A DNA stretch of 55,510 bases from Candidatus Daviesbacteria bacterium (lineage in GTDB: Bacteria > Patescibacteriota > Microgenomatia > Daviesbacterales > UBA10151). Below are positions 1 through 55,510 of the stretch, one piece after another. The translations under genes and the position numbers were made by a program. The DNA lies in NCBI GenBank assembly GCA_016176465.1, contig JACOXD010000007.1, positions 1-55,510 on the forward strand. Reading direction: 5' to 3'. The notes under the pieces were generated by a model. The model saw nothing but the letters and a program-made list of their open reading frames with translations, did not search any database and was not told the origin of the DNA. Within the stretch, counting starts at the first letter, position 1. The number at the start of each line of letters is the position of its first letter.

Positions 1-561
1 ACCTTATCTCCTATTTTGTAGTATTCTGCATCCTTTAAAAAGGTAATTACCAAAATCCCGCCCTCTTTTAGCATAGAAGTTATATTTTTCATTATATTCT
101 TCCATGCCTTTTTTGAATTAGTAATAGACTCACTAACAAAGTTTGAACTAATAACATCATAATATCCCCTATACTTAGGGTGGATAGGATCCTCTTGAAA
201 AGCATCACAAGAAAGAAATTTCTTAATTTTTTTCTTCAAAATTTCTTCCCTAATCGTTAACTCCTCATTTATATTCTCTATTCCTTCTAAAGCTAGAGCA
301 TTTTCAAAAAAAGTTTGCCAGTTAAATCTTTCATTGTGTCCTTTCACCCATTTCTTAACTTCTTTAAGGTTGTTTTTTAGGTAATCAGAGAAGTGAATTT
401 CCTTTACCTTTCCTGATGCTGTTATAAGCTGGTAGATTGTAGGTCCTCCACTAAACTCAAGCATCAATATTCTCTAAACCTAACTTAGAGTAATATTCAT
501 TTAAATATGCTTTAGAATCAAAAGCACTAAAATCTTTCTCTAATTTCTTTTTCTTATTCAT
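1..561 (-). pseudogene. SAM-dependent methyltransferase (NNMT/PNMT/TEMT-like), apparently split by a frame change; C-terminal end runs off the window
   Basis: Own translation, not in the ORF track. The frame from ATG 464..462 reads MLEFSGGPTIYQLITASGKVKEIHFSDYLKNNLKEVKKWVKGHNERFNWQ... (GxGPTIYQ-type SAM motif) and stays open to nt 1. A separate 34-codon ORF 561..457 (MNKKKKLEKDFSAFDSKAYLNEYYSKLGLENIDA*) looks like the family N-terminus but is in another frame. Its ATG overlaps the stop of the 549-aa gene. Confidence 0.45.
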
Positions 562-2203
562 TTTGCTTATTACTTTTATTCTTTTCCAGTATAGCTGAAG
601 TAGTTGCCCAAGCAACATTGGTAGTTGCAAATACTACTTGATCAACATAACAAGCTAGCCCATATGCATACCTTGAATATGGTTCATCTATATACCATCC
701 CCAAGCAAACATAGGTGTAAATCCACTTACAAAAATATCAAAAGCTGCTCCAAATTTACCCCAAGAAGGATTTGCTGCAAGCAAACCATTCTCGTCTATT
801 TTTCCTGTCATATTTGCCAATGGTGTCTCCCATATATCGGGGTTATATTGTCTTTTTTTAAGTATATTACTATCAATCACTGCCCTAGCTCCCATGCCGC
901 ATGCAAGCGCACTTGTTGTTGCAGCTGCTACTAGAGGAGCAGGATTAGAATCTACAATAGACCTAAATTCTGGTGAATTAAGTAACCCATATAAAGCAGC
1001 GTATCCTAGGACATATCTTGGTAAGGTATAAATAGTAAAACTTAATCCCAGTGATTTTGCTACCCTACGATAAAAATCAGGATGTTGAAGATTTCTAGCT
1101 TTAAGCTCGTCCAAATCATACCTTGCAGTCACCTCTTTAATAAGTTTTTTTCTATTTTTCTCGCTAAAAGCAAACTCACCTATTTGATTGCTATCTGACA
1201 TTACTTGTAGGTTTGCAGGCATAGCGATAATCTTTTCACCTACCTTAGAAATGCCTCTTATGTTACTCCTATCACCTAGGTTTCTTAGCCCTAATCCTAC
1301 GCTCAACATTAATAACTTAGATAGACTTCCTAAATTGCCTAATCGATCTTCCACCGCAAAACCCCAGGCTTTGCCCAATGTAGGTTGGTCGGGTGATGTA
1401 TTTTCAAAATCCTCTAACCACTGATCAATTACATCCTTTTGAGCTTTATACAAGTGTCTTTTCCTATTCAATTTCTTTGCCAATTGGCTTCTAAAAAGAG
1501 TAGGATCTAAAAATCTGTTTCCTAATCGAGAATCCGGATCTTGTATTTCTATAACTGCTGACTGAATTTTTTCTGAAGCATCTTCAAGAGCATGGTCGCT
1601 AAAGTGAATTCCAAGTTGACTTTTTTGTTGATTTGGCAATATAAGAGGCGTCCCACCCATACTTTCAATTGTTGAGTACACTTTTGGTTTAAGATCAATA
1701 GGCGTACTTCTAGCAATCAGTTTTCCTAGATGGTAACCTATCCGTTCATCTGTTAAATGACTTCTTACCCAAGAACTTAAGTTTAATGATGGTTCTAAAG
1801 TTGCGGGCTGCTCAATTTCTGAATTTAATGGCAATCTATCAAAATTTGCTAACCAATAATGTATAACTTCCCTTTGAGCATCAGAAAACTTTACTGTTTC
1901 ACCTGAATCCTCATCTCTAGTGACGTACAAAACTGGATCTTCTTTTCTCCTTCTTCTAATTCTCCTTGCCTGAGCTAATCTTTTCATAGCCGAAGTCTTA
2001 AATTGCTCAACACCTAATTCAAAAGAGCTTCCACTAACATCTACAGGCTCAATTGTTCTTAAAATTCTACTAAGTACACCAGATGACTCAGCTACAAGTA
2101 GTGGGTCTTGAAATACTCTCTCAAGAGCCTGACTTTGAGTTTCGGGTAAAGATACAGGAATATTTCCAATGCGTGGAGTAAATTTTACTTCAAACCTCTC
2201 CAT
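554..2203 (-). CDS. hypothetical 549-aa protein, soluble N-terminal two-thirds plus Gly/Ala-rich hydrophobic C-terminal third
   Basis: Long uninterrupted ORF. It has an internally duplicated motif (AQREVIHYWLANFDRLP / AQKDVIDQWLEDFENTSP), a basic patch RRIRRRRK, and a hydrophobic C-terminal region (LVAAATTSALACGMGARAV..., FTPMFAWGWY). No family recognised. Confidence 0.55.
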   Translation of the reverse strand: MERFEVKFTPRIGNIPVSLPETQSQALERVFQDPLLVAESSGVLSRILRTIEPVDVSGSSFELGVEQFKTSAMKRLAQARRIRRRRKEDPVLYVTRDEDSGETVKFSDAQREVIHYWLANFDRLPLNSEIEQPATLEPSLNLSSWVRSHLTDERIGYHLGKLIARSTPIDLKPKVYSTIESMGGTPLILPNQQKSQLGIHFSDHALEDASEKIQSAVIEIQDPDSRLGNRFLDPTLFRSQLAKKLNRKRHLYKAQKDVIDQWLEDFENTSPDQPTLGKAWGFAVEDRLGNLGSLSKLLMLSVGLGLRNLGDRSNIRGISKVGEKIIAMPANLQVMSDSNQIGEFAFSEKNRKKLIKEVTARYDLDELKARNLQHPDFYRRVAKSLGLSFTIYTLPRYVLGYAALYGLLNSPEFRSIVDSNPAPLVAAATTSALACGMGARAVIDSNILKKRQYNPDIWETPLANMTGKIDENGLLAANPSWGKFGAAFDIFVSGFTPMFAWGWYIDEPYSRYAYGLACYVDQVVFATTNVAWATTSAILEKNKSNKQNE

Positions 2204-2300
2204 ATATGCTTATTTTACCAAATAACTATGGGTTTAACAAGCTAGGATAACCCCTTTGTTAAATTTGTTAGAGTTAAGAAGTACTAATGTAGCGAGGCTA

Positions 2301-2319
2301 TTACACCTGGAAGGTGTAA
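2301..2319. repeat. type-1 REP-like hairpin TTACACC-TGGAA-GGTGTAA on the 3' side of RAYT copy 1
   Basis: Perfect 7-bp stem. It lies inside a 54-nt block (2300..2353) that is repeated identically at 6555..6608. Its core CACCTGGAAGGTG is the reverse complement, with 1 mismatch, of CACCTTTCAGGTG found on the other side of the gene. Confidence 0.75.
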
Positions 2320-2351
2320 CAGGATGGTCACCTGCCAACTTTATATACACT

Positions 2352-3020
2352 TTATTCCATAGTTAGATGTTTAATTTCTTCCAACTTTTTTCCATAATCT
2401 ATTTGGTCTAAAACAAACTTTTCATAATCTTTCCCAGATTTAAAGAAACTTAAAACAGGTTCTGAATCTACCAACTCTGACTGACCTTTTATGTAATCTG
2501 GTAAAGAGGACCAAGGGTAAGATAAAAGCTCCACCTCTTTAATCACAAAAGATACTACTGGATTTAAGTGAATATATCTTGAGAGATGGATAAGCTGCTC
2601 ATTACTCTCAATATGTACAGCTTTAAACACTCCTTGTAAGATTGGGCCAACCCTCTTATTTTTAGTATTAATATATTTAGTATAGCTATTGCTAAGTTTA
2701 CTTAGAAAAATAGTAATGCCATTATCTATTGTTTGTTGTAGTAGGAAGTGAAAATGATTGGGCATAAGGACAAAGCTCACTATTTTAACCAGTACTTTAT
2801 TTTTAATAGTAAGCTGATCTAAAAGTGTCTCTCTGTCTTTTTTTGAAAGCTCTTTAAATCTGGACAATCTCACAGGTGGTTTTTCAAAACGATAGTAGGA
2901 TAAAGCAAGTAACGCTTGCGCGTAATCGGATTGATGGTGAAATATTGGTTGCCTTGCTACACCTCGGTTGTAAACATGATAATACTCTCCTGTTGCAAGT
3001 GGCACTCTTTTGTCTGCCAT
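2352..3020 (-). CDS. Y1 HUH transposase, IS200-like / REP-associated (RAYT-like), copy 1
   Basis: 222 aa with YHVYNRG near the N-terminus, an HUH motif in LMPNHFHFLLQQ, a Tyr-containing SNSYTKYINTK, and RVGPILQGVFKAV and SRYIHLNPV blocks. About half its residues are shared with the copies at 18027 and 51669 (by eye). It is flanked by inverted hairpins. Confidence 0.85.
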   Translation of the reverse strand: MADKRVPLATGEYYHVYNRGVARQPIFHHQSDYAQALLALSYYRFEKPPVRLSRFKELSKKDRETLLDQLTIKNKVLVKIVSFVLMPNHFHFLLQQTIDNGITIFLSKLSNSYTKYINTKNKRVGPILQGVFKAVHIESNEQLIHLSRYIHLNPVVSFVIKEVELLSYPWSSLPDYIKGQSELVDSEPVLSFFKSGKDYEKFVLDQIDYGKKLEEIKHLTME

Positions 3021-3026
3021 ATTGCC

Positions 3027-3055
3027 AAAATATCAGTATGGTTGTGGTTTGTCAA
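3027..3055 (-). promoter_or_regulatory. putative promoter of RAYT copy 1 (TTGACA-17 nt-TATTTT), -10 box ends 6 nt before the ATG
   Basis: Read on the minus strand: TTGACA = 3055..3050, TATTTT = 3032..3027, ATG = 3020..3018. The same geometry is seen for RAYT copy 3. Confidence 0.4.
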
Positions 3056-3065
3056 TAGGTGCCCT

Positions 3066-3121
3066 ATCTGTTTCACCTTTCAGGTGGATGACTATGTTCC
3101 TTTCAGGTGGATGACTATGTT
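3066..3121. repeat. cassette-boundary element E-A (21-nt core ATCTGTTTCACCTTTCAGGTG) with a perfect 23-bp tandem duplication
   Basis: Core at 3066..3086 is identical to 4911..4931 and 5907..5927. CCTTTCAGGTGGATGACTATGTT occurs twice back to back (3076..3098, 3099..3121). The hairpin is CACCT-TTC-AGGTG. Confidence 0.8.
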
Positions 3122-3646
3122 GCTAATTGTACCATCAGAGAGTCCATAAGCTCTGTATATCCACGTTTGGCCTCCTATCTGTATTGTCCTTTCTATAAAC
3201 TCATTGGGCTTGAGTTGACCTACCTGAGAGAGATCTCCTTTTATTGCTGCCTCAACCATATCTGCAGTTAACCCAGTCCCTGCTAAGTGTTGTGCAGCAT
3301 GTTCATGTTTAATGATGATTTTTAGATCCTTCGCCGCGTCGACTACTTTATTAGTAAATTTCAAAGTACCTAACGAAATACCAGGTATTGCTAGTCCTAC
3401 TAAATCAATAGCTGTCCCCCCAGGATCACAGTTATTTAAATCTTGTGACAAGAAAAAAATATCCTGCTGTAGATCCGGAGAAGAAGTAACCGCAGTAGCC
3501 CAGGTATAAAAAGCTAGGATAAGAGCGGGAGCTATTTTGCCTGAAGGATCTGAGAAATTAATAGGGTTATTTAAGGTATAAGCATATGGATTTTGAGTTT
3601 GGGCACTTGTAAGCAGACCACTAACTGGGTCTTTGGTTATAAACAT
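3092..3646 (-). CDS. displaced (orphan) Rhs C-terminal tip A: short core remnant plus pre-toxin linker plus RelE/colicin-E5-like (DUF4258-like) putative RNase domain, 3' end replaced by element E-A
   Basis: N-terminus (IFPDPTTG)MFITKDPVSGLLTSAQTQNPYAYTLNNPINFSDPSGK matches the Rhs-1 core end YYDPVTGRFITRDPIKG...NPYSYVVNNPVNLSDPAGE; homology extends upstream to about 3667. The C-terminal part KHEHAAQHLAGTGLTADMVEAAIKGDL...IQIGGQTWIYRAYGLSDGTISN resembles small BECR-fold toxins (family call is recollection). The last codons NIVIHLKGT* are encoded by the repeat element. Confidence 0.7.
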   Translation of the reverse strand: MFITKDPVSGLLTSAQTQNPYAYTLNNPINFSDPSGKIAPALILAFYTWATAVTSSPDLQQDIFFLSQDLNNCDPGGTAIDLVGLAIPGISLGTLKFTNKVVDAAKDLKIIIKHEHAAQHLAGTGLTADMVEAAIKGDLSQVGQLKPNEFIERTIQIGGQTWIYRAYGLSDGTISNIVIHLKGT

Positions 3647-3669
3647 ACCAGTTGTTGGATCAGGGAAAA

Positions 3670-4083
3670 TTAGCTTACTCGATGACTATATATGTCTACA
3701 TCTAACTCAGCATTGTATTCTGCAATTTCTTTTAAGATTTTTTTATCAATATGAAGCCCAGAATTGTAGTCTTTCATATATATAGCGCATCCAAACTCGA
3801 TGAGGCATTTTTCCGCAACATCGAGTATCGCTGCCTTGTAAGGACGTAGCGTTTCAAGTAAAAAGCTTAAATGTTTTTCTACTGACTCTGTGATTGGTAA
3901 TGATGACGTTAATTTCCATGTATTCTCTCTAATAATTACTTTTCCCTTTCCAAAGGGCTTAGTGCTTCCTTTTACCCACGCTTCAGTTGGCTTAAGTCCA
4001 ATCTTTTGTGTTAGGTGTTCAGGGGAAGATGTAAAATCGTATATCGCAAACCATACATACGTCTTATCTTTCGCATTTTCCAT
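3670..4083 (-). CDS. putative immunity protein for tip B (DUF4279-like)
   Basis: 137 aa, starting 15 nt after the tip-B stop. The pattern FAIYDFTSSPEHLTQKIGLKPTEAWVKG...W.L.S...LDVDIY resembles DUF4279 proteins common in polymorphic-toxin loci (recollection, not searched). Confidence 0.55.
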   Translation of the reverse strand: MENAKDKTYVWFAIYDFTSSPEHLTQKIGLKPTEAWVKGSTKPFGKGKVIIRENTWKLTSSLPITESVEKHLSFLLETLRPYKAAILDVAEKCLIEFGCAIYMKDYNSGLHIDKKILKEIAEYNAELDVDIYSHRVS

Positions 4084-4097
4084 ATTCTAAGAGTATA

Positions 4098-4910
4098 TCA
4101 GAAATCTTTAATATTAAGGCCAGTTGGCTCTCCAGGGCCTTGTCCATCTCTTGGCTTCTGATAGATATTTCCATCTTTATCTTTGAAGAGATCGTACTTG
4201 CTGCTTCCTTTACCTTTAATTTGATGTATATTTTCACCGCCCTTTTGCAGCATTTTTATTTCTCCTTCAGACAATTTTGTGAATTGTTTAGAAGTATCAA
4301 GTACTTCATCAGCTACTTTAGCAACTCTTCCTACCTGCTTGATTGCTCCTATTGAAACAAAAGGTATACCTATACTAACAACATCTAGTGCAGCTCCACC
4401 CCAATTGCAATTAGATAAATCCTCTTGCAAAGCTACCACATCTAAGGTAGTTCCTGCTGCATCTAGCAGATACAAAAACCAAGCCTCACCAGAAGGATCA
4501 CTTCTATTTATGGGATTATTGCCAACATAAGCGTATGGACTTAATGTTTGAGGATAAGACAGTACACCCTTTACTGGGTCTTTAGTTATAAACCTGCCTG
4601 TGCTTGGATCATAGTATCTGGCTCTTAGGAAATATAAACTAGATTCTGGATCTAGCTGTTCACCTTGGAAGAGATAATTACTACCTGAAGTAGAACCAGA
4701 CCTAATATTCCCAAAAGGATCATAGTCAAAATTGGCAGTTTTAGAACCAGATGAGTTTGTTAGAAATCTTGTATTTCCTAATCCATCAACCAAAGGATAA
4801 ATCCTTGAGCTAGATCCAGAAGGTCCTTGGCTGATTAAATCTAACCCATAGGCATAGTAATTTTGGGCACTATTGCTACCATTAGTTTCTAGTAATACTT
4901 TAGATAACAT
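4098..4910 (-). CDS. displaced Rhs core plus toxin tip B, apparently intact with its own ATG
   Basis: Residues 1-140 (MLSKVLLETNGSNSAQNYYAYGLDLISQGPSGSSSRIYPLVDGLGNTRFL...RARYYDPSTGRFITKDP...NRSDPSGE) are near-identical to Rhs-1. DNA 4530..4906 matches roughly 7470..7846 at about 90% by eye. The divergent C-terminal domain ends ...IHQIKGKGSSKYDLFKDKDGNIYQKPRDGQGPGEPTGLNIKDF. Confidence 0.8.
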   Translation of the reverse strand: MLSKVLLETNGSNSAQNYYAYGLDLISQGPSGSSSRIYPLVDGLGNTRFLTNSSGSKTANFDYDPFGNIRSGSTSGSNYLFQGEQLDPESSLYFLRARYYDPSTGRFITKDPVKGVLSYPQTLSPYAYVGNNPINRSDPSGEAWFLYLLDAAGTTLDVVALQEDLSNCNWGGAALDVVSIGIPFVSIGAIKQVGRVAKVADEVLDTSKQFTKLSEGEIKMLQKGGENIHQIKGKGSSKYDLFKDKDGNIYQKPRDGQGPGEPTGLNIKDF

Positions 4911-4944
4911 ATCTGTTTCACCTTTCAGGTGTTATTATGTTATT
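4911..4944. repeat. cassette-boundary element E-B
   Basis: ATCTGTTTCACCTTTCAGGTGTTATTATGTTATT; 31/34 identical to E-C. It directly abuts the point where tip-B homology to Rhs-1 starts, and the ATG of tip B (4910..4908) lies at the junction. Confidence 0.8.
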
Positions 4945-4961
4945 AATCACACCTTAAGTAG

Positions 4962-5324
4962 CTACCGAGTGCTCTTTTCCTTTAATAAAGTTGTCATCTG
5001 CAAAAGATTTTCTGTCCAATCTGAATAACTTTTCTTATACTTTGACTCGGTGCTATTTTTAGTTTTTATTTCTTTTATCCTTTTTAAGATATGCGTTAGT
5101 TCTCTATGTCCTTTATCTACTAAACTAAGATCTATATCTTCATCATTATGATAGACATAAGAACTTACTAAACCTGCTAAAGTAGTATCCCAACCTACGA
5201 TTAAAAAAAAATAATCACTTAATGAACGATTCTCTCCTCCAGAAGAATCAGGCAAAGGGTTTTGTTCCGCTTCCTCAAATAGTTTTTTTAATTTCCTCTT
5301 ATTAATACTTTCTTTGTCGTACAT
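4962..5324 (-). CDS. putative immunity protein for tip C
   Basis: 120-aa ORF starting 3 nt after the tip-C stop. The call rests on position only; no family recognised. Confidence 0.45.
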   Translation of the reverse strand: MYDKESINKRKLKKLFEEAEQNPLPDSSGGENRSLSDYFFLIVGWDTTLAGLVSSYVYHNDEDIDLSLVDKGHRELTHILKRIKEIKTKNSTESKYKKSYSDWTENLLQMTTLLKEKSTR

Positions 5325-5327
5325 GTT

Positions 5328-5905
5328 TTAGTTATACCAGAAACTTACAGCCTTAATTGCTCCATCAATAATTTTAAAGTACCCTCCTGGATTTCCCGGA
5401 TCCCTAATTAAGAAGCCGGATGAATCATCGTTGAGTATAACCTCTTGGGCTTTATCTTTATTCTTAGAGAAAAATTCTATAGCATCGCGCGAATATTCCT
5501 CTATGGTTTTCCCGACTCCATGTTGCTTAAAATGATATTCTAATGATTCTTCTGCTGTTTTAAAAGTACTTTTATACCAACTCTTTGCGACGACTTGACT
5601 AGTTGTTCTTCCAACTTTCCCTATAGGCCCAGCAAAAGGTAATCCTGAAATCACATTAAATACTGCGCTACCAGGATCACAGTTTCTCAGATCATTATCT
5701 ATAGTCATATATTGAGCCATTAAGTATTGTGTCACCACTGGATTACTTAAAAAGGCAGCTGCACCATATAATGCGATGAGCCACACGAATTCCCCTGATG
5801 GATCAGAGAGATTAACTGGATTATTTAGAGCATATGATTAGGGATTTTGAGTTTGTGGCATAGAGTTTAATCCACTCACAGGATCCCTAGTTATAAATCT
5901 ACCTG
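5328..5905 (-). pseudogene. displaced Rhs tip C, core remnant interrupted by an in-frame TAA
   Basis: Own translation of 5905..5787: DTGRFITRDPVSGLNSMPQTQNP*SYALNNPVNLSDPSGEF, continuing into the tracked ORF 5328..5786 (VWLIALYG...). The TAA sits where the other copies have Tyr (NPYSY/NPYAY). The C-terminal domain has LEYHFKQHGVGKTIEEYSRDAIEFF (possible nuclease-type H..KHG motif, weak). Confidence 0.6.
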
Positions 5906-5906
5906 T

Positions 5907-5940
5907 ATCTGTTTCACCTTTCAGGTGTTACTGTGTTACT
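5907..5940. repeat. cassette-boundary element E-C
   Basis: ATCTGTTTCACCTTTCAGGTGTTACTGTGTTACT. It abuts the start of tip-C core homology on one side and the stop codon of a toxin remnant (5942..5940) on the other. Confidence 0.8.
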
Positions 5941-6033
5941 CATTTAAAATCTTTAATATTATAACCGATTGGCTCTCCAGGGCCAGAACCATCTGTAATA
6001 AATTACCTTCCCACTTGATGGGCGGGAATTCAC
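5940..6033 (-). pseudogene. frameshifted 3' remnant of a tip-B-like toxin domain
   Basis: Own translation gives ...DGSGPGEPIGYNIKDFK* (compare tip B ...DGQGPGEPTGLNIKDF*). Upstream, SSGKVIYYR is in another frame (compare DKDGNIYQKPR). DNA 5943..5995 aligns with 4098..4150. Confidence 0.5.
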
Positions 6034-6061
6034 AATTTGAGTTTAGATTTTAATATGTTTC

Positions 6062-6427
6062 TTATCTAATGATGACTTCCATTGTATCTATATTCGGTGA
6101 TCCCTGCATTGGTGCTCCATCCATTCTTACAAACTCTAACTCATCTATTTTCCCTTTTATAATATGTAATAAAATTAATATTGGCCCTCCGCCACCATCT
6201 TTTGTCCTTCCCTCTACCGGCACCCGTTCCTTTACTATAGCTTCTTCTCCTAAAACGTCTTCAAACTCTATACTTCCATAATTGTCTTTATATTCTGTTA
6301 ATGTTCTAACCTTACAATTTTTTATTTGTTGCCTTAGCTCGTCTCTACCAGGAAATGGACATTCCAATAACTTTTGTAAAACTTGTACTTCAAATTCATT
6401 TAATTTTCTATAAGTTTTTTTAATCAT
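6062..6427 (-). CDS. putative immunity protein (DUF6984-like) left next to a truncated toxin
   Basis: 121 aa. Its ATG overlaps the TGA of the upstream toxin remnant (ATGA). The pattern ...VPVEGRTKDGGGGPILILLHIIKGKIDELEFVRMDG resembles immunity-type proteins of polymorphic-toxin loci (recollection). Confidence 0.5.
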   Translation of the reverse strand: MIKKTYRKLNEFEVQVLQKLLECPFPGRDELRQQIKNCKVRTLTEYKDNYGSIEFEDVLGEEAIVKERVPVEGRTKDGGGGPILILLHIIKGKIDELEFVRMDGAPMQGSPNIDTMEVIIR

Positions 6428-6528
6428 TTTTTCAAATAATAAGTACCTACACTAACAGTACCATCTTTTAATGTCCATGGACGATATTCTATTTTCTTTC
6501 CACCGACCTCTATAATTCTACTTACAAA
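6424..6528 (-). pseudogene. 3' remnant of a tip-A-like (DUF4258-like) toxin domain
   Basis: Own translation FVSRIIEVGGKKIEYRPWTLKDGTVSVGTYYLKK* aligns with tip A IQIGGQTWIYRAYGLSDGTISN. It is cut off on its 5' side by the duplicated junction at 6528..6557 and the hairpin. Confidence 0.5.
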
Positions 6529-6557
6529 AGTGAAAGCTTATTAAGTGAAAGCTTATT
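6528..6557. repeat. perfect 15-bp tandem duplication (AAGTGAAAGCTTATT x2) abutting the hairpin
   Basis: Direct reading of 6528..6542 and 6543..6557. The related single-copy sequence next to RAYT copy 1 is AGCGAGGCTATT. Confidence 0.85.
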
Positions 6558-6660
6558 ACACCTGGAAGGTGTAACAGGATGGTCACCTGCCAACTTTATA
6601 TACACTTTCTTCTAAAGTTAGATGTTTTATCTCTTCAAGTTTTCTCCCATTCTATGCCTT
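6555..6660 (-). pseudogene. 3' fragment of a RAYT-like gene with its hairpin (TTACACCTGGAAGGTGTAA at 6556..6574)
   Basis: 6555..6608 is identical (54/54) to 2300..2353. Beyond that the minus strand encodes GRKLEEIKHLTLEE (compare RAYT1 C-terminus GKKLEEIKHLTME*). Nothing of the catalytic part remains. Confidence 0.7.
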
Positions 6661-6706
6661 CTTTGATCAGTTGGTAAACCCGATTTTTTATCAATCAAGA
6701 TAAAAA

Positions 6707-7015
6707 CTATTCTTTAGTTGAATTATCGAGTAAATAGCGAAAAAACTTTGGATCTTTAATATGGTATAGAATATGCCTAAATTCTTCCCCAGTTTCTAGA
6801 AGTAAATCGTATATTTCCTTATTACTTAAATTTTGTTGGGTTAATTTTGGTAATTGCTCTTGTATAAATTTATTAAAAGATTCTTCTAGGTCTAGAAAAG
6901 CGTGTGCAAGTGTCCAAGCTTCTTTGCTTTCATCCTCATCGTACCGTGTAACTTCAGGAAGTTTTGAAAGTCGTTCTGCAATTTGTTTGTACTTTCTGGC
7001 GTATGTAGATATAAT
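6707..7015 (-). CDS. candidate immunity gene of Rhs-1, an ORF with no ATG/GTG/TTG
   Basis: Own translation, absent from the ORF track. The frame is open from 7033 to the TAG at 6709..6707: (NFKKEL)IISTYARKYKQIAERLSKLPEVTRYDEDESKEAWTLAHAFLDLEESFNKFIQEQLPKLTQQNLSNKEIYDLLLETGEEFRHILYHIKDPKFFRYLLDNSTKE*. The only start-like codons near the 5' end are ATT (7015..7013, overlapping the Rhs TAA) and ATA. AGGAG lies at 7022..7018. Confidence 0.35.
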   Translation of the reverse strand: MISTYARKYKQIAERLSKLPEVTRYDEDESKEAWTLAHAFLDLEESFNKFIQEQLPKLTQQNLSNKEIYDLLLETGEEFRHILYHIKDPKFFRYLLDNSTKE

Positions 7016-10000
7016 TAACTCCTTCTTAAAATTTCATCAATTGCATTTATTTGTTGTTGAAAATTGCGAATTTCTTTTTCCATAGAGCTTGTAAAACCCC
7101 CTACCGATTGAGCTTCTTTAATTTTTTGAAGGTGCTCAATAATCAGCTTCTGTAGACTTGCTCGAGCTTTTTGAAGCGAGTCTGAACCGTTAGTGATTAA
7201 TTGTTTTTCGAACTGCCTAACTTGGTTTTCAGTAAAACTTAAGGTCTCATCAAGGATCTTACCAGTTTTATTTACCTTGGTCAAACCGGCGGGTAAAGGA
7301 GTCAGTACTCCGATCAAATCCCAAACTACTGCATTGCTATCACAATTCCTAATATCATTAGCTAAGATAGCCAAATCAGCAGCGGTTAGAAGAATTCCTG
7401 CTATTATTAATGGAGCTATTTCTCCTGCAGGGTCAGATAAATTAACAGGATTATTGACAACATAACTATAAGGATTCAAGGTTTGGGGATTTTGCAGTAT
7501 TCCTTTAATTGGATCCCTAGTTATAAATCTTCCTGTTACAGGGTCATAATACCTTGCTCTTAGGAAGTAGAGGTTTGATTCTGGGTCTAGCTGTTCCCCT
7601 TTGAATAAGTAATTACTCCCTGATCCTGAATTTGTTCTAATATTTCCAAATGGATCATAATCAAAACTGGCAGTTTTAGATCCTGAAGAATTGACCAAAA
7701 ATCTGGTATTTCCTAATCCATCAACTAAAGGATAAATCCTTGAGCTAGATCCAGAAGGACCTTGGCTGATTAAGCCTAACCCATAGGTATAGTAATTTTG
7801 GGCACTGTTACTACCATTGGTTTCTATTAATACTTTAGATAAAGATCCTGAAATATCATTTACAAACCTGGTTGTAGTTGTCCCTTTAACTTTTTGCAAC
7901 CTATTCCCTAATCCATCATAAGTAAAGGTAGTAGTATTTGCTCCTGATTGGTTTGGACCACCCTTATAATAATTAATTACCCCATCATATTCTCCTAAAA
8001 ATAAATCAATATAAGAATCTCCATCTATATTGATAAAAGATGGAGTGCTATTGCTGCCAATATCTAAATTGGAGTAGGTGGCGCTTACAAGCTGGAATGA
8101 TGGGGAAGATTTGTTTCCTATATTTCTATAAAAGCTTACTTTCCCATCAGACTTTCCAACAAACATATCCAAATCTAAATCTTTATCAAAGTCAACAAAT
8201 GCTGGTTTGCTTGATGTGCCTATATCAATTCCTGCAAAAAGTGTTGTATCCACACTAAAACTTGGGTTAGTTGAGGAGCCTGTGTTCCTATAGAATTTGA
8301 CAGTTCCACTATACTCGCCGCTGACTAGATCAAAGTCTCCATCACTGTCGATATCCACAAAACTTGGGTTGCTGTATGATCCTATATCTAATCCTCCATA
8401 TTTCGTTGACTCCTGGACAAATGATGGTGAATTTTTATCGCCGTTGTTTTTATAAAGGTAAAAAACCCCGCTGCTGTTTCCAATAAACAAATCTAGATCA
8501 GTATCCCCATCAATATCCACAAATGAAGGGGCACTCCTTGAGCCTACGTCAATATTTAAGTATCTATCACTCACCTTTGTATAAGATGGTGATGTGTTTG
8601 TTCCATTATTTTGATAAAACTCAATATAACCATCACTATCTCCAATAAATAAATCCAAATCAGAGTCTCCATCTATATCTACAAAAGTTGGGCTAGAATA
8701 ACTCCCAACATCAATATTGGAAAATTTACTACTTGAAATAGTAAATGATGGTTCTGGATTAGGCAGGGTTGTTGATGCTGAAACTAAGCGATCCTCAAAA
8801 TCATAACTTAAGTCTTTAGTACCTAAATCTCCTGTTTGAGAACTTAAGTTGCCGTTTCCATCATATGAAATAGTGCTACCCCCTGTTTTAATTAACTGAC
8901 TATCTTCGTCGTACTCATAAATTATCTCAGTCTCATTTATTTTTTGAAGTTTCCTATTATCTACTTTATCAAAATTATATGAGTATTTTTGGTTATTTGG
9001 ATAAATAGCTTGGGCTAATCTACCTAACAAGTCATAGCTATATTGGGTTATTAGCGCTGTGCTAGATTCTTGAGCAAAAGCAATTTGAGGAGAAAATATA
9101 TCCTTAATTTGATCTACTGCCCCTTGAATTAATTTAGCAAAAGTTTTTAACTGTTGATCGAGTGAAGCAGAGGAACCCACTTGAACGTTGAAAGGACCAA
9201 AAACATTATTATCCTCATTGCTCTCAGTTATACTCCTAGATCTATCAACAACAGCCCAAATATTGTGGGTACCAGCGGTGGAGAAGTCCTCATAAGTCTC
9301 AGTAACTGTAGTTTCCGAACCTGCAGCCAAACCATTAGTATATGAAACACTATCATTGTATGATCCAAAGTCTGGCGCTGTCGAACGATCATAGTAAATA
9401 CCTACTCTAATATATGTACCGCTTGGCACAGAAGTTGTCCCTTGGTTTTTAATAGTTACCTTAATGTCAAAATCCTGATTTGGAGCTGGGTTGGGAATAG
9501 TTAAAGATATTCCTGTAACAATTAAATCAGGCTTATCAGCGGGTGTAGGGCTAGGAGAAGGAGATGGACTTGCACTAGGGCTTGGAGAAGGTGAGGGTGA
9601 TGGGCTGGGTGAAGCTGAAGGTGATGGAGTGGGAGTAGAACTCGGTGAAGGAGAAGGGCTGATGCTAGGACTTGGGGACGGCGTAGGACTAATCGATGGA
9701 CTTGGTGATGGACTTGGTGAGGGCGCTGCTATTACAAAAGCTCCCTCCTCAGTGGATTGAGTGACATTACCAAGTGAGTCTCTTTCGTAAGTGTATTTAG
9801 CCAAAATCTGATTTTGGGAATTAAGATAAGCTAGGCTGGCTAATCTATTTGCGCTATCGTATCCATATTGGCTACTGATTCCATTAGGCAAGTTTTTAGC
9901 CTGCAAAAGATTATTTTTATTGTAAGAGTATGTTGTAACTTGGTTGTTCCAATCAGAAACTGTAGTCAACCTATTTTTGTCATCAAAGGTATATTTAACT

Positions 10001-13000
10001 ACCTTACTACCAGGATATGTCACCTGTGTCAGATTTCCAAGTAAATCATAAAGATAACTAATGGTTTGAGCATATGGATTTTTAGCAGATAAAAGCTGAT
10101 CATATTTATTGTAGGTATAAGTTGTGGTGCCTGATGGATCAACTATCTGAGTTAGATTTCCCCTCGGATCATAAGTATAAGTGACACTAGTACTGTTAGG
10201 GTAAGTAATTTTGCCTAATCTATTTAATGAGTCATAGCTATACTGAGTAGTTATCTGCTTTGCATCAATTCTTTTGCTAATATTTCCGTTTGCATCATAT
10301 TCCCATTTTGTAGTTTTACTTTGTGGAGTAACTGAATCCTTTTGTCTGTTGAGCACATCAAAGCTATGTCTTGTTTTCCTCCCAAGCGCATCGGTGATAA
10401 TCTCTAAGTTTTGATAATTATCATAATCATAGCTAGTCCCCTGACCTAGCGCATCCGTAACAGAAACTAAACTTCCCAGAGTGTTATATGTGTACAATGT
10501 CTCTCCGCCATTTGGCAGTCGAACCTTAATTAAACGACCCTCTAAATCATATGTGTTATTTATAGTTCCAGCTGCAGTTGTTTCTGATAAAAGATTACCA
10601 CTGTTATCATAGCTAAACGTTACTTGCTTACTTTCTTGATCAGTTTTTTTAACTAATCTCCCCAATGAGTCGTACTCATATATTATTTGATGCCCAAGAG
10701 GCTCCTCCTCTTTTATAATTTCCCCAAAACCATTTCTTGTAAAAGAAGTAACTTTGTTTAAGTGATTTGTCGATGAGCTAATCTCACCTAAGCTGTCATA
10801 GGAAAATTTAGTTAATCTTCCTGCCTCATCTATTTGAGAAAGGTTACCTTTAGGATCGTAGATAAACTTTGTTTCTTTAGCTAAGTTTCCATTAACGTTT
10901 TTATATCCATCATCCAAGATTCTAGTAATATTATTTTTATTATCATATTCATAGGTAATTTTTATATTAGAAGGGTCTGTTCGGGATAGCACATTTCCAT
11001 TTGCATCATAAGTAAAGGTTGTTTTATTTAATTTCGGATCAGTAACAGTTATGGGTGAGTACTCTTTGTCATAGCTATATTTAGTAACTCCACCCAAAGG
11101 ATCATAACTTTCCAATACTCTTGCTTTATCATCGTAAACCATCTTGGAAGTTCTCCCATTACTATCAGTTATATTTATAGCTTTATTTGTTTCATCATAG
11201 TTAAAGGAAGAAACTTTACCTGAAGCATCTTTTTGAGTGGCGACCTTGCCCTCCTCTGTATAGGTATTTGTAATTATTGTTTGGCCTAATTTATTGATAA
11301 CTGTGGAGAGTTTGTTGTCTTCAGTATAAGTATATTTGGTCACTCCCCCATTTGGATCAGTGACTGAAATTAGATTACCAATGGAATCATATCCATAATT
11401 AACAGCTCTGTTAGTCCAATCAGAAACAGCACTTACTAGGTTTAATGAGTTGTAAGATAGGACTAAATTGTGTCCTTGATTATCAGAAATAGTAGTTAAT
11501 TTACCTGATGGATCATAGCTATAGTTTATTGAATTGCCATTTTTGTCTACTTGTTTAACTAATTTAAGATCTACCCCGAAGATTAGCTGAACCTGATTCT
11601 TGAGGGTAGCTGTGAACGTACCATCATTATTTGGGAAAAGTGATGAGTTATAAGCCTCATCATCAGGTACATACCCAGTTGTACACGATGATAGATTAAA
11701 GGTTTCTCTTCCAGAAGGTGTCTCAAGAGCCATATATTTGGGATACCAGCCAGAGATAGGTCCTGAAGAACAATTTCCTACTTTATAACCAGGCTTTAGA
11801 TCTGTTAATTTTGCTGGAATAAAAGTCCATCCTTTACCTATGCCTTGCTGGCTACTGGAAAATGATGAGTAGTCTCTTCCAAAAGCTAAGCTCAAATCGC
11901 CAGGGGTCGGAAAACTCATATCAACCGATGAGGTTGAATAGGCACCAATACTTCTAAACAAATTAGCATCCAGTGCTACTGATTCATAAGTTTGTCCACC
12001 TTGTGAGAAAGACCAGTGTATTTCGCTATTCGATTCAGGAACAGCTTCAGAAGCAGTTTTTGTGGAGGTGGCAGAACCATCATCGATTTTATACTCATTA
12101 GGAGTAAAATAATCAACTCCACCGGTTATCCGCCATTGTGTCCCATTTGGCGCACTCTGGAAAGGAGATGTTAGTCTTGGTATTTCATTTGGAGTATCAA
12201 CAAACTTAGGTTGGTGATCTTTAGCCCATTCGAAGTTATTTAAAATACCGTTATCTTTAATCCATTTAACCACTGCTACAACCTTTGCTAGCTGTTTTAC
12301 CTCTTGATAGGAAGGAATCTCATTTGCAAATAAATCATAGTTTTGTGTTTGATGATTGGCAAAATCAATTGCTGCTTTATTCCATGCCGGATCATTACTG
12401 GACAAAATTCCTTCTGTTTCCACTTGCATTTTAACTTGATCAAACACAAAAGTAGTATTTGGGTCATCTTTTTTTAAAGTTACTAGTTGAGGAGAAATCC
12501 ACCAGCGGGAACCGCTTTTTTTATTAGGATCAGGATTATTGGCAGTAAACATATCCAAAACAGATTTATAACCAGGAACAGAAGAACTTATTTTTTGACC
12601 ATTGGCAAAATACCCTTGGACATATTGTTTCATCATATAATCCGCATCCAGTAGATCTTTTCCAAATTGGGTATCCTCTACACCACCTCCGAAAATCACA
12701 TTCATATTAGGATCACCAAAAGCATTATTGTTATCCTTGAATTCTATGCTTACAGTAGGAGTTGAGTTATTAAAAACAACTGCTCTGATTGCTACTGCCA
12801 GATCATCTTTGTCAAATTTTGGTAGTGAGGTATTTTTCACTCCTACAAAAACAATCTTATCTTGAGTGTTATCATAGTAAGCTCCCCTTATATCTGACAT
12901 ATCAGCCAAAAATGTTGCTGCCTCATCAAGTGCTACCCCTCCAACTCTTGTAGAGATATAAGCTTTTAATTCATCTAAAGATTGTGCTTGGCAGATGTTA

Positions 13001-13107
13001 TCTGCGGCGTGGACGGATCTTGGACTAAATGGTAGGGATACTAGAGGTAAGCTAGGTATTAAAATTAAAAGCACACTTAAAAATAGAGCAATTAGCTTAT
13101 GAAACAA
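7015..13107 (-). CDS. Rhs/YD-repeat polymorphic toxin (Rhs-1), 2030 aa, Sec signal peptide
   Basis: Signal peptide MFHKLIALFLSVLLILIPSLPLVSLPFSPRSVHA/AD, then an unknown domain of about 400 aa, then many YD repeats (YSYDPSGKL, YGYDSIGNL, YTYTEDNKL...). These are followed by a Pro/Ser linker, a CARDB-like module (DLIVTGISL...NNVFGPFNVQV), more YD repeats and six FG-GAP/VCBS-like units (FVDIDGDSDLDLFIG...). The Rhs core follows (...RARYYDPVTGRFITRDP...NPVNLSDPAGE, DPAGE at 7434..7420), then a 134-aa C-terminal tip. Confidence 0.95.
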   Translation of the reverse strand: MFHKLIALFLSVLLILIPSLPLVSLPFSPRSVHAADNICQAQSLDELKAYISTRVGGVALDEAATFLADMSDIRGAYYDNTQDKIVFVGVKNTSLPKFDKDDLAVAIRAVVFNNSTPTVSIEFKDNNNAFGDPNMNVIFGGGVEDTQFGKDLLDADYMMKQYVQGYFANGQKISSSVPGYKSVLDMFTANNPDPNKKSGSRWWISPQLVTLKKDDPNTTFVFDQVKMQVETEGILSSNDPAWNKAAIDFANHQTQNYDLFANEIPSYQEVKQLAKVVAVVKWIKDNGILNNFEWAKDHQPKFVDTPNEIPRLTSPFQSAPNGTQWRITGGVDYFTPNEYKIDDGSATSTKTASEAVPESNSEIHWSFSQGGQTYESVALDANLFRSIGAYSTSSVDMSFPTPGDLSLAFGRDYSSFSSSQQGIGKGWTFIPAKLTDLKPGYKVGNCSSGPISGWYPKYMALETPSGRETFNLSSCTTGYVPDDEAYNSSLFPNNDGTFTATLKNQVQLIFGVDLKLVKQVDKNGNSINYSYDPSGKLTTISDNQGHNLVLSYNSLNLVSAVSDWTNRAVNYGYDSIGNLISVTDPNGGVTKYTYTEDNKLSTVINKLGQTIITNTYTEEGKVATQKDASGKVSSFNYDETNKAINITDSNGRTSKMVYDDKARVLESYDPLGGVTKYSYDKEYSPITVTDPKLNKTTFTYDANGNVLSRTDPSNIKITYEYDNKNNITRILDDGYKNVNGNLAKETKFIYDPKGNLSQIDEAGRLTKFSYDSLGEISSSTNHLNKVTSFTRNGFGEIIKEEEPLGHQIIYEYDSLGRLVKKTDQESKQVTFSYDNSGNLLSETTAAGTINNTYDLEGRLIKVRLPNGGETLYTYNTLGSLVSVTDALGQGTSYDYDNYQNLEIITDALGRKTRHSFDVLNRQKDSVTPQSKTTKWEYDANGNISKRIDAKQITTQYSYDSLNRLGKITYPNSTSVTYTYDPRGNLTQIVDPSGTTTYTYNKYDQLLSAKNPYAQTISYLYDLLGNLTQVTYPGSKVVKYTFDDKNRLTTVSDWNNQVTTYSYNKNNLLQAKNLPNGISSQYGYDSANRLASLAYLNSQNQILAKYTYERDSLGNVTQSTEEGAFVIAAPSPSPSPSPSISPTPSPSPSISPSPSPSSTPTPSPSASPSPSPSPSPSPSASPSPSPSPTPADKPDLIVTGISLTIPNPAPNQDFDIKVTIKNQGTTSVPSGTYIRVGIYYDRSTAPDFGSYNDSVSYTNGLAAGSETTVTETYEDFSTAGTHNIWAVVDRSRSITESNEDNNVFGPFNVQVGSSASLDQQLKTFAKLIQGAVDQIKDIFSPQIAFAQESSTALITQYSYDLLGRLAQAIYPNNQKYSYNFDKVDNRKLQKINETEIIYEYDEDSQLIKTGGSTISYDGNGNLSSQTGDLGTKDLSYDFEDRLVSASTTLPNPEPSFTISSSKFSNIDVGSYSSPTFVDIDGDSDLDLFIGDSDGYIEFYQNNGTNTSPSYTKVSDRYLNIDVGSRSAPSFVDIDGDTDLDLFIGNSSGVFYLYKNNGDKNSPSFVQESTKYGGLDIGSYSNPSFVDIDSDGDFDLVSGEYSGTVKFYRNTGSSTNPSFSVDTTLFAGIDIGTSSKPAFVDFDKDLDLDMFVGKSDGKVSFYRNIGNKSSPSFQLVSATYSNLDIGSNSTPSFINIDGDSYIDLFLGEYDGVINYYKGGPNQSGANTTTFTYDGLGNRLQKVKGTTTTRFVNDISGSLSKVLIETNGSNSAQNYYTYGLGLISQGPSGSSSRIYPLVDGLGNTRFLVNSSGSKTASFDYDPFGNIRTNSGSGSNYLFKGEQLDPESNLYFLRARYYDPVTGRFITRDPIKGILQNPQTLNPYSYVVNNPVNLSDPAGEIAPLIIAGILLTAADLAILANDIRNCDSNAVVWDLIGVLTPLPAGLTKVNKTGKILDETLSFTENQVRQFEKQLITNGSDSLQKARASLQKLIIEHLQKIKEAQSVGGFTSSMEKEIRNFQQQINAIDEILRRS
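7957..8735 (-). repeat. six FG-GAP/VCBS-like repeat units inside Rhs-1
   Basis: Units of about 45 aa recur with N(I/L)D(V/I)GS.S.P(S/T)FVDIDGD.DLDLF.G...G....Y.N.G....PSF. Confidence 0.75.
9541..9731 (-). repeat. low-complexity Pro/Ser(Thr) linker coding repeat inside Rhs-1
   Basis: Encodes APSPSPSPSPSISPTPSPSPSISPSPSPSSTPTPSPSASPSPSPSPSPSPSASPSPSPSPTPA. It is mirrored by a spurious plus-strand ORF of GEGDGLG repeats. Confidence 0.9.
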
Positions 13108-13770
13108 TTAAGGTTTCTCCTTACTTTTTACAACTGAAGGCAGTTTTTGATCACTTTTAAGTTTTTTTACTTTTAACTCCTTTTTAATTGAGCCCATAAG
13201 CTTACTTTTATCCTTGTTTACCAATTTAGGTTCTGTAAAGATTGTTTCATCGCTTTGTGTAAAATAGTTAACTCTGGCATCAAATTGTATTGTTAAATCC
13301 TCTCCTGGGTTAATTCTTAAGTTGGGAATAACTATGGTATTTTTATCAGAGGATAAATTAGCGCTTCCTTGAAGGTTATGAATATAATTGAGTAAATTCC
13401 TTGGAATATTGGTTTCTAAAGTAATAAAGGAATACTCATTATTTGTGTTGTTATTGATTTTATACTTAAATCTAATAACCTCACCTGAGTCTATCTCTCC
13501 ATTTTTATCCAGGTCACCATTTGGTGTCAGAGAAATATCAGAATCAAGTGTTAAATTATTAGCTGGAGCAGACTCTGGTGTTAAAACCTCTTGAATCTTT
13601 TCTAAGGTAAAGTTAAATAAGTCTTCTAAAAAAAATGCTCCCACCTTGGGAGCAAAGTAAAGGGGAAAACCCAAAAGGACCACAATCATAATTAAGTAAA
13701 ATCTTAATCTATCCGAGAAGTACTTGTAGATTTTGGTCATTTTCTCCATTAACATGTCCTGACCAGACAA
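13108..13770 (-). CDS. membrane-anchored beta-sandwich-like protein, adjacent with no gap to Rhs-1 and possibly translationally coupled
   Basis: 220 aa with an N-terminal TM segment (FYLIMIVVLLGFPLYFAPKVGAFF). Its stop codon at 13108..13110 directly abuts the Rhs-1 ATG (13107). The middle part resembles DUF11/CARDB-type adhesin folds only loosely. Confidence 0.55.
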   Translation of the reverse strand: MSGQDMLMEKMTKIYKYFSDRLRFYLIMIVVLLGFPLYFAPKVGAFFLEDLFNFTLEKIQEVLTPESAPANNLTLDSDISLTPNGDLDKNGEIDSGEVIRFKYKINNNTNNEYSFITLETNIPRNLLNYIHNLQGSANLSSDKNTIVIPNLRINPGEDLTIQFDARVNYFTQSDETIFTEPKLVNKDKSKLMGSIKKELKVKKLKSDQKLPSVVKSKEKP

Positions 13771-13794
13771 TCTTAGTATAACTTTATTTGGCCG

Positions 13795-14289
13795 TCAAGA
13801 CCAGCCTTGGGATTGGTAAACAGCTAGAACTAAAACAGAAGTTGGATGATATTTAATTTGAGTCACTGCTATATAGGACTTAGCTTTTTTCTCCTTGAAT
13901 TCTATCCCTCTGTACTCACAAAGATCCCTTAAAGAATTATAAATTCTAAGTTTAATCTCAGATTGAACAGCAACTTTTGTTTCTCCAATTATTTCATGTT
14001 CAACAAAAACTCCCCTTCCATCCTCAATCTGATACCAACCTAACCCTGCCGCTATATATTTACCTGTTTCTTGAGAGCGCATTTCAGCTTTAATTACATA
14101 TAATTTATGACCAAATTCCTCCTTCGGAGTTTCATATTTTTTTGCTCTTACAACTTTGGAGCCTGGTGGAATAATTGAAGATAGTGGAATTAAATTGTAA
14201 TTGTAAACTCCAGCCACTTTTAGCGCTCCATCAAATGCTGAAAGTGTTGTTTGACCAATCCCAATCCCTTTGACTACTCTAATAACCAT
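13795..14289 (-). CDS. pdaD: pyruvoyl-dependent arginine decarboxylase
   Basis: 164 aa. TLSAFDGALKVAGVYNYNLIPLSSIIPPGSKVV matches the PdaD/AaxB self-cleavage region (…SS(I)…PP), and the size is typical. Confidence 0.8.
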   Translation of the reverse strand: MVIRVVKGIGIGQTTLSAFDGALKVAGVYNYNLIPLSSIIPPGSKVVRAKKYETPKEEFGHKLYVIKAEMRSQETGKYIAAGLGWYQIEDGRGVFVEHEIIGETKVAVQSEIKLRIYNSLRDLCEYRGIEFKEKKAKSYIAVTQIKYHPTSVLVLAVYQSQGWS

Positions 14290-14326
14290 AAAGTATATTA
14301 TATCATGAATTTAGGCTATAGGATAA

Positions 14327-14737
14327 TTATGCAGGTGTTTTGGGAGTTTGCATAAACTCTGATATTTTTTTTAAAGCTTCATCTGGATTCATCGAGGATT
14401 TTGCTAAAAAACCTTTTGCACCAAGCTCCATCGCAGATTTAACAACATACTCTTGATCCAATGCGGAAAGGATAACAATTGGCCCATTGTAGACATCCGG
14501 AGGATTTTCTTTTAATTTTTTTAAAATGGTAATACCATCTATTTTAGGCATCATAATATCTAATAAAATTAAATCATACCCACCTTGAAGAATTTTTGCG
14601 AGTCCTTCTTCCCCATCAGCAGCTAAATCCACACTAAACCCGCCGTTAGTTAAAAACTCACTATAAATATCTCTTGTATCCTGGTCATCATCTATGAGCA
14701 AAATCTTTCCAGGATAAGTAGGATTCATGCTAGCCAA
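14327..14737 (-). CDS. stand-alone response-regulator receiver (CheY-like)
   Basis: KILLIDDDQDTRDIY..., DLILLDIMMPKIDG and a conserved Lys region (LAKS). No output domain. Confidence 0.85.
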   Translation of the reverse strand: MASMNPTYPGKILLIDDDQDTRDIYSEFLTNGGFSVDLAADGEEGLAKILQGGYDLILLDIMMPKIDGITILKKLKENPPDVYNGPIVILSALDQEYVVKSAMELGAKGFLAKSSMNPDEALKKISEFMQTPKTPA

Positions 14738-14807
14738 TCGCTAACTTATTTTTTAGCAATTAACTCCTCTTATTTTGGTATACCACTACTTGAGATAAAA
14801 GTCAAAA

Positions 14808-15152
14808 CTATTTTTTGGAGCAGCTTAAGCAAAGAGTAGCTATAGGAACAGCTTCTAATCTTTGAGCTTCTATAGCCTTTCCACATCTTTCACATTTTCC
14901 ATACTTGCCTGATTTAAGATATATAAGTGATTTTTTAATCTTTTCAAGTAGGTCTTGAAGCGTTGACTTTAAAGCTACTGCTTGATTGTGAACATCTGCC
15001 ATCCAAGACTCAGTCCCTGGCTCAGAACTTTCTGCTAGACCATCAGTCATCACTGGATCTTTCAGTGATTTTAGATCTTCCTCAACTTTTTTTTGCTGCC
15101 GCAGGAGTTTATTTTTTATTAAGTTAAAATTCACTCGGGTTAGCTTTAACAT
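14808..15152 (-). CDS. DksA/TraR-family C4 zinc-finger protein
   Basis: C-terminal CERCGKAIEAQRLEAVPIATLCLSC preceded by a coiled-coil-like region. The 5' end overlaps the upstream gene by 29 nt. Confidence 0.75.
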   Translation of the reverse strand: MLKLTRVNFNLIKNKLLRQQKKVEEDLKSLKDPVMTDGLAESSEPGTESWMADVHNQAVALKSTLQDLLEKIKKSLIYLKSGKYGKCERCGKAIEAQRLEAVPIATLCLSCSKK

Positions 15153-16038
15153 GCAATTTTTTACCTAGCTTTCTCCTCCACCTTATGATGGAAACTCTTA
15201 AGAAAACTTTCTGATTATACCAACTTTTGGCGATTTTCAATAGAGTTCTTTGCCTAATTTTTGGATCATAAAATATTTTAAGAAAGTAGCTAACATCTTT
15301 TGATATGGATCTTTTACTTCTTTGGTAAAAAAAAGTTGTACCTGATACTAAAATCAATAAAGAAATTACCTGTTCTACAGTAATAAAGCTATTGATCCTA
15401 AAAGTGTCTCCTCTGTAAAAGTAGAGAAAAAAGTTTGAGAGTCCCAAAATAATGAGTCCAATTGAGGCTATTTTACCTTCAAAATGAAAGCGCAAACACA
15501 TTTTCCAAAGGTAAAGAAAACTTAAGAAATAAAACAAGCTATAAAAAATCTGAACAGGGAATCTTTTGTCAAGCAAACCTACTTGGTTTACACTGATTGG
15601 TAAATTTGATACAACCCCATACTGGCAGCTGCCTAGTAAACAACCTATGCTTCCTAAGCTTAATCCTATAAATAATCCAACGACCGCAATATCTGCTATA
15701 AGATAAAAACTTAAATTTTTTTGTTTGGTTAAAAGTAAGAGTGTTAAAAAACCAGCCACTAATCCACCCCATAAAGATAATCCAGGATAAAGATTAAATA
15801 AAACCACTTTACTTAAAGAGTCAAAAAAAGAAAGATGAAAAATTACAAAAAAAAGCCTGGCACCAATAATTGAAACGACAAAGGTGTAAAAAATTAAATC
15901 AAGCGTGGCTTCTTTTTCTATCTCATAAATTCGAGATAGCCTCCAAATAAAATAAGTACCTGTAAGTAAACCCAGTGCTACGAATAATCCAAAAGTTGTA
16001 AATGTGAAATTATTAATTTGAAATAAAGTAGGGTTCAT
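15124..16038 (-). CDS. lgt: prolipoprotein diacylglyceryl transferase-like membrane protein (divergent)
   Basis: Polytopic. Lgt-like blocks are present (FGLFVALGLL, IIGARLFFV, LWGGLVAGF, RFPVQIFYSL), but the canonical GRxGNFxNxE is replaced by GSIGCLLGSCQYG. Confidence 0.5.
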   Translation of the reverse strand: MNPTLFQINNFTFTTFGLFVALGLLTGTYFIWRLSRIYEIEKEATLDLIFYTFVVSIIGARLFFVIFHLSFFDSLSKVVLFNLYPGLSLWGGLVAGFLTLLLLTKQKNLSFYLIADIAVVGLFIGLSLGSIGCLLGSCQYGVVSNLPISVNQVGLLDKRFPVQIFYSLFYFLSFLYLWKMCLRFHFEGKIASIGLIILGLSNFFLYFYRGDTFRINSFITVEQVISLLILVSGTTFFYQRSKRSISKDVSYFLKIFYDPKIRQRTLLKIAKSWYNQKVFLRVSIIRWRRKLGKKLHVKANPSEF

Positions 16039-16169
16039 TTAGTTTGATATGATAGCAAAATATGCTTGATTTGACTAATTTTGAATGCAGGTATTACAAT
16101 AGAATTGAAACGGCTGTACTGGACAATCCGGCAGTATAGCCTTTTAAATCTAAAACACTTTGTCCGGAT

Positions 16170-16625
16170 TTGTCCAAAAAAATGACTGCAACTGCACATG
16201 CTTTAGTTGGAGGAGCTATTGCTTCCTCTGTTTCTAACCCAGCACTTGGTCTAACTCTTTCTGCACTTTCCCATCCACTTTTGGATTTAATTCCTCATTG
16301 GGACTTTGGTAGAGGCTGGAAACAAAAAAGTAAAGTTAAACTTTTCCTCCAAGCCAGCTTGGATTTGGGGGCAGGAGTTATTTTAGCTTATTTACTTTTT
16401 GGTCAATATACCAATCTTTGGTACTTCTTAGCTTGTATCTTTGTATCAGAACTTTGGGATTTTTTACAGGTTCCTTACTGGTTTTTTAGTTGGCGTTTTC
16501 CTCCTTTTTCTACGGCCTATCATGTCCAGTCAACCATAGGCGGTAGGGCTAAATTACCTTGGGGAATTTTTACTCAGATAGCAGTAATCATTGGATTGAT
16601 TTTAGCTTTACAGGTCTTTTATTAA
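16170..16625 (+). CDS. small polytopic membrane protein (true start probably ATG 16182)
   Basis: Hydrophobic ORF. The TTG at 16170 is followed by ATG 16182 (MTATAHALVGGA...). No family recognised with confidence. Confidence 0.5.
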   Translation: MSKKMTATAHALVGGAIASSVSNPALGLTLSALSHPLLDLIPHWDFGRGWKQKSKVKLFLQASLDLGAGVILAYLLFGQYTNLWYFLACIFVSELWDFLQVPYWFFSWRFPPFSTAYHVQSTIGGRAKLPWGIFTQIAVIIGLILALQVFY

Positions 16626-17500
16626 TCTTTGAGGGTTTTCAAGTAAGCTTTAAATTTTTCGCCAATCTCAGGGTGCTTACAAGCCCAATCAACCACTGTC
16701 CGTAAGTATTCAAATTTATTCCCAGTGTCATAATATTTACCATTTTCTATAACCAGGGCAAAAACAGGCACCCCCTCTAACTGCAATAAATTAATTGCAT
16801 CAACCAACCAAATTTCCCCTCCCTTACCTGGAGTTAATTGTTTTAGCGCTTTAAATATCTCTGGGGGTAAAATATATGCTCCATGGGTAGCAATATTTGA
16901 TGGCGCTTCCTCAGGGGTTGGTTTTTCTATTATTTTTTTAATTTTAAACAAATTGCTCTTAACTGGTTCTAAATCTGCAATTCCATACCTTTTTAAATCA
17001 TCTTTATTTTCAATTTTGACACCAGAAATTACTACCCCTCCATGTTCCTCATGGATATCAATCATTTGCTTGAGCCGCGGAGGAGTGGAATGAATAAACT
17101 CATCTCCCCATAAAACAGCGAATGGTTCATCTTCAATAACAGCCTCTCCTGTTAACACTGGGGTCCCATTGCCATAAGGGCCTTTTTGGCGGACATAGAT
17201 GAAGTTAGCCATCTCAGAGATATGTCTAATTTCATCTAAGATTTTTTCTTTTTGACCATTAATTAATGCTTGGACCAAATCTTGGTTCGGGACATCAAAA
17301 TGATCTTCTATGGCCCTCTTATTAGCGCCTGTAACAATAATGATATTTTCTATCCCAGATGCTACAATTTCTTCAACAATATATTGGATAACAGGCTTGT
17401 CAACTATGGGGAGCATCTCTTTGGGCATGGCCTTGGTCTGCGGTAAAAACCTGGTCCCAAACCCAGCAGCAGGAATTAAAGCTTTGGTAATTTTTTTCAT
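16622..17500 (-). CDS. galU: UTP--glucose-1-phosphate uridylyltransferase
   Basis: KALIPAAGFGTRFLPQTKAMPKEMLPIVDKPVIQYIVEE is the GalU signature; 292 aa. Confidence 0.9.
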   Translation of the reverse strand: MKKITKALIPAAGFGTRFLPQTKAMPKEMLPIVDKPVIQYIVEEIVASGIENIIIVTGANKRAIEDHFDVPNQDLVQALINGQKEKILDEIRHISEMANFIYVRQKGPYGNGTPVLTGEAVIEDEPFAVLWGDEFIHSTPPRLKQMIDIHEEHGGVVISGVKIENKDDLKRYGIADLEPVKSNLFKIKKIIEKPTPEEAPSNIATHGAYILPPEIFKALKQLTPGKGGEIWLVDAINLLQLEGVPVFALVIENGKYYDTGNKFEYLRTVVDWACKHPEIGEKFKAYLKTLKD

Positions 17501-17612
17501 TAAGTTTTTTACTAATCTTGCCCTTAAGTTTCATGTATATCACAAAAGTTAGGTGATTAGCAAATTAAATAAATAACCTATAACCTGAAGTCTTAGCTTC
17601 AATTTTGCTATA

Positions 17613-17876
17613 ATGGGTACCATGAAGTCCGGCGAGTTTGAGAGTCCCTATTCCCCCAAAATTAATGGAGTTGTAATTCCTATGACTGCTGTTGTTGATT
17701 TTACCAAAAAAGACCCTCCTAAATATTTAGCAAAATTTTTTGATGAAGAACAAACCCTACCAGATGACTTACAAATAATGAGCGTGTCAACAGTTAGAGA
17801 ACTTAGAGAAAGAGGTCAAAGAGTGGTGAATGGAAGAGCCTTGGGAAAGGTTTCAAATAATGGCAGAGGAATTTAG
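17613..17876 (+). CDS. hypothetical 87-aa protein
   Basis: ORF only; no motif recognised. Confidence 0.3.
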   Translation: MGTMKSGEFESPYSPKINGVVIPMTAVVDFTKKDPPKYLAKFFDEEQTLPDDLQIMSVSTVRELRERGQRVVNGRALGKVSNNGRGI

Positions 17877-17962
17877 TAGAGATAATATTGCTCGTTTGGT
17901 CAGCGAGAGAGTCTTTAGTCCTCATGCCTCTTTTGCCCTAGCAATGGCACTAAGGTATAGGC

Positions 17963-17986
17963 TAGCTTGACAACTCGGAGTTGGAA
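17963..17986 (+). repeat. type-2 REP-like element TAGCTTGACAACTCGGAGTTGGAA (upstream of RAYT copy 2)
   Basis: Identical 24-mer at 18670..18693; 23/24 match at 25550..25573. It contains the palindrome CAACTC-G-GAGTTG. A degenerate partial copy (TTGACAAGTCGGGA) follows at 17992. Confidence 0.8.
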
Positions 17987-18026
17987 GTGGATTGACAAGT
18001 CGGGATCTGAGATCATAAGATGAATT

Positions 18027-18677
18027 ATGCCATATCGTACTACTCCTTTTGTAAATCAACATTTTTATCACGTATATAACCGAGGTAGTGAGAAACGTAG
18101 AATTTTTGAGGATCGTAGGGACTACCAAAGATTTTTAAAAACCCTTACCTATTATCAACTTGAAGGACCAAAACCCAAGCTTTCTCATTTCTTTAAATAT
18201 AAAAATTTTAATCCCTTAAAAGCTAAGAAGATTGTGGATATCCTAGCTTACTGTTTGATGTCTAACCATTTTCATCTTTTATTAAAACAGGTAAAGGAAG
18301 GAGGTATTTCTGAAATGATTACAAAGCTTAGCTTAAGTTATACAAAATACTATAACACTAAATATGATCGTGTTGGCCCATTATTCCAAGGACAATTCAA
18401 AGCAGTCCTCATAGAATCAGATGAACAGCTATTACATGTTTCCAGATATATTCATCTAAATCCTATCGTCTCATTATTAACTAAGAGTCTGGATAAATTT
18501 GATTGGTCCTCATCCCATGAATATTTTAATAGGAATGACGGTATTTGCTCTAAGAAAGATATTTTAAGTTTTTTCCCATCTCCTAGAGATTATCAACAAT
18601 TTGTTTTAGATCAGGTTGATTATGGGAAGCATTTAGAGGAAATTAAACACAAACTGTTTGATAAAGATTTAGCTTGA
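18027..18677 (+). CDS. Y1 HUH transposase, IS200-like / RAYT-like, copy 2
   Basis: 216 aa with FYHVYNRG, LMSNHFHLLLKQ (HUH), SLSYTKYYNTKYDRVGPLFQGQFKAV and SRYIHLNPIV. The stop codon lies inside the downstream 24-mer repeat. Confidence 0.85.
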   Translation: MPYRTTPFVNQHFYHVYNRGSEKRRIFEDRRDYQRFLKTLTYYQLEGPKPKLSHFFKYKNFNPLKAKKIVDILAYCLMSNHFHLLLKQVKEGGISEMITKLSLSYTKYYNTKYDRVGPLFQGQFKAVLIESDEQLLHVSRYIHLNPIVSLLTKSLDKFDWSSSHEYFNRNDGICSKKDILSFFPSPRDYQQFVLDQVDYGKHLEEIKHKLFDKDLA

Positions 18678-18693
18678 CAACTCGGAGTTGGAA
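18670..18693 (+). repeat. type-2 REP-like element (downstream of RAYT copy 2, same orientation)
   Basis: 24/24 identical to 17963..17986. Confidence 0.8.
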
Positions 18694-18700
18694 AGCTAGT

Positions 18701-19288
18701 TTACTTAACCCTTTCTACATAACTACCTGTTCTTGTATCTACCTTTACCTTTTCTCCTATTTTCATAAACATAGGAACTTTGACAATTAGCCCATTATCC
18801 ATAACTGCTTCTTTATAGACATTAGAAACGCTGTTACCTTTTTCCTCTGGACCTGTCTCAGAGATTGTATAGACTATGCTATTAGGAAGCTCTAAAGCTA
18901 GGGCTTGTCCCTCTCCTGTAATTAGCGCCACCTCTAGACCTTCTTTTAGATATTTAAAATCATCCCCCAAAGTTCCCTGACTTAGTGGAAATTGCTCAAA
19001 GTTTTCATTATCCATAAAATAAAAATTTTCCCCATCTCTACCAGCCTCAGCTGGCAAGCTTTGCTTATATAAAAATTGAGCTTTTCTTTTTTCTACATCT
19101 GCTTCCTCTACCTTGGCACCAGTGATAAAAGATTTCTCAGTTATAGAATTAGTTTTTAAATTTTTAACCTTAACTTTAATAGTGCCTGATCCCCTACCCA
19201 TTTTAATATGCTCATAGGTTAAAACCTGGAATAAATTTCCACTTTCTTTAAACACCGCACCATTTCTTAAATCATTAACATTTAACAT
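18701..19288 (-). CDS. efp: elongation factor P (start moved to the internal Met of the tracked ORF)
   Basis: MLNVNDLRNGAVFKESGNLFQVLTYEHIKMGRGSGTIKVKVKNLKTN...VKVPMFMKIGEKVKVDTRTGSYVERVK is an EF-P signature. The 22 upstream codons of ORF 18701..19354 have no EF-P counterpart. Confidence 0.9.
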   Translation of the reverse strand: MLNVNDLRNGAVFKESGNLFQVLTYEHIKMGRGSGTIKVKVKNLKTNSITEKSFITGAKVEEADVEKRKAQFLYKQSLPAEAGRDGENFYFMDNENFEQFPLSQGTLGDDFKYLKEGLEVALITGEGQALALELPNSIVYTISETGPEEKGNSVSNVYKEAVMDNGLIVKVPMFMKIGEKVKVDTRTGSYVERVK

Positions 19289-19337
19289 GTTCGTGATAAG
19301 TACAACGTAATACGAAATGCGTATCTCGTATCTCCTA

Positions 19338-20816
19338 TCACTTATCTCCTTCAATAAGCTTTACTAGAGTTTTTATCCCCACTCCTGTTGCACCTGCCCC
19401 TCTATAAGGTTTAGGCTTGCTATCCCAGGCTGTTCCTGCAATATCTAAATGGATCCAAGGAATATTTTCTTTTACTCCTGCTTCTATAAATTTTGCTCCT
19501 GTGATAGATCCAGCTGCTCCAGGCATTGATCCCCCATGGCCAATATTGGTTATATCCCCTATTTCCCCTTTTATCATTTCATCATAGTCCTCATCCATGG
19601 GCATTAGCCAATATTTTTCCCCTACCTGCCCCCCAGCATTAATTAACTGCTTTGCAAACTGCACATTATTAGTAAAAACTCCAGTATTAAAATCTCCTAA
19701 AGATATAACTATTGCTCCTGTTAGAGTTGCTAAATCTATCAATTTATTGGCCTTAAAATCTTTTTGGGCCCAAGCTATTGCATCTATTAAAACCAGTCTT
19801 CCTTCAGCATCAGTATTTAGAACCTCAGCAGTTTTGCCAGAATATGTTCTGACAATATCGCCTGGTCTTTGGGCTTTGCCTCCTGGCAAGTTTTCTGTAA
19901 CTGCCATAATACCAACTATATTATTCTTTACTTTAAGTTTGGCTAAAACCTGCATCGTAGCTAAAACAGCAGCAGCTCCGCACATGTCATATTTCATCTC
20001 ATGCATATTGGAGGAAGGTTTAATAGAAATTCCACCCGAATCAAAAGTAATGCCCTTGCCTAAAAGTCCCCATTTTTCTTTTGAGGAAGAATTACCAGTA
20101 TATTCAAGCGCTATTAAGTAAGAGGGTTCATCTGAACCCTGTGCAACACCAACAAATGCACCCATCCCTTTTTTCTTTGCATGGGCCTCATCTAAAACAG
20201 TTATTTCTAAGTTATTCGCCTTTGCTAAATCCTTAGCATGATTTAAAAATACAGTTGGGCTAAGTTCGTTGGCAGGCATATCTGCTAATTTCCTGGCTAA
20301 ATTGATAGACCCTGACAAAAGATTTCCTCTTTCCAAACCTTGTCTTAATTTTGGATCACTTGATAATAAATTTATCTTTTTTAATTTATGTGGCTCTTTT
20401 TTAGATTTATAATCCAGAGATGGATCATGATCCATTAATTGAATACCAATAGATAAAGCTTGCCCAATCTGTTCTCCTGAAAGACTTAAACCTTTAGGTA
20501 AAGCTAAATTTGCTTCTTCGGTTTTGGCAAGTAAATATTTAGTTGCAGCTCCAGCAAAGTTTTGCAGTTTGCCAAAATCAAACTTATCTTTTTTCCCAAG
20601 TCCTATTAAAACTATTTTTAAGTTTGGGGAATATAAAAGTTGCACTTCATAAAGCTTGCCAAACTTTGGATTTTCTTTTAAAAAGGAACTTACTAATTCG
20701 CTACTAAACTTTGCTTTTTCTCCTTCAAAGATGGGTAAAACCAAGTAACCATCCTTAATTTCCTCTAATTTTTTATTCGTAGAAAAGCTTTGCTTATCTG
20801 AAATAGCAATTTGCAT
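19338..20816 (-). CDS. pepA: leucyl aminopeptidase (M17)
   Basis: GKGITFDSGGISIKP, MKYDMCGAAAV and NTDAEGRLVLIDA motifs. Confidence 0.9.
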   Translation of the reverse strand: MQIAISDKQSFSTNKKLEEIKDGYLVLPIFEGEKAKFSSELVSSFLKENPKFGKLYEVQLLYSPNLKIVLIGLGKKDKFDFGKLQNFAGAATKYLLAKTEEANLALPKGLSLSGEQIGQALSIGIQLMDHDPSLDYKSKKEPHKLKKINLLSSDPKLRQGLERGNLLSGSINLARKLADMPANELSPTVFLNHAKDLAKANNLEITVLDEAHAKKKGMGAFVGVAQGSDEPSYLIALEYTGNSSSKEKWGLLGKGITFDSGGISIKPSSNMHEMKYDMCGAAAVLATMQVLAKLKVKNNIVGIMAVTENLPGGKAQRPGDIVRTYSGKTAEVLNTDAEGRLVLIDAIAWAQKDFKANKLIDLATLTGAIVISLGDFNTGVFTNNVQFAKQLINAGGQVGEKYWLMPMDEDYDEMIKGEIGDITNIGHGGSMPGAAGSITGAKFIEAGVKENIPWIHLDIAGTAWDSKPKPYRGAGATGVGIKTLVKLIEGDK

Positions 20817-20873
20817 GTTAAAAACTATATTTTAACCCACCTAATAAGTCAAGATTATATAAATTTTAAATTG

Positions 20874-21410
20874 TTAAGTGAAAAAATGTTTTACCAACTT
20901 ATCCTGGCTTTCTAGGTTAGTTGCCTCTATATATTCTACTTCGTTACTTACCCCAAAGTGATTTCTTAGAAAAATAACTATTTCATAGCAGGGATAGGGA
21001 TGTACAAAGACACTTTTTTGTAATTTATAAAAGCCTAAATTATTCATTTTTCGTCTAAGAAACAATCTGGAACTATTTTTATCAACAGGGATATCAAAGA
21101 TAACCATTCTCCATTTCTTGTCCCAGTGTTGAGGTCTTTCTATTTTTAAATTATCTATTTCATACCTTTTTAATTTTTCTTTCCCTTTGCTAGTAAGTTT
21201 TAAACTTGTTAATCCATTTCTTCTTTTAATAACTTCAATCAGTCCTCTTTTTTGTAATCTCTTAATTTCCTGATTGATTCTTCCAACATCAATTTTTGAT
21301 AGTAGTGGTAAAACCTTAGCCAGACCTGGTGCTATCATTACCGCAGAAAAAAGGCCAATCATGCCTAATGCTATTAGAATATTCTTTGCTATTTCTTGTT
21401 TCCTGCTCAT
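20874..21410 (-). CDS. membrane-anchored wHTH plus PaaX-C/Cas2-fold domain protein
   Basis: N-terminal TM (ILIALGMIGLFSAVMIAPGLA) and a wHTH-like middle region. The C-terminal WDKKWRMVIFDIPVDKNSSRLFLRRKMNNLGFYKLQKSVFVHPYP is typical of the PaaX C-terminal / Cas2-like fold. Confidence 0.55.
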   Translation of the reverse strand: MSRKQEIAKNILIALGMIGLFSAVMIAPGLAKVLPLLSKIDVGRINQEIKRLQKRGLIEVIKRRNGLTSLKLTSKGKEKLKRYEIDNLKIERPQHWDKKWRMVIFDIPVDKNSSRLFLRRKMNNLGFYKLQKSVFVHPYPCYEIVIFLRNHFGVSNEVEYIEATNLESQDKLVKHFFT

Positions 21411-21530
21411 TTATTAAATATATATCTTTAATAACATTTTTGTCCATATGGTTAATTTTGTTATCTAATCTCCTCTGTTAAGATCGTTTTAGCTATCTGA
21501 AAGAATAAGAAGTTGATATAATTACACAGA

Positions 21531-21613
21531 GCCGAAGTGGTGGAATGGTAGACACGAAGGTCTCAAAAACCTTTGAGAGTAATCTCATGGAGGTTCGACT
21601 CCTCTCTTCGGCA
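21531..21613 (+). tRNA. tRNA-Leu(CAA)
   Basis: Hand-folded cloverleaf. Acceptor GCCGAAG/CTTCGGC; anticodon stem AAGGT/ACCTT with loop CU-CAA-AA; long variable arm GAGA-GTAA-TCTC; T arm GGAGG-TTCGACT-CCTCT; discriminator A. No encoded CCA. Confidence 0.85.
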
Positions 21614-21634
21614 CTTTATAGTAGAATAATTAAA

Positions 21635-22198
21635 GTGAAAAGATTAATTATTGGACTTGTTGGTGAAAAAGGATCTGGCAAAGGCACTTTTACCTCTATT
21701 TTAAAAGAGACTTTGCCTGAAAAAGCAATTGACCAGATAACTTTCTCCGATGTCTTAACTGATTCTTTGAATGTTTGGGCACTACCCCCTAGCAGGGAAA
21801 ATTATATAAAGATGATGGTTTCTATGAAGAATACTTTTGGAGGAGATGTTTTAGCAAATGCAATTAAAGCTAGGGTGGAAAAACTACCGGGAGAGATTGT
21901 GGTGATAGACGGTATGAGATGGCCTGCTGATGAGGTTTTAATTAGAAGTTTTCCTAAAAATGTAGTTTTATATATCACTGCAGTTCCAAAAATTAGGTAT
22001 GAGCGCACCAAATCCAGAGGTCAAAAAGCAGGAGAAAAAGATGCTACCTTTGAGCAGTTTATGGAACAAGAAAGTGCAGAAACAGAAGTTTATATCCCTA
22101 AGATTGGTGAGAAAGCAGATTTTACAATAAATAATGATGGGCCACTAGATGAGTTTATTGAACAGGTTAAAACCTTTTCTAAAAAACATGTAACTTAG
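21635..22198 (+). CDS. P-loop nucleotide/nucleoside kinase-like protein (start moved to GTG 21635)
   Basis: Walker A GLVGEKGSGKGT lies right after the proposed start. The first 30 codons of tracked ORF 21545..22198 overlap the tRNA and are rejected. Confidence 0.55.
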   Translation: MKRLIIGLVGEKGSGKGTFTSILKETLPEKAIDQITFSDVLTDSLNVWALPPSRENYIKMMVSMKNTFGGDVLANAIKARVEKLPGEIVVIDGMRWPADEVLIRSFPKNVVLYITAVPKIRYERTKSRGQKAGEKDATFEQFMEQESAETEVYIPKIGEKADFTINNDGPLDEFIEQVKTFSKKHVT

Positions 22199-23583
22199 GC
22201 TGCAACTGCAGCTTTATCTAGCTCTTCCTTAGAAGCAGCAGGAGCTTTTCTGGTTCGCTCCATTCCATAAAACTTAACTCTATCTGGTCTAAACATTAGT
22301 TTAATCTCCCCAGTTGGACCGTTTCTGTGTTTTTCAATAGCCAAAGTAACATCCTCCATATTTTGGGCATCTTCCCTATAAATAAACATCACAACGTCTG
22401 CATCCTGCTCAATCGCACCAGACTCCCTTAGGTCTGCTAACTGGGGCTTTTTAGATCCCCTTGCCTCAACTGCCCTGGATAGCTGAGAAACTGCCAATAC
22501 AGGCACTTTTAGCTCCCTTGCCAAATTTTTTAAACCTTGGGAGATTTCTGACACTTCCTGCACCCTATTTTCTAAATTTCTCCCATGAATAAGCTGTAAA
22601 TAATCCACAATTAGAAGTTTTAGACCATTCTCTACTTGCAGTCTCCTCGCCTTGGTTCTAATTTCAGATAAAGATAGCCCTGGCGTATCATCAATAAACA
22701 AAGGAGCCTCAGCTAACTGCCCCATTGCATGAGACAATCTATCATAATCTTTATCATCTAACCTGCCTGTTTTTAGCTTCCAAGCATCTATATCTGCCTG
22801 AGCTACAAGCAACCTATCTACCAACTCCTCTTGGGACATTTCCAAAGAGAAAATTCCCACAGGTAGCCCACTACCAACTGCTACATGCTGTGCAACATTT
22901 AAGACAAAACTTGTTTTTCCCTGACCCGGTCTGGCTGCAAAAATTATAAGGTTAGAATCCTGAAACCCTGCTAATTTATTATCCAAATCCTTAAAACCCG
23001 AGGGTACCCCCCGAAGCTTGCCTGATGATTTTTGCAACTCATCTAACCTGTCAAAGCTTGCAGCTAGCGCATCCTTTAGCTGAATAAAATCTCTTTTTAT
23101 ATGTTGTTGGGAGAGTGCAAAAATAGACTGTTCAGACTTTTCAATAATCTCCTCTAAATCTATGGACTCATTAAATGCACTTTCTACAAACCCGCTAGCC
23201 TCAGAGATTAATTTTCTTCTGATAGCATGCTCTTTAATTATCCTGGCATATGTTAGAAGATGAGCACTGGTTGGAACCATATTCACCAACTCTGCAAGGT
23301 AAGCAGAGCCGCCTATTTTATCTAAGAACCCTCTTTGTTTTAATTTTTCTGTTACTGTCACCAAATCAATGGGCTCTCTTTTCTCAAACAGCTCTAAAAT
23401 AGCATTAAAGATTTGACCGTGCTGTTCGCTCCTGTAAAAATGTTCCGGGGATAAAAATTCAGCAACATTAATGATTGCATCTTTATCAATGAGTAATGCC
23501 CCAAGCAAGGATTGTTCCGCCTCTATGTTTTGGGGAGGAAGTTTAGGGTTTATAACTCTCCTGTTAAAAGTAATAGCTTCCAT
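22195..23583 (-). CDS. dnaB: replicative DNA helicase
   Basis: PPQNIEAEQSLLGALL N-terminus, Walker A ARPGQGKTSF, and the block VPVLAVSQLSRAVE...LRESGAIEQDADVVMF. Confidence 0.92.
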   Translation of the reverse strand: MEAITFNRRVINPKLPPQNIEAEQSLLGALLIDKDAIINVAEFLSPEHFYRSEQHGQIFNAILELFEKREPIDLVTVTEKLKQRGFLDKIGGSAYLAELVNMVPTSAHLLTYARIIKEHAIRRKLISEASGFVESAFNESIDLEEIIEKSEQSIFALSQQHIKRDFIQLKDALAASFDRLDELQKSSGKLRGVPSGFKDLDNKLAGFQDSNLIIFAARPGQGKTSFVLNVAQHVAVGSGLPVGIFSLEMSQEELVDRLLVAQADIDAWKLKTGRLDDKDYDRLSHAMGQLAEAPLFIDDTPGLSLSEIRTKARRLQVENGLKLLIVDYLQLIHGRNLENRVQEVSEISQGLKNLARELKVPVLAVSQLSRAVEARGSKKPQLADLRESGAIEQDADVVMFIYREDAQNMEDVTLAIEKHRNGPTGEIKLMFRPDRVKFYGMERTRKAPAASKEELDKAAVAA

Positions 23584-23592
23584 ATTTTGGGC

Positions 23593-24255
23593 TCAGGATT
23601 TATTCAGCACTACTACCTGGGGCTCATCTGGTAGTTTCTCTTTGGTAATGGAAAATTTGCTTATGGGCTCTATCCCTTCTTTTCCCATCTGTTTTAAAAA
23701 CAACTCTACTTTATCTAAGGGAAATTTTAAACCATCAATCCAATAATGCATGGGAATAATTATTTTAGGTTCCAGTTGAGAAACAACTTGAGTTGCCTCC
23801 TCTGCAGAAATAGTGTAAATAGAGCCAACAGGAATAAGTAAGATATCTGTCAGGCCAATTTGCGCCACCTGCTCTTCTTCTAAAACATGTCCCAAATCTC
23901 CCAGATGAACTACATTTAATCCATCAATTTCTATATTGTAGACGGTATTTAATCCTCTTTCAGAACCTTTAGATTTATCATGAAAGACGGAAACTCCATT
24001 TACTGTAACTGCGGAAATCTCATACTCCCCAGGACCTGCAATCTTAATGGGATCTCCCGTCACTGCACCTAAATTGGAATGATCAAGGTGGTCATGAGTT
24101 TTTATAGCAATATTAGCCTCCATATCCTTCGGTAGTTTCAACCCCGTAAATTCCAGATCAAAGGGGTCAATAATAACACTGGCTTGTTTTCCCTTTAGTT
24201 TAAAACAAGCTTGTCCATACCAATAGATATCCATATAGCTTAAAGATTCTAACAA
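23593..24255 (-). CDS. MBL-fold metal-dependent hydrolase (UPF0173-like)
   Basis: IYWYGQACFKLK start and HxHxDH motif (THDHLDH). Confidence 0.75.
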   Translation of the reverse strand: MLESLSYMDIYWYGQACFKLKGKQASVIIDPFDLEFTGLKLPKDMEANIAIKTHDHLDHSNLGAVTGDPIKIAGPGEYEISAVTVNGVSVFHDKSKGSERGLNTVYNIEIDGLNVVHLGDLGHVLEEEQVAQIGLTDILLIPVGSIYTISAEEATQVVSQLEPKIIIPMHYWIDGLKFPLDKVELFLKQMGKEGIEPISKFSITKEKLPDEPQVVVLNKS

Positions 24256-24375
24256 ATGGTTGAAATACTCACAAGATATAGATTATAGTTAGAAACTAAT
24301 ATAGCTATAAAGCGGACTAGAGAACTGGCTAACTGGATTATATTCTAATTCGCTAATTAGCTAATTCGCTTATTC

Positions 24376-24804
24376 ATGGTAAATAGACTCTCTGCAAAAT
24401 CTTTTGTTTTATCTCAGCTGGGAATTTTAATAGTTAGCTTGGTATTTTTAGGTACACTATATTATTTTTTAAATCAAGACAATTTTTTAAAAAGCGCCAT
24501 AGAGGACTACTTGCCTGTTACAACAAGGCCTCTTAGTTTCACTCTGGATCTTAATAGCCCTGAGGATGAGTTGTTAACGTTTGAAAAGACTATTTTAATT
24601 GCCGGTAAAACCTCCCCTTTTTCTACTGTTATTATTACCTCAAGCAATAATGATGTAGGGCTGGAGGCTAATTCCCAGGGTGAGTTTTCTAACTCTTTTG
24701 AACTTACTGAGGGGTTAAATCTAATAACTGTAGCTTCCTTTGATAAAGATGGAAATGCCAAATCTTTAACTAGGAGTATTTATTACTCTAAGGAAGAGAT
24801 ATGA
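24376..24804 (+). CDS. membrane-anchored hypothetical protein
   Basis: N-terminal TM. Overlaps the next gene by ATGA. Confidence 0.45.
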   Translation: MVNRLSAKSFVLSQLGILIVSLVFLGTLYYFLNQDNFLKSAIEDYLPVTTRPLSFTLDLNSPEDELLTFEKTILIAGKTSPFSTVIITSSNNDVGLEANSQGEFSNSFELTEGLNLITVASFDKDGNAKSLTRSIYYSKEEI

Positions 24805-25541
24805 GGAACAAGTATATAGTATTTAGTATCTTGTATATAGGTGTCTTGGTTTTTCTTTCTTTCCCTGTTTTTGCCCAAGAGGCGACTAAATCTGCTTCTC
24901 CTTCCAGTTCCTTAATAGAAAAGTTAAATCAGCTTAAAGCAGAAATAGCCTCCAAGGCCTCCCAATTAAAAAAAGAGGTCAACAAAAAATTAGAAAATAA
25001 AGCAATTGCAGGGGTTATAGATAGTATTACTGATGATCAAATAAATCTTGCCACTAAAAATGGCAATAAAACCATAGTTTTAAACGAGTACACAATTTTT
25101 GAAATAAATGAAAGGGATGTAGATTTAGAAGACTTTAAGGAGGAAGAATATATTGTGGCATTGGGAGATTTTGACGATAAAGAAAACTTGGTAGCTAAAA
25201 AGGTTATTAAGCTGGATGAGGAGGATTACTCTCCTAAAGAGATTGTTTGGGGACAGATACAATCTCTTTCCCCTTTAAGTTTAATATTAAGAAATAAAGA
25301 TCATAAGGATTTAAACATCTTAATAAATAGAAACACAAGTTATTATCTCGGGCCAGATGAGATAACTTATTCCCAAATTAACAGTAAAACTTTTGCTGCG
25401 CTAACAGGGCAGTTAAATGAGGATCAATCTATAAGGGCAGGATTTATTTATATTATTCCCTCGGGAGGGATTTTAAAAAGCAACAAACCTAAAGTCCCAT
25501 CCCCTGTTGCAACTTCTTCTTTTTCTTCATTGCCAAAGTAA
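24801..25541 (+). CDS. secreted hypothetical protein
   Basis: Signal-peptide-like N-terminus (YIVFSILYIGVLVFLSFPVFAQE). No family recognised. Confidence 0.45.
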   Translation: MRNKYIVFSILYIGVLVFLSFPVFAQEATKSASPSSSLIEKLNQLKAEIASKASQLKKEVNKKLENKAIAGVIDSITDDQINLATKNGNKTIVLNEYTIFEINERDVDLEDFKEEEYIVALGDFDDKENLVAKKVIKLDEEDYSPKEIVWGQIQSLSPLSLILRNKDHKDLNILINRNTSYYLGPDEITYSQINSKTFAALTGQLNEDQSIRAGFIYIIPSGGILKSNKPKVPSPVATSSFSSLPK

Positions 25542-25549
25542 AAGTAATT

Positions 25550-25605
25550 TAGCTTGACAACTCGGGGTTGGAAGTTAAAAAAAAGGGTTGGAAGTTAAAA
25601 AAAAG
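25550..25605 (+). repeat. solo type-2 REP-like element plus perfect 20-bp tandem duplication
   Basis: 25550..25573 matches the RAYT2-flanking 24-mer 23/24. GGTTGGAAGTTAAAAAAAAG occurs twice in tandem (25566..25585, 25586..25605). Confidence 0.8.
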
Positions 25606-25624
25606 TTAAATTTCTTTAAAAAAT

Positions 25625-25652
25625 TTGACAAAAGTTTTGGATGTGATATAAT
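25625..25652 (+). promoter_or_regulatory. near-consensus promoter TTGACA-16 nt-TATAAT with TG extension
   Basis: TTGACA 25625..25630; TGATATAAT 25644..25652. Confidence 0.5.
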
Positions 25653-25676
25653 AATTATTACCTTTTGAAAAATTTT

Positions 25677-25698
25677 AAGACCCGCAAGGGTCTTTTTT
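25677..25698 (+). terminator. intrinsic terminator AAGACCC-GCAA-GGGTCTT-TTTT
   Basis: Perfect 7-bp stem, GCAA loop and T-run, read directly. Confidence 0.75.
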
Positions 25699-25731
25699 AA
25701 TGCTTTATCGGTTTATCTAAATAACCCATAG

Positions 25732-25759
25732 TTGACAATTAGAAAAATTCTGCTATACT
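25732..25759 (+). promoter_or_regulatory. near-consensus promoter TTGACA-16 nt-TATACT
   Basis: TTGACA 25732..25737; TATACT 25754..25759. Confidence 0.5.
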
Positions 25760-25789
25760 ATTATTTACAATTTAATATTTAAAAGCGTT

Positions 25790-25970
25790 TGTATTGGAGT
25801 CACGATCCAAAATTCCAGTCTAACTGGATACGCTGAGGGCCAAATACCCTACAGAAAGTAGAGGCTGTAAAAAGACTTACAACGGTGTCACTAAACTAGC
25901 GGAGCCGACTGAGAGGTCCGATGAGAAACATATCGGACAACAAGGATGGGACCGCGGGAGCGGTTTTTTA
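25790..25970 (+). ncRNA. unidentified structured RNA (about 180-200 nt) ending in its own terminator
   Basis: About 48% G+C by hand count over 25791..25970, against very AT-rich flanks. No ORF. Several local hairpins: TCCAGT-CTA-ACTGGA, CTAC-AGAAA-GTAG and GTCCGAT-GAGAAACAT-ATCGGAC. Possible closing helix GGAGTC/ATCC with GGAT/GAC. Terminator ACCGC-GGGA-GCGGT-TTTTTT at 25951..25970. Confidence 0.55.
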
Positions 25971-26012
25971 TTGCAAAGCAAGAGCTTAGCTCATTTTTTA
26001 AAAGACCCAAAG

Positions 26013-26097
26013 CTCTCGTTCCTTACTCATCATGATTCATGTACCAAAAAGGTGCGTGACTAGAAATCCATGGTGGGTAAAGAACGGGAGTTTTTTT
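26013..26097 (+). terminator. very long hairpin (22 bp, 1 mismatch, 3 G-U) followed by T7: terminator/attenuator-like leader structure
   Basis: CTCTCGTTCCTTACTCATCATG (26013..26034) pairs with CATGGTGGGTAAAGAACGGGAG (26069..26090), then TTTTTTT 26091..26097, 41 nt before the ATG at 26139. Confidence 0.55.
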
Positions 26098-26138
26098 ATG
26101 GAAGAAAGATTATTAAATTTCTATGAGGAGGAATCATT

Positions 26139-27260
26139 ATGAGACCAGAATGTATAACTAATGGCAGGGCATTTTTTGCTCAAAAAGAAGAAAGATATCA
26201 ACAAGAATTTCCTTATATTGCTCAAGGACAGTCTTGGATGGCTAAAATGAGACATAGATATTCTCCTGATAATTTTCCCTTAAATTTGACACAACTAAAG
26301 CTTCTAAGGAAGGCCGGTCAATTAGTAGGAAGTTATTTAACCCAAAGTTTGCCTCAATCAACTTTTGCAGAGTTTAGAGTAGACTTTATTTTAGACCAGT
26401 CAGGGAAACCATGGATTGCTGAAATTCAAACAGACGACAGAGGGTTACCAGCGGTTGCCTTGGCAAGGAATGCACGAGGCTTAGCTCAACCTGAGTTACT
26501 TCCAGGGGTGATTACTTCTTTCCTATCAAGTTTGAAGCAAATAACTAATAAACCATCACCTAGAGTTACAATTGTTTATCCGGACCAAGATTATTTTTAT
26601 TATGCCGGATTTTACGACTTTGCAAGACTAGCTTGGCCTTATGACCCTAGCGTGGAAATTGAAGTCAGCCCCTCATCTAGAATTAAAGTTTTTTCAAATA
26701 AAGAAATTACCATAGCTTTAGAAATAGAGGGAACTGAAAAGATTTGCGAACCAGACTTGGTATGGGATTTTTCCAACTCTCTTTCTACACTTCCCATTTT
26801 TTTTCAAACACCAATTGATAAAAGTTTGCTTTTAGATATTTGGTCTGCACCTTTCACCTCTTTAAAACTGGACTTAATGGAATTTGTCCCAAGAGTTACA
26901 AATCCAAATAGAAAAAATGTACGTTCCAATAAGGATAACTGGATGTTAAAACCAATAAGCGGGAAATGGAGCAAAGGAGTAATATTTGGATTTAGAACAA
27001 CCCAAAGTCAGTGGAAATTTGCAATAGAAACCACCCCTCAACTAATAGCTCAACAGTTCATAGAGCCATCCGAACAATGGTTCTATGTTAGAAGAAAAAA
27101 TGGCAATTTCGAGGAATTAGCATTCTTTCCAAGAGTCGAAGGATACTACTTTTTTGATAACTCAACATGGAGATTAGGTGATATTTTAGCAACTTGTACA
27201 GAAAACTTTCCTGTTCATGGAAAGAGAGATTGCATCATGATCCCAGCGGAAATAAGATAG
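26139..27260 (+). CDS. ATP-grasp-like protein of unknown specificity
   Basis: 373 aa with SD GAGGAGG at 26125..26131. FRVDFILDQSGKPWIAEIQTDDRG and WMLKPISGKWSKGVIFG resemble ATP-grasp/GSP-synthetase-type nucleotide-binding blocks. Weak, motif-level only. Confidence 0.4.
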   Translation: MRPECITNGRAFFAQKEERYQQEFPYIAQGQSWMAKMRHRYSPDNFPLNLTQLKLLRKAGQLVGSYLTQSLPQSTFAEFRVDFILDQSGKPWIAEIQTDDRGLPAVALARNARGLAQPELLPGVITSFLSSLKQITNKPSPRVTIVYPDQDYFYYAGFYDFARLAWPYDPSVEIEVSPSSRIKVFSNKEITIALEIEGTEKICEPDLVWDFSNSLSTLPIFFQTPIDKSLLLDIWSAPFTSLKLDLMEFVPRVTNPNRKNVRSNKDNWMLKPISGKWSKGVIFGFRTTQSQWKFAIETTPQLIAQQFIEPSEQWFYVRRKNGNFEELAFFPRVEGYYFFDNSTWRLGDILATCTENFPVHGKRDCIMIPAEIR

Positions 27261-27297
27261 TTGGTAATAACAAAAAGTGATACACTGAGGAAAATTT

Positions 27298-28512
27298 ATG
27301 AAAACACAAACACCTAAGGGATTTAGAGATTTTTTACCAAAAGACGCTCTTAAGCGTAAGTTTTTGTTGGATAAAATTATAGAGGTTTTTGAGAGGTTTG
27401 GCTTTGATCCTTTAGAGACTCCCACTTTAGAGTTTGAAGAAACTTTAGCTGGTAAATATGGTGAGGAGGAAAAATTAATTTATAAATTTGAAACACGAGG
27501 CGGAGATAAAGTAGCCCTAAAGTATGACCAAACAGTTCCTTTAGCTAGAGTTGTAGCTCAATATGGTCCAAATGGGCAACAAGTTTTACCTATTCCTTTT
27601 AAGAGATATCAAATTCAAGCAGCTTACAGAGGGGAAAATCCTCAAGCTGGAAGGTATCGAGAGTTTTTGCAATGTGACGCTGATATAGTTGGAGTTTCCA
27701 ACTCCTTGGTTGATGCTGAGCTTTTATCTTTAATGTATGAAATTTACCTGAATTTAGGATTGGATGTGGTGATAAAAATAAATGATAGAAGTTTACTTAA
27801 AGGTATTGAGCCAAAATTTTTATCTACTATAGATAAATTAAATAAAATTAATGATACTGGTGTTTTAAAAGAATTAGAAGAAAAGGGATTAAGCAAAGAC
27901 AAAGCACTTGAATTGTTAAATAAAGTAAAAAACTTAAAACCTACTGCAAATTTAAAAGAAACTCAAATCTTATATTTTAAAATGGGATATCCTAAGGATT
28001 CGCTAAAATTTGATCCTACACTAATTAGAGGTTTAGACTATTATACAGGGATAATCATGGAAGTTGTTTTAAAATCAGATCCATTATCTCTATCCCTTTG
28101 TGGAGGTGGTAGATATGATGAAATGATTGGCAAGTTTTCTGGAGTAGATTTACCGGCCAATGGGTTTTCTATTGGACTGGAGCGAACAATGAATGCTATG
28201 GCAAAACAAGGCTTATTAGATACCCCACCTACTAATACCAAAGTATTGGTTACCCTATTTTCTCCAGAGTTAATTCAAAAATCACTGGAGGTTACTTCAA
28301 ATTTGCGCAAAGAAGATATTACAACTGAGATTTGGCTAGACCCAGGGGCAAAATTGGAAAAACAATTAAAGTACGCTGATACTAAAGGGATTCCTTATGT
28401 AATAATTATTGGTCCTGAGGAAATAAAAAATAAAAAAGTAATGGTAAAAGATTTAAAAAAGAAAACCCAGGAATCTATCTCCCAACCTAATCTTCTTGAT
28501 GCGATTAGCTAA
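27298..28512 (+). CDS. hisS: histidine--tRNA ligase
   Basis: PKGFRDFLP, a class-II motif 2 region (YRGENPQAGRYREFLQCDADIVG), GGGRYD and a C-terminal anticodon-binding domain. Confidence 0.9.
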   Translation: MKTQTPKGFRDFLPKDALKRKFLLDKIIEVFERFGFDPLETPTLEFEETLAGKYGEEEKLIYKFETRGGDKVALKYDQTVPLARVVAQYGPNGQQVLPIPFKRYQIQAAYRGENPQAGRYREFLQCDADIVGVSNSLVDAELLSLMYEIYLNLGLDVVIKINDRSLLKGIEPKFLSTIDKLNKINDTGVLKELEEKGLSKDKALELLNKVKNLKPTANLKETQILYFKMGYPKDSLKFDPTLIRGLDYYTGIIMEVVLKSDPLSLSLCGGGRYDEMIGKFSGVDLPANGFSIGLERTMNAMAKQGLLDTPPTNTKVLVTLFSPELIQKSLEVTSNLRKEDITTEIWLDPGAKLEKQLKYADTKGIPYVIIIGPEEIKNKKVMVKDLKKKTQESISQPNLLDAIS

Positions 28513-28534
28513 ACACTCTACAATAAATTATTAG

Positions 28535-29482
28535 ATGAAGTTAGGAAAACATTTTGCTACCCTACTTCCCTATTTAGCTTTGCTACTGGCCCATCTTATT
28601 TGGGGAGCAAATTTTGTTGTGGCTAAATTTGCTTTAAATGAATTTCCTATTATGAGTTTATCTTTCTTAAGATTTTCTCTAGCATGTTTACTAATAGCTC
28701 CATTTTTAATTAACTTAAAATCAAGAGAAACTTTTATAAGGTATAAAGATGTACCACTACTTTTTGTCTTTGGAATTACATCGATTACTTTATCATTGGT
28801 CTTTTTTTATGAAGGTTTACAAAGAACTACAGCTATTAATGCCTCTGTTTTAAGCTTAATTGTTCCAGTTTTTTCTGTTTTAGCAGGCTGGTGGTTTTTT
28901 AAAGAAAAAGTTTTTATTGTAAATTTATTTGGTATTTTTTTTGGACTTTTAGGTGGAGTAGTAATTTTAGGACTCCCTTTAATATTTTTAGGCAGTTTTT
29001 CAACAAATACTTTAGTGGGAGACTTATTAATTTTAATGGCAGGAATTTTTGGAGTAATAGGAGGTATTTTTTCTATCAGGGTTTTAAAAAAATATACAGT
29101 GGTAGTTGCAACAGGAGTAGCATTTTTGGTGGGAGTACTCACTTTTTTAATTCCTGCTACCAAAGATTATTTATATAACCCTGGCTGGATATCTGCTGTA
29201 ACAATTTTAGGTTTCTTAAGTTTACTTTATATAACAATTCTCTCTACCATCGTGGCATTTTTTCTTTACAATTGGGGCTTAGTCCGCAAGGGTATAGTTA
29301 AAGCTAATCTTTTTGTCTATATCGAGCCGGCTGTGGCAGCTACTCTGGCTGTTTTTATTTTGAGCGAGAGAATTTCATTCTCTTTTATTATTGGTACTAT
29401 TTTAATAGTTTTAGGAGTTTACTGGGGAACTTTAGGAAAACCCCATCATCAACAGTTACAACACAGACATCATAGAATTTAG
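28535..29482 (+). CDS. DMT-superfamily (EamA-like) transporter
   Basis: Ten hydrophobic segments in two EamA-like halves. Confidence 0.75.
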   Translation: MKLGKHFATLLPYLALLLAHLIWGANFVVAKFALNEFPIMSLSFLRFSLACLLIAPFLINLKSRETFIRYKDVPLLFVFGITSITLSLVFFYEGLQRTTAINASVLSLIVPVFSVLAGWWFFKEKVFIVNLFGIFFGLLGGVVILGLPLIFLGSFSTNTLVGDLLILMAGIFGVIGGIFSIRVLKKYTVVVATGVAFLVGVLTFLIPATKDYLYNPGWISAVTILGFLSLLYITILSTIVAFFLYNWGLVRKGIVKANLFVYIEPAVAATLAVFILSERISFSFIIGTILIVLGVYWGTLGKPHHQQLQHRHHRI

Positions 29483-29543
29483 TTTGGCATTTTCGCACCA
29501 AGCTAACATTATTAATTGCGTAAGTGTAGCGAAAAGCCACTAC
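29483..29543 (-). repeat. palindromic element family X (GTAGTGGYTTTTCGC ... GCGAAAAnnCCAAA), copy 2
   Basis: The reverse complement starts GTAGTGGCTTTTCGCT and ends GCGAAAATGCCAAA. Ends match the copy at 37948..38009; the middle is divergent. Confidence 0.6.
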
Positions 29544-29595
29544 TAAGTTTGTACTATTAATCTATAAAATAAAAGGGTAAAATATCCAGAAGTTT

Positions 29596-31122
29596 ATGAT
29601 TGCTGTACTGGATTTTGGATCACAGTATACCCATTTAATTACCAGACGTTTAAGAGAGCTTGGAACTTACGCAGAAATTTTCCCCCATGATATTTCTACC
29701 AAAGATTTACCAGTAAATATAAAAGGAATTATTTTATCTGGAGGACCAGCTAGCGTCTATGAAAAAGACTCCCCTAGTTTAAAAAAAGAAATTTTAGAAT
29801 CTAATATTCCAATCTTAGGAATTTGTTACGGTCAGCAATTATTAGCTTATCTTTTGGGAGGCAAAATTATACCCGCCAAATCTAGAGAATATGGCAAAAA
29901 AGTAGTTAAAATCAAAGGTGGAGCTTTATATAAAGGCTTAGCTAAAAAAGAAACTGTTTGGTATTCTCATGGAGATACTGTCAAAGAGCTACCGCAAGGA
30001 TTTAAATCCAATGCCTATTCGGGTAATGAGATAGCAGGCTTTGAACATCAATCTAGCGATAAAAAAATTTTTGCCGTTCAATTCCACCCTGAAGTAGCCC
30101 ATACCCAAAATGGTAGCAAAATATTAAAAAATTTCTTAAAGATCTCTGAATCCAAATCAAATTGGAAAATTGAAGATCAAATTAAAGGATTAATCAAAGA
30201 AATAAAGGACAGTATTCAAAATGAGCATTGTCTCATTGGAGTCTCCGGAGGAATAGATTCACTGGTTGCTTCTTTACTTTTACATAAAGCTATTGGACAA
30301 AAACTTTACTCAGTGTTTATTGATACAGGTTTAATGAGAAAGAATGAGGCAGAAGATGTAGAAAGAATTTACTCAAAGCTAAATTTTAAAAATTTTATTT
30401 CAATAGATGCTAAGAACGAATTCTTAAGCGCTTTAAAAGAAATATCGGACCCTGAGGGAAAAAGAAAGGTTATTGGGCACACTTTTATTAGAGTTTTTGA
30501 GAAGGTAGCTTCTAACTTAAAAAAACAAAAAAGGATTAAATTTTTAGCCCAGGGAACAATTTATCCAGATCGGGTCGAGTCCGCCTCCACTTCTAAAACT
30601 TCTCAAAAAATTAAAAGCCACCATAATTTAACTCTCCCTAAAAAATTAAACTTTCAAATTATAGAGCCATTAAGAGAATTTTATAAGGATGAAGTAAGAA
30701 TTTTGGGTAAAAAATTGGGAGTAGCGCCAGAGTTCTTAAATAGACATCCCTTCCCCGGTCCTGGACTGGCTATTCGGGTTTTAGGAGAGATAACTGAGGA
30801 TAAGCTAGACTTATTAAGAGAAGCTGATGCAATTTATATTGAAGAGTTAAAAAAAGCCAGACTTTTAAGTAAAATTTGGCAAGCATTTGCAGCACTAATT
30901 CCTGTTAAAACAGTTGGGGTTATGGGCGATTTACGCACATATGAGTACATTATTTCCCTGCGTGCTGTTACAAGTAAAGATGGTATGACTGCTGATTGGG
31001 CAAAAATCCCACTCCCTATTTTGGAAAAAATCTCAAGCAGAATTATAAATGAAGTTAAAGGAGTTAATAGAGTAGTTTATGATATTACTCAAAAGCCTCC
31101 GGGAACTATAGAGTATGAATAG
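29596..31122 (+). CDS. guaA: GMP synthase (glutamine-hydrolysing)
   Basis: GATase domain (GICYGQQLL, FHPE), ATP-PPase SGGIDS motif and C-terminal dimerisation domain ending PPGTIEYE. Confidence 0.93.
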   Translation: MIAVLDFGSQYTHLITRRLRELGTYAEIFPHDISTKDLPVNIKGIILSGGPASVYEKDSPSLKKEILESNIPILGICYGQQLLAYLLGGKIIPAKSREYGKKVVKIKGGALYKGLAKKETVWYSHGDTVKELPQGFKSNAYSGNEIAGFEHQSSDKKIFAVQFHPEVAHTQNGSKILKNFLKISESKSNWKIEDQIKGLIKEIKDSIQNEHCLIGVSGGIDSLVASLLLHKAIGQKLYSVFIDTGLMRKNEAEDVERIYSKLNFKNFISIDAKNEFLSALKEISDPEGKRKVIGHTFIRVFEKVASNLKKQKRIKFLAQGTIYPDRVESASTSKTSQKIKSHHNLTLPKKLNFQIIEPLREFYKDEVRILGKKLGVAPEFLNRHPFPGPGLAIRVLGEITEDKLDLLREADAIYIEELKKARLLSKIWQAFAALIPVKTVGVMGDLRTYEYIISLRAVTSKDGMTADWAKIPLPILEKISSRIINEVKGVNRVVYDITQKPPGTIEYE

Positions 31123-31369
31123 AGTTTGACTTTAGGAGTATTTATCTGTAAAAATAAAATATGGCCGAAGGATTAGGGACTCCAGAAGGATATACTCCAT
31201 CAGAAGCAGAATTAAAAACATCTGGCTCTCAGTTAGAGGTTCCAAAGGAAATCCGTTCTTAAGATTTGCGCGAGGAACTAAAAATGCCATAACAAGACAA
31301 AGTAAGATAAACTAACTTGATCCTAATACTCAATCCTGATATACTATTAAGCGCTAGAAGGGCTAAAAA

Positions 31370-31696
31370 ATGAAAGCTGATATTCATCCACAATGGTTTG
31401 CTGAGGCTAAAGTTACCTGCGCTTGCGGGAATACTTTTATCACGGGCTCAACAATGCAAACTATTAAAGTAGATATTTGTTCCAACTGTCATCCTCTATT
31501 TACAGGCCAGCAAAAATTAGTAGATACTCTAGGACAAGTTGAGAGATTCCAAAAAAAGTCTGAAAAATCTAGCATTAAAGTAATTGAGCGAAAGAAAATT
31601 TTAGACGCTAGGTCTGCTAAAGTTACCCAAGAGAAAAAAGAAAAACCCTCACTTAAAGATCTTTTAATGCAAGCTCGCAAAAGCGCAGTTTCTTAG
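31370..31696 (+). CDS. rpmE: ribosomal protein L31 with a Lys-rich C-terminal extension
   Basis: MKADIHPQWF...CACGNTF...CSNCHPLFTGQQK. Confidence 0.85.
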   Translation: MKADIHPQWFAEAKVTCACGNTFITGSTMQTIKVDICSNCHPLFTGQQKLVDTLGQVERFQKKSEKSSIKVIERKKILDARSAKVTQEKKEKPSLKDLLMQARKSAVS

Positions 31697-31711
31697 CTAT
31701 TCTCCAGTATT

Positions 31712-31816
31712 GTCATCCTGATCAGGCAAAGCCTGAGAAGGATCTCAAGATTTAGATTCTTCCTCCCTTTTGGGGACCCGGCCTCAGAATGACAGAGGTT
31801 TTTGCCTCAGAATGAC
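31712..31816 (+). repeat. GTCAT...ATGAC nested-palindrome element (82 bp) plus 12-nt duplicated terminus, intergenic copy
   Basis: 31712..31793 has outer arms GTCATCCTGA / TCAGAATGAC and inner arms GAAGGATCT / AGATTCTTC. CCTCAGAATGAC is repeated at 31805..31816. It shares four identical blocks (10+15+11+10 nt) with 42521..42592. Confidence 0.8.
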
Positions 31817-31829
31817 ATATAATATCCAT

Positions 31830-32789
31830 ATGGATGATTACCTTAAACAACAACTTGAAGATTTAGACAAAAGAATTCAAAAAAATAGAGAACTCTTGAC
31901 TGATCCAGAGCTAAAAGACCTTGCTCAATTAGAAATTGAAGAATTGGAAAAACAAAAACAAGAACTTGAACAATCAGCTCAAACTCCAATGAATCAATCA
32001 GAGGATGCAACTGCCCAAAGCGAAGTCGAAAGGATTAATCCCAATATAGCAATTCTAGAAATCCGAGCAGCTGCTGGAGGAGATGAGGCAGGACTTTTTG
32101 CAGGAGACTTACTTCGAATGTATTTAAGATATGCAGAAAAAAATAAGTGGAGTGTTGAAGAGCTAGATAGATCCGAGGGGGGGTTAGGACAATTAAAACA
32201 AATAGTTTTAAAAATTAAAGGGAAAAATGCTTTCACTCTTTTAAGATACGAATCAGGTGTTCACCGGGTACAAAGAGTTCCTAAAACAGAATCCTCAGGA
32301 AGGATTCATACCTCAACTGCTACAATTGCAGTTTTACCAGAAGTTTGGGAAAAAGATATTTTTATTAACCCATCAGACGTAGAGTTTGAATCCTTTAGAT
32401 CAGGTGGAGCTGGTGGACAAAATGTTAATAAAGTAAATACGGCTGTTAGGTTAAAACATATACCTACAGGTTTAGTAGTAACAGCTCAAACTGAAAGATC
32501 TCAGCTACAAAATAGGGAAAATGCCTTTGCCTTACTTAGAGCTAGGCTTTGGGAAAAAAAGCAACAAGAATCTGCTAAAAACATAACTGAGGTCCGCTCA
32601 GCTATGGTGGGAACAGGTGAGCGAAACGAAAAAATTAGAACTTATAATTTTCCTCAAAATAGAGTCACAGATCATAGAATAGGAAAATCTTGGCATAATT
32701 TAGAAGATATTTTGGAGGGAAATTTAGAACCCATCACAAAAACTCTCCAAGGAGCCGAAAGAAGTTTCCAAAATATAGAAGGTGAATAA
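31830..32789 (+). CDS. prfA: peptide chain release factor 1 (start moved to ATG 31830)
   Basis: [12 protein letters not shown]..., [26 protein letters not shown] (PxT-type tripeptide region) and [12 protein letters not shown] (GGQ). The upstream 20 codons of the tracked ORF translate the repeat element. Confidence 0.9.
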
Positions 32790-32847
32790 TTCTCTTCGAC
32801 CAGGCGCTGCGCATGGAGAAGTTCTCGACTAGAACGCTCGAACAATA

Positions 32848-33606
32848 ATGAAAAAAGGTACAACGCTCCGAGGTGAGATTCAAAGACTGCAGGGAGTACC
32901 TAAGCAATACCAACAAGGCTGGACTGAGTGGTACAAATTAAGATTTAAATTAACTCCTGATGTTTTAGTCCCCCGCCCTGAGACAGAACTTTTAGTTGAT
33001 GAGGTACTACACTTGTCATCCTCCAACTTGATTGGAGGATCCAACACCCTAGTAGATTCCCGCTTTCGCGGGAATGACTTGCTTACTATTCTAGATATTG
33101 GGACTGGCGCAGGTTGTATCGCCATTTCCATAGCAAAAAGCCTCCCTGAGGCAAGAATTATTGCTACAGATATCTCCCCTAAAGCATTAGAAGTAGCTAT
33201 GAAAAATGCTAAATTTCACAATGTTGAAGACCAAATTATTTTTCTGCAAAGTGATTTATTATTAGCTTTCAACCCCCGGGGTTTCCACACAAAACCTGAT
33301 ATTATAGTGGCAAATCTTCCCTATATCCCAACAGCTAGATTACTATTAATAGACCCCATGGTTTCTGAGCAAGAACCAAGAGTAGCTTTAGATGGAGGAA
33401 AAGATGGATTTGAAGTATATAGAAGATTATTTGCCCAAATGAGAGATAAAAACTTTTTCCCTAAATATTTAATTGCAGAAATTGATGAGGATCAAGGAGA
33501 AATAGCTTTGCTTGAGGCAAAAAAATACTTCCCAAGTTGTTCTTGGGAAGTAAAAAAGGATTTAGCTAAAAAAGATCGGATCCTTTTAATTAAATTTAGC
33601 GTTTAA
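32848..33606 (+). CDS. prmC: release-factor glutamine methyltransferase, carrying an in-frame palindromic element
   Basis: VLVPRPETELLVDE, ILDIGTGAGCIAISIA (SAM motif) and ANLPYIP (NPPY variant). Confidence 0.8.
   Translation: MKKGTTLRGEIQRLQGVPKQYQQGWTEWYKLRFKLTPDVLVPRPETELLVDEVLHLSSSNLIGGSNTLVDSRFRGNDLLTILDIGTGAGCIAISIAKSLPEARIIATDISPKALEVAMKNAKFHNVEDQIIFLQSDLLLAFNPRGFHTKPDIIVANLPYIPTARLLLIDPMVSEQEPRVALDGGKDGFEVYRRLFAQMRDKNFFPKYLIAEIDEDQGEIALLEAKKYFPSCSWEVKKDLAKKDRILLIKFSV
33015..33078 (+). repeat. GTCAT...ATGAC element variant inside prmC (two hairpins)
   Basis: ATCCTCCAA-CTTG-ATTGGAGGAT (33018..33040) and ATTCCCGC-TTTC-GCGGGAAT (33057..33076), bounded by GTCAT / ATGAC. Translated as SSSNLIGGSNTLVDSRFRGND. 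Confidence 0.7.
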
Positions 33607-33817
33607 GGAAAATAAATTCTCCTGCTATTCCAACCACTACTAGTGCCAATCCAACCATGACTAAATTGCTAGATAATGCCGGTACGTATGATGCAAGCAG
33701 CAATCCCAACCCTGCACCTGTTAAAAGATGGAGCACACCATGTGGCTTCATACACTCCTTCATCATTTTATCCATTTTCTCACCCCCCATTAAGTTTATA
33801 TATAGAGCATACCACAA
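33596..33817 (-). CDS. small hydrophobic protein
   Basis: 73 aa with two hydrophobic segments. Convergent 11-nt overlap with prmC. Confidence 0.35.
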   Translation of the reverse strand: MWYALYINLMGGEKMDKMMKECMKPHGVLHLLTGAGLGLLLASYVPALSSNLVMVGLALVVVGIAGEFIFLKR

Positions 33818-33833
33818 ATAATCCAGTGATTTT

Positions 33834-34940
33834 TTATTGGCTGGGGGCTTGTTCTAAGGAGGTGGTTAAATTAAGAGTTTTGCCATCTCTCCAAACTTCT
33901 AAATTAACTTTCTCTCCTGATTTTTTATTTCTGACAATATTTGCCACTGGATTTTCCGTATTGATAGCTTTGCCATCGATTTTAGTAATAATGTCTCCAG
34001 GCTTAAGTCCTACCTTTTCTGCAGGTGAATCCTCAAGCACATCTTGAATATACGCACCTTGGGGAACTTCGTTTAAAATTGCTGCATCTTTAGTAACAAT
34101 CATATATCTAATTCCCAAATATCCACGGGAGACTGATCCAGTCCTTAGAAATTCATCTATCAAAGGCTTTATAGAGTCAATTGGGATTGCGAAACCAATA
34201 TTTTGTGCACCCTCAGTTGTGGCTACATTGACCCCAATAACTTGACCAGCGCTATTAAGTAGCGGGCCACCTGAATTTCCAGGGTTAATTGCCGCATCAG
34301 TTTGTATTAGGTCATCTAAAGTTTCCAAAGCTCCGGAGAAAGGACTTTCTAAAATAGTAACATCTCTTCCCAAACCTGATACCACTCCAGTAGTTACAGT
34401 ATTGGAAAATCTACCCAAGGCATTACCAATAGCTATTACTATTTGACCGGCTTTTAGCTTTGATGAATCCCCAAGCTCCAAAGCTTTAAGATTGGAACCT
34501 GAAACTTGAAGTAATGCCAAATCTAAAACCGGATCCCTATAAATTTTAGTTATGTCTAGCTTTTTACCATCTTTGGTAGCAACAGAGTAATCCTGACCTA
34601 TATCCGATACTACATGACGATTAGTGACTATTACCCCTTTTTCAGAAACAACAAAACCTGTTCCAATAGTGTTTTGCACTGATCCCAGGGATTGGCCACT
34701 AAAGGGGTTAATGGTCCTTGAAGTTACACCAATTGCTACAACCGAAGGAGATGTTTTTTCTACAGTTTCTATAACTGTGTTTTCCTCTTCAACAATTACC
34801 CTTCTCTCGTTACTGGCAATTTGGGAAGGTGTGGGTAAATTTAGTTGTAAAGGAAGTTTTCCTTCATTTATCAATCTGGAACCTACAACTACAATCAGAG
34901 AAACAACAATCACTGCGAAAATAATATTAATTGGTTTCAT
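33834..34940 (-). CDS. htrA: HtrA/DegP-family serine protease with PDZ domain
   Basis: N-terminal TM, TNRHVV (His), D...LALL, GNSGGPLL (Ser) and a C-terminal PDZ (GLKPGDIITKIDG). Confidence 0.88.
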   Translation of the reverse strand: MKPINIIFAVIVVSLIVVVGSRLINEGKLPLQLNLPTPSQIASNERRVIVEEENTVIETVEKTSPSVVAIGVTSRTINPFSGQSLGSVQNTIGTGFVVSEKGVIVTNRHVVSDIGQDYSVATKDGKKLDITKIYRDPVLDLALLQVSGSNLKALELGDSSKLKAGQIVIAIGNALGRFSNTVTTGVVSGLGRDVTILESPFSGALETLDDLIQTDAAINPGNSGGPLLNSAGQVIGVNVATTEGAQNIGFAIPIDSIKPLIDEFLRTGSVSRGYLGIRYMIVTKDAAILNEVPQGAYIQDVLEDSPAEKVGLKPGDIITKIDGKAINTENPVANIVRNKKSGEKVNLEVWRDGKTLNLTTSLEQAPSQ

Positions 34941-36179
34941 TTAAAAAAGTTCTAGTGCCTTATCAAGCTGTGGATCCTCATTTTCTTCTAGCTTCTCTGG
35001 TTCTTTTACCTCCACATCAGGTTTTAGACCACTATTATGCACAGAGCGGCCGTTAGGAGTCAACCACTTAGCGGTCGTTATATGAATTCCAGTACGCTCC
35101 GGAAGGTCCTGAGCTTCCTGGATTGTCCCCTTCCCAAAAGATATCTCCCCCACCAATTTACCTCTTTTATAATCTTGGATTGCTCCAGCCACAATCTCTG
35201 AAGCAGAAGCAGAGCCTTGGTTAATTAAAACAATCAAAGGAATCTCAGTTAGCCTTCCACCTTTAGTCACTTTAAGTTCGTTTTGTTCACCCTTAGCATT
35301 TTCCTGAATCGTTACAACTCCATCTTTTAGAAATTCTGAAGCAATAGAAACTGATCCTTCCAAATATCCTCCCGGGTTATTACGCAGGTCTAAAATTACC
35401 CCATCAGGATTTAACTCCAAAGTCTCTCTGATTGCACTTTCCCATTCATTTGATGTTTTATCACCAAACCTAGTAAGTTTAATATAGGCAATATTTCTCC
35501 CATCGTTTGATTTCAAAGCCTTAAACTCAACACTTTTAACTACTATTGTATCCCTTACTAACTCAATTTTTTTGCTGTCTGTATCCCCATCATGATAGAT
35601 CTCTAATTTAACTTTGGAATTTTTAGGACCTCGAATTAAATTTACCGCTTCCCTTAAAGCTATCCCAGATGTATCTTTATCATTAATTTTCACTATTATA
35701 TCCCCTGGTTTAATTCCTGCTTTTTCAGCTGGAGTTTTAGGAAGTGGTGCAATCACAGCCAGTCTTTTTTCCTTATTAAACCCAAGTTCAATACCTACCC
35801 CCTCAAAAGTTCCACCTAATTCTTCTTGAGTAGCTTTTTGTGATTCAGGGGGTAAGAAAACAGTATAGGGATCACCCAAAGCAGCTACCATCCCGGAAAT
35901 CGCCCCATAATACATTTTTTGCGGATCTATTGCTTTTTTATCTACAAATTCTTTAGATACTAAATCCCATGTTTGCCAAAAAAGCTTAAAATCTATATCT
36001 TTGCTACTTTGAGGTTGCAAATTCTTAACTTGTAGTGTCGGTGTGTAATTTTGCCACGCTAAATCAACGTCCCGCTGTCCAAGTTGCCAACCAATGATAA
36101 AAGTTAAAGTTGCAATTAGAACTGTTACAAAACTGACTCTTTTAAAAAAAAGCATTTTAATACTTGGAAATTTTGACAC
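34941..36179 (-). CDS. S41 carboxy-terminal processing peptidase
   Basis: PDZ (AGIKPGDIIVKINDKD), LDLRNNPGGYL, GSASASEI and FGKGTIQ blocks. Confidence 0.85.
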   Translation of the reverse strand: MSKFPSIKMLFFKRVSFVTVLIATLTFIIGWQLGQRDVDLAWQNYTPTLQVKNLQPQSSKDIDFKLFWQTWDLVSKEFVDKKAIDPQKMYYGAISGMVAALGDPYTVFLPPESQKATQEELGGTFEGVGIELGFNKEKRLAVIAPLPKTPAEKAGIKPGDIIVKINDKDTSGIALREAVNLIRGPKNSKVKLEIYHDGDTDSKKIELVRDTIVVKSVEFKALKSNDGRNIAYIKLTRFGDKTSNEWESAIRETLELNPDGVILDLRNNPGGYLEGSVSIASEFLKDGVVTIQENAKGEQNELKVTKGGRLTEIPLIVLINQGSASASEIVAGAIQDYKRGKLVGEISFGKGTIQEAQDLPERTGIHITTAKWLTPNGRSVHNSGLKPDVEVKEPEKLEENEDPQLDKALELF

Positions 36180-36205
36180 AACTTAAAGTTTTTAACAAGT
36201 GCCCG

Positions 36206-37327
36206 CTAAATTAATTCTAAGTTAGGAAATGGGACTTTAATTTTACGACTAGCTAGTTCAATTGTTACCAAAAAAGTAGAAATCCCAGACTCTAGTTTAG
36301 TTAAACTTTTATCAATACCAATTATCTCTCCCAAAGCTCCCATAAAGGGGGGCCAAATTATTCTTACCCTATCCCCTATTTCCATATCTTTTCTTTCCAA
36401 ATCAGGTTGATGGGAGGGAATATTAGTTTTTGGCAAACTAACCTTTCTTAGATACATTATGCTATCTGAATCTAAGCTTGGTAGCTGCATTGCTGCAATG
36501 TTTCCATTAATAAAAACATATTTTTGGTTATAAGTTTGGAGCAAATTGTAAATATCATCCCCTATCGGGATTGCTCCAAAACCTTCTGTTGCAATAACTG
36601 AAATTCCAAGATCAGTTCCGATTCTTTCATTCCAATATAAACTTCTCCCCAAAGATAATAAATCTTTAGAATTGACTCCACCAATAATTATTCCTCCAAC
36701 TCCATGCTGGATGCACTTTTTGAGCGTATCTGAGTAAAGTAGCGCTCCCCCAACAATAATGCTTCCTCTTAATAAAGTTGAAACTTGCTGCTTTGTAAAT
36801 AAATTCCCTCTACCTTGCAGTACATGTAGAAGTCCGCTTCTTTCCTTACCTGAGCCAATCACCCCAAAAACCTCTGTAACCAAAGATTTAATTACTGCTT
36901 TATTGGTGGATGAGTCCACATCCTCTACGATCCCATAAACACCTGATGTCAAAAATTGCTGCTTTGGAAGTAAACGTATCAGTAAATCTCCTGTTTTAGG
37001 ATTATAATTTTCCAAAACTCCATCTGTAGGGGAAGTTAAAATTTTTTTACGGAAAAAACCTTTTTTAAAAGCTAAGAGTTCACCTTTAAAAATTCTCTCT
37101 CCAATTTTTCTTTGCAAAAATTTATTAGCCAAAGAAGCAGTTGCACCAATTTCCTTGGCCAGATGAATTAAACTAAATCCTCCGCTCACTTCATATTTTC
37201 CAAGCGTATCTTGAGGTTTAACTTCTTCTCCTTTAGTTACCATTAATTCCCCCTTACCAGGAAGGGCTCTATTTATTAAAGTTGGTTTATTTGCTCTAAT
37301 TCTGATTCTAAAATTTGCTTGCAACAT
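36206..37327 (-). CDS. hypothetical 373-aa protein
   Basis: ORF with a lipoyl/HlyD-like N-terminal stretch (LMVTKGEEVKPQDTLGKYE) and a KOW-like C-terminal stretch (IGDRVRIIWPPFMGALGEIIGID). No confident family. Confidence 0.45.
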   Translation of the reverse strand: MLQANFRIRIRANKPTLINRALPGKGELMVTKGEEVKPQDTLGKYEVSGGFSLIHLAKEIGATASLANKFLQRKIGERIFKGELLAFKKGFFRKKILTSPTDGVLENYNPKTGDLLIRLLPKQQFLTSGVYGIVEDVDSSTNKAVIKSLVTEVFGVIGSGKERSGLLHVLQGRGNLFTKQQVSTLLRGSIIVGGALLYSDTLKKCIQHGVGGIIIGGVNSKDLLSLGRSLYWNERIGTDLGISVIATEGFGAIPIGDDIYNLLQTYNQKYVFINGNIAAMQLPSLDSDSIMYLRKVSLPKTNIPSHQPDLERKDMEIGDRVRIIWPPFMGALGEIIGIDKSLTKLESGISTFLVTIELASRKIKVPFPNLELI

Positions 37328-37330
37328 AAA

Positions 37331-37903
37331 CTATTTTCTTAAATCCAATATTATCCCCAGTTCTCCCCCTGAAACATTTAACTGTTTATCTTTAAGCCCC
37401 ATTACTTTGACATCCGCTTTATTTACAGGGAAAAGGTAAGCTTTGCCTATGCTGATTTTACGTTTATAACCTTCAACACTAACTTGCAAAGCTTTTGCAG
37501 TAAAGTTAATCCCAGCAATGTAAGTACCCAAGGTTTTAGTTGCGCTGGAACCTTTTTTAACGATTAAATAGATATCTTTAACATTTAAACCATCAAGTAT
37601 AGCCATTACCATTTTAGGGGCTGGGGTAAATCTTAGAAAAAAGATTTCCGGGATTAGAATCCTTTTATTTTTTTGATCAATAAATTTATCTTTATTTAAT
37701 TTAACTACCTCCTTTAGAAAGATAAGATCAATATCCATTTCCAACACTTTACTAGGGATAGTTTGAGGATAAATCACTCTATTTGCGATGTAGTTTTGTA
37801 AAAATTCCGGAGATTGTTTGATAGTTAAATTAGCATTTACATCCTCTATTGAAATTTTATCTAAGTTTTTAAATAAATCAAAAACCCCTGTAAGTTTACT
37901 CAT
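37331..37903 (-). CDS. hypothetical 190-aa protein
   Basis: ORF only; 3-nt gap to the downstream gene. Confidence 0.45.
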   Translation of the reverse strand: MSKLTGVFDLFKNLDKISIEDVNANLTIKQSPEFLQNYIANRVIYPQTIPSKVLEMDIDLIFLKEVVKLNKDKFIDQKNKRILIPEIFFLRFTPAPKMVMAILDGLNVKDIYLIVKKGSSATKTLGTYIAGINFTAKALQVSVEGYKRKISIGKAYLFPVNKADVKVMGLKDKQLNVSGGELGIILDLRK

Positions 37904-37947
37904 AAGGCAGATAAATATCTATTTATCTATTTTAACAGAATAAGGTT

Positions 37948-38009
37948 GTAGTGGTTTTTCGCTCCATCTAACTAAATAGAGAGACTATCACTCGTCGCGA
38001 AAAACCAAA
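37948..38009 (+). repeat. palindromic element family X, copy 1
   Basis: Perfect 11-bp inverted repeat TGGTTTTTCGC (37952..37962) / GCGAAAAACCA (37997..38007). Ends shared with 29483..29543. Confidence 0.65.
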
Positions 38010-38012
38010 TCT

Positions 38013-38288
38013 CTAATAAACCCGGGTGACAAAAGGAAGTAAGCTTAAGTGGCGGGCATATTTAATTTGCTTCGTAATGGCTCTTTGATGCTTGCTGCAA
38101 GCGCCTGATCTGGATTTAGGATAGATTTTAGATCGATCTGAAATAAATCTGCGCAGCGTTGCCGTATCAGTATATGAAGGTTGCGTTGAATTTTGGCAAA
38201 ATAAACAAACCTTTTTCGTTCTAATCCTTAAAGGTTGCTCAACTTTTACCTCGCTATTTCTATCTTTTTTAGATTTTCTAAGTGGCAT
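38013..38288 (-). CDS. rpsR: ribosomal protein S18
   Basis: CLFCQN...YTDTATLRRFISDRSKIYPKSRSGACSKHQRAITKQIKYARHLSLLPF. Confidence 0.88.
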   Translation of the reverse strand: MPLRKSKKDRNSEVKVEQPLRIRTKKVCLFCQNSTQPSYTDTATLRRFISDRSKIYPKSRSGACSKHQRAITKQIKYARHLSLLPFVTRVY

Positions 38289-38316
38289 ATTGTGGGGAAT
38301 TATATCTTATCTAAGA

Positions 38317-38865
38317 TCAAAATGGAAGGTCATCCAGGTTACCCGGATCTTCGCTAGCTTTTGGAGCGGATTTTTCTTTTTTCTCTTCCTCAGTTTCTTC
38401 TTTAGCCTCAGGAGCTGCCTCCACTTCTGGTTTTTCCTCTGTTACCGTAACATCCTCTACAGCATCCTTAGCGGCAGCTTTAGGAGTTACATCAACATCT
38501 GCTGTATTAGCTTCATAACTACCCGCCCCACTTTTAGAGGTAAGTAAAATCATATCCTCTATTACAATCTCTGTTACTTGCCTTTGAGCTCCATCTTGAC
38601 CTTCCCAAGACCTGTTTTGTAACCTTCCTGAAACAAAAACTCTTGAGCCTTTTTTCAATAGTTGAGAGCAAAGCTCAGCTAATTTATTCCAACAAACAAT
38701 TCTATGAAAATCTGCTTCCTCTTTTCTTTCTCCATCTGAGATAAAAGTCCTATTTGTAGCAATAGAAAAAGTAGCAACAGCTGCGCCTGAAGGGGTGTAT
38801 CTTAGTTCCGGGTCTCTGGTTAAATTTCCAATTAATTCAACTCTGTTCCAAGATCTCGTGGCCAT
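38317..38865 (-). CDS. ssb: single-stranded DNA-binding protein
   Basis: NRVELIGNLTRDPELRYTPSGAAVATFSIATNR OB-fold start, acidic tail ending DDLPF. Confidence 0.9.
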   Translation of the reverse strand: MATRSWNRVELIGNLTRDPELRYTPSGAAVATFSIATNRTFISDGERKEEADFHRIVCWNKLAELCSQLLKKGSRVFVSGRLQNRSWEGQDGAQRQVTEIVIEDMILLTSKSGAGSYEANTADVDVTPKAAAKDAVEDVTVTEEKPEVEAAPEAKEETEEEKKEKSAPKASEDPGNLDDLPF

Positions 38866-38959
38866 TTCTTTTGGACGATTCTACCTACCTTTCTCTGCTA
38901 TAAAGTCACGTTACTGAATCGTCCAGCACGTAACTTTTTTTCCTCCATTACAAATTAAA

Positions 38960-39226
38960 TCATTTACGAATCAATAGGTAGCGGATAATATCTTCGTTTA
39001 ATTTCAAATCTTTGTCAAGTGAGGAAATTGTGTTAGGTTCTGCCTCAAACTCGAAGTGTGCAAAGTAAGCTTTATTTGCTCTTTTTATGGAAAAAGCCAT
39101 ATCTTTAATTCCCCAAAGATCCTCTTTTATAGTTTTAACAAAATTTTTAACAATAGCGTCCAAAAGGACCTTTCGCTCCTTTTCATCTAAACTTTCTTTA
39201 ACTAAAAGTGTTAACTGGTAATTCAT
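38960..39226 (-). CDS. rpsF: ribosomal protein S6
   Basis: MNYQLTLLVK... of the expected size, in the conserved rpsF-ssb-rpsR order. Confidence 0.75.
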   Translation of the reverse strand: MNYQLTLLVKESLDEKERKVLLDAIVKNFVKTIKEDLWGIKDMAFSIKRANKAYFAHFEFEAEPNTISSLDKDLKLNEDIIRYLLIRK

Positions 39227-39311
39227 CTGAGGCTAATTGTACAGGTTAATTTATCTTTTTTCAATCCATGGGTTTGACTGCTATAGATTTATAGGCTAAA
39301 ATTTATAACTT

Positions 39312-39629
39312 ATGAGTAACGAATCTTTAACTTCTTTAAAGGAAACGCCAAGGAGAGTTTTTAACAGGATAACCCAAGATCGTGGTGAGATATTGGATGC
39401 TATTTTAAATGGTAGTGCAATTGGGTTTACATTTTTATATGGATTAAATACTTTTAGAATTGCACTCGAAGCTTCCCAAAACAATGATCCGCTATTAGCT
39501 ACTGTAGCAGGAGTTGAAACGGTGTTACTTGGAACAATTTCCGGACGTATTTCTCTTGGAGTTCATGAAATTGCAATGCAGCAGATGTGTGACCTAACTC
39601 CAGAGGAGATGCAAAGATATATTGCATAA
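39312..39629 (+). CDS. hypothetical 105-aa protein
   Basis: ORF only. Confidence 0.3.
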   Translation: MSNESLTSLKETPRRVFNRITQDRGEILDAILNGSAIGFTFLYGLNTFRIALEASQNNDPLLATVAGVETVLLGTISGRISLGVHEIAMQQMCDLTPEEMQRYIA

Positions 39630-39773
39630 AATGAGTGCAGTAGAACTTCAATAAAGAGCAGCCCTATTAGCTTCTGGATTTGAGGAAAAATTAAGAGGAG
39701 TCATAGATAGAAATCTTGGATCAGTAAGCGAGATAGTTATTACCAGAGAACATTTCACCCCTGGTTAGTAATA

Positions 39774-40757
39774 CTAAGCTGCATATACTAAACCTCTATT
39801 AGGCATCCTTTCATTTAACAATCTATAGGGTTCCTTCCACGTTGGTTCTACCTTTGTGTAATCTGCTAACTGAGCTATTCTGGCTGTAGCCAAATCTATT
39901 ATGGTTGCTCCTTCTTCTTTTAAAATTGCTCTTGTATTTTTATTTGTAAGATCTGTTGCAAAATAAGGCTGACCTACTATTAAAAGATACTGCGGCACTC
40001 TGCTTATAAATAGTCTTGGGGGTTTCTCTACTGGTAATACAGAAGCCATCCCAGTGTTTAATATAGGAATAATAATTCCTCTCTTACAATATACTTCCAT
40101 CTCAGATGGATTTTCTCCTACCAAGCCTGAACGAGATCTGGAGGCATGTAAATAAGCACCTACTACCCAACCTCGCTGCCAGATATTTATCATCTCCCTC
40201 ATGGATTGAAGATTTAATGCATTGGCTTTTTTCTCATAATTTAAAGCTAGCTCTAAATTATGTGGATCCAGGTTATATAATCCATTCCTGTTTGTTACCA
40301 CATCTTTAATATCTCTAATATCATATGGTGTTATAACCCTTAAAACGCTGGCCATCTTTACCCAAGGCCTGATATAAAATCTTTCATCCATTTTTATGCC
40401 TGCAGGAATAGCAACTTTACTTGCCAACTCTTCAAAACCTAAAACTCTTAAGGCATGCAAAAGCGCTGGGGAATCAGCATCAGATTCATGATGAAGATGA
40501 AGTGTAATAGGAAGGCCTAATTTTCTAGCTGTTTTTAATCCTAAGATTAAATTATCTCTTCCATGGGGTCTAATATTTCGCATATGGTAATAAGCTAAAA
40601 ACTCTGCCAGTATTCCTCTATCTATTGAGGCAGCTTCAAAAACCCTACCATCCATAAGTTGGGGTATTAACTTATTTCTTCTTTGAGCTGTTTCTAAAAA
40701 CTTAGGGAGATTGGCAGGATCCATAGGTACTCTTAAATGTTCTATAGGCATAGCCAA
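39774..40757 (-). CDS. hypothetical 327-aa protein
   Basis: Long ORF; His/Asp-rich stretch ITLHLHHESDADSP hints at a metal-dependent enzyme. No family recognised. Confidence 0.45.
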   Translation of the reverse strand: MAMPIEHLRVPMDPANLPKFLETAQRRNKLIPQLMDGRVFEAASIDRGILAEFLAYYHMRNIRPHGRDNLILGLKTARKLGLPITLHLHHESDADSPALLHALRVLGFEELASKVAIPAGIKMDERFYIRPWVKMASVLRVITPYDIRDIKDVVTNRNGLYNLDPHNLELALNYEKKANALNLQSMREMINIWQRGWVVGAYLHASRSRSGLVGENPSEMEVYCKRGIIIPILNTGMASVLPVEKPPRLFISRVPQYLLIVGQPYFATDLTNKNTRAILKEEGATIIDLATARIAQLADYTKVEPTWKEPYRLLNERMPNRGLVYAA

Positions 40758-40800
40758 CCATTATATAGACTCAGAGTAAAATTGCAAAATATAGCGTAAT

Positions 40801-40850
40801 ATTAGGTGATATCTGGCAATATTAGGCAAAATTAGGTAATATTAGGTGAT
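40801..40850 (+). promoter_or_regulatory. phased ATTAGG(Y)RAW repeats immediately upstream of the fic gene (candidate operator)
   Basis: ATTAGG starts at 40801, 40821, 40831 and 40841 (the last three exactly 10 bp apart). AATATTAGGTGAT occurs twice. The ATG is at 40853. Confidence 0.45.
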
Positions 40851-40852
40851 TT

Positions 40853-55510: not shown

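Follow-up and report, generated by a model that had tools for sequence, protein, structure and literature searches.

Hairpin ends of a REP/RAYT-like Y1-HUH module at rearrangement junctions in an Rhs orphan-toxin array of Candidatus Daviesbacteria

REP and TIR hairpin families occur as singles, dimers and clusters, and accumulate near their Y1 gene (PMC3733652, PMC6006769). The E. coli enzyme TnpAREP cleaves at the dinucleotide C/T (the slash marks the cut or junction here and below) and can also join any 3'-OH end (PMC3479197). As for orphan Rhs genes, two reports describe their expression in Salmonella (PMC7043789, PMC3967940). The window analysed here is the whole 55,510-nucleotide stretch, in which a hairpin repeat, a Y1-HUH gene and an array of orphan Rhs tips occur together (Table 1).

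The Y1-HUH gene, RAYT-1, lies at the distal end of the array, and the repeated hairpin is its cognate terminal inverted repeat. Gene, promoter and two inverted hairpin ends make up a REPtron/TIRtron-like module. RAYT-1 displayed matches to Pfam Y1_Tnp (25.9 bits) and to NCBIfam REP_Tyr_transpos (46 bits, under the cut-off of 80), and its HUH and Tyr motifs fit subclass 2.1/TIRYT (PMC6006769, PMC3733652). The top PDB fold match of its AlphaFold model (pLDDT 86.9) was 4ER8, TnpAREP with a bound REP hairpin (E = 6.8e-6), followed by ISDra2 TnpA and IS608 TnpA; the predicted fold is thus nearest to the REP-hairpin-bound E. coli enzyme. The promoter-like site is the best promoter match of the region (10/12) and ends 7 nt ahead of the ATG, suggesting that the Y1 mRNA is probably leaderless. 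L003, L013 and L017 carry the same promoter box behind the hairpin tail.

More than 7,400 homologues of RAYT-1 were found, the named ones from Microgenomates; the best is 77% identical, and no close relative of the source genome was found. Homologues with 58-77% identity (L003, L004, L013/L041, L030, L059, L068 and L006) have this hairpin on both sides, in inverted arrangement. In the Microgenomates (candidate phyla radiation, CPR) homologues the hairpin tails point inward and the upstream copy lies just ahead of the TTGACA box. L017 holds a deletion derivative in which both ends remain but the Y1 gene is reduced to 29 codons. We built a family profile from 25 elements, in which true members scored at least 26 bits and were set apart from chance 19-mer matches. 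All 50 of the 50 stem cells of the alignment pair, and two stem pairs carry compensatory changes in L006. Together with the TnpAREP-like modelled fold, the shared flanks and compensatory changes bear out the original prediction that hairpin and gene form a REP/RAYT-like inverted pair. In L003, the closest relative, the module occupies another position (dksA-Y1-...-RR-PvlArgDC there, dksA-RR-PvlArgDC-...-Rhs-array-Y1 here). Meanwhile, a second Y1 module lies upstream of the Rhs-2 fragment; its gene is 49% identical to RAYT-1 and its own 31-nt inverted repeats are unlike those of RAYT-1.

The 21-mer ATCTGTTTCACCTTTCAGGTG occurs exactly three times in the window, at 3066, 4911 and 5907, as had been reported from the sequence. 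None occurred in 100 shuffles, and a window search allowing up to 3 mismatches returned no further copy. The earlier statement that all three share one orientation holds as far as the + strand goes, but the stem CACCT/AGGTG reads the same as its reverse complement, which leaves loop and tail as the only guides to orientation. The looser core CACCTNNNAGGTG has five copies, which lie between 2304 and 6571 and are the only ones in the 55.5 kb (a span of 4.3 kb, against 0.04 copies expected by chance), with loop GGA at 2304 and 6559 and loop TTC at 3074, 4919 and 5915. The inverse hairpin described on the far side of RAYT-1 is indeed there, in a repeat longer than the hairpin core (about 25 nt, TAACACCTGAAAGGTGAAACAGAT versus TTACACCTGGAAGGTGTAACAGGAT). 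The downstream end, hpD-1, has an 8-bp stem (TTACACCT/AGGTGTAA) and is double-footed, with a family-type tail on each strand (GTAGCGAGGCT on the outer side); it matches the profile on both strands (34.1 and 26.3 bits, nhmmer). Its predicted DNA fold (-9.8 kcal/mol, z = -2.7) is stronger than that of the weak 5-bp hairpin (-3.5 kcal/mol).

Table 1. Features of the array, the Y1 modules and the hairpin elements in the window
Feature	Position	Strand	Description
hpD-1	2283..2335		downstream terminal hairpin repeat of Y1 module; core CACCTGGAAGGTG at 2304-2316
RAYT-1	2352..3020	-	intact Y1-HUH transposase-like gene, 222 aa; HUH motif NHFH, Tyr motif YIHLNP
Y1 promoter-like site	3027..3055	-	TTGACA, 17 nt, TG-TATTTT
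hpU-1	3054..3089	-	upstream terminal hairpin repeat with full tail; 21-mer at 3066-3086; inverted partner of hpD-1
Tandem duplication, 23 nt	3076..3121		perfect; over hairpin and outer flank; gives truncated tip A its stop codon
Orphan tip A	3092..3667	-	Rhs core end from DPTTGMFITKDP; without immunity gene
Tip B immunity candidate	3670..4083	-	DUF4279 (Pfam E = 1e-21)
Orphan tip B	4098..4910	-	141 aa of Rhs core (84% identical to Rhs-1) and Ntox33 toxin domain
hpU-2	4910..4947		partial left-end copy; outer foot, hairpin and only 9 nt of tail
Tip C immunity candidate	4962..5324	-	120 aa; no family match
Orphan tip C	5328..5906	-	core homology begins at TGRFITRDP
hpU-3	5906..5943		partial left-end copy; 89% identical to hpU-2 over 38 nt
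Toxin remnant 2	5944..6000	-	3' end of Ntox33-like toxin (...GPGEPIGYNIKDFK, stop); without immunity gene
DUF6984 gene	6062..6427	-	intact, immunity-type (Pfam)
Toxin remnant 1	6430..6527	-	C-terminal ~32 codons (...IEVGGKKIEYRPWTLKDGTVSVGTYYLKK, stop); from translation
Tandem duplication, 15 nt	6528..6557		perfect; overlaps outer edge of hpD-2
hpD-2	6554..6650		partial right-end copy; hairpin, inner tail and last ~45 nt of Y1 gene
ORF directly after Rhs-1	6706..7011	-	no canonical start codon; from translation
Rhs-1	7015..13107	-	full length, 2030 aa; RHS repeats, FG-GAP and CARDB domains
Second Y1 module	51631..52399	-	gene 51669..52343, 224 aa; inverted repeats 51631-51661 and 52369-52399

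The minus-strand order given before is confirmed: Rhs-1, the start-less ORF, hpD-2, remnant 1 with the DUF6984 gene, remnant 2, tips C and B each with its immunity candidate, tip A and the Y1 gene. Rhs-1 has orthologues of about 50% identity in Gottesmanbacteria and relatives, and the start-less ORF is presumed to be the immunity gene of its resident tip. A terminator-like hairpin (6028-6008) lies behind the DUF6984 gene, and remnant 2 shares 81% identity with the tip B 3' end (4102-4149). Tip C is a pseudogene, since it carries an in-frame stop (after QTQNP). Tip A, recognized by Rhs_assc_core (28.9 bits), tblastn and translation, passes at its 3' end into the hairpin duplication. The window is a whole metagenomic contig and Rhs loci vary between strains, so one might ask whether the assembly chained alternative tips from co-existing strains together at a short repeat common to them. 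We consider such an artefact extremely unlikely: exact repeats reach only 22-25 nt, such orphan arrays are normal among relatives, and GC content is uniform, at 0.36 in the window and 0.359 in the array. Moreover, the tail-side junctions share no k-mer with the Rhs core past 1-2 nt, hence no de Bruijn graph path leads to them.

The extra copies within the array are partial module ends. While hpU-1 matches the family profile over positions 4-39 (27.4 bits), hpU-2 is restricted to positions 7-33 (22.5 bits) and hpU-3 to positions 7-26; most of the conserved tail, with its GTAG-containing part, is missing from the extra array copies. The repeat unit of copies 2 and 3 (hpU-2 and hpU-3) is 38 nt, not 21. 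The three left ends are identical throughout 22 nt, and copies 2 and 3 differ at 4 positions in the outer 16 nt. On the right side, the 97 nt of hpD-2 (33.7 bits) are 90% identical to 2299-2395, which comprises the 3' end of the Y1 gene and the hairpin; its first 55 nt are identical to hpD-1 and the next 42 nt are 76% identical. Element cores are perfectly conserved and flanks diverged, although gene conversion instead of constraint could be the source of the 55-nt identity.

Two of these copies abut the nucleotide where homology of an orphan tip to the Rhs-1 core begins, as originally noted: by DNA alignment it starts in tip B at TTATCTAAAG, leaving 2 nt to the shared element, and in tip C at ACAGGTAGATTT, with a 1-nt overlap. 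The + strand junctions read GCCC/TATCTG in the intact copy, and AACA/TATCTG and CCTG/TATCTG in the others. Thus, both extra left ends are fused to 5'-truncated Rhs core fragments and are cut at the identical nucleotide, at two unrelated junctions, which places the element at rearrangement junctions of the array. This common break nucleotide suggests site-specific cutting. The inferred break in the intact hpU-1 falls at C/T, the dinucleotide cut by E. coli TnpAREP, as a site read post hoc from three sequences, with a boundary ambiguity of 1 nt at copy 3 and of 3-4 nt at hpD-2. Every element adjoins a truncated gene, and partial duplications similar to the tandem duplications of this locus are found at the upstream hairpin of L004, L013 and L064. 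Judging from these comparisons, the hairpins appear to be both rearrangement-prone and constrained.

The position of the element could instead reflect an expression signal, kept because it provides a start codon with a ribosome-binding site (AGGTGAAACAGATATG), or some other signal, so that orphan tips are expressed alone; expression of orphan Rhs genes is described for Salmonella (PMC7043789, PMC3967940). The ATG of tip B does arise at the junction, from the last base of the element and two filler bases, in frame with the core fragment and 8 nt after AGGTG. Yet in tip C the element is not followed by a start codon and an in-frame stop is present, the copies are without the promoter that the intact end carries, and across genomes conservation of the element follows the Y1 gene, not the downstream genes. 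The hairpin is also not a terminator, because no T run follows it on the coding strand. We therefore regard this role as very improbable.

Another explanation is that REP/MITE-like copies passively piled up in dispensable DNA near their source gene and had no part in making the junctions. Singles, dimers and clusters near a Y1 gene are already known (PMC3733652, PMC6006769), the array offers no intergenic spots other than orphan boundaries, and relatives form orphan arrays without the element. Likewise, solo copies occur in unrelated contexts on other CPR contigs (e.g., L064 and L062), and copies 2 and 3 share both boundaries, like a discrete 38-nt unit. On the other hand, the corresponding "empty sites" would be fusions of a toxin end and of an immunity gene end to mid-core sequence, and in both the breakpoint meets the element to the nucleotide. 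Compared with the family consensus, the copies are cut short at one common internal nucleotide, their flanks have no common target sequence, and five relatives displayed no extra copy within 1-10 kb of the Y1 gene. Passive accumulation is thus unlikely, though it deserves consideration.

It had also been proposed that the Y1 enzyme and hairpin form a recombination site that captures or shuffles toxin/immunity cassettes in the manner of IntI/attC. The elements do bracket tip C with its immunity gene and precede tip B, and both copies are broken at one nucleotide with conserved cores. Toxin-antitoxin modules adjoin 6 of about 12 distinct solo-element loci on other CPR contigs (L018, L028, L033, L036, L048 and L061), three of them with the order from hairpin tail to operon start seen here, and in L028 the hairpin and an NTase-HEPN pair lie between imperfect direct repeats of a gene 3' end. 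This enrichment lacks a matched control and may stem from a tolerance for repeats within accessory islands; homologous NTase-HEPN cassettes reside in variable toxin-antitoxin islands without the element, and its orientation relative to genes varies (L061 and L048 versus L018, L028 and L033). Both the element and a Y1 gene are absent from nine orthologous Rhs loci of relatives (250 kb), even though three orphan tips, each with a core fragment, are present at one of them. Sampled Y1 homologues sit among housekeeping genes, not beside Rhs, and two junctions of the present array (tip B immunity gene/tip A and DUF6984/remnant 2) lack the element. A general Rhs cassette platform, for which this array is the single instance, is therefore not supported, and we hold it to be quite improbable. 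The frequent occurrence of solo copies beside toxin-antitoxin modules is a remaining lead.

Based on these findings, we lean towards the view that the extra copies are partial module ends at rearrangement junctions, and that the link to Rhs is local and idiosyncratic to this genome, with no dedicated cassette platform. The Y1 enzyme would bind the hairpin on single-stranded DNA, nick the + strand at C/T, 9 nt 5' of the hairpin, and remain linked to the 5' T. The intermediate would then be resolved by a free 3'-OH of nearby DNA, for instance a nascent strand in the repetitive Rhs region. Any sequence would thereby be joined to TATCTGTTT-hairpin, which would leave duplications or deletions at the locus; the remaining changes would come from ordinary homologous recombination between Rhs core fragments. 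Replication slippage provoked by the hairpin is a variant of this scheme, and a discrete 38-nt mini-element transposed to the junctions would explain both left-end copies equally well, since they share their outer boundary too. This proposed mechanism is drawn from a single instance. Most likely, local rearrangements caused by the Y1 enzyme, or by hairpin-provoked replication errors, would have created or trimmed the orphan cassettes of this array.

The 21-mer ATCTGTTTCACCTTTCAGGTG occurs in the window as three exact copies, at 3066, 4911 and 5907, all on the plus strand. This agrees with the original prediction of an exact triplet in one orientation; no further copy was found in the window at up to three mismatches, and none in 100 shuffled sequences. 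The core CACCTNNNAGGTG is present five times (2304, 3074, 4919, 5915 and 6559) against 0.04 expected, within a span of 4.3 kb of the whole 55.5-kb contig. The stem is its own reverse complement, so that the loop and the tail define the orientation of a copy, and the unit repeated at the second and third copies is 38 nt long; both points had been missed earlier. A family profile of 41 positions, derived from 25 elements, scored true members at 26-44 bits and chance matches to the 19-mer at 19-25 bits, the latter fitting the profile at the searched positions only. The extended family consensus is (C)AGGTAGCGAGGCTGTTT-CACCT-TTC-AGGTG-ACG. By this profile, the window holds no full element beyond the three listed in the table, and all element copies fall within 2283-6591. 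At 4911 and 5907 the profile match covers the hairpin and the first few tail positions only; in both, the natural outer foot (TTAYTRTGTTAYT) and the hairpin are retained, and the tail is exactly 9 nt long.

Features of the Rhs array, the hairpin elements and related loci in other genomes (L-numbers are DNA stretches fetched from those genomes)
Feature	Location	Strand	Description
Rhs-1	7015..13107	-	RHS repeats, FG-GAP, CARDB
Array, 1: start-less ORF		-	first after Rhs-1
Array, 2: Y1 3'-end copy and hairpin	6554-6650	-	97 nt, matching 2299-2395; all of the Y1 gene copy lost except the last ~45 nt
Array, 3: toxin remnant 1 and DUF6984 gene		-	5' part of remnant lost
Array, 4: toxin remnant 2		-	immunity gene lost
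Array, 5: tip C and 120-aa gene		-	5' core lost
Array, 6: tip B (core fragment and Ntox33) and DUF4279 gene		-	5' core lost
Array, 7: tip A		-	3' end and immunity gene lost
Array, 8: intact Y1_Tnp gene (RAYT-1)	2352..3020	-	222 aa
Rhs core-end homology	7842-7420, 4907-4485, 3667-3536, 5906-5790		
Full element, downstream end of RAYT-1 (hpD-1)	2283-2335		profile match; family-type tails on both strands, "double-footed"
Full element, upstream end of RAYT-1 (hpU-1)	3054-3089		profile match
Full element, second downstream end (hpD-2)	6555-6591		profile match
Second Y1 module (RAYT-2)	51631-52399		gene 51669..52343, -, 224 aa, 49% identical to RAYT-1
Duplication straddling hairpin and outer flank	L004, 1360-1410		
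Duplication straddling hairpin and outer flank	L013, 6625-6662		
Duplication straddling hairpin and outer flank	L064, ~4182-4210		
Solo element by toxin-antitoxin genes	L018, L036		Phd-PIN
Solo element by toxin-antitoxin genes	L028/L043		NTase-HEPN
Solo element by toxin-antitoxin genes	L033		BrnT-BrnA
Solo element by toxin-antitoxin genes	L048/L027		Phd
Solo element by toxin-antitoxin genes	L061/L025		PIN, HicBA, AbiEii; three elements within 900 nt, bracketing hicBA

Other identities for the element were considered and rejected. A known RNA is excluded by a search of positions 1-14000 against Rfam, which gave no match at E <= 1. A terminator role does not fit, as no T run follows the hairpin on the coding strand and the sole terminator-like prediction lies on the antisense strand. 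A phage element is excluded by a scan of viral contigs, in which all six matches were at chance level.

Two of the hairpins bracket RAYT-1 as an inverted repeat of about 25 nt (or about 25-35 nt), centred on the hairpin (2304-2325 and 3066-3086). The encoded protein is a member of the Y1-HUH (IS200-like) nuclease superfamily: it scores above the Pfam Y1_Tnp cut-off, its NHFH and YIHLNP motifs are invariant in an alignment of 20 sequences, and its structural model (pLDDT 86.9) has 4ER8 as best fold match in the PDB, then the ISDra2 and IS608 transposases (matched entries 4ER8, 2XM3 and 2VJV). The entry 4ER8 is the REP-associated tyrosine transposase of E. coli in complex with a REP hairpin. A direct PDB sequence search with the protein gave no match and a PDB profile search only weak matches to ISDra2, and it took the fold search to place the protein. 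Upstream of the gene (3020-3055) lies a promoter-like site, TTGACA, 17 nt and TG-TATTTT, that ends 7 nt before the ATG and therefore implies a leaderless mRNA; this layout is kept in L003 and L017.

More than 7,400 homologues of RAYT-1 were found, with Gottesmanbacteria, Levybacteria, Blackburnbacteria and other Patescibacteria (candidate phyla radiation, CPR) as named sources. In every homologue context examined, including L003, L004, L013, L006 and others, the Y1 gene lies between inverted hairpins with their tails inward. The upstream layout is hairpin, AAACA(G/C), seven bases, ACCT, TTGACA box and ATG, and the downstream end is its reverse complement. Genomes with Y1 proteins only ~60-77% identical still share the same 19-mer. 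In L006, of the Blackburnbacteria lineage (58% identity), CACTY...GAGTG takes the place of the stem CACCT...AGGTG, in an unchanged arrangement. Across ten hairpins, 50 of 50 stem cells pair, and two pairs are changed on both sides. It is thus well established that the 21-mer is the end of a Y1 module of REPtron/TIRtron-like type.

That Y1 genes may be bracketed by cognate inverted repeats is already known. The REPtrons of E. coli and Pseudomonas (Nunvar 2010, Ton-Hoang 2012, Messing 2012) share with the window module a Y1-HUH protein with a Y---NP motif, cognate palindromes that bracket the gene in inverted orientation, co-variation of hairpin and gene between lineages, the best structural match (4ER8), a C|T breakpoint as in TnpAREP cleavage, and solo copies away from the gene. 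Unlike them, the window module has a protein of 222 aa instead of ~165, a stem of only 5-8 bp and a CPR host, and there is no sign of high copy number, with five copies in 55 kb, all local. Against the curated RAYT model NF047646 (NCBIfam REP_Tyr_transpos) RAYT-1 scores 46.2 bits, below the cut-off of 80. REP sequences carry a 5' GT[AG]G 0-2 nt from the hairpin foot, whereas here GTAG stands ~12 nt from it in the consensus GGTAGCGAGGCTGTTT-CACCT (8 nt when counted from the longer, 8-bp stem in hpD-1) and is replaced by GTGC in hpU-1. The motifs and length of RAYT-1 fit TnpAY1 subclass 2.1 instead (Table 1 of PMC6006769; Quentin 2018), which is the "TIRYT/TIRtron" class of Di Nocera et al. (2013, PMC3733652) and group 1 of Bertels. 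This class has NH[YF]H and Y[IV]HLNP, a similar length (median 238 aa; ~240 aa as criterion), low copy number as singles and clusters, and terminal inverted repeats of ~25-40 nt that can be partly self-complementary; both window paralogues have their own. The TIR consensus GGGGWSAS of most described cases is absent from both window repeats, and REP-like structures were not found for subclass 2.1 by Quentin et al. (PMC6006769), whereas the window repeat is centred on a conserved hairpin. RAYT-1 thus misses the RAYT model, and its GTAG stands 8-12 nt away from the foot of the hairpin. In its workings the module is like a REPtron, and it belongs with the TIRtron-type relatives, from which it differs in having an inverted repeat centred on a conserved hairpin. 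With IS200/IS605 elements (IS608, ISDra2) it shares the catalytic fold, the recognition of subterminal hairpins in single-stranded form, a cut that falls a few nucleotides away from the hairpin, and the lack of a target-site duplication. Such insertion sequences are defined by direct end hairpins, a specific target 5' of the left end and multiple identical copies. It differs from them in having inverted and not direct ends and no tnpB, in flanks (AACA, CCTG, GCCC) that share no target tetranucleotide, and in its distribution: for one homologue, the gene context was unchanged in every contig read, there is no identical multi-copy pattern, and the two window Y1 genes are only 49% identical.

The gene order on the minus strand from Rhs-1 to the Y1 gene was confirmed. 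The array has the make-up of an Rhs orphan toxin/immunity locus, in which a full-length Rhs gene heads a series of core fragments that have different C-terminal tips and cognate small genes, and with Ntox33, DUF4279 and DUF6984 domains. Such Rhs/CdiA arrays (Poole 2011; Koskiniemi 2014) likewise contain 5'-truncated core fragments, alternative tips, immunity genes, degenerate remnants and occasional transposable-element debris, with which orphan Rhs arrays are known to be littered (PMC3150448). What sets this locus apart is debris that comes from the end of a Y1-HUH module and lies exactly on two boundaries of core fragments; the arrays of relatives have none. DNA alignment of Rhs-1 with the three tips upheld the claim that two hairpin copies abut the onset of core homology: at tip B, 2 nt separate the element from the start of this homology, and at tip C the two overlap by 1 nt. 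An in-frame stop in tip C had escaped the original prediction. Tip A directly adjoins the preceding immunity gene, and the element is absent from the array junctions immB|tip A (immB being the DUF4279 immunity gene of tip B) and DUF6984|remnant 2. Behind the immunity gene of tip C, GGTAGCTACTTAAGGTG (~4950-4975) was considered as a degenerate inverted partner, which would, if real, have made tip C a fully bracketed unit; it was rejected, having no nhmmer match even at E <= 10.

Each element in the array has a truncated gene beside it. On the plus strand, the left ends read GCCC|TATCTGTTT at the intact copy, and AACA|TATCTGTTT and CCTG|TATCTGTTT at the two fusions. Two unrelated fusions therefore begin at the same element nucleotide; they join different Rhs-core positions, and the intact copy has C before the break nucleotide. 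At the junctions, the microhomology that the element tail has with the core of Rhs (CAGAT vs CAGGAT, ACAG) was dismissed as too short to be distinguished from chance. The E. coli enzyme TnpAREP cuts between C and T near its hairpin and stays on the 5' side of the break, and its crystallographers noted that it could accept any 3'-OH end for strand transfer (PMC3479197). From three sequences, with the boundary at copy 3 uncertain by 1 nt, we infer that the junctions at 4910 and 5906 would match the products expected of this chemistry. An assembly chimera as the source of the junctions is scarcely credible, since they share no k-mer with the core and the GC content is uniform.

The explanation that we lean towards is that the 21-mer is the end of the Y1 module and that the extra copies are partial ends, left behind by local cut-and-join events or by replication events that the hairpin provoked. 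Such events would duplicate, delete and fuse neighbouring Rhs DNA, and ordinary recombination among core repeats would account for the rest. The part given to the enzyme in making the junctions is a putative one. We consider it rather unlikely that a 38-nt mini-element accumulated passively in dispensable DNA. All three left ends share the same 22 nt, and the outer 16 nt have 4 differences between copies 2 and 3; hpD-2 (6554-6650) and hpD-1 are identical over the first 55 nt (hairpin and inner tail, up to the stop codon), and only 76% identical over the remaining 42 nt of the Y1 coding remnant. Since these 55-nt and 22-nt identities stand against diverged flanks, the element cores are either constrained or homogenised while the surrounding DNA drifted, and not simply decaying debris. 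The fusion of element and tip B (4908-4931) makes AGGTGAAACAGATATG, in which a Shine-Dalgarno-like AGGTG is followed after 8 nt by an in-frame ATG that opens a clean 270-aa ORF of core fragment and Ntox33. This arrangement speaks for retention of the element as a translation signal, which we nevertheless judge very improbable.

Signs of rearrangement accompany the favoured reading of partial ends. Perfect tandem micro-duplications lie on two window hairpins (23 nt twice at 3076-3121; 15 nt twice at 6528-6557), and the upstream hairpins of L004, L013 and L064 likewise show partial tandem duplications, which comprise the outer flank and the left arm. Their presence in the window and in several unrelated genomes suggests recurring slippage or nick-repair at the hairpin. 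In L017 (7902-8256), a miniature module has both hairpin ends with only 29 N-terminal Y1 codons between them, a deletion derivative that resembles a MITE or REPIN. L003, the closest relative (77% identity), has the module between dksA on one side and a response-regulator/PvlArgDC pair on the other, in the order dksA-Y1-HisPhos-response regulator-PvlArgDC. In the window nothing separates these genes, and the module is found at a distance of 11 kb on the far side of the Rhs array (dksA-response regulator-PvlArgDC-220-aa gene-Rhs-1-array-Y1, with the synteny break at 13108-15152); neighbouring proteins are 71-74% identical, and the module sites differ. By the duplications, the L017 derivative and the differing sites, several genomes show a module whose body and ends are prone to rearrangement.

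The window also contains the second Y1 module. Its inverted repeats are its own 31 nt (CCACCTTYCATTTG...), 81% complementary and without a hairpin centre; they differ from those of RAYT-1, and no extra copies occur in the window. As RAYT-2 lies just upstream of a second Rhs fragment, both Y1 paralogues are near Rhs loci. The region 43395-50833 comprises an Rhs C-terminal fragment (49610..50833), a DUF7674 immunity-type gene and, after the fragment, a 1929-aa SpvB/TcdB_toxin_midN/RHS/FG-GAP protein, a Tc-toxin-like B/C architecture in a CPR-type contig. No hairpin element was found within it.

The original prediction went further and suggested that the hairpin and its enzyme may drive or seed the acquisition or shuffling of cassettes here, by a logic like that of attC and IntI. 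We compared nine distinct relatives with orthologous Rhs loci (250 kb in total), recognised by Rhs proteins ~50% identical and by the 220-aa gene upstream, and neither the element nor a Y1 gene was found in any of them. One of these loci (L072-L074) carries three orphan tips, whose core fragments vary in length, and has no element, which indicates that orphans form without the hairpin. Conversely, the Y1 homologues with listed surroundings (L003, L004, L006-L011) lie among housekeeping genes, and no extra hairpin was present within 1-10 kb of the Y1 gene in the five relatives with enough sequence. The locus resembles an integron in having imperfect palindromes at cassette borders, which would be recognised as folded single strands, and in adjoining cassettes of toxin/antidote type. 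It differs in its HUH nuclease (as opposed to a tyrosine recombinase), in having no attI or common promoter, and in elements that are truncated, not at every border and not recurrent in related Rhs arrays; an integron-like system would show a site at every border, a dedicated recombinase and such recurrence. The comparative evidence argues against a general cassette platform, and the Rhs connection, as it stands, is a one-off that should not be generalised. The 220-aa gene (13108..13770) has no Pfam match; homologues (40-52% identity) lie directly upstream of Rhs in 9 of 9 loci (L070-L082), and it may encode a dedicated partner of this Rhs family, e.g. a chaperone or adaptor.

Solo copies of the family exist in other CPR contigs. 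A metagenome scan with CACCTGRAAGGTGWAACAG gave 58 loci with one match each, about half of them chance matches; among these loci no true family member lay near an Rhs gene (L021 is a GC-rich chance match), and the window copy was not among them. The 21-mer gave two matches in genome contigs (a Magnetococcales and a Flavobacteriales MAG), both at chance level by the family profile. Six of the ~12 distinct solo-element loci, defined as having no Y1 gene in the fetched stretch, adjoin toxin-antitoxin (TA) modules, which is the point in favour of a cassette platform. In L018, L028 and L033 the order is hairpin, tail, operon start, as at the Y1 gene and tips B and C of the window. The orientation is not uniform, since it differs in L048 and L061. 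In L028 the hairpin and the NTase-HEPN pair are enclosed by imperfect direct repeats, at 1330-1370 and 2122-2165 of that stretch, which encode the final 14 codons of a neighbouring minus-strand gene (HLELPAGVNIEIKM and HLELPAGVNIEVRM, each up to the stop), a 3'-end displacement that recalls orphan formation. Homologues of the L028 HEPN protein lie in clearly variable TA islands of other genomes, where the element is absent from the homologous NTase-HEPN cassettes, and hairpin-adjacent TA cassettes were rejected as mobile units. Together with the nine Rhs loci without the element, these islands leave the cassette platform decidedly unlikely. The repeats may simply be tolerated in accessory islands, where TA genes cluster, the count of six of ~12 being one without a matched control. 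A link of the hairpin family to TA modules is possible. A different hairpin repeat, CACCTCGGAGGTG then GCCCGCTTCGC, occurs beside a variable TA island (L089, 10526 and 10940; L091, 4878; L098, 4351), with the variant CACCTCGAAGGTG at L089 10940 and a loop-inverted CACCTCCGAGGTG with a different 3' flank in L098; possibly this repeat belongs, as cognate element, to a further lineage of Y1 genes.

REP- and TIR-associated Y1 transposases are widespread, and their genomic effects are largely unknown. To our knowledge, natural products of the cut-at-CT, join-any-3'-OH chemistry that TnpAREP has in vitro are hard to point to. Two unrelated fusions that start from the same nucleotide of the enzyme's hairpin end are plausible natural footprints of TnpAREP-type chemistry. 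None of the papers listed by full-text literature searches describes Y1-module ends at Rhs toxin-fragment fusions. New here are the partial module ends exactly at such fusions, whose single break nucleotide agrees with HUH chemistry, the possible TA link, and the finding that subclass-2.1-type Y1 genes of a very large CPR branch have a conserved hairpin.

These findings come from one locus in one 55.5-kb contig and from distant relatives (closest Y1 77% identical). This is a single locus, well short of an integron analogue, and a plausible natural footprint of RAYT-type activity. It would be a long shot to propose that a Y1-HUH family and its hairpin ends capture, duplicate or move toxin-antidote cassettes on single-strand DNA in Microgenomates and related CPR. 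If true, this would be an HUH-based functional analogue of the integron, acting on Rhs tips and immunity genes here and on type II/IV TA pairs elsewhere, and the junctions at 4910 and 5906 would be natural footprints of cut-and-join chemistry. The hairpin conserved in this very large CPR family of subclass-2.1-type Y1 genes is indeed a cognate one. If the loose TA association survives a controlled survey, domesticated HUH enzymes would be linked to the turnover of conflict genes in reduced genomes.

Follow-up and report, generated by a model that had tools for sequence, protein, structure and literature searches.

Insertion of folded domains into the sequence of a YD-repeat shell is already documented in SGS1, TcB and the teneurins. 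The mosquito protein SGS1 carries four domains inserted in its Rhs/YD sequence, and its beta-propeller and Ig-like carbohydrate-binding sandwiches, which are insertions of this kind, lie outside the shell (PMC9935623). Lectin domains embedded among RHS repeats were described by Zhang et al. 2012 (PMC3482391). In the TcB/TcC toxins (TcdB2-TccC3, YenB/YenC2) a YD cocoon whose chain includes an FG-GAP-type propeller encapsulates a variable tip, which is released by an aspartyl autoprotease core. The Rhs effectors of the T6SS (RhsA, RhsP, Tse5, Tse15 and S. bongori Rhs) are accompanied by a downstream immunity gene and orphan tips. WapA-type Sec-dependent Rhs toxins of monoderm bacteria and bacterial teneurin-like proteins (TLPs) are exported by a signal peptide, expose a YD shell at the surface, bear a polymorphic toxin and have variable adhesion domains (PMC13018210; PMC12704120).

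In this study, we focus on Rhs-1, a protein of 2030 aa encoded at 7015..13107 on the reverse strand of contig JACOXD010000007.1 from a groundwater bacterium, Candidatus Daviesbacteria; the first 55,510 nucleotides of this contig form the window analysed here. Rhs-1 has the hallmarks of an Rhs/YD toxin, namely a YD array of shell length, a core with a DPxG motif and a variable tip with linked immunity and orphan genes, and according to both sequence and AlphaFold2 (AF2) model it encodes folded non-YD domains within its YD repeats. The premise behind the initial annotation, that such an interruption has no precedent, finds no support beside SGS1, TcB and the lectin domains noted by Zhang et al. 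2012; Rhs-1 adds to known biology rather than overturning it. Literature searches combining Rhs with Patescibacteria/CPR (candidate phyla radiation) or with FG-GAP/CARDB returned no description of the Rhs-1 family, an exact look-up of Rhs-1 in the contig index gave no record, and its closest named relative comes from Candidatus Gottesmanbacteria.

Comparison with described systems

Rhs-1 shares with SGS1 a predicted YD cocoon plugged by an Rhs core, and the two cores align by sequence, whereas beyond the core the similarity is at fold level only (E 3e-17). SGS1 is, in contrast, a 3364-aa eukaryotic protein with seven- and nine-bladed propellers at other insertion sites; its cargo consists of transmembrane helices, and it has neither the N-terminal domain of the CPR proteins nor their exchangeable two-slot pattern. 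The outside position documented for the SGS1 insertions would, by inference, also apply to Rhs-1. With TcB/TcC, Rhs-1 has in common the predicted YD cocoon, the FG-GAP-type propeller in the chain and, as its sequence suggests, an autoproteolytic core that would release an encapsulated variable tip. Unlike them it is a single chain devoid of SpvB and TcdB_toxin_midN/midC domains (Pfam), and its propeller stands just before the core, whereas that of TcB lies in the N-terminal half and gates onto TcA. A true TcB-like protein with SpvB and TcdB_toxin_midN/midC domains, Rhs-2, is encoded in the same window at 43395..49184.

The T6SS Rhs effectors are the best structural matches to Rhs-1 (E ~1e-42) and share with it shell length, core motif, downstream immunity gene and orphan tips. 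Rhs-1 differs from them in its predicted Sec signal peptide, its shell-inserted modules and its other N-terminal domain, and it has no Pfam or NCBIfam match to PAAR, VgrG or prePAAR. Signal-peptide export and a surface-exposed YD shell, both predicted, together with a polymorphic toxin and variable, putatively adhesive domains bring it close to the WapA-type toxins and TLPs. In TLPs, however, the N-terminus carries the adhesion domains, and the shell is preceded by an FN-plug and a six-bladed NHL propeller, whereas the modules of Rhs-1 are inside the shell sequence; Pfam detects no NHL, FN or FN-plug domain in Rhs-1.

Domain map of Rhs-1

From N- to C-terminus, Rhs-1 consists of a signal peptide, an N-terminal domain of ~400 aa, a first YD stretch (YD1), a Pro/Ser linker, a CARDB module, a second YD stretch (YD2), an FG-GAP block, the core with its DPAGE motif, and the tip. 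The order from the YD series to the tip had been proposed in the initial annotation, and its landmarks map exactly by sequence and by Pfam/NCBIfam. All features of the locus given with coordinates in this and the following two sections lie on the reverse strand.

Reading of the sequence indicates a Sec-type signal peptide with a TTG start (aa 1-34, 13006..13107), ending in SPRSVHA followed by ADN. The adjoining N-terminal domain (aa 35-430, 11818..13005) is the best-conserved part of the family. It had been reported as a region of about 400 aa that could not be placed; the domain is real, and it has no match in Pfam or NCBIfam, no significant match among PDB sequences (phmmer and profile search) and, with an AF2 model of pLDDT 70, no significant fold match by Foldseek in the PDB or BFVD and none to teneurin structures. 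Over its final ~40 aa it bears a weak likeness to DUF6531 and to the first part of the RhsA shell. Relatives sharing ~30% identity are present in Chlamydiae, Acidobacteria, Verrucomicrobia and mussel symbionts. Directly upstream, a partner gene (13108..13770), whose stop abuts the Rhs-1 start, encodes a 220-aa protein with a hydrophobic N-terminal anchor or signal and a DUF11-like beta-sandwich, the DUF11 match being weak. In 18 of 19 CPR loci, and likewise in loci L065-L067, a homologue of this gene (35-50% identity) immediately precedes the Rhs gene.

YD1 (aa 431-1127, 9727..11817) ends in YERDSLGNVTQSTEEGAFVIA (aa 1107-1127). RHS_repeat (PF05593) matches Rhs-1 in 16 stretches (E 3e-98), TIGR01643 of NCBIfam also matches (E 5e-68), and aa 701-1127 are modelled as regular beta-hairpins with pLDDT >90. 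YD2 (aa 1351-1445, 95 aa, 8773..9057), likewise modelled at pLDDT >90, is retained by the whole family and follows YD1 directly in members whose first slot is empty; the short second YD stretch noted earlier is an ordinary part of the shell. The last YD strands and the Rhs-associated core, which bears the motifs RARYYDP and DPAGE, occupy aa 1723-1896 (7420..7941). TIGR03696 (Rhs_assc_core) matches aa 1817-1895 (E 3e-22), and TFTYDGLGNRLQKV (aa 1727-1740) marks the core start as set in the initial annotation. The core matches the solved Rhs, TcC and SGS1 cores by sequence; across 75 sequences R1852, D1865, D1892, P1893 and G1895 are invariant, and Y1854, D1855, P1856, G1859 and R1860 are conserved in at least 90%. 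DPAGE (aa 1892-1896) is the presumed autoproteolysis site, at which the tip is probably cut. Together YD1, YD2 and core form a framework of 966 aa.

Two exact insertion slots in a CPR family

About 95 homologues from CPR/Patescibacteria share this framework, with two exact insertion slots. Among 86 aligned members, the gap between YD1 and YD2 (slot A) measures 0-3 aa in 18 members, in which the slot is empty, and 166-680 aa in the others. The gap between YD2 and core (slot B) is 1-7 aa, two members showing an overlap of one residue, and reaches 275-282 aa in the eight FG-GAP carriers, so that slot B is empty in most of the family. A 245-aa slot-B insert in P0088 was left out of this count, since YD2 had been mis-assigned there between two LamG-like modules. 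Since YD1, YD2 and core continue unbroken in the empty-slot members, with gaps of 0-4 residues at these two positions, the 966-aa framework corresponds to a normal shell. Whether the inserts are lineage-wide, a check proposed earlier, can be answered: the slots are common to the CPR family and their contents vary.

Slot A of Rhs-1 opens with the Pro/Ser linker (aa 1128-1190, 9538..9726), whose 63 residues agree with the length first given and whose pLDDT below 50 in the AF2 model indicates disorder; most homologues likewise begin slot A with a PT/PS linker. The cargo is a CARDB beta-sandwich (aa 1191-1310, 9178..9537; pLDDT >90) matched by PF07705 over aa 1192-1303 (E 6.6e-14), in line with its earlier placement at 9180..9540 (approximately aa 1190-1309). 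CARDB occupies the same slot in ~50 homologues, and across the family the cargo ranges from one or two CARDB modules to FG-GAP, Dockerin_1 (in one member), three PA14 modules, Laminin_G_3 and unnamed repeats. The slot closes with a return element (aa 1311-1350, 9058..9177), in which an amphipathic helix (aa 1316-1338, modelled at pLDDT ~50) precedes a small-x-A-Q motif, here QIAFA followed by QESS. This motif is matched in 53 of the 69 members with slot-A inserts, ~51 of them genuine, as the matches in P0053 and P0077 look spurious.

Slot B holds an FG-GAP propeller (aa 1446-1722, 7942..8772; FG-GAP_3, PF13517, E 8.8e-19), the only cargo found in this slot across the family, where other members have a 3-residue loop. 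The extent given for the block by the initial annotation (7957..8735, equal to aa 1458-1717) is correct, but its count of six units is not: there are five units of 54 aa (1458-1511, 1512-1565, 1566-1619, 1620-1673 and 1674-1717). The model contains 20 strands (pLDDT 75-90), hence five four-stranded blades, which bear DxDxDxD loops of calcium type. BLAST of Rhs-1 against Rhs-2 detected no similarity between their FG-GAP blocks and therefore gives no evidence of propeller copying between the two loci.

Both inserts occur together in four members (P0001-P0004) from independent assemblies, with 46-54% identity. FG-GAP carriers are scattered on the framework tree, and the nearest relative, P0006, has no propeller, a distribution that fits module shuffling. 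In a rough neighbour-joining tree with midpoint root, empty-slot forms are nested within insert-bearing forms; this does not fix the direction of gain or loss.

Toxin tip, probable immunity gene and orphan array

The polymorphic toxin tip (aa 1897-2030, 7018..7419), whose length of 134 aa confirms the first reading, has a hydrophobic pre-toxin-like start followed by a 72-aa helical domain. It has no Pfam match, and tips vary between family members; over its final 72 aa it matches the tip that an unrelated Rhs fragment carries in locus L071 (32%, E 1e-8). An ORF of 102 codons (6707..7015), missing from the list of the ORF tool, has an ATT/ATA start that overlaps the Rhs-1 stop, and an AAGGAG ribosome-binding site upstream. 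With 193 homologues of 100-119 aa (up to 74% identity) and a family that recurs after the matching tip in L071 and L072, it is the probable cognate immunity gene of Rhs-1. The 587-nt gap after Rhs-1, considered as an 'ORF-free' stretch from which the immunity gene would be missing, was rejected as such, as it holds this real gene with its ATT/ATA start.

Further downstream lies an orphan array of five parts (3670..6427), made up of a DUF6984 gene (6062-6427), an orphan tip (5328-5786), a 120-aa ORF (4962-5324), an orphan core fragment with an Ntox33 tip (4098-4910) and a DUF4279 gene (3670-4083). The orphan core is 58% identical to the Rhs-1 core in protein and 80% in DNA. An Rfam scan of the window detected a tRNA-Leu alone.

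Integrity of the assembly

An architecture of this kind could be an artefact, arising from chimeric misassembly, which the initial annotation had raised as an alternative, or from a gene call that fused separate loci. The low-complexity DNA of the Pro/Ser linker and branches of the assembly graphs at 7699-7756 and ~11330-11375 would speak for it, although the first of these branches can be traced to the paralogous orphan core (4098-4910), with its closely similar DNA. The stretches 6763-13334 and 7729-13800 are recovered on single contigs from separate sequencing runs, uninterrupted and without a difference, and all four suspect junctions are spanned in this way. Moreover, the full architecture is present in four homologues and parts of it in dozens, always in frame, and all 15 complete CPR loci have one ORF with no in-frame stop from the N-terminal domain through the core. 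Misassembly is thus refuted, and we give an artefact of either kind practically no weight.

A probable cocoon with outward modules and its alternatives

The AF2 model of aa 701-1900 (1200 of the 2030 residues; pLDDT 85, pTM 0.66) gives the shell strands flanking both slots a pLDDT >90, and its best Foldseek matches are solved Rhs cocoons. The initial annotation had left two options, modules looping out of the cocoon or a protein that forms no classical capsule. The unbroken joins of empty-slot members, the confident flanking strands and the cocoon matches favour the former; closure of the capsule in Rhs-1 is presumed. We consider it fairly probable (roughly 0.7) that Rhs-1 is a Sec-exported Rhs toxin whose YD cocoon displays exchangeable binding modules outward in two fixed loops. 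The 966-aa framework would fold as a normal YD cocoon enclosing the 134-aa tip, and two surface loops of this shell, both in its C-terminal third, would serve as the slots. Following aa 1127, slot A would present the CARDB beta-sandwich on a flexible Pro/Ser tether with a helical return element, and slot B, after aa 1445, a compact five-bladed propeller of calcium type, whose N- and C-termini are presumably close together, as generally in closed propellers. The size of the modules, and of homologue inserts of up to 680 aa, suggests that they sit outside the shell. Because the slots are either empty or filled with differing binding-type modules, we infer that these are exchangeable adhesion or receptor-binding units. 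They may determine the surface on which the toxin capsule docks, whether on a target cell, a host cell or a polysaccharide, and could stand in for delivery machines (T6SS, TcA), which are not seen paired with Rhs-1 in this organism.

The modules might instead tether the toxin to the envelope of the producer (S-layer, cell wall or a scaffold protein), as wall-binding domains do in Gram-positive WapA-type toxins, and the membrane-anchored partner protein and the N-terminal domain could share the same tether. The Dockerin_1 module of one member hints at the producer, almost every CPR locus has the partner gene, with its hydrophobic anchor, immediately before the Rhs gene, and Zhang et al. 2012 proposed such a role for some carbohydrate-binding domains (PMC3482391). 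The same authors, however, suggested that embedded lectin domains enhance contact with the target. The 18 empty-slot members retain both partner gene and N-terminal domain, so that anchoring cannot depend on the inserts, and the broad, patchy variety of cargo is more like that of a diversifying specificity element; we regard producer anchoring as unlikely. Even less likely, in our judgement, is a shell of two chains, in which the return element is a relic or a working signal-peptide-like site and Rhs-1 descends from, or is processed into, an N-half (N-terminal domain, YD1, linker, CARDB) and a C-half (YD2, propeller, core, toxin), resembling TcB/TcC and a split system in the same window. The return element does resemble the end of a signal peptide, its widespread motif recalling an AXA signal-peptidase site, and a plain loop-out model does not account for it. 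In the split system, a 407-aa protein (49610..50833) combines a real signal peptide with YD strands, core and toxin and adjoins a core-less TcB-like protein ending in PS linkers and display repeats, an arrangement that is conserved. Yet that protein aligns from ~60 aa into YD2 and not from slot A, and the return element is absent from PA14- and CBM-type inserts and only moderately hydrophobic (mean best 10-aa Kyte-Doolittle ~1.5); emerging internally after an exported domain, it would have a topology unsuited to signal peptidase I. All 15 complete loci being one ORF, no member of the Rhs-1 family encoded in two parts was found. A search of representatives with return element plus YD2 for split C-half genes retrieved generic YD-repeat proteins only and gave no information on this point.

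Significance

Beyond the outward-module cocoon, a more speculative proposal, which we hold only tentatively, is that the slots form an exchangeable targeting platform, in which CPR bacteria, by swapping CARDB, FG-GAP, PA14, LamG or dockerin modules between fixed capsule loops, would redirect a toxin independent of secretion machines towards different host or competitor surfaces, and that the return element records or mediates the joining of two exported chains into one capsule. If true, receptor binding would be a second axis of polymorphism beside the toxin tip, and the return element would tie the family to the split BC-like system of the same genome. The empty, single and double inserts at defined loops also constitute a natural series that reveals which points of a YD shell accept large insertions, and this should help structural studies and efforts to trace how shells gain receptor domains.

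CPR/Patescibacteria are tiny and mostly episymbiotic bacteria, and little is known of the ways in which they bind other cells and act on them. Large, conserved and predicted to be Sec-exported, the Rhs-1 family, with its interchangeable putative binding modules, conserved partner gene and unplaced N-terminal domain, is a specific candidate for mediating contact-dependent interactions of these bacteria.

Shell architecture of Rhs-1

The Rhs toxin Rhs-1 is encoded at 7015..13107 on the minus strand (2030 residues); the most plausible reading of its shell is a canonical one into which modules plug at two slots. Judged by inspection of the sequence, the protein begins with what looks like a Sec signal peptide (...SVHA, then ADN). 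Pfam and NCBIfam searches identified RHS_repeat in 16 stretches (E 3e-98), CARDB at aa 1192-1303 (E 6.6e-14), FG-GAP_3 (E 8.8e-19) and Rhs_assc_core at aa 1817-1895 (E 3e-22). The first part of the YD series (YD1) ends at aa 1127 and is followed by a Pro/Ser run of 63 residues (aa 1128-1190), the CARDB domain and a linker. A second YD stretch of 95 aa (YD2, aa 1351-1445) comes next, then an FG-GAP block (aa 1458-1717), the Rhs core from TFTYDGLGNRLQKV (aa 1727) to DPAGE (aa 1892-1896), and a C-terminal tip of 134 aa. Mapped on the translated ORF, all landmarks quoted in the initial annotation fall where they had been claimed, and together with the domain searches they establish that the interrupted architecture is real, the unit count aside: six FG-GAP units had been proposed, but there are five, each of exactly 54 aa, modelled as 20 strands in five four-stranded blades.

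A protein search returned approximately 95 close relatives (37-55% identity), those named all belonging to CPR/Patescibacteria (Gottesmanbacteria, Curtissbacteria, Saccharibacteria, Kaiserbacteria), and the architecture proved common to this family. Mapping the Rhs-1 segments onto the relatives gave a shared framework: N-terminal domain, YD1, slot A, YD2, slot B, core and variable tip. Slot A is empty in members of 1511-1554 aa, where 0-1 residues separate YD1 from YD2 (...ESGSFISS-T-PQTTSFIYD...), and where slot B is empty YD2 joins the core by a 3-residue loop. Since empty-slot relatives connect YD1, YD2 and core directly, the second YD stretch is present as described but is an ordinary shell segment, not an oddity. 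The framework of Rhs-1 is 697 + 95 + 174 = 966 aa, a length that matches a normal cocoon.

In most other members slot A holds 166-680 residues. According to Pfam, representative inserts contain one or two CARDB domains, five FG-GAP repeats, Dockerin_1, three PA14 domains, Laminin_G_3 and several unnamed repeated modules. Slot B carries an FG-GAP block of 275-282 aa in eight members (Rhs-1, P0001-P0004, P0013, P0036 and P0059) and is empty in all others; in P0013 slot A is empty (3 residues). The propeller carriers are scattered over the framework tree, on which the nearest relative of Rhs-1, P0006, has no propeller. This distribution fits module gain, loss or exchange; because the tree is rough (neighbour-joining, p-distances, midpoint root), it does not settle the direction of change.

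The suspicion that the gene is a chimeric misassembly is refuted. Contigs from four groundwater-metagenome runs were consulted, and single contigs span all four suspected junctions without a joint: one of 6589 nt covers 6763-13334 and one of 9713 nt covers 7729-13800, neither differing from the window. Moreover, P0001-P0004 carry both inserts in independent assemblies, and in each of 15 complete CPR loci one ORF without in-frame stops extends through the N-terminal domain as far as the core. The branch of the assembly graph at 7699-7756, seen in several runs, is accounted for by a paralogous orphan core further downstream with 80% DNA identity. Contigs from all four runs also break or branch at 6554..6763, just past the immunity gene, which points to a repeat boundary or to variation between strains.

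Structure model

AlphaFold2 modelling of aa 701-1900 from an alignment of 75 sequences gave a mean pLDDT of 85 and a pTM of 0.66. The YD hairpins flanking each slot on both sides and the CARDB domain exceed pLDDT 90, the core lies at 80-95 and the propeller at 75-90, whereas the Pro/Ser linker is disordered (below 50) and a helix at aa 1316-1338 scores about 50. Foldseek matched the model best to solved Rhs cocoons (S. bongori Rhs, RhsA, Tse15, Tse5, RhsP; E about 1e-42); teneurins, TcB-TcC and SGS1 ranked next. From the slot pattern, insert size and precedent we infer that the shell closes, with CARDB and propeller outside it; inserts of up to 680 aa in homologues far exceed the capacity of the tip-holding cavity. 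The chain ends of the propeller would meet.

Neighbouring genes

A partner gene (13108..13770, minus strand) adjoins the start of Rhs-1 and encodes 220 aa with a hydrophobic N-terminus, a DUF11-like sandwich and a Lys-rich tail. Of 19 CPR loci, 18 have a homologue of it immediately before the Rhs gene; the non-CPR relatives have none. The N-terminal domain, the most conserved part of the CPR family, has relatives of about 30% identity in Chlamydiae, Acidobacteria, Verrucomicrobia, Bathymodiolus (mussel) symbionts and Enterovibrio (P0097-P0108; loci L020-L064). Several non-CPR ORFs show an odd order: Rhs core, about 150 aa, N-terminal-like domain, YD repeats. The initial annotation had left this domain unplaced, and PDB sequence searches and Foldseek of the AlphaFold2 model against PDB and BFVD likewise gave no recognisable fold relative.

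Rhs-1 had appeared to lack an immunity gene, the following 587 nt showing no ORF. This is overturned by a 102-codon frame at 6707..7015 (minus strand), preceded by an AAGGAG ribosome-binding site; its start codon, ATT/ATA, lies at the stop codon of Rhs-1, and a standard ORF call misses the frame. Its product has 193 homologues of 100-119 aa (identity up to 74%). In an unrelated 2.7-Mb genome one of them follows an ORF of Rhs core plus tip, whose last 72 residues match the Rhs-1 tip (32%, E 1e-8). Finding the same small protein behind a matching tip is typical of toxin-immunity pairs, and the product is probably the immunity protein for the Rhs-1 tip. Downstream, an orphan toxin/immunity array (3670..6427, minus strand) comprises DUF6984, an orphan tip, a fusion of a core fragment with Ntox33, and DUF4279. 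This orphan core shares 80% DNA identity with 7448-7800 and would probably serve as a substrate when tips are swapped. On the far side of the array lies an IS200-like Y1 transposase ORF (222 aa, 2352..3020, minus strand).

Elsewhere, 43395..50833 (minus strand) holds a three-gene split BC-like system. A 407-aa ORF (49610..50833, minus strand) combines a genuine signal peptide with a few YD strands, an Rhs core (DPSGH) and a toxin tip; after it come a DUF7674 gene (130 aa) and then the TcB-like Rhs-2 (1929 aa), with SpvB, FG-GAP, TcdB_midN and a YD shell. Rhs-2 lacks a core, and its C-terminal end consists of PS/PT linkers and two repeats of about 190 aa each. Relatives of the 407-aa type number 644, almost all of them 350-420 aa long, and the same three-gene order recurs in two other loci.

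Proposed function of the inserted modules

We propose that Rhs-1 leaves the cell via Sec and that its framework folds as a cocoon enclosing the tip, which is probably cut off by the conserved R/D...DPxG core, judging from motif conservation. In the third of the shell nearest the core, CARDB, tethered flexibly, and a rigid propeller of the calcium type would protrude and may serve as adhesion or receptor-binding units. That they instead anchor Rhs-1 to the producer's own surface seems unlikely. A capsule built of two chains is more doubtful still; it is tied to the return element, which the proposed mechanism does not explain. This conserved element (aa 1311-1350; 9058..9177, minus strand; same position in homologues) closes slot A with some 25 amphipathic residues followed by small-x-A-Q, and resembles the end (c-region) of a signal peptide. 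The motif occurs in 53 of the 69 members with a slot A insert, about 51 being genuine (the matches in P0053 and P0077 look spurious); PA14- and CBM-type inserts do without it.

Protruding modules have precedents. A propeller sits within the shell of TcB. By cryo-EM, mosquito SGS1 has a Tc-like Rhs/YD shell with domains inserted in the Rhs/YD sequence (PMC9935623), and lectin domains embedded among RHS repeats have been described (Zhang et al., 2012; PMC3482391). Variable adhesion domains also occur in bacterial teneurin-like proteins, there at the N-terminus (PMC13018210), whereas those of Rhs-1 lie within the shell sequence. Domains inserted in YD shells are known; what is new is a CPR family with two slots, a partner gene and an unplaced N-terminal domain. 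A literature search found no published description of this family. The exchangeable cargo across this family suggests that the inserted modules may determine docking specificity.
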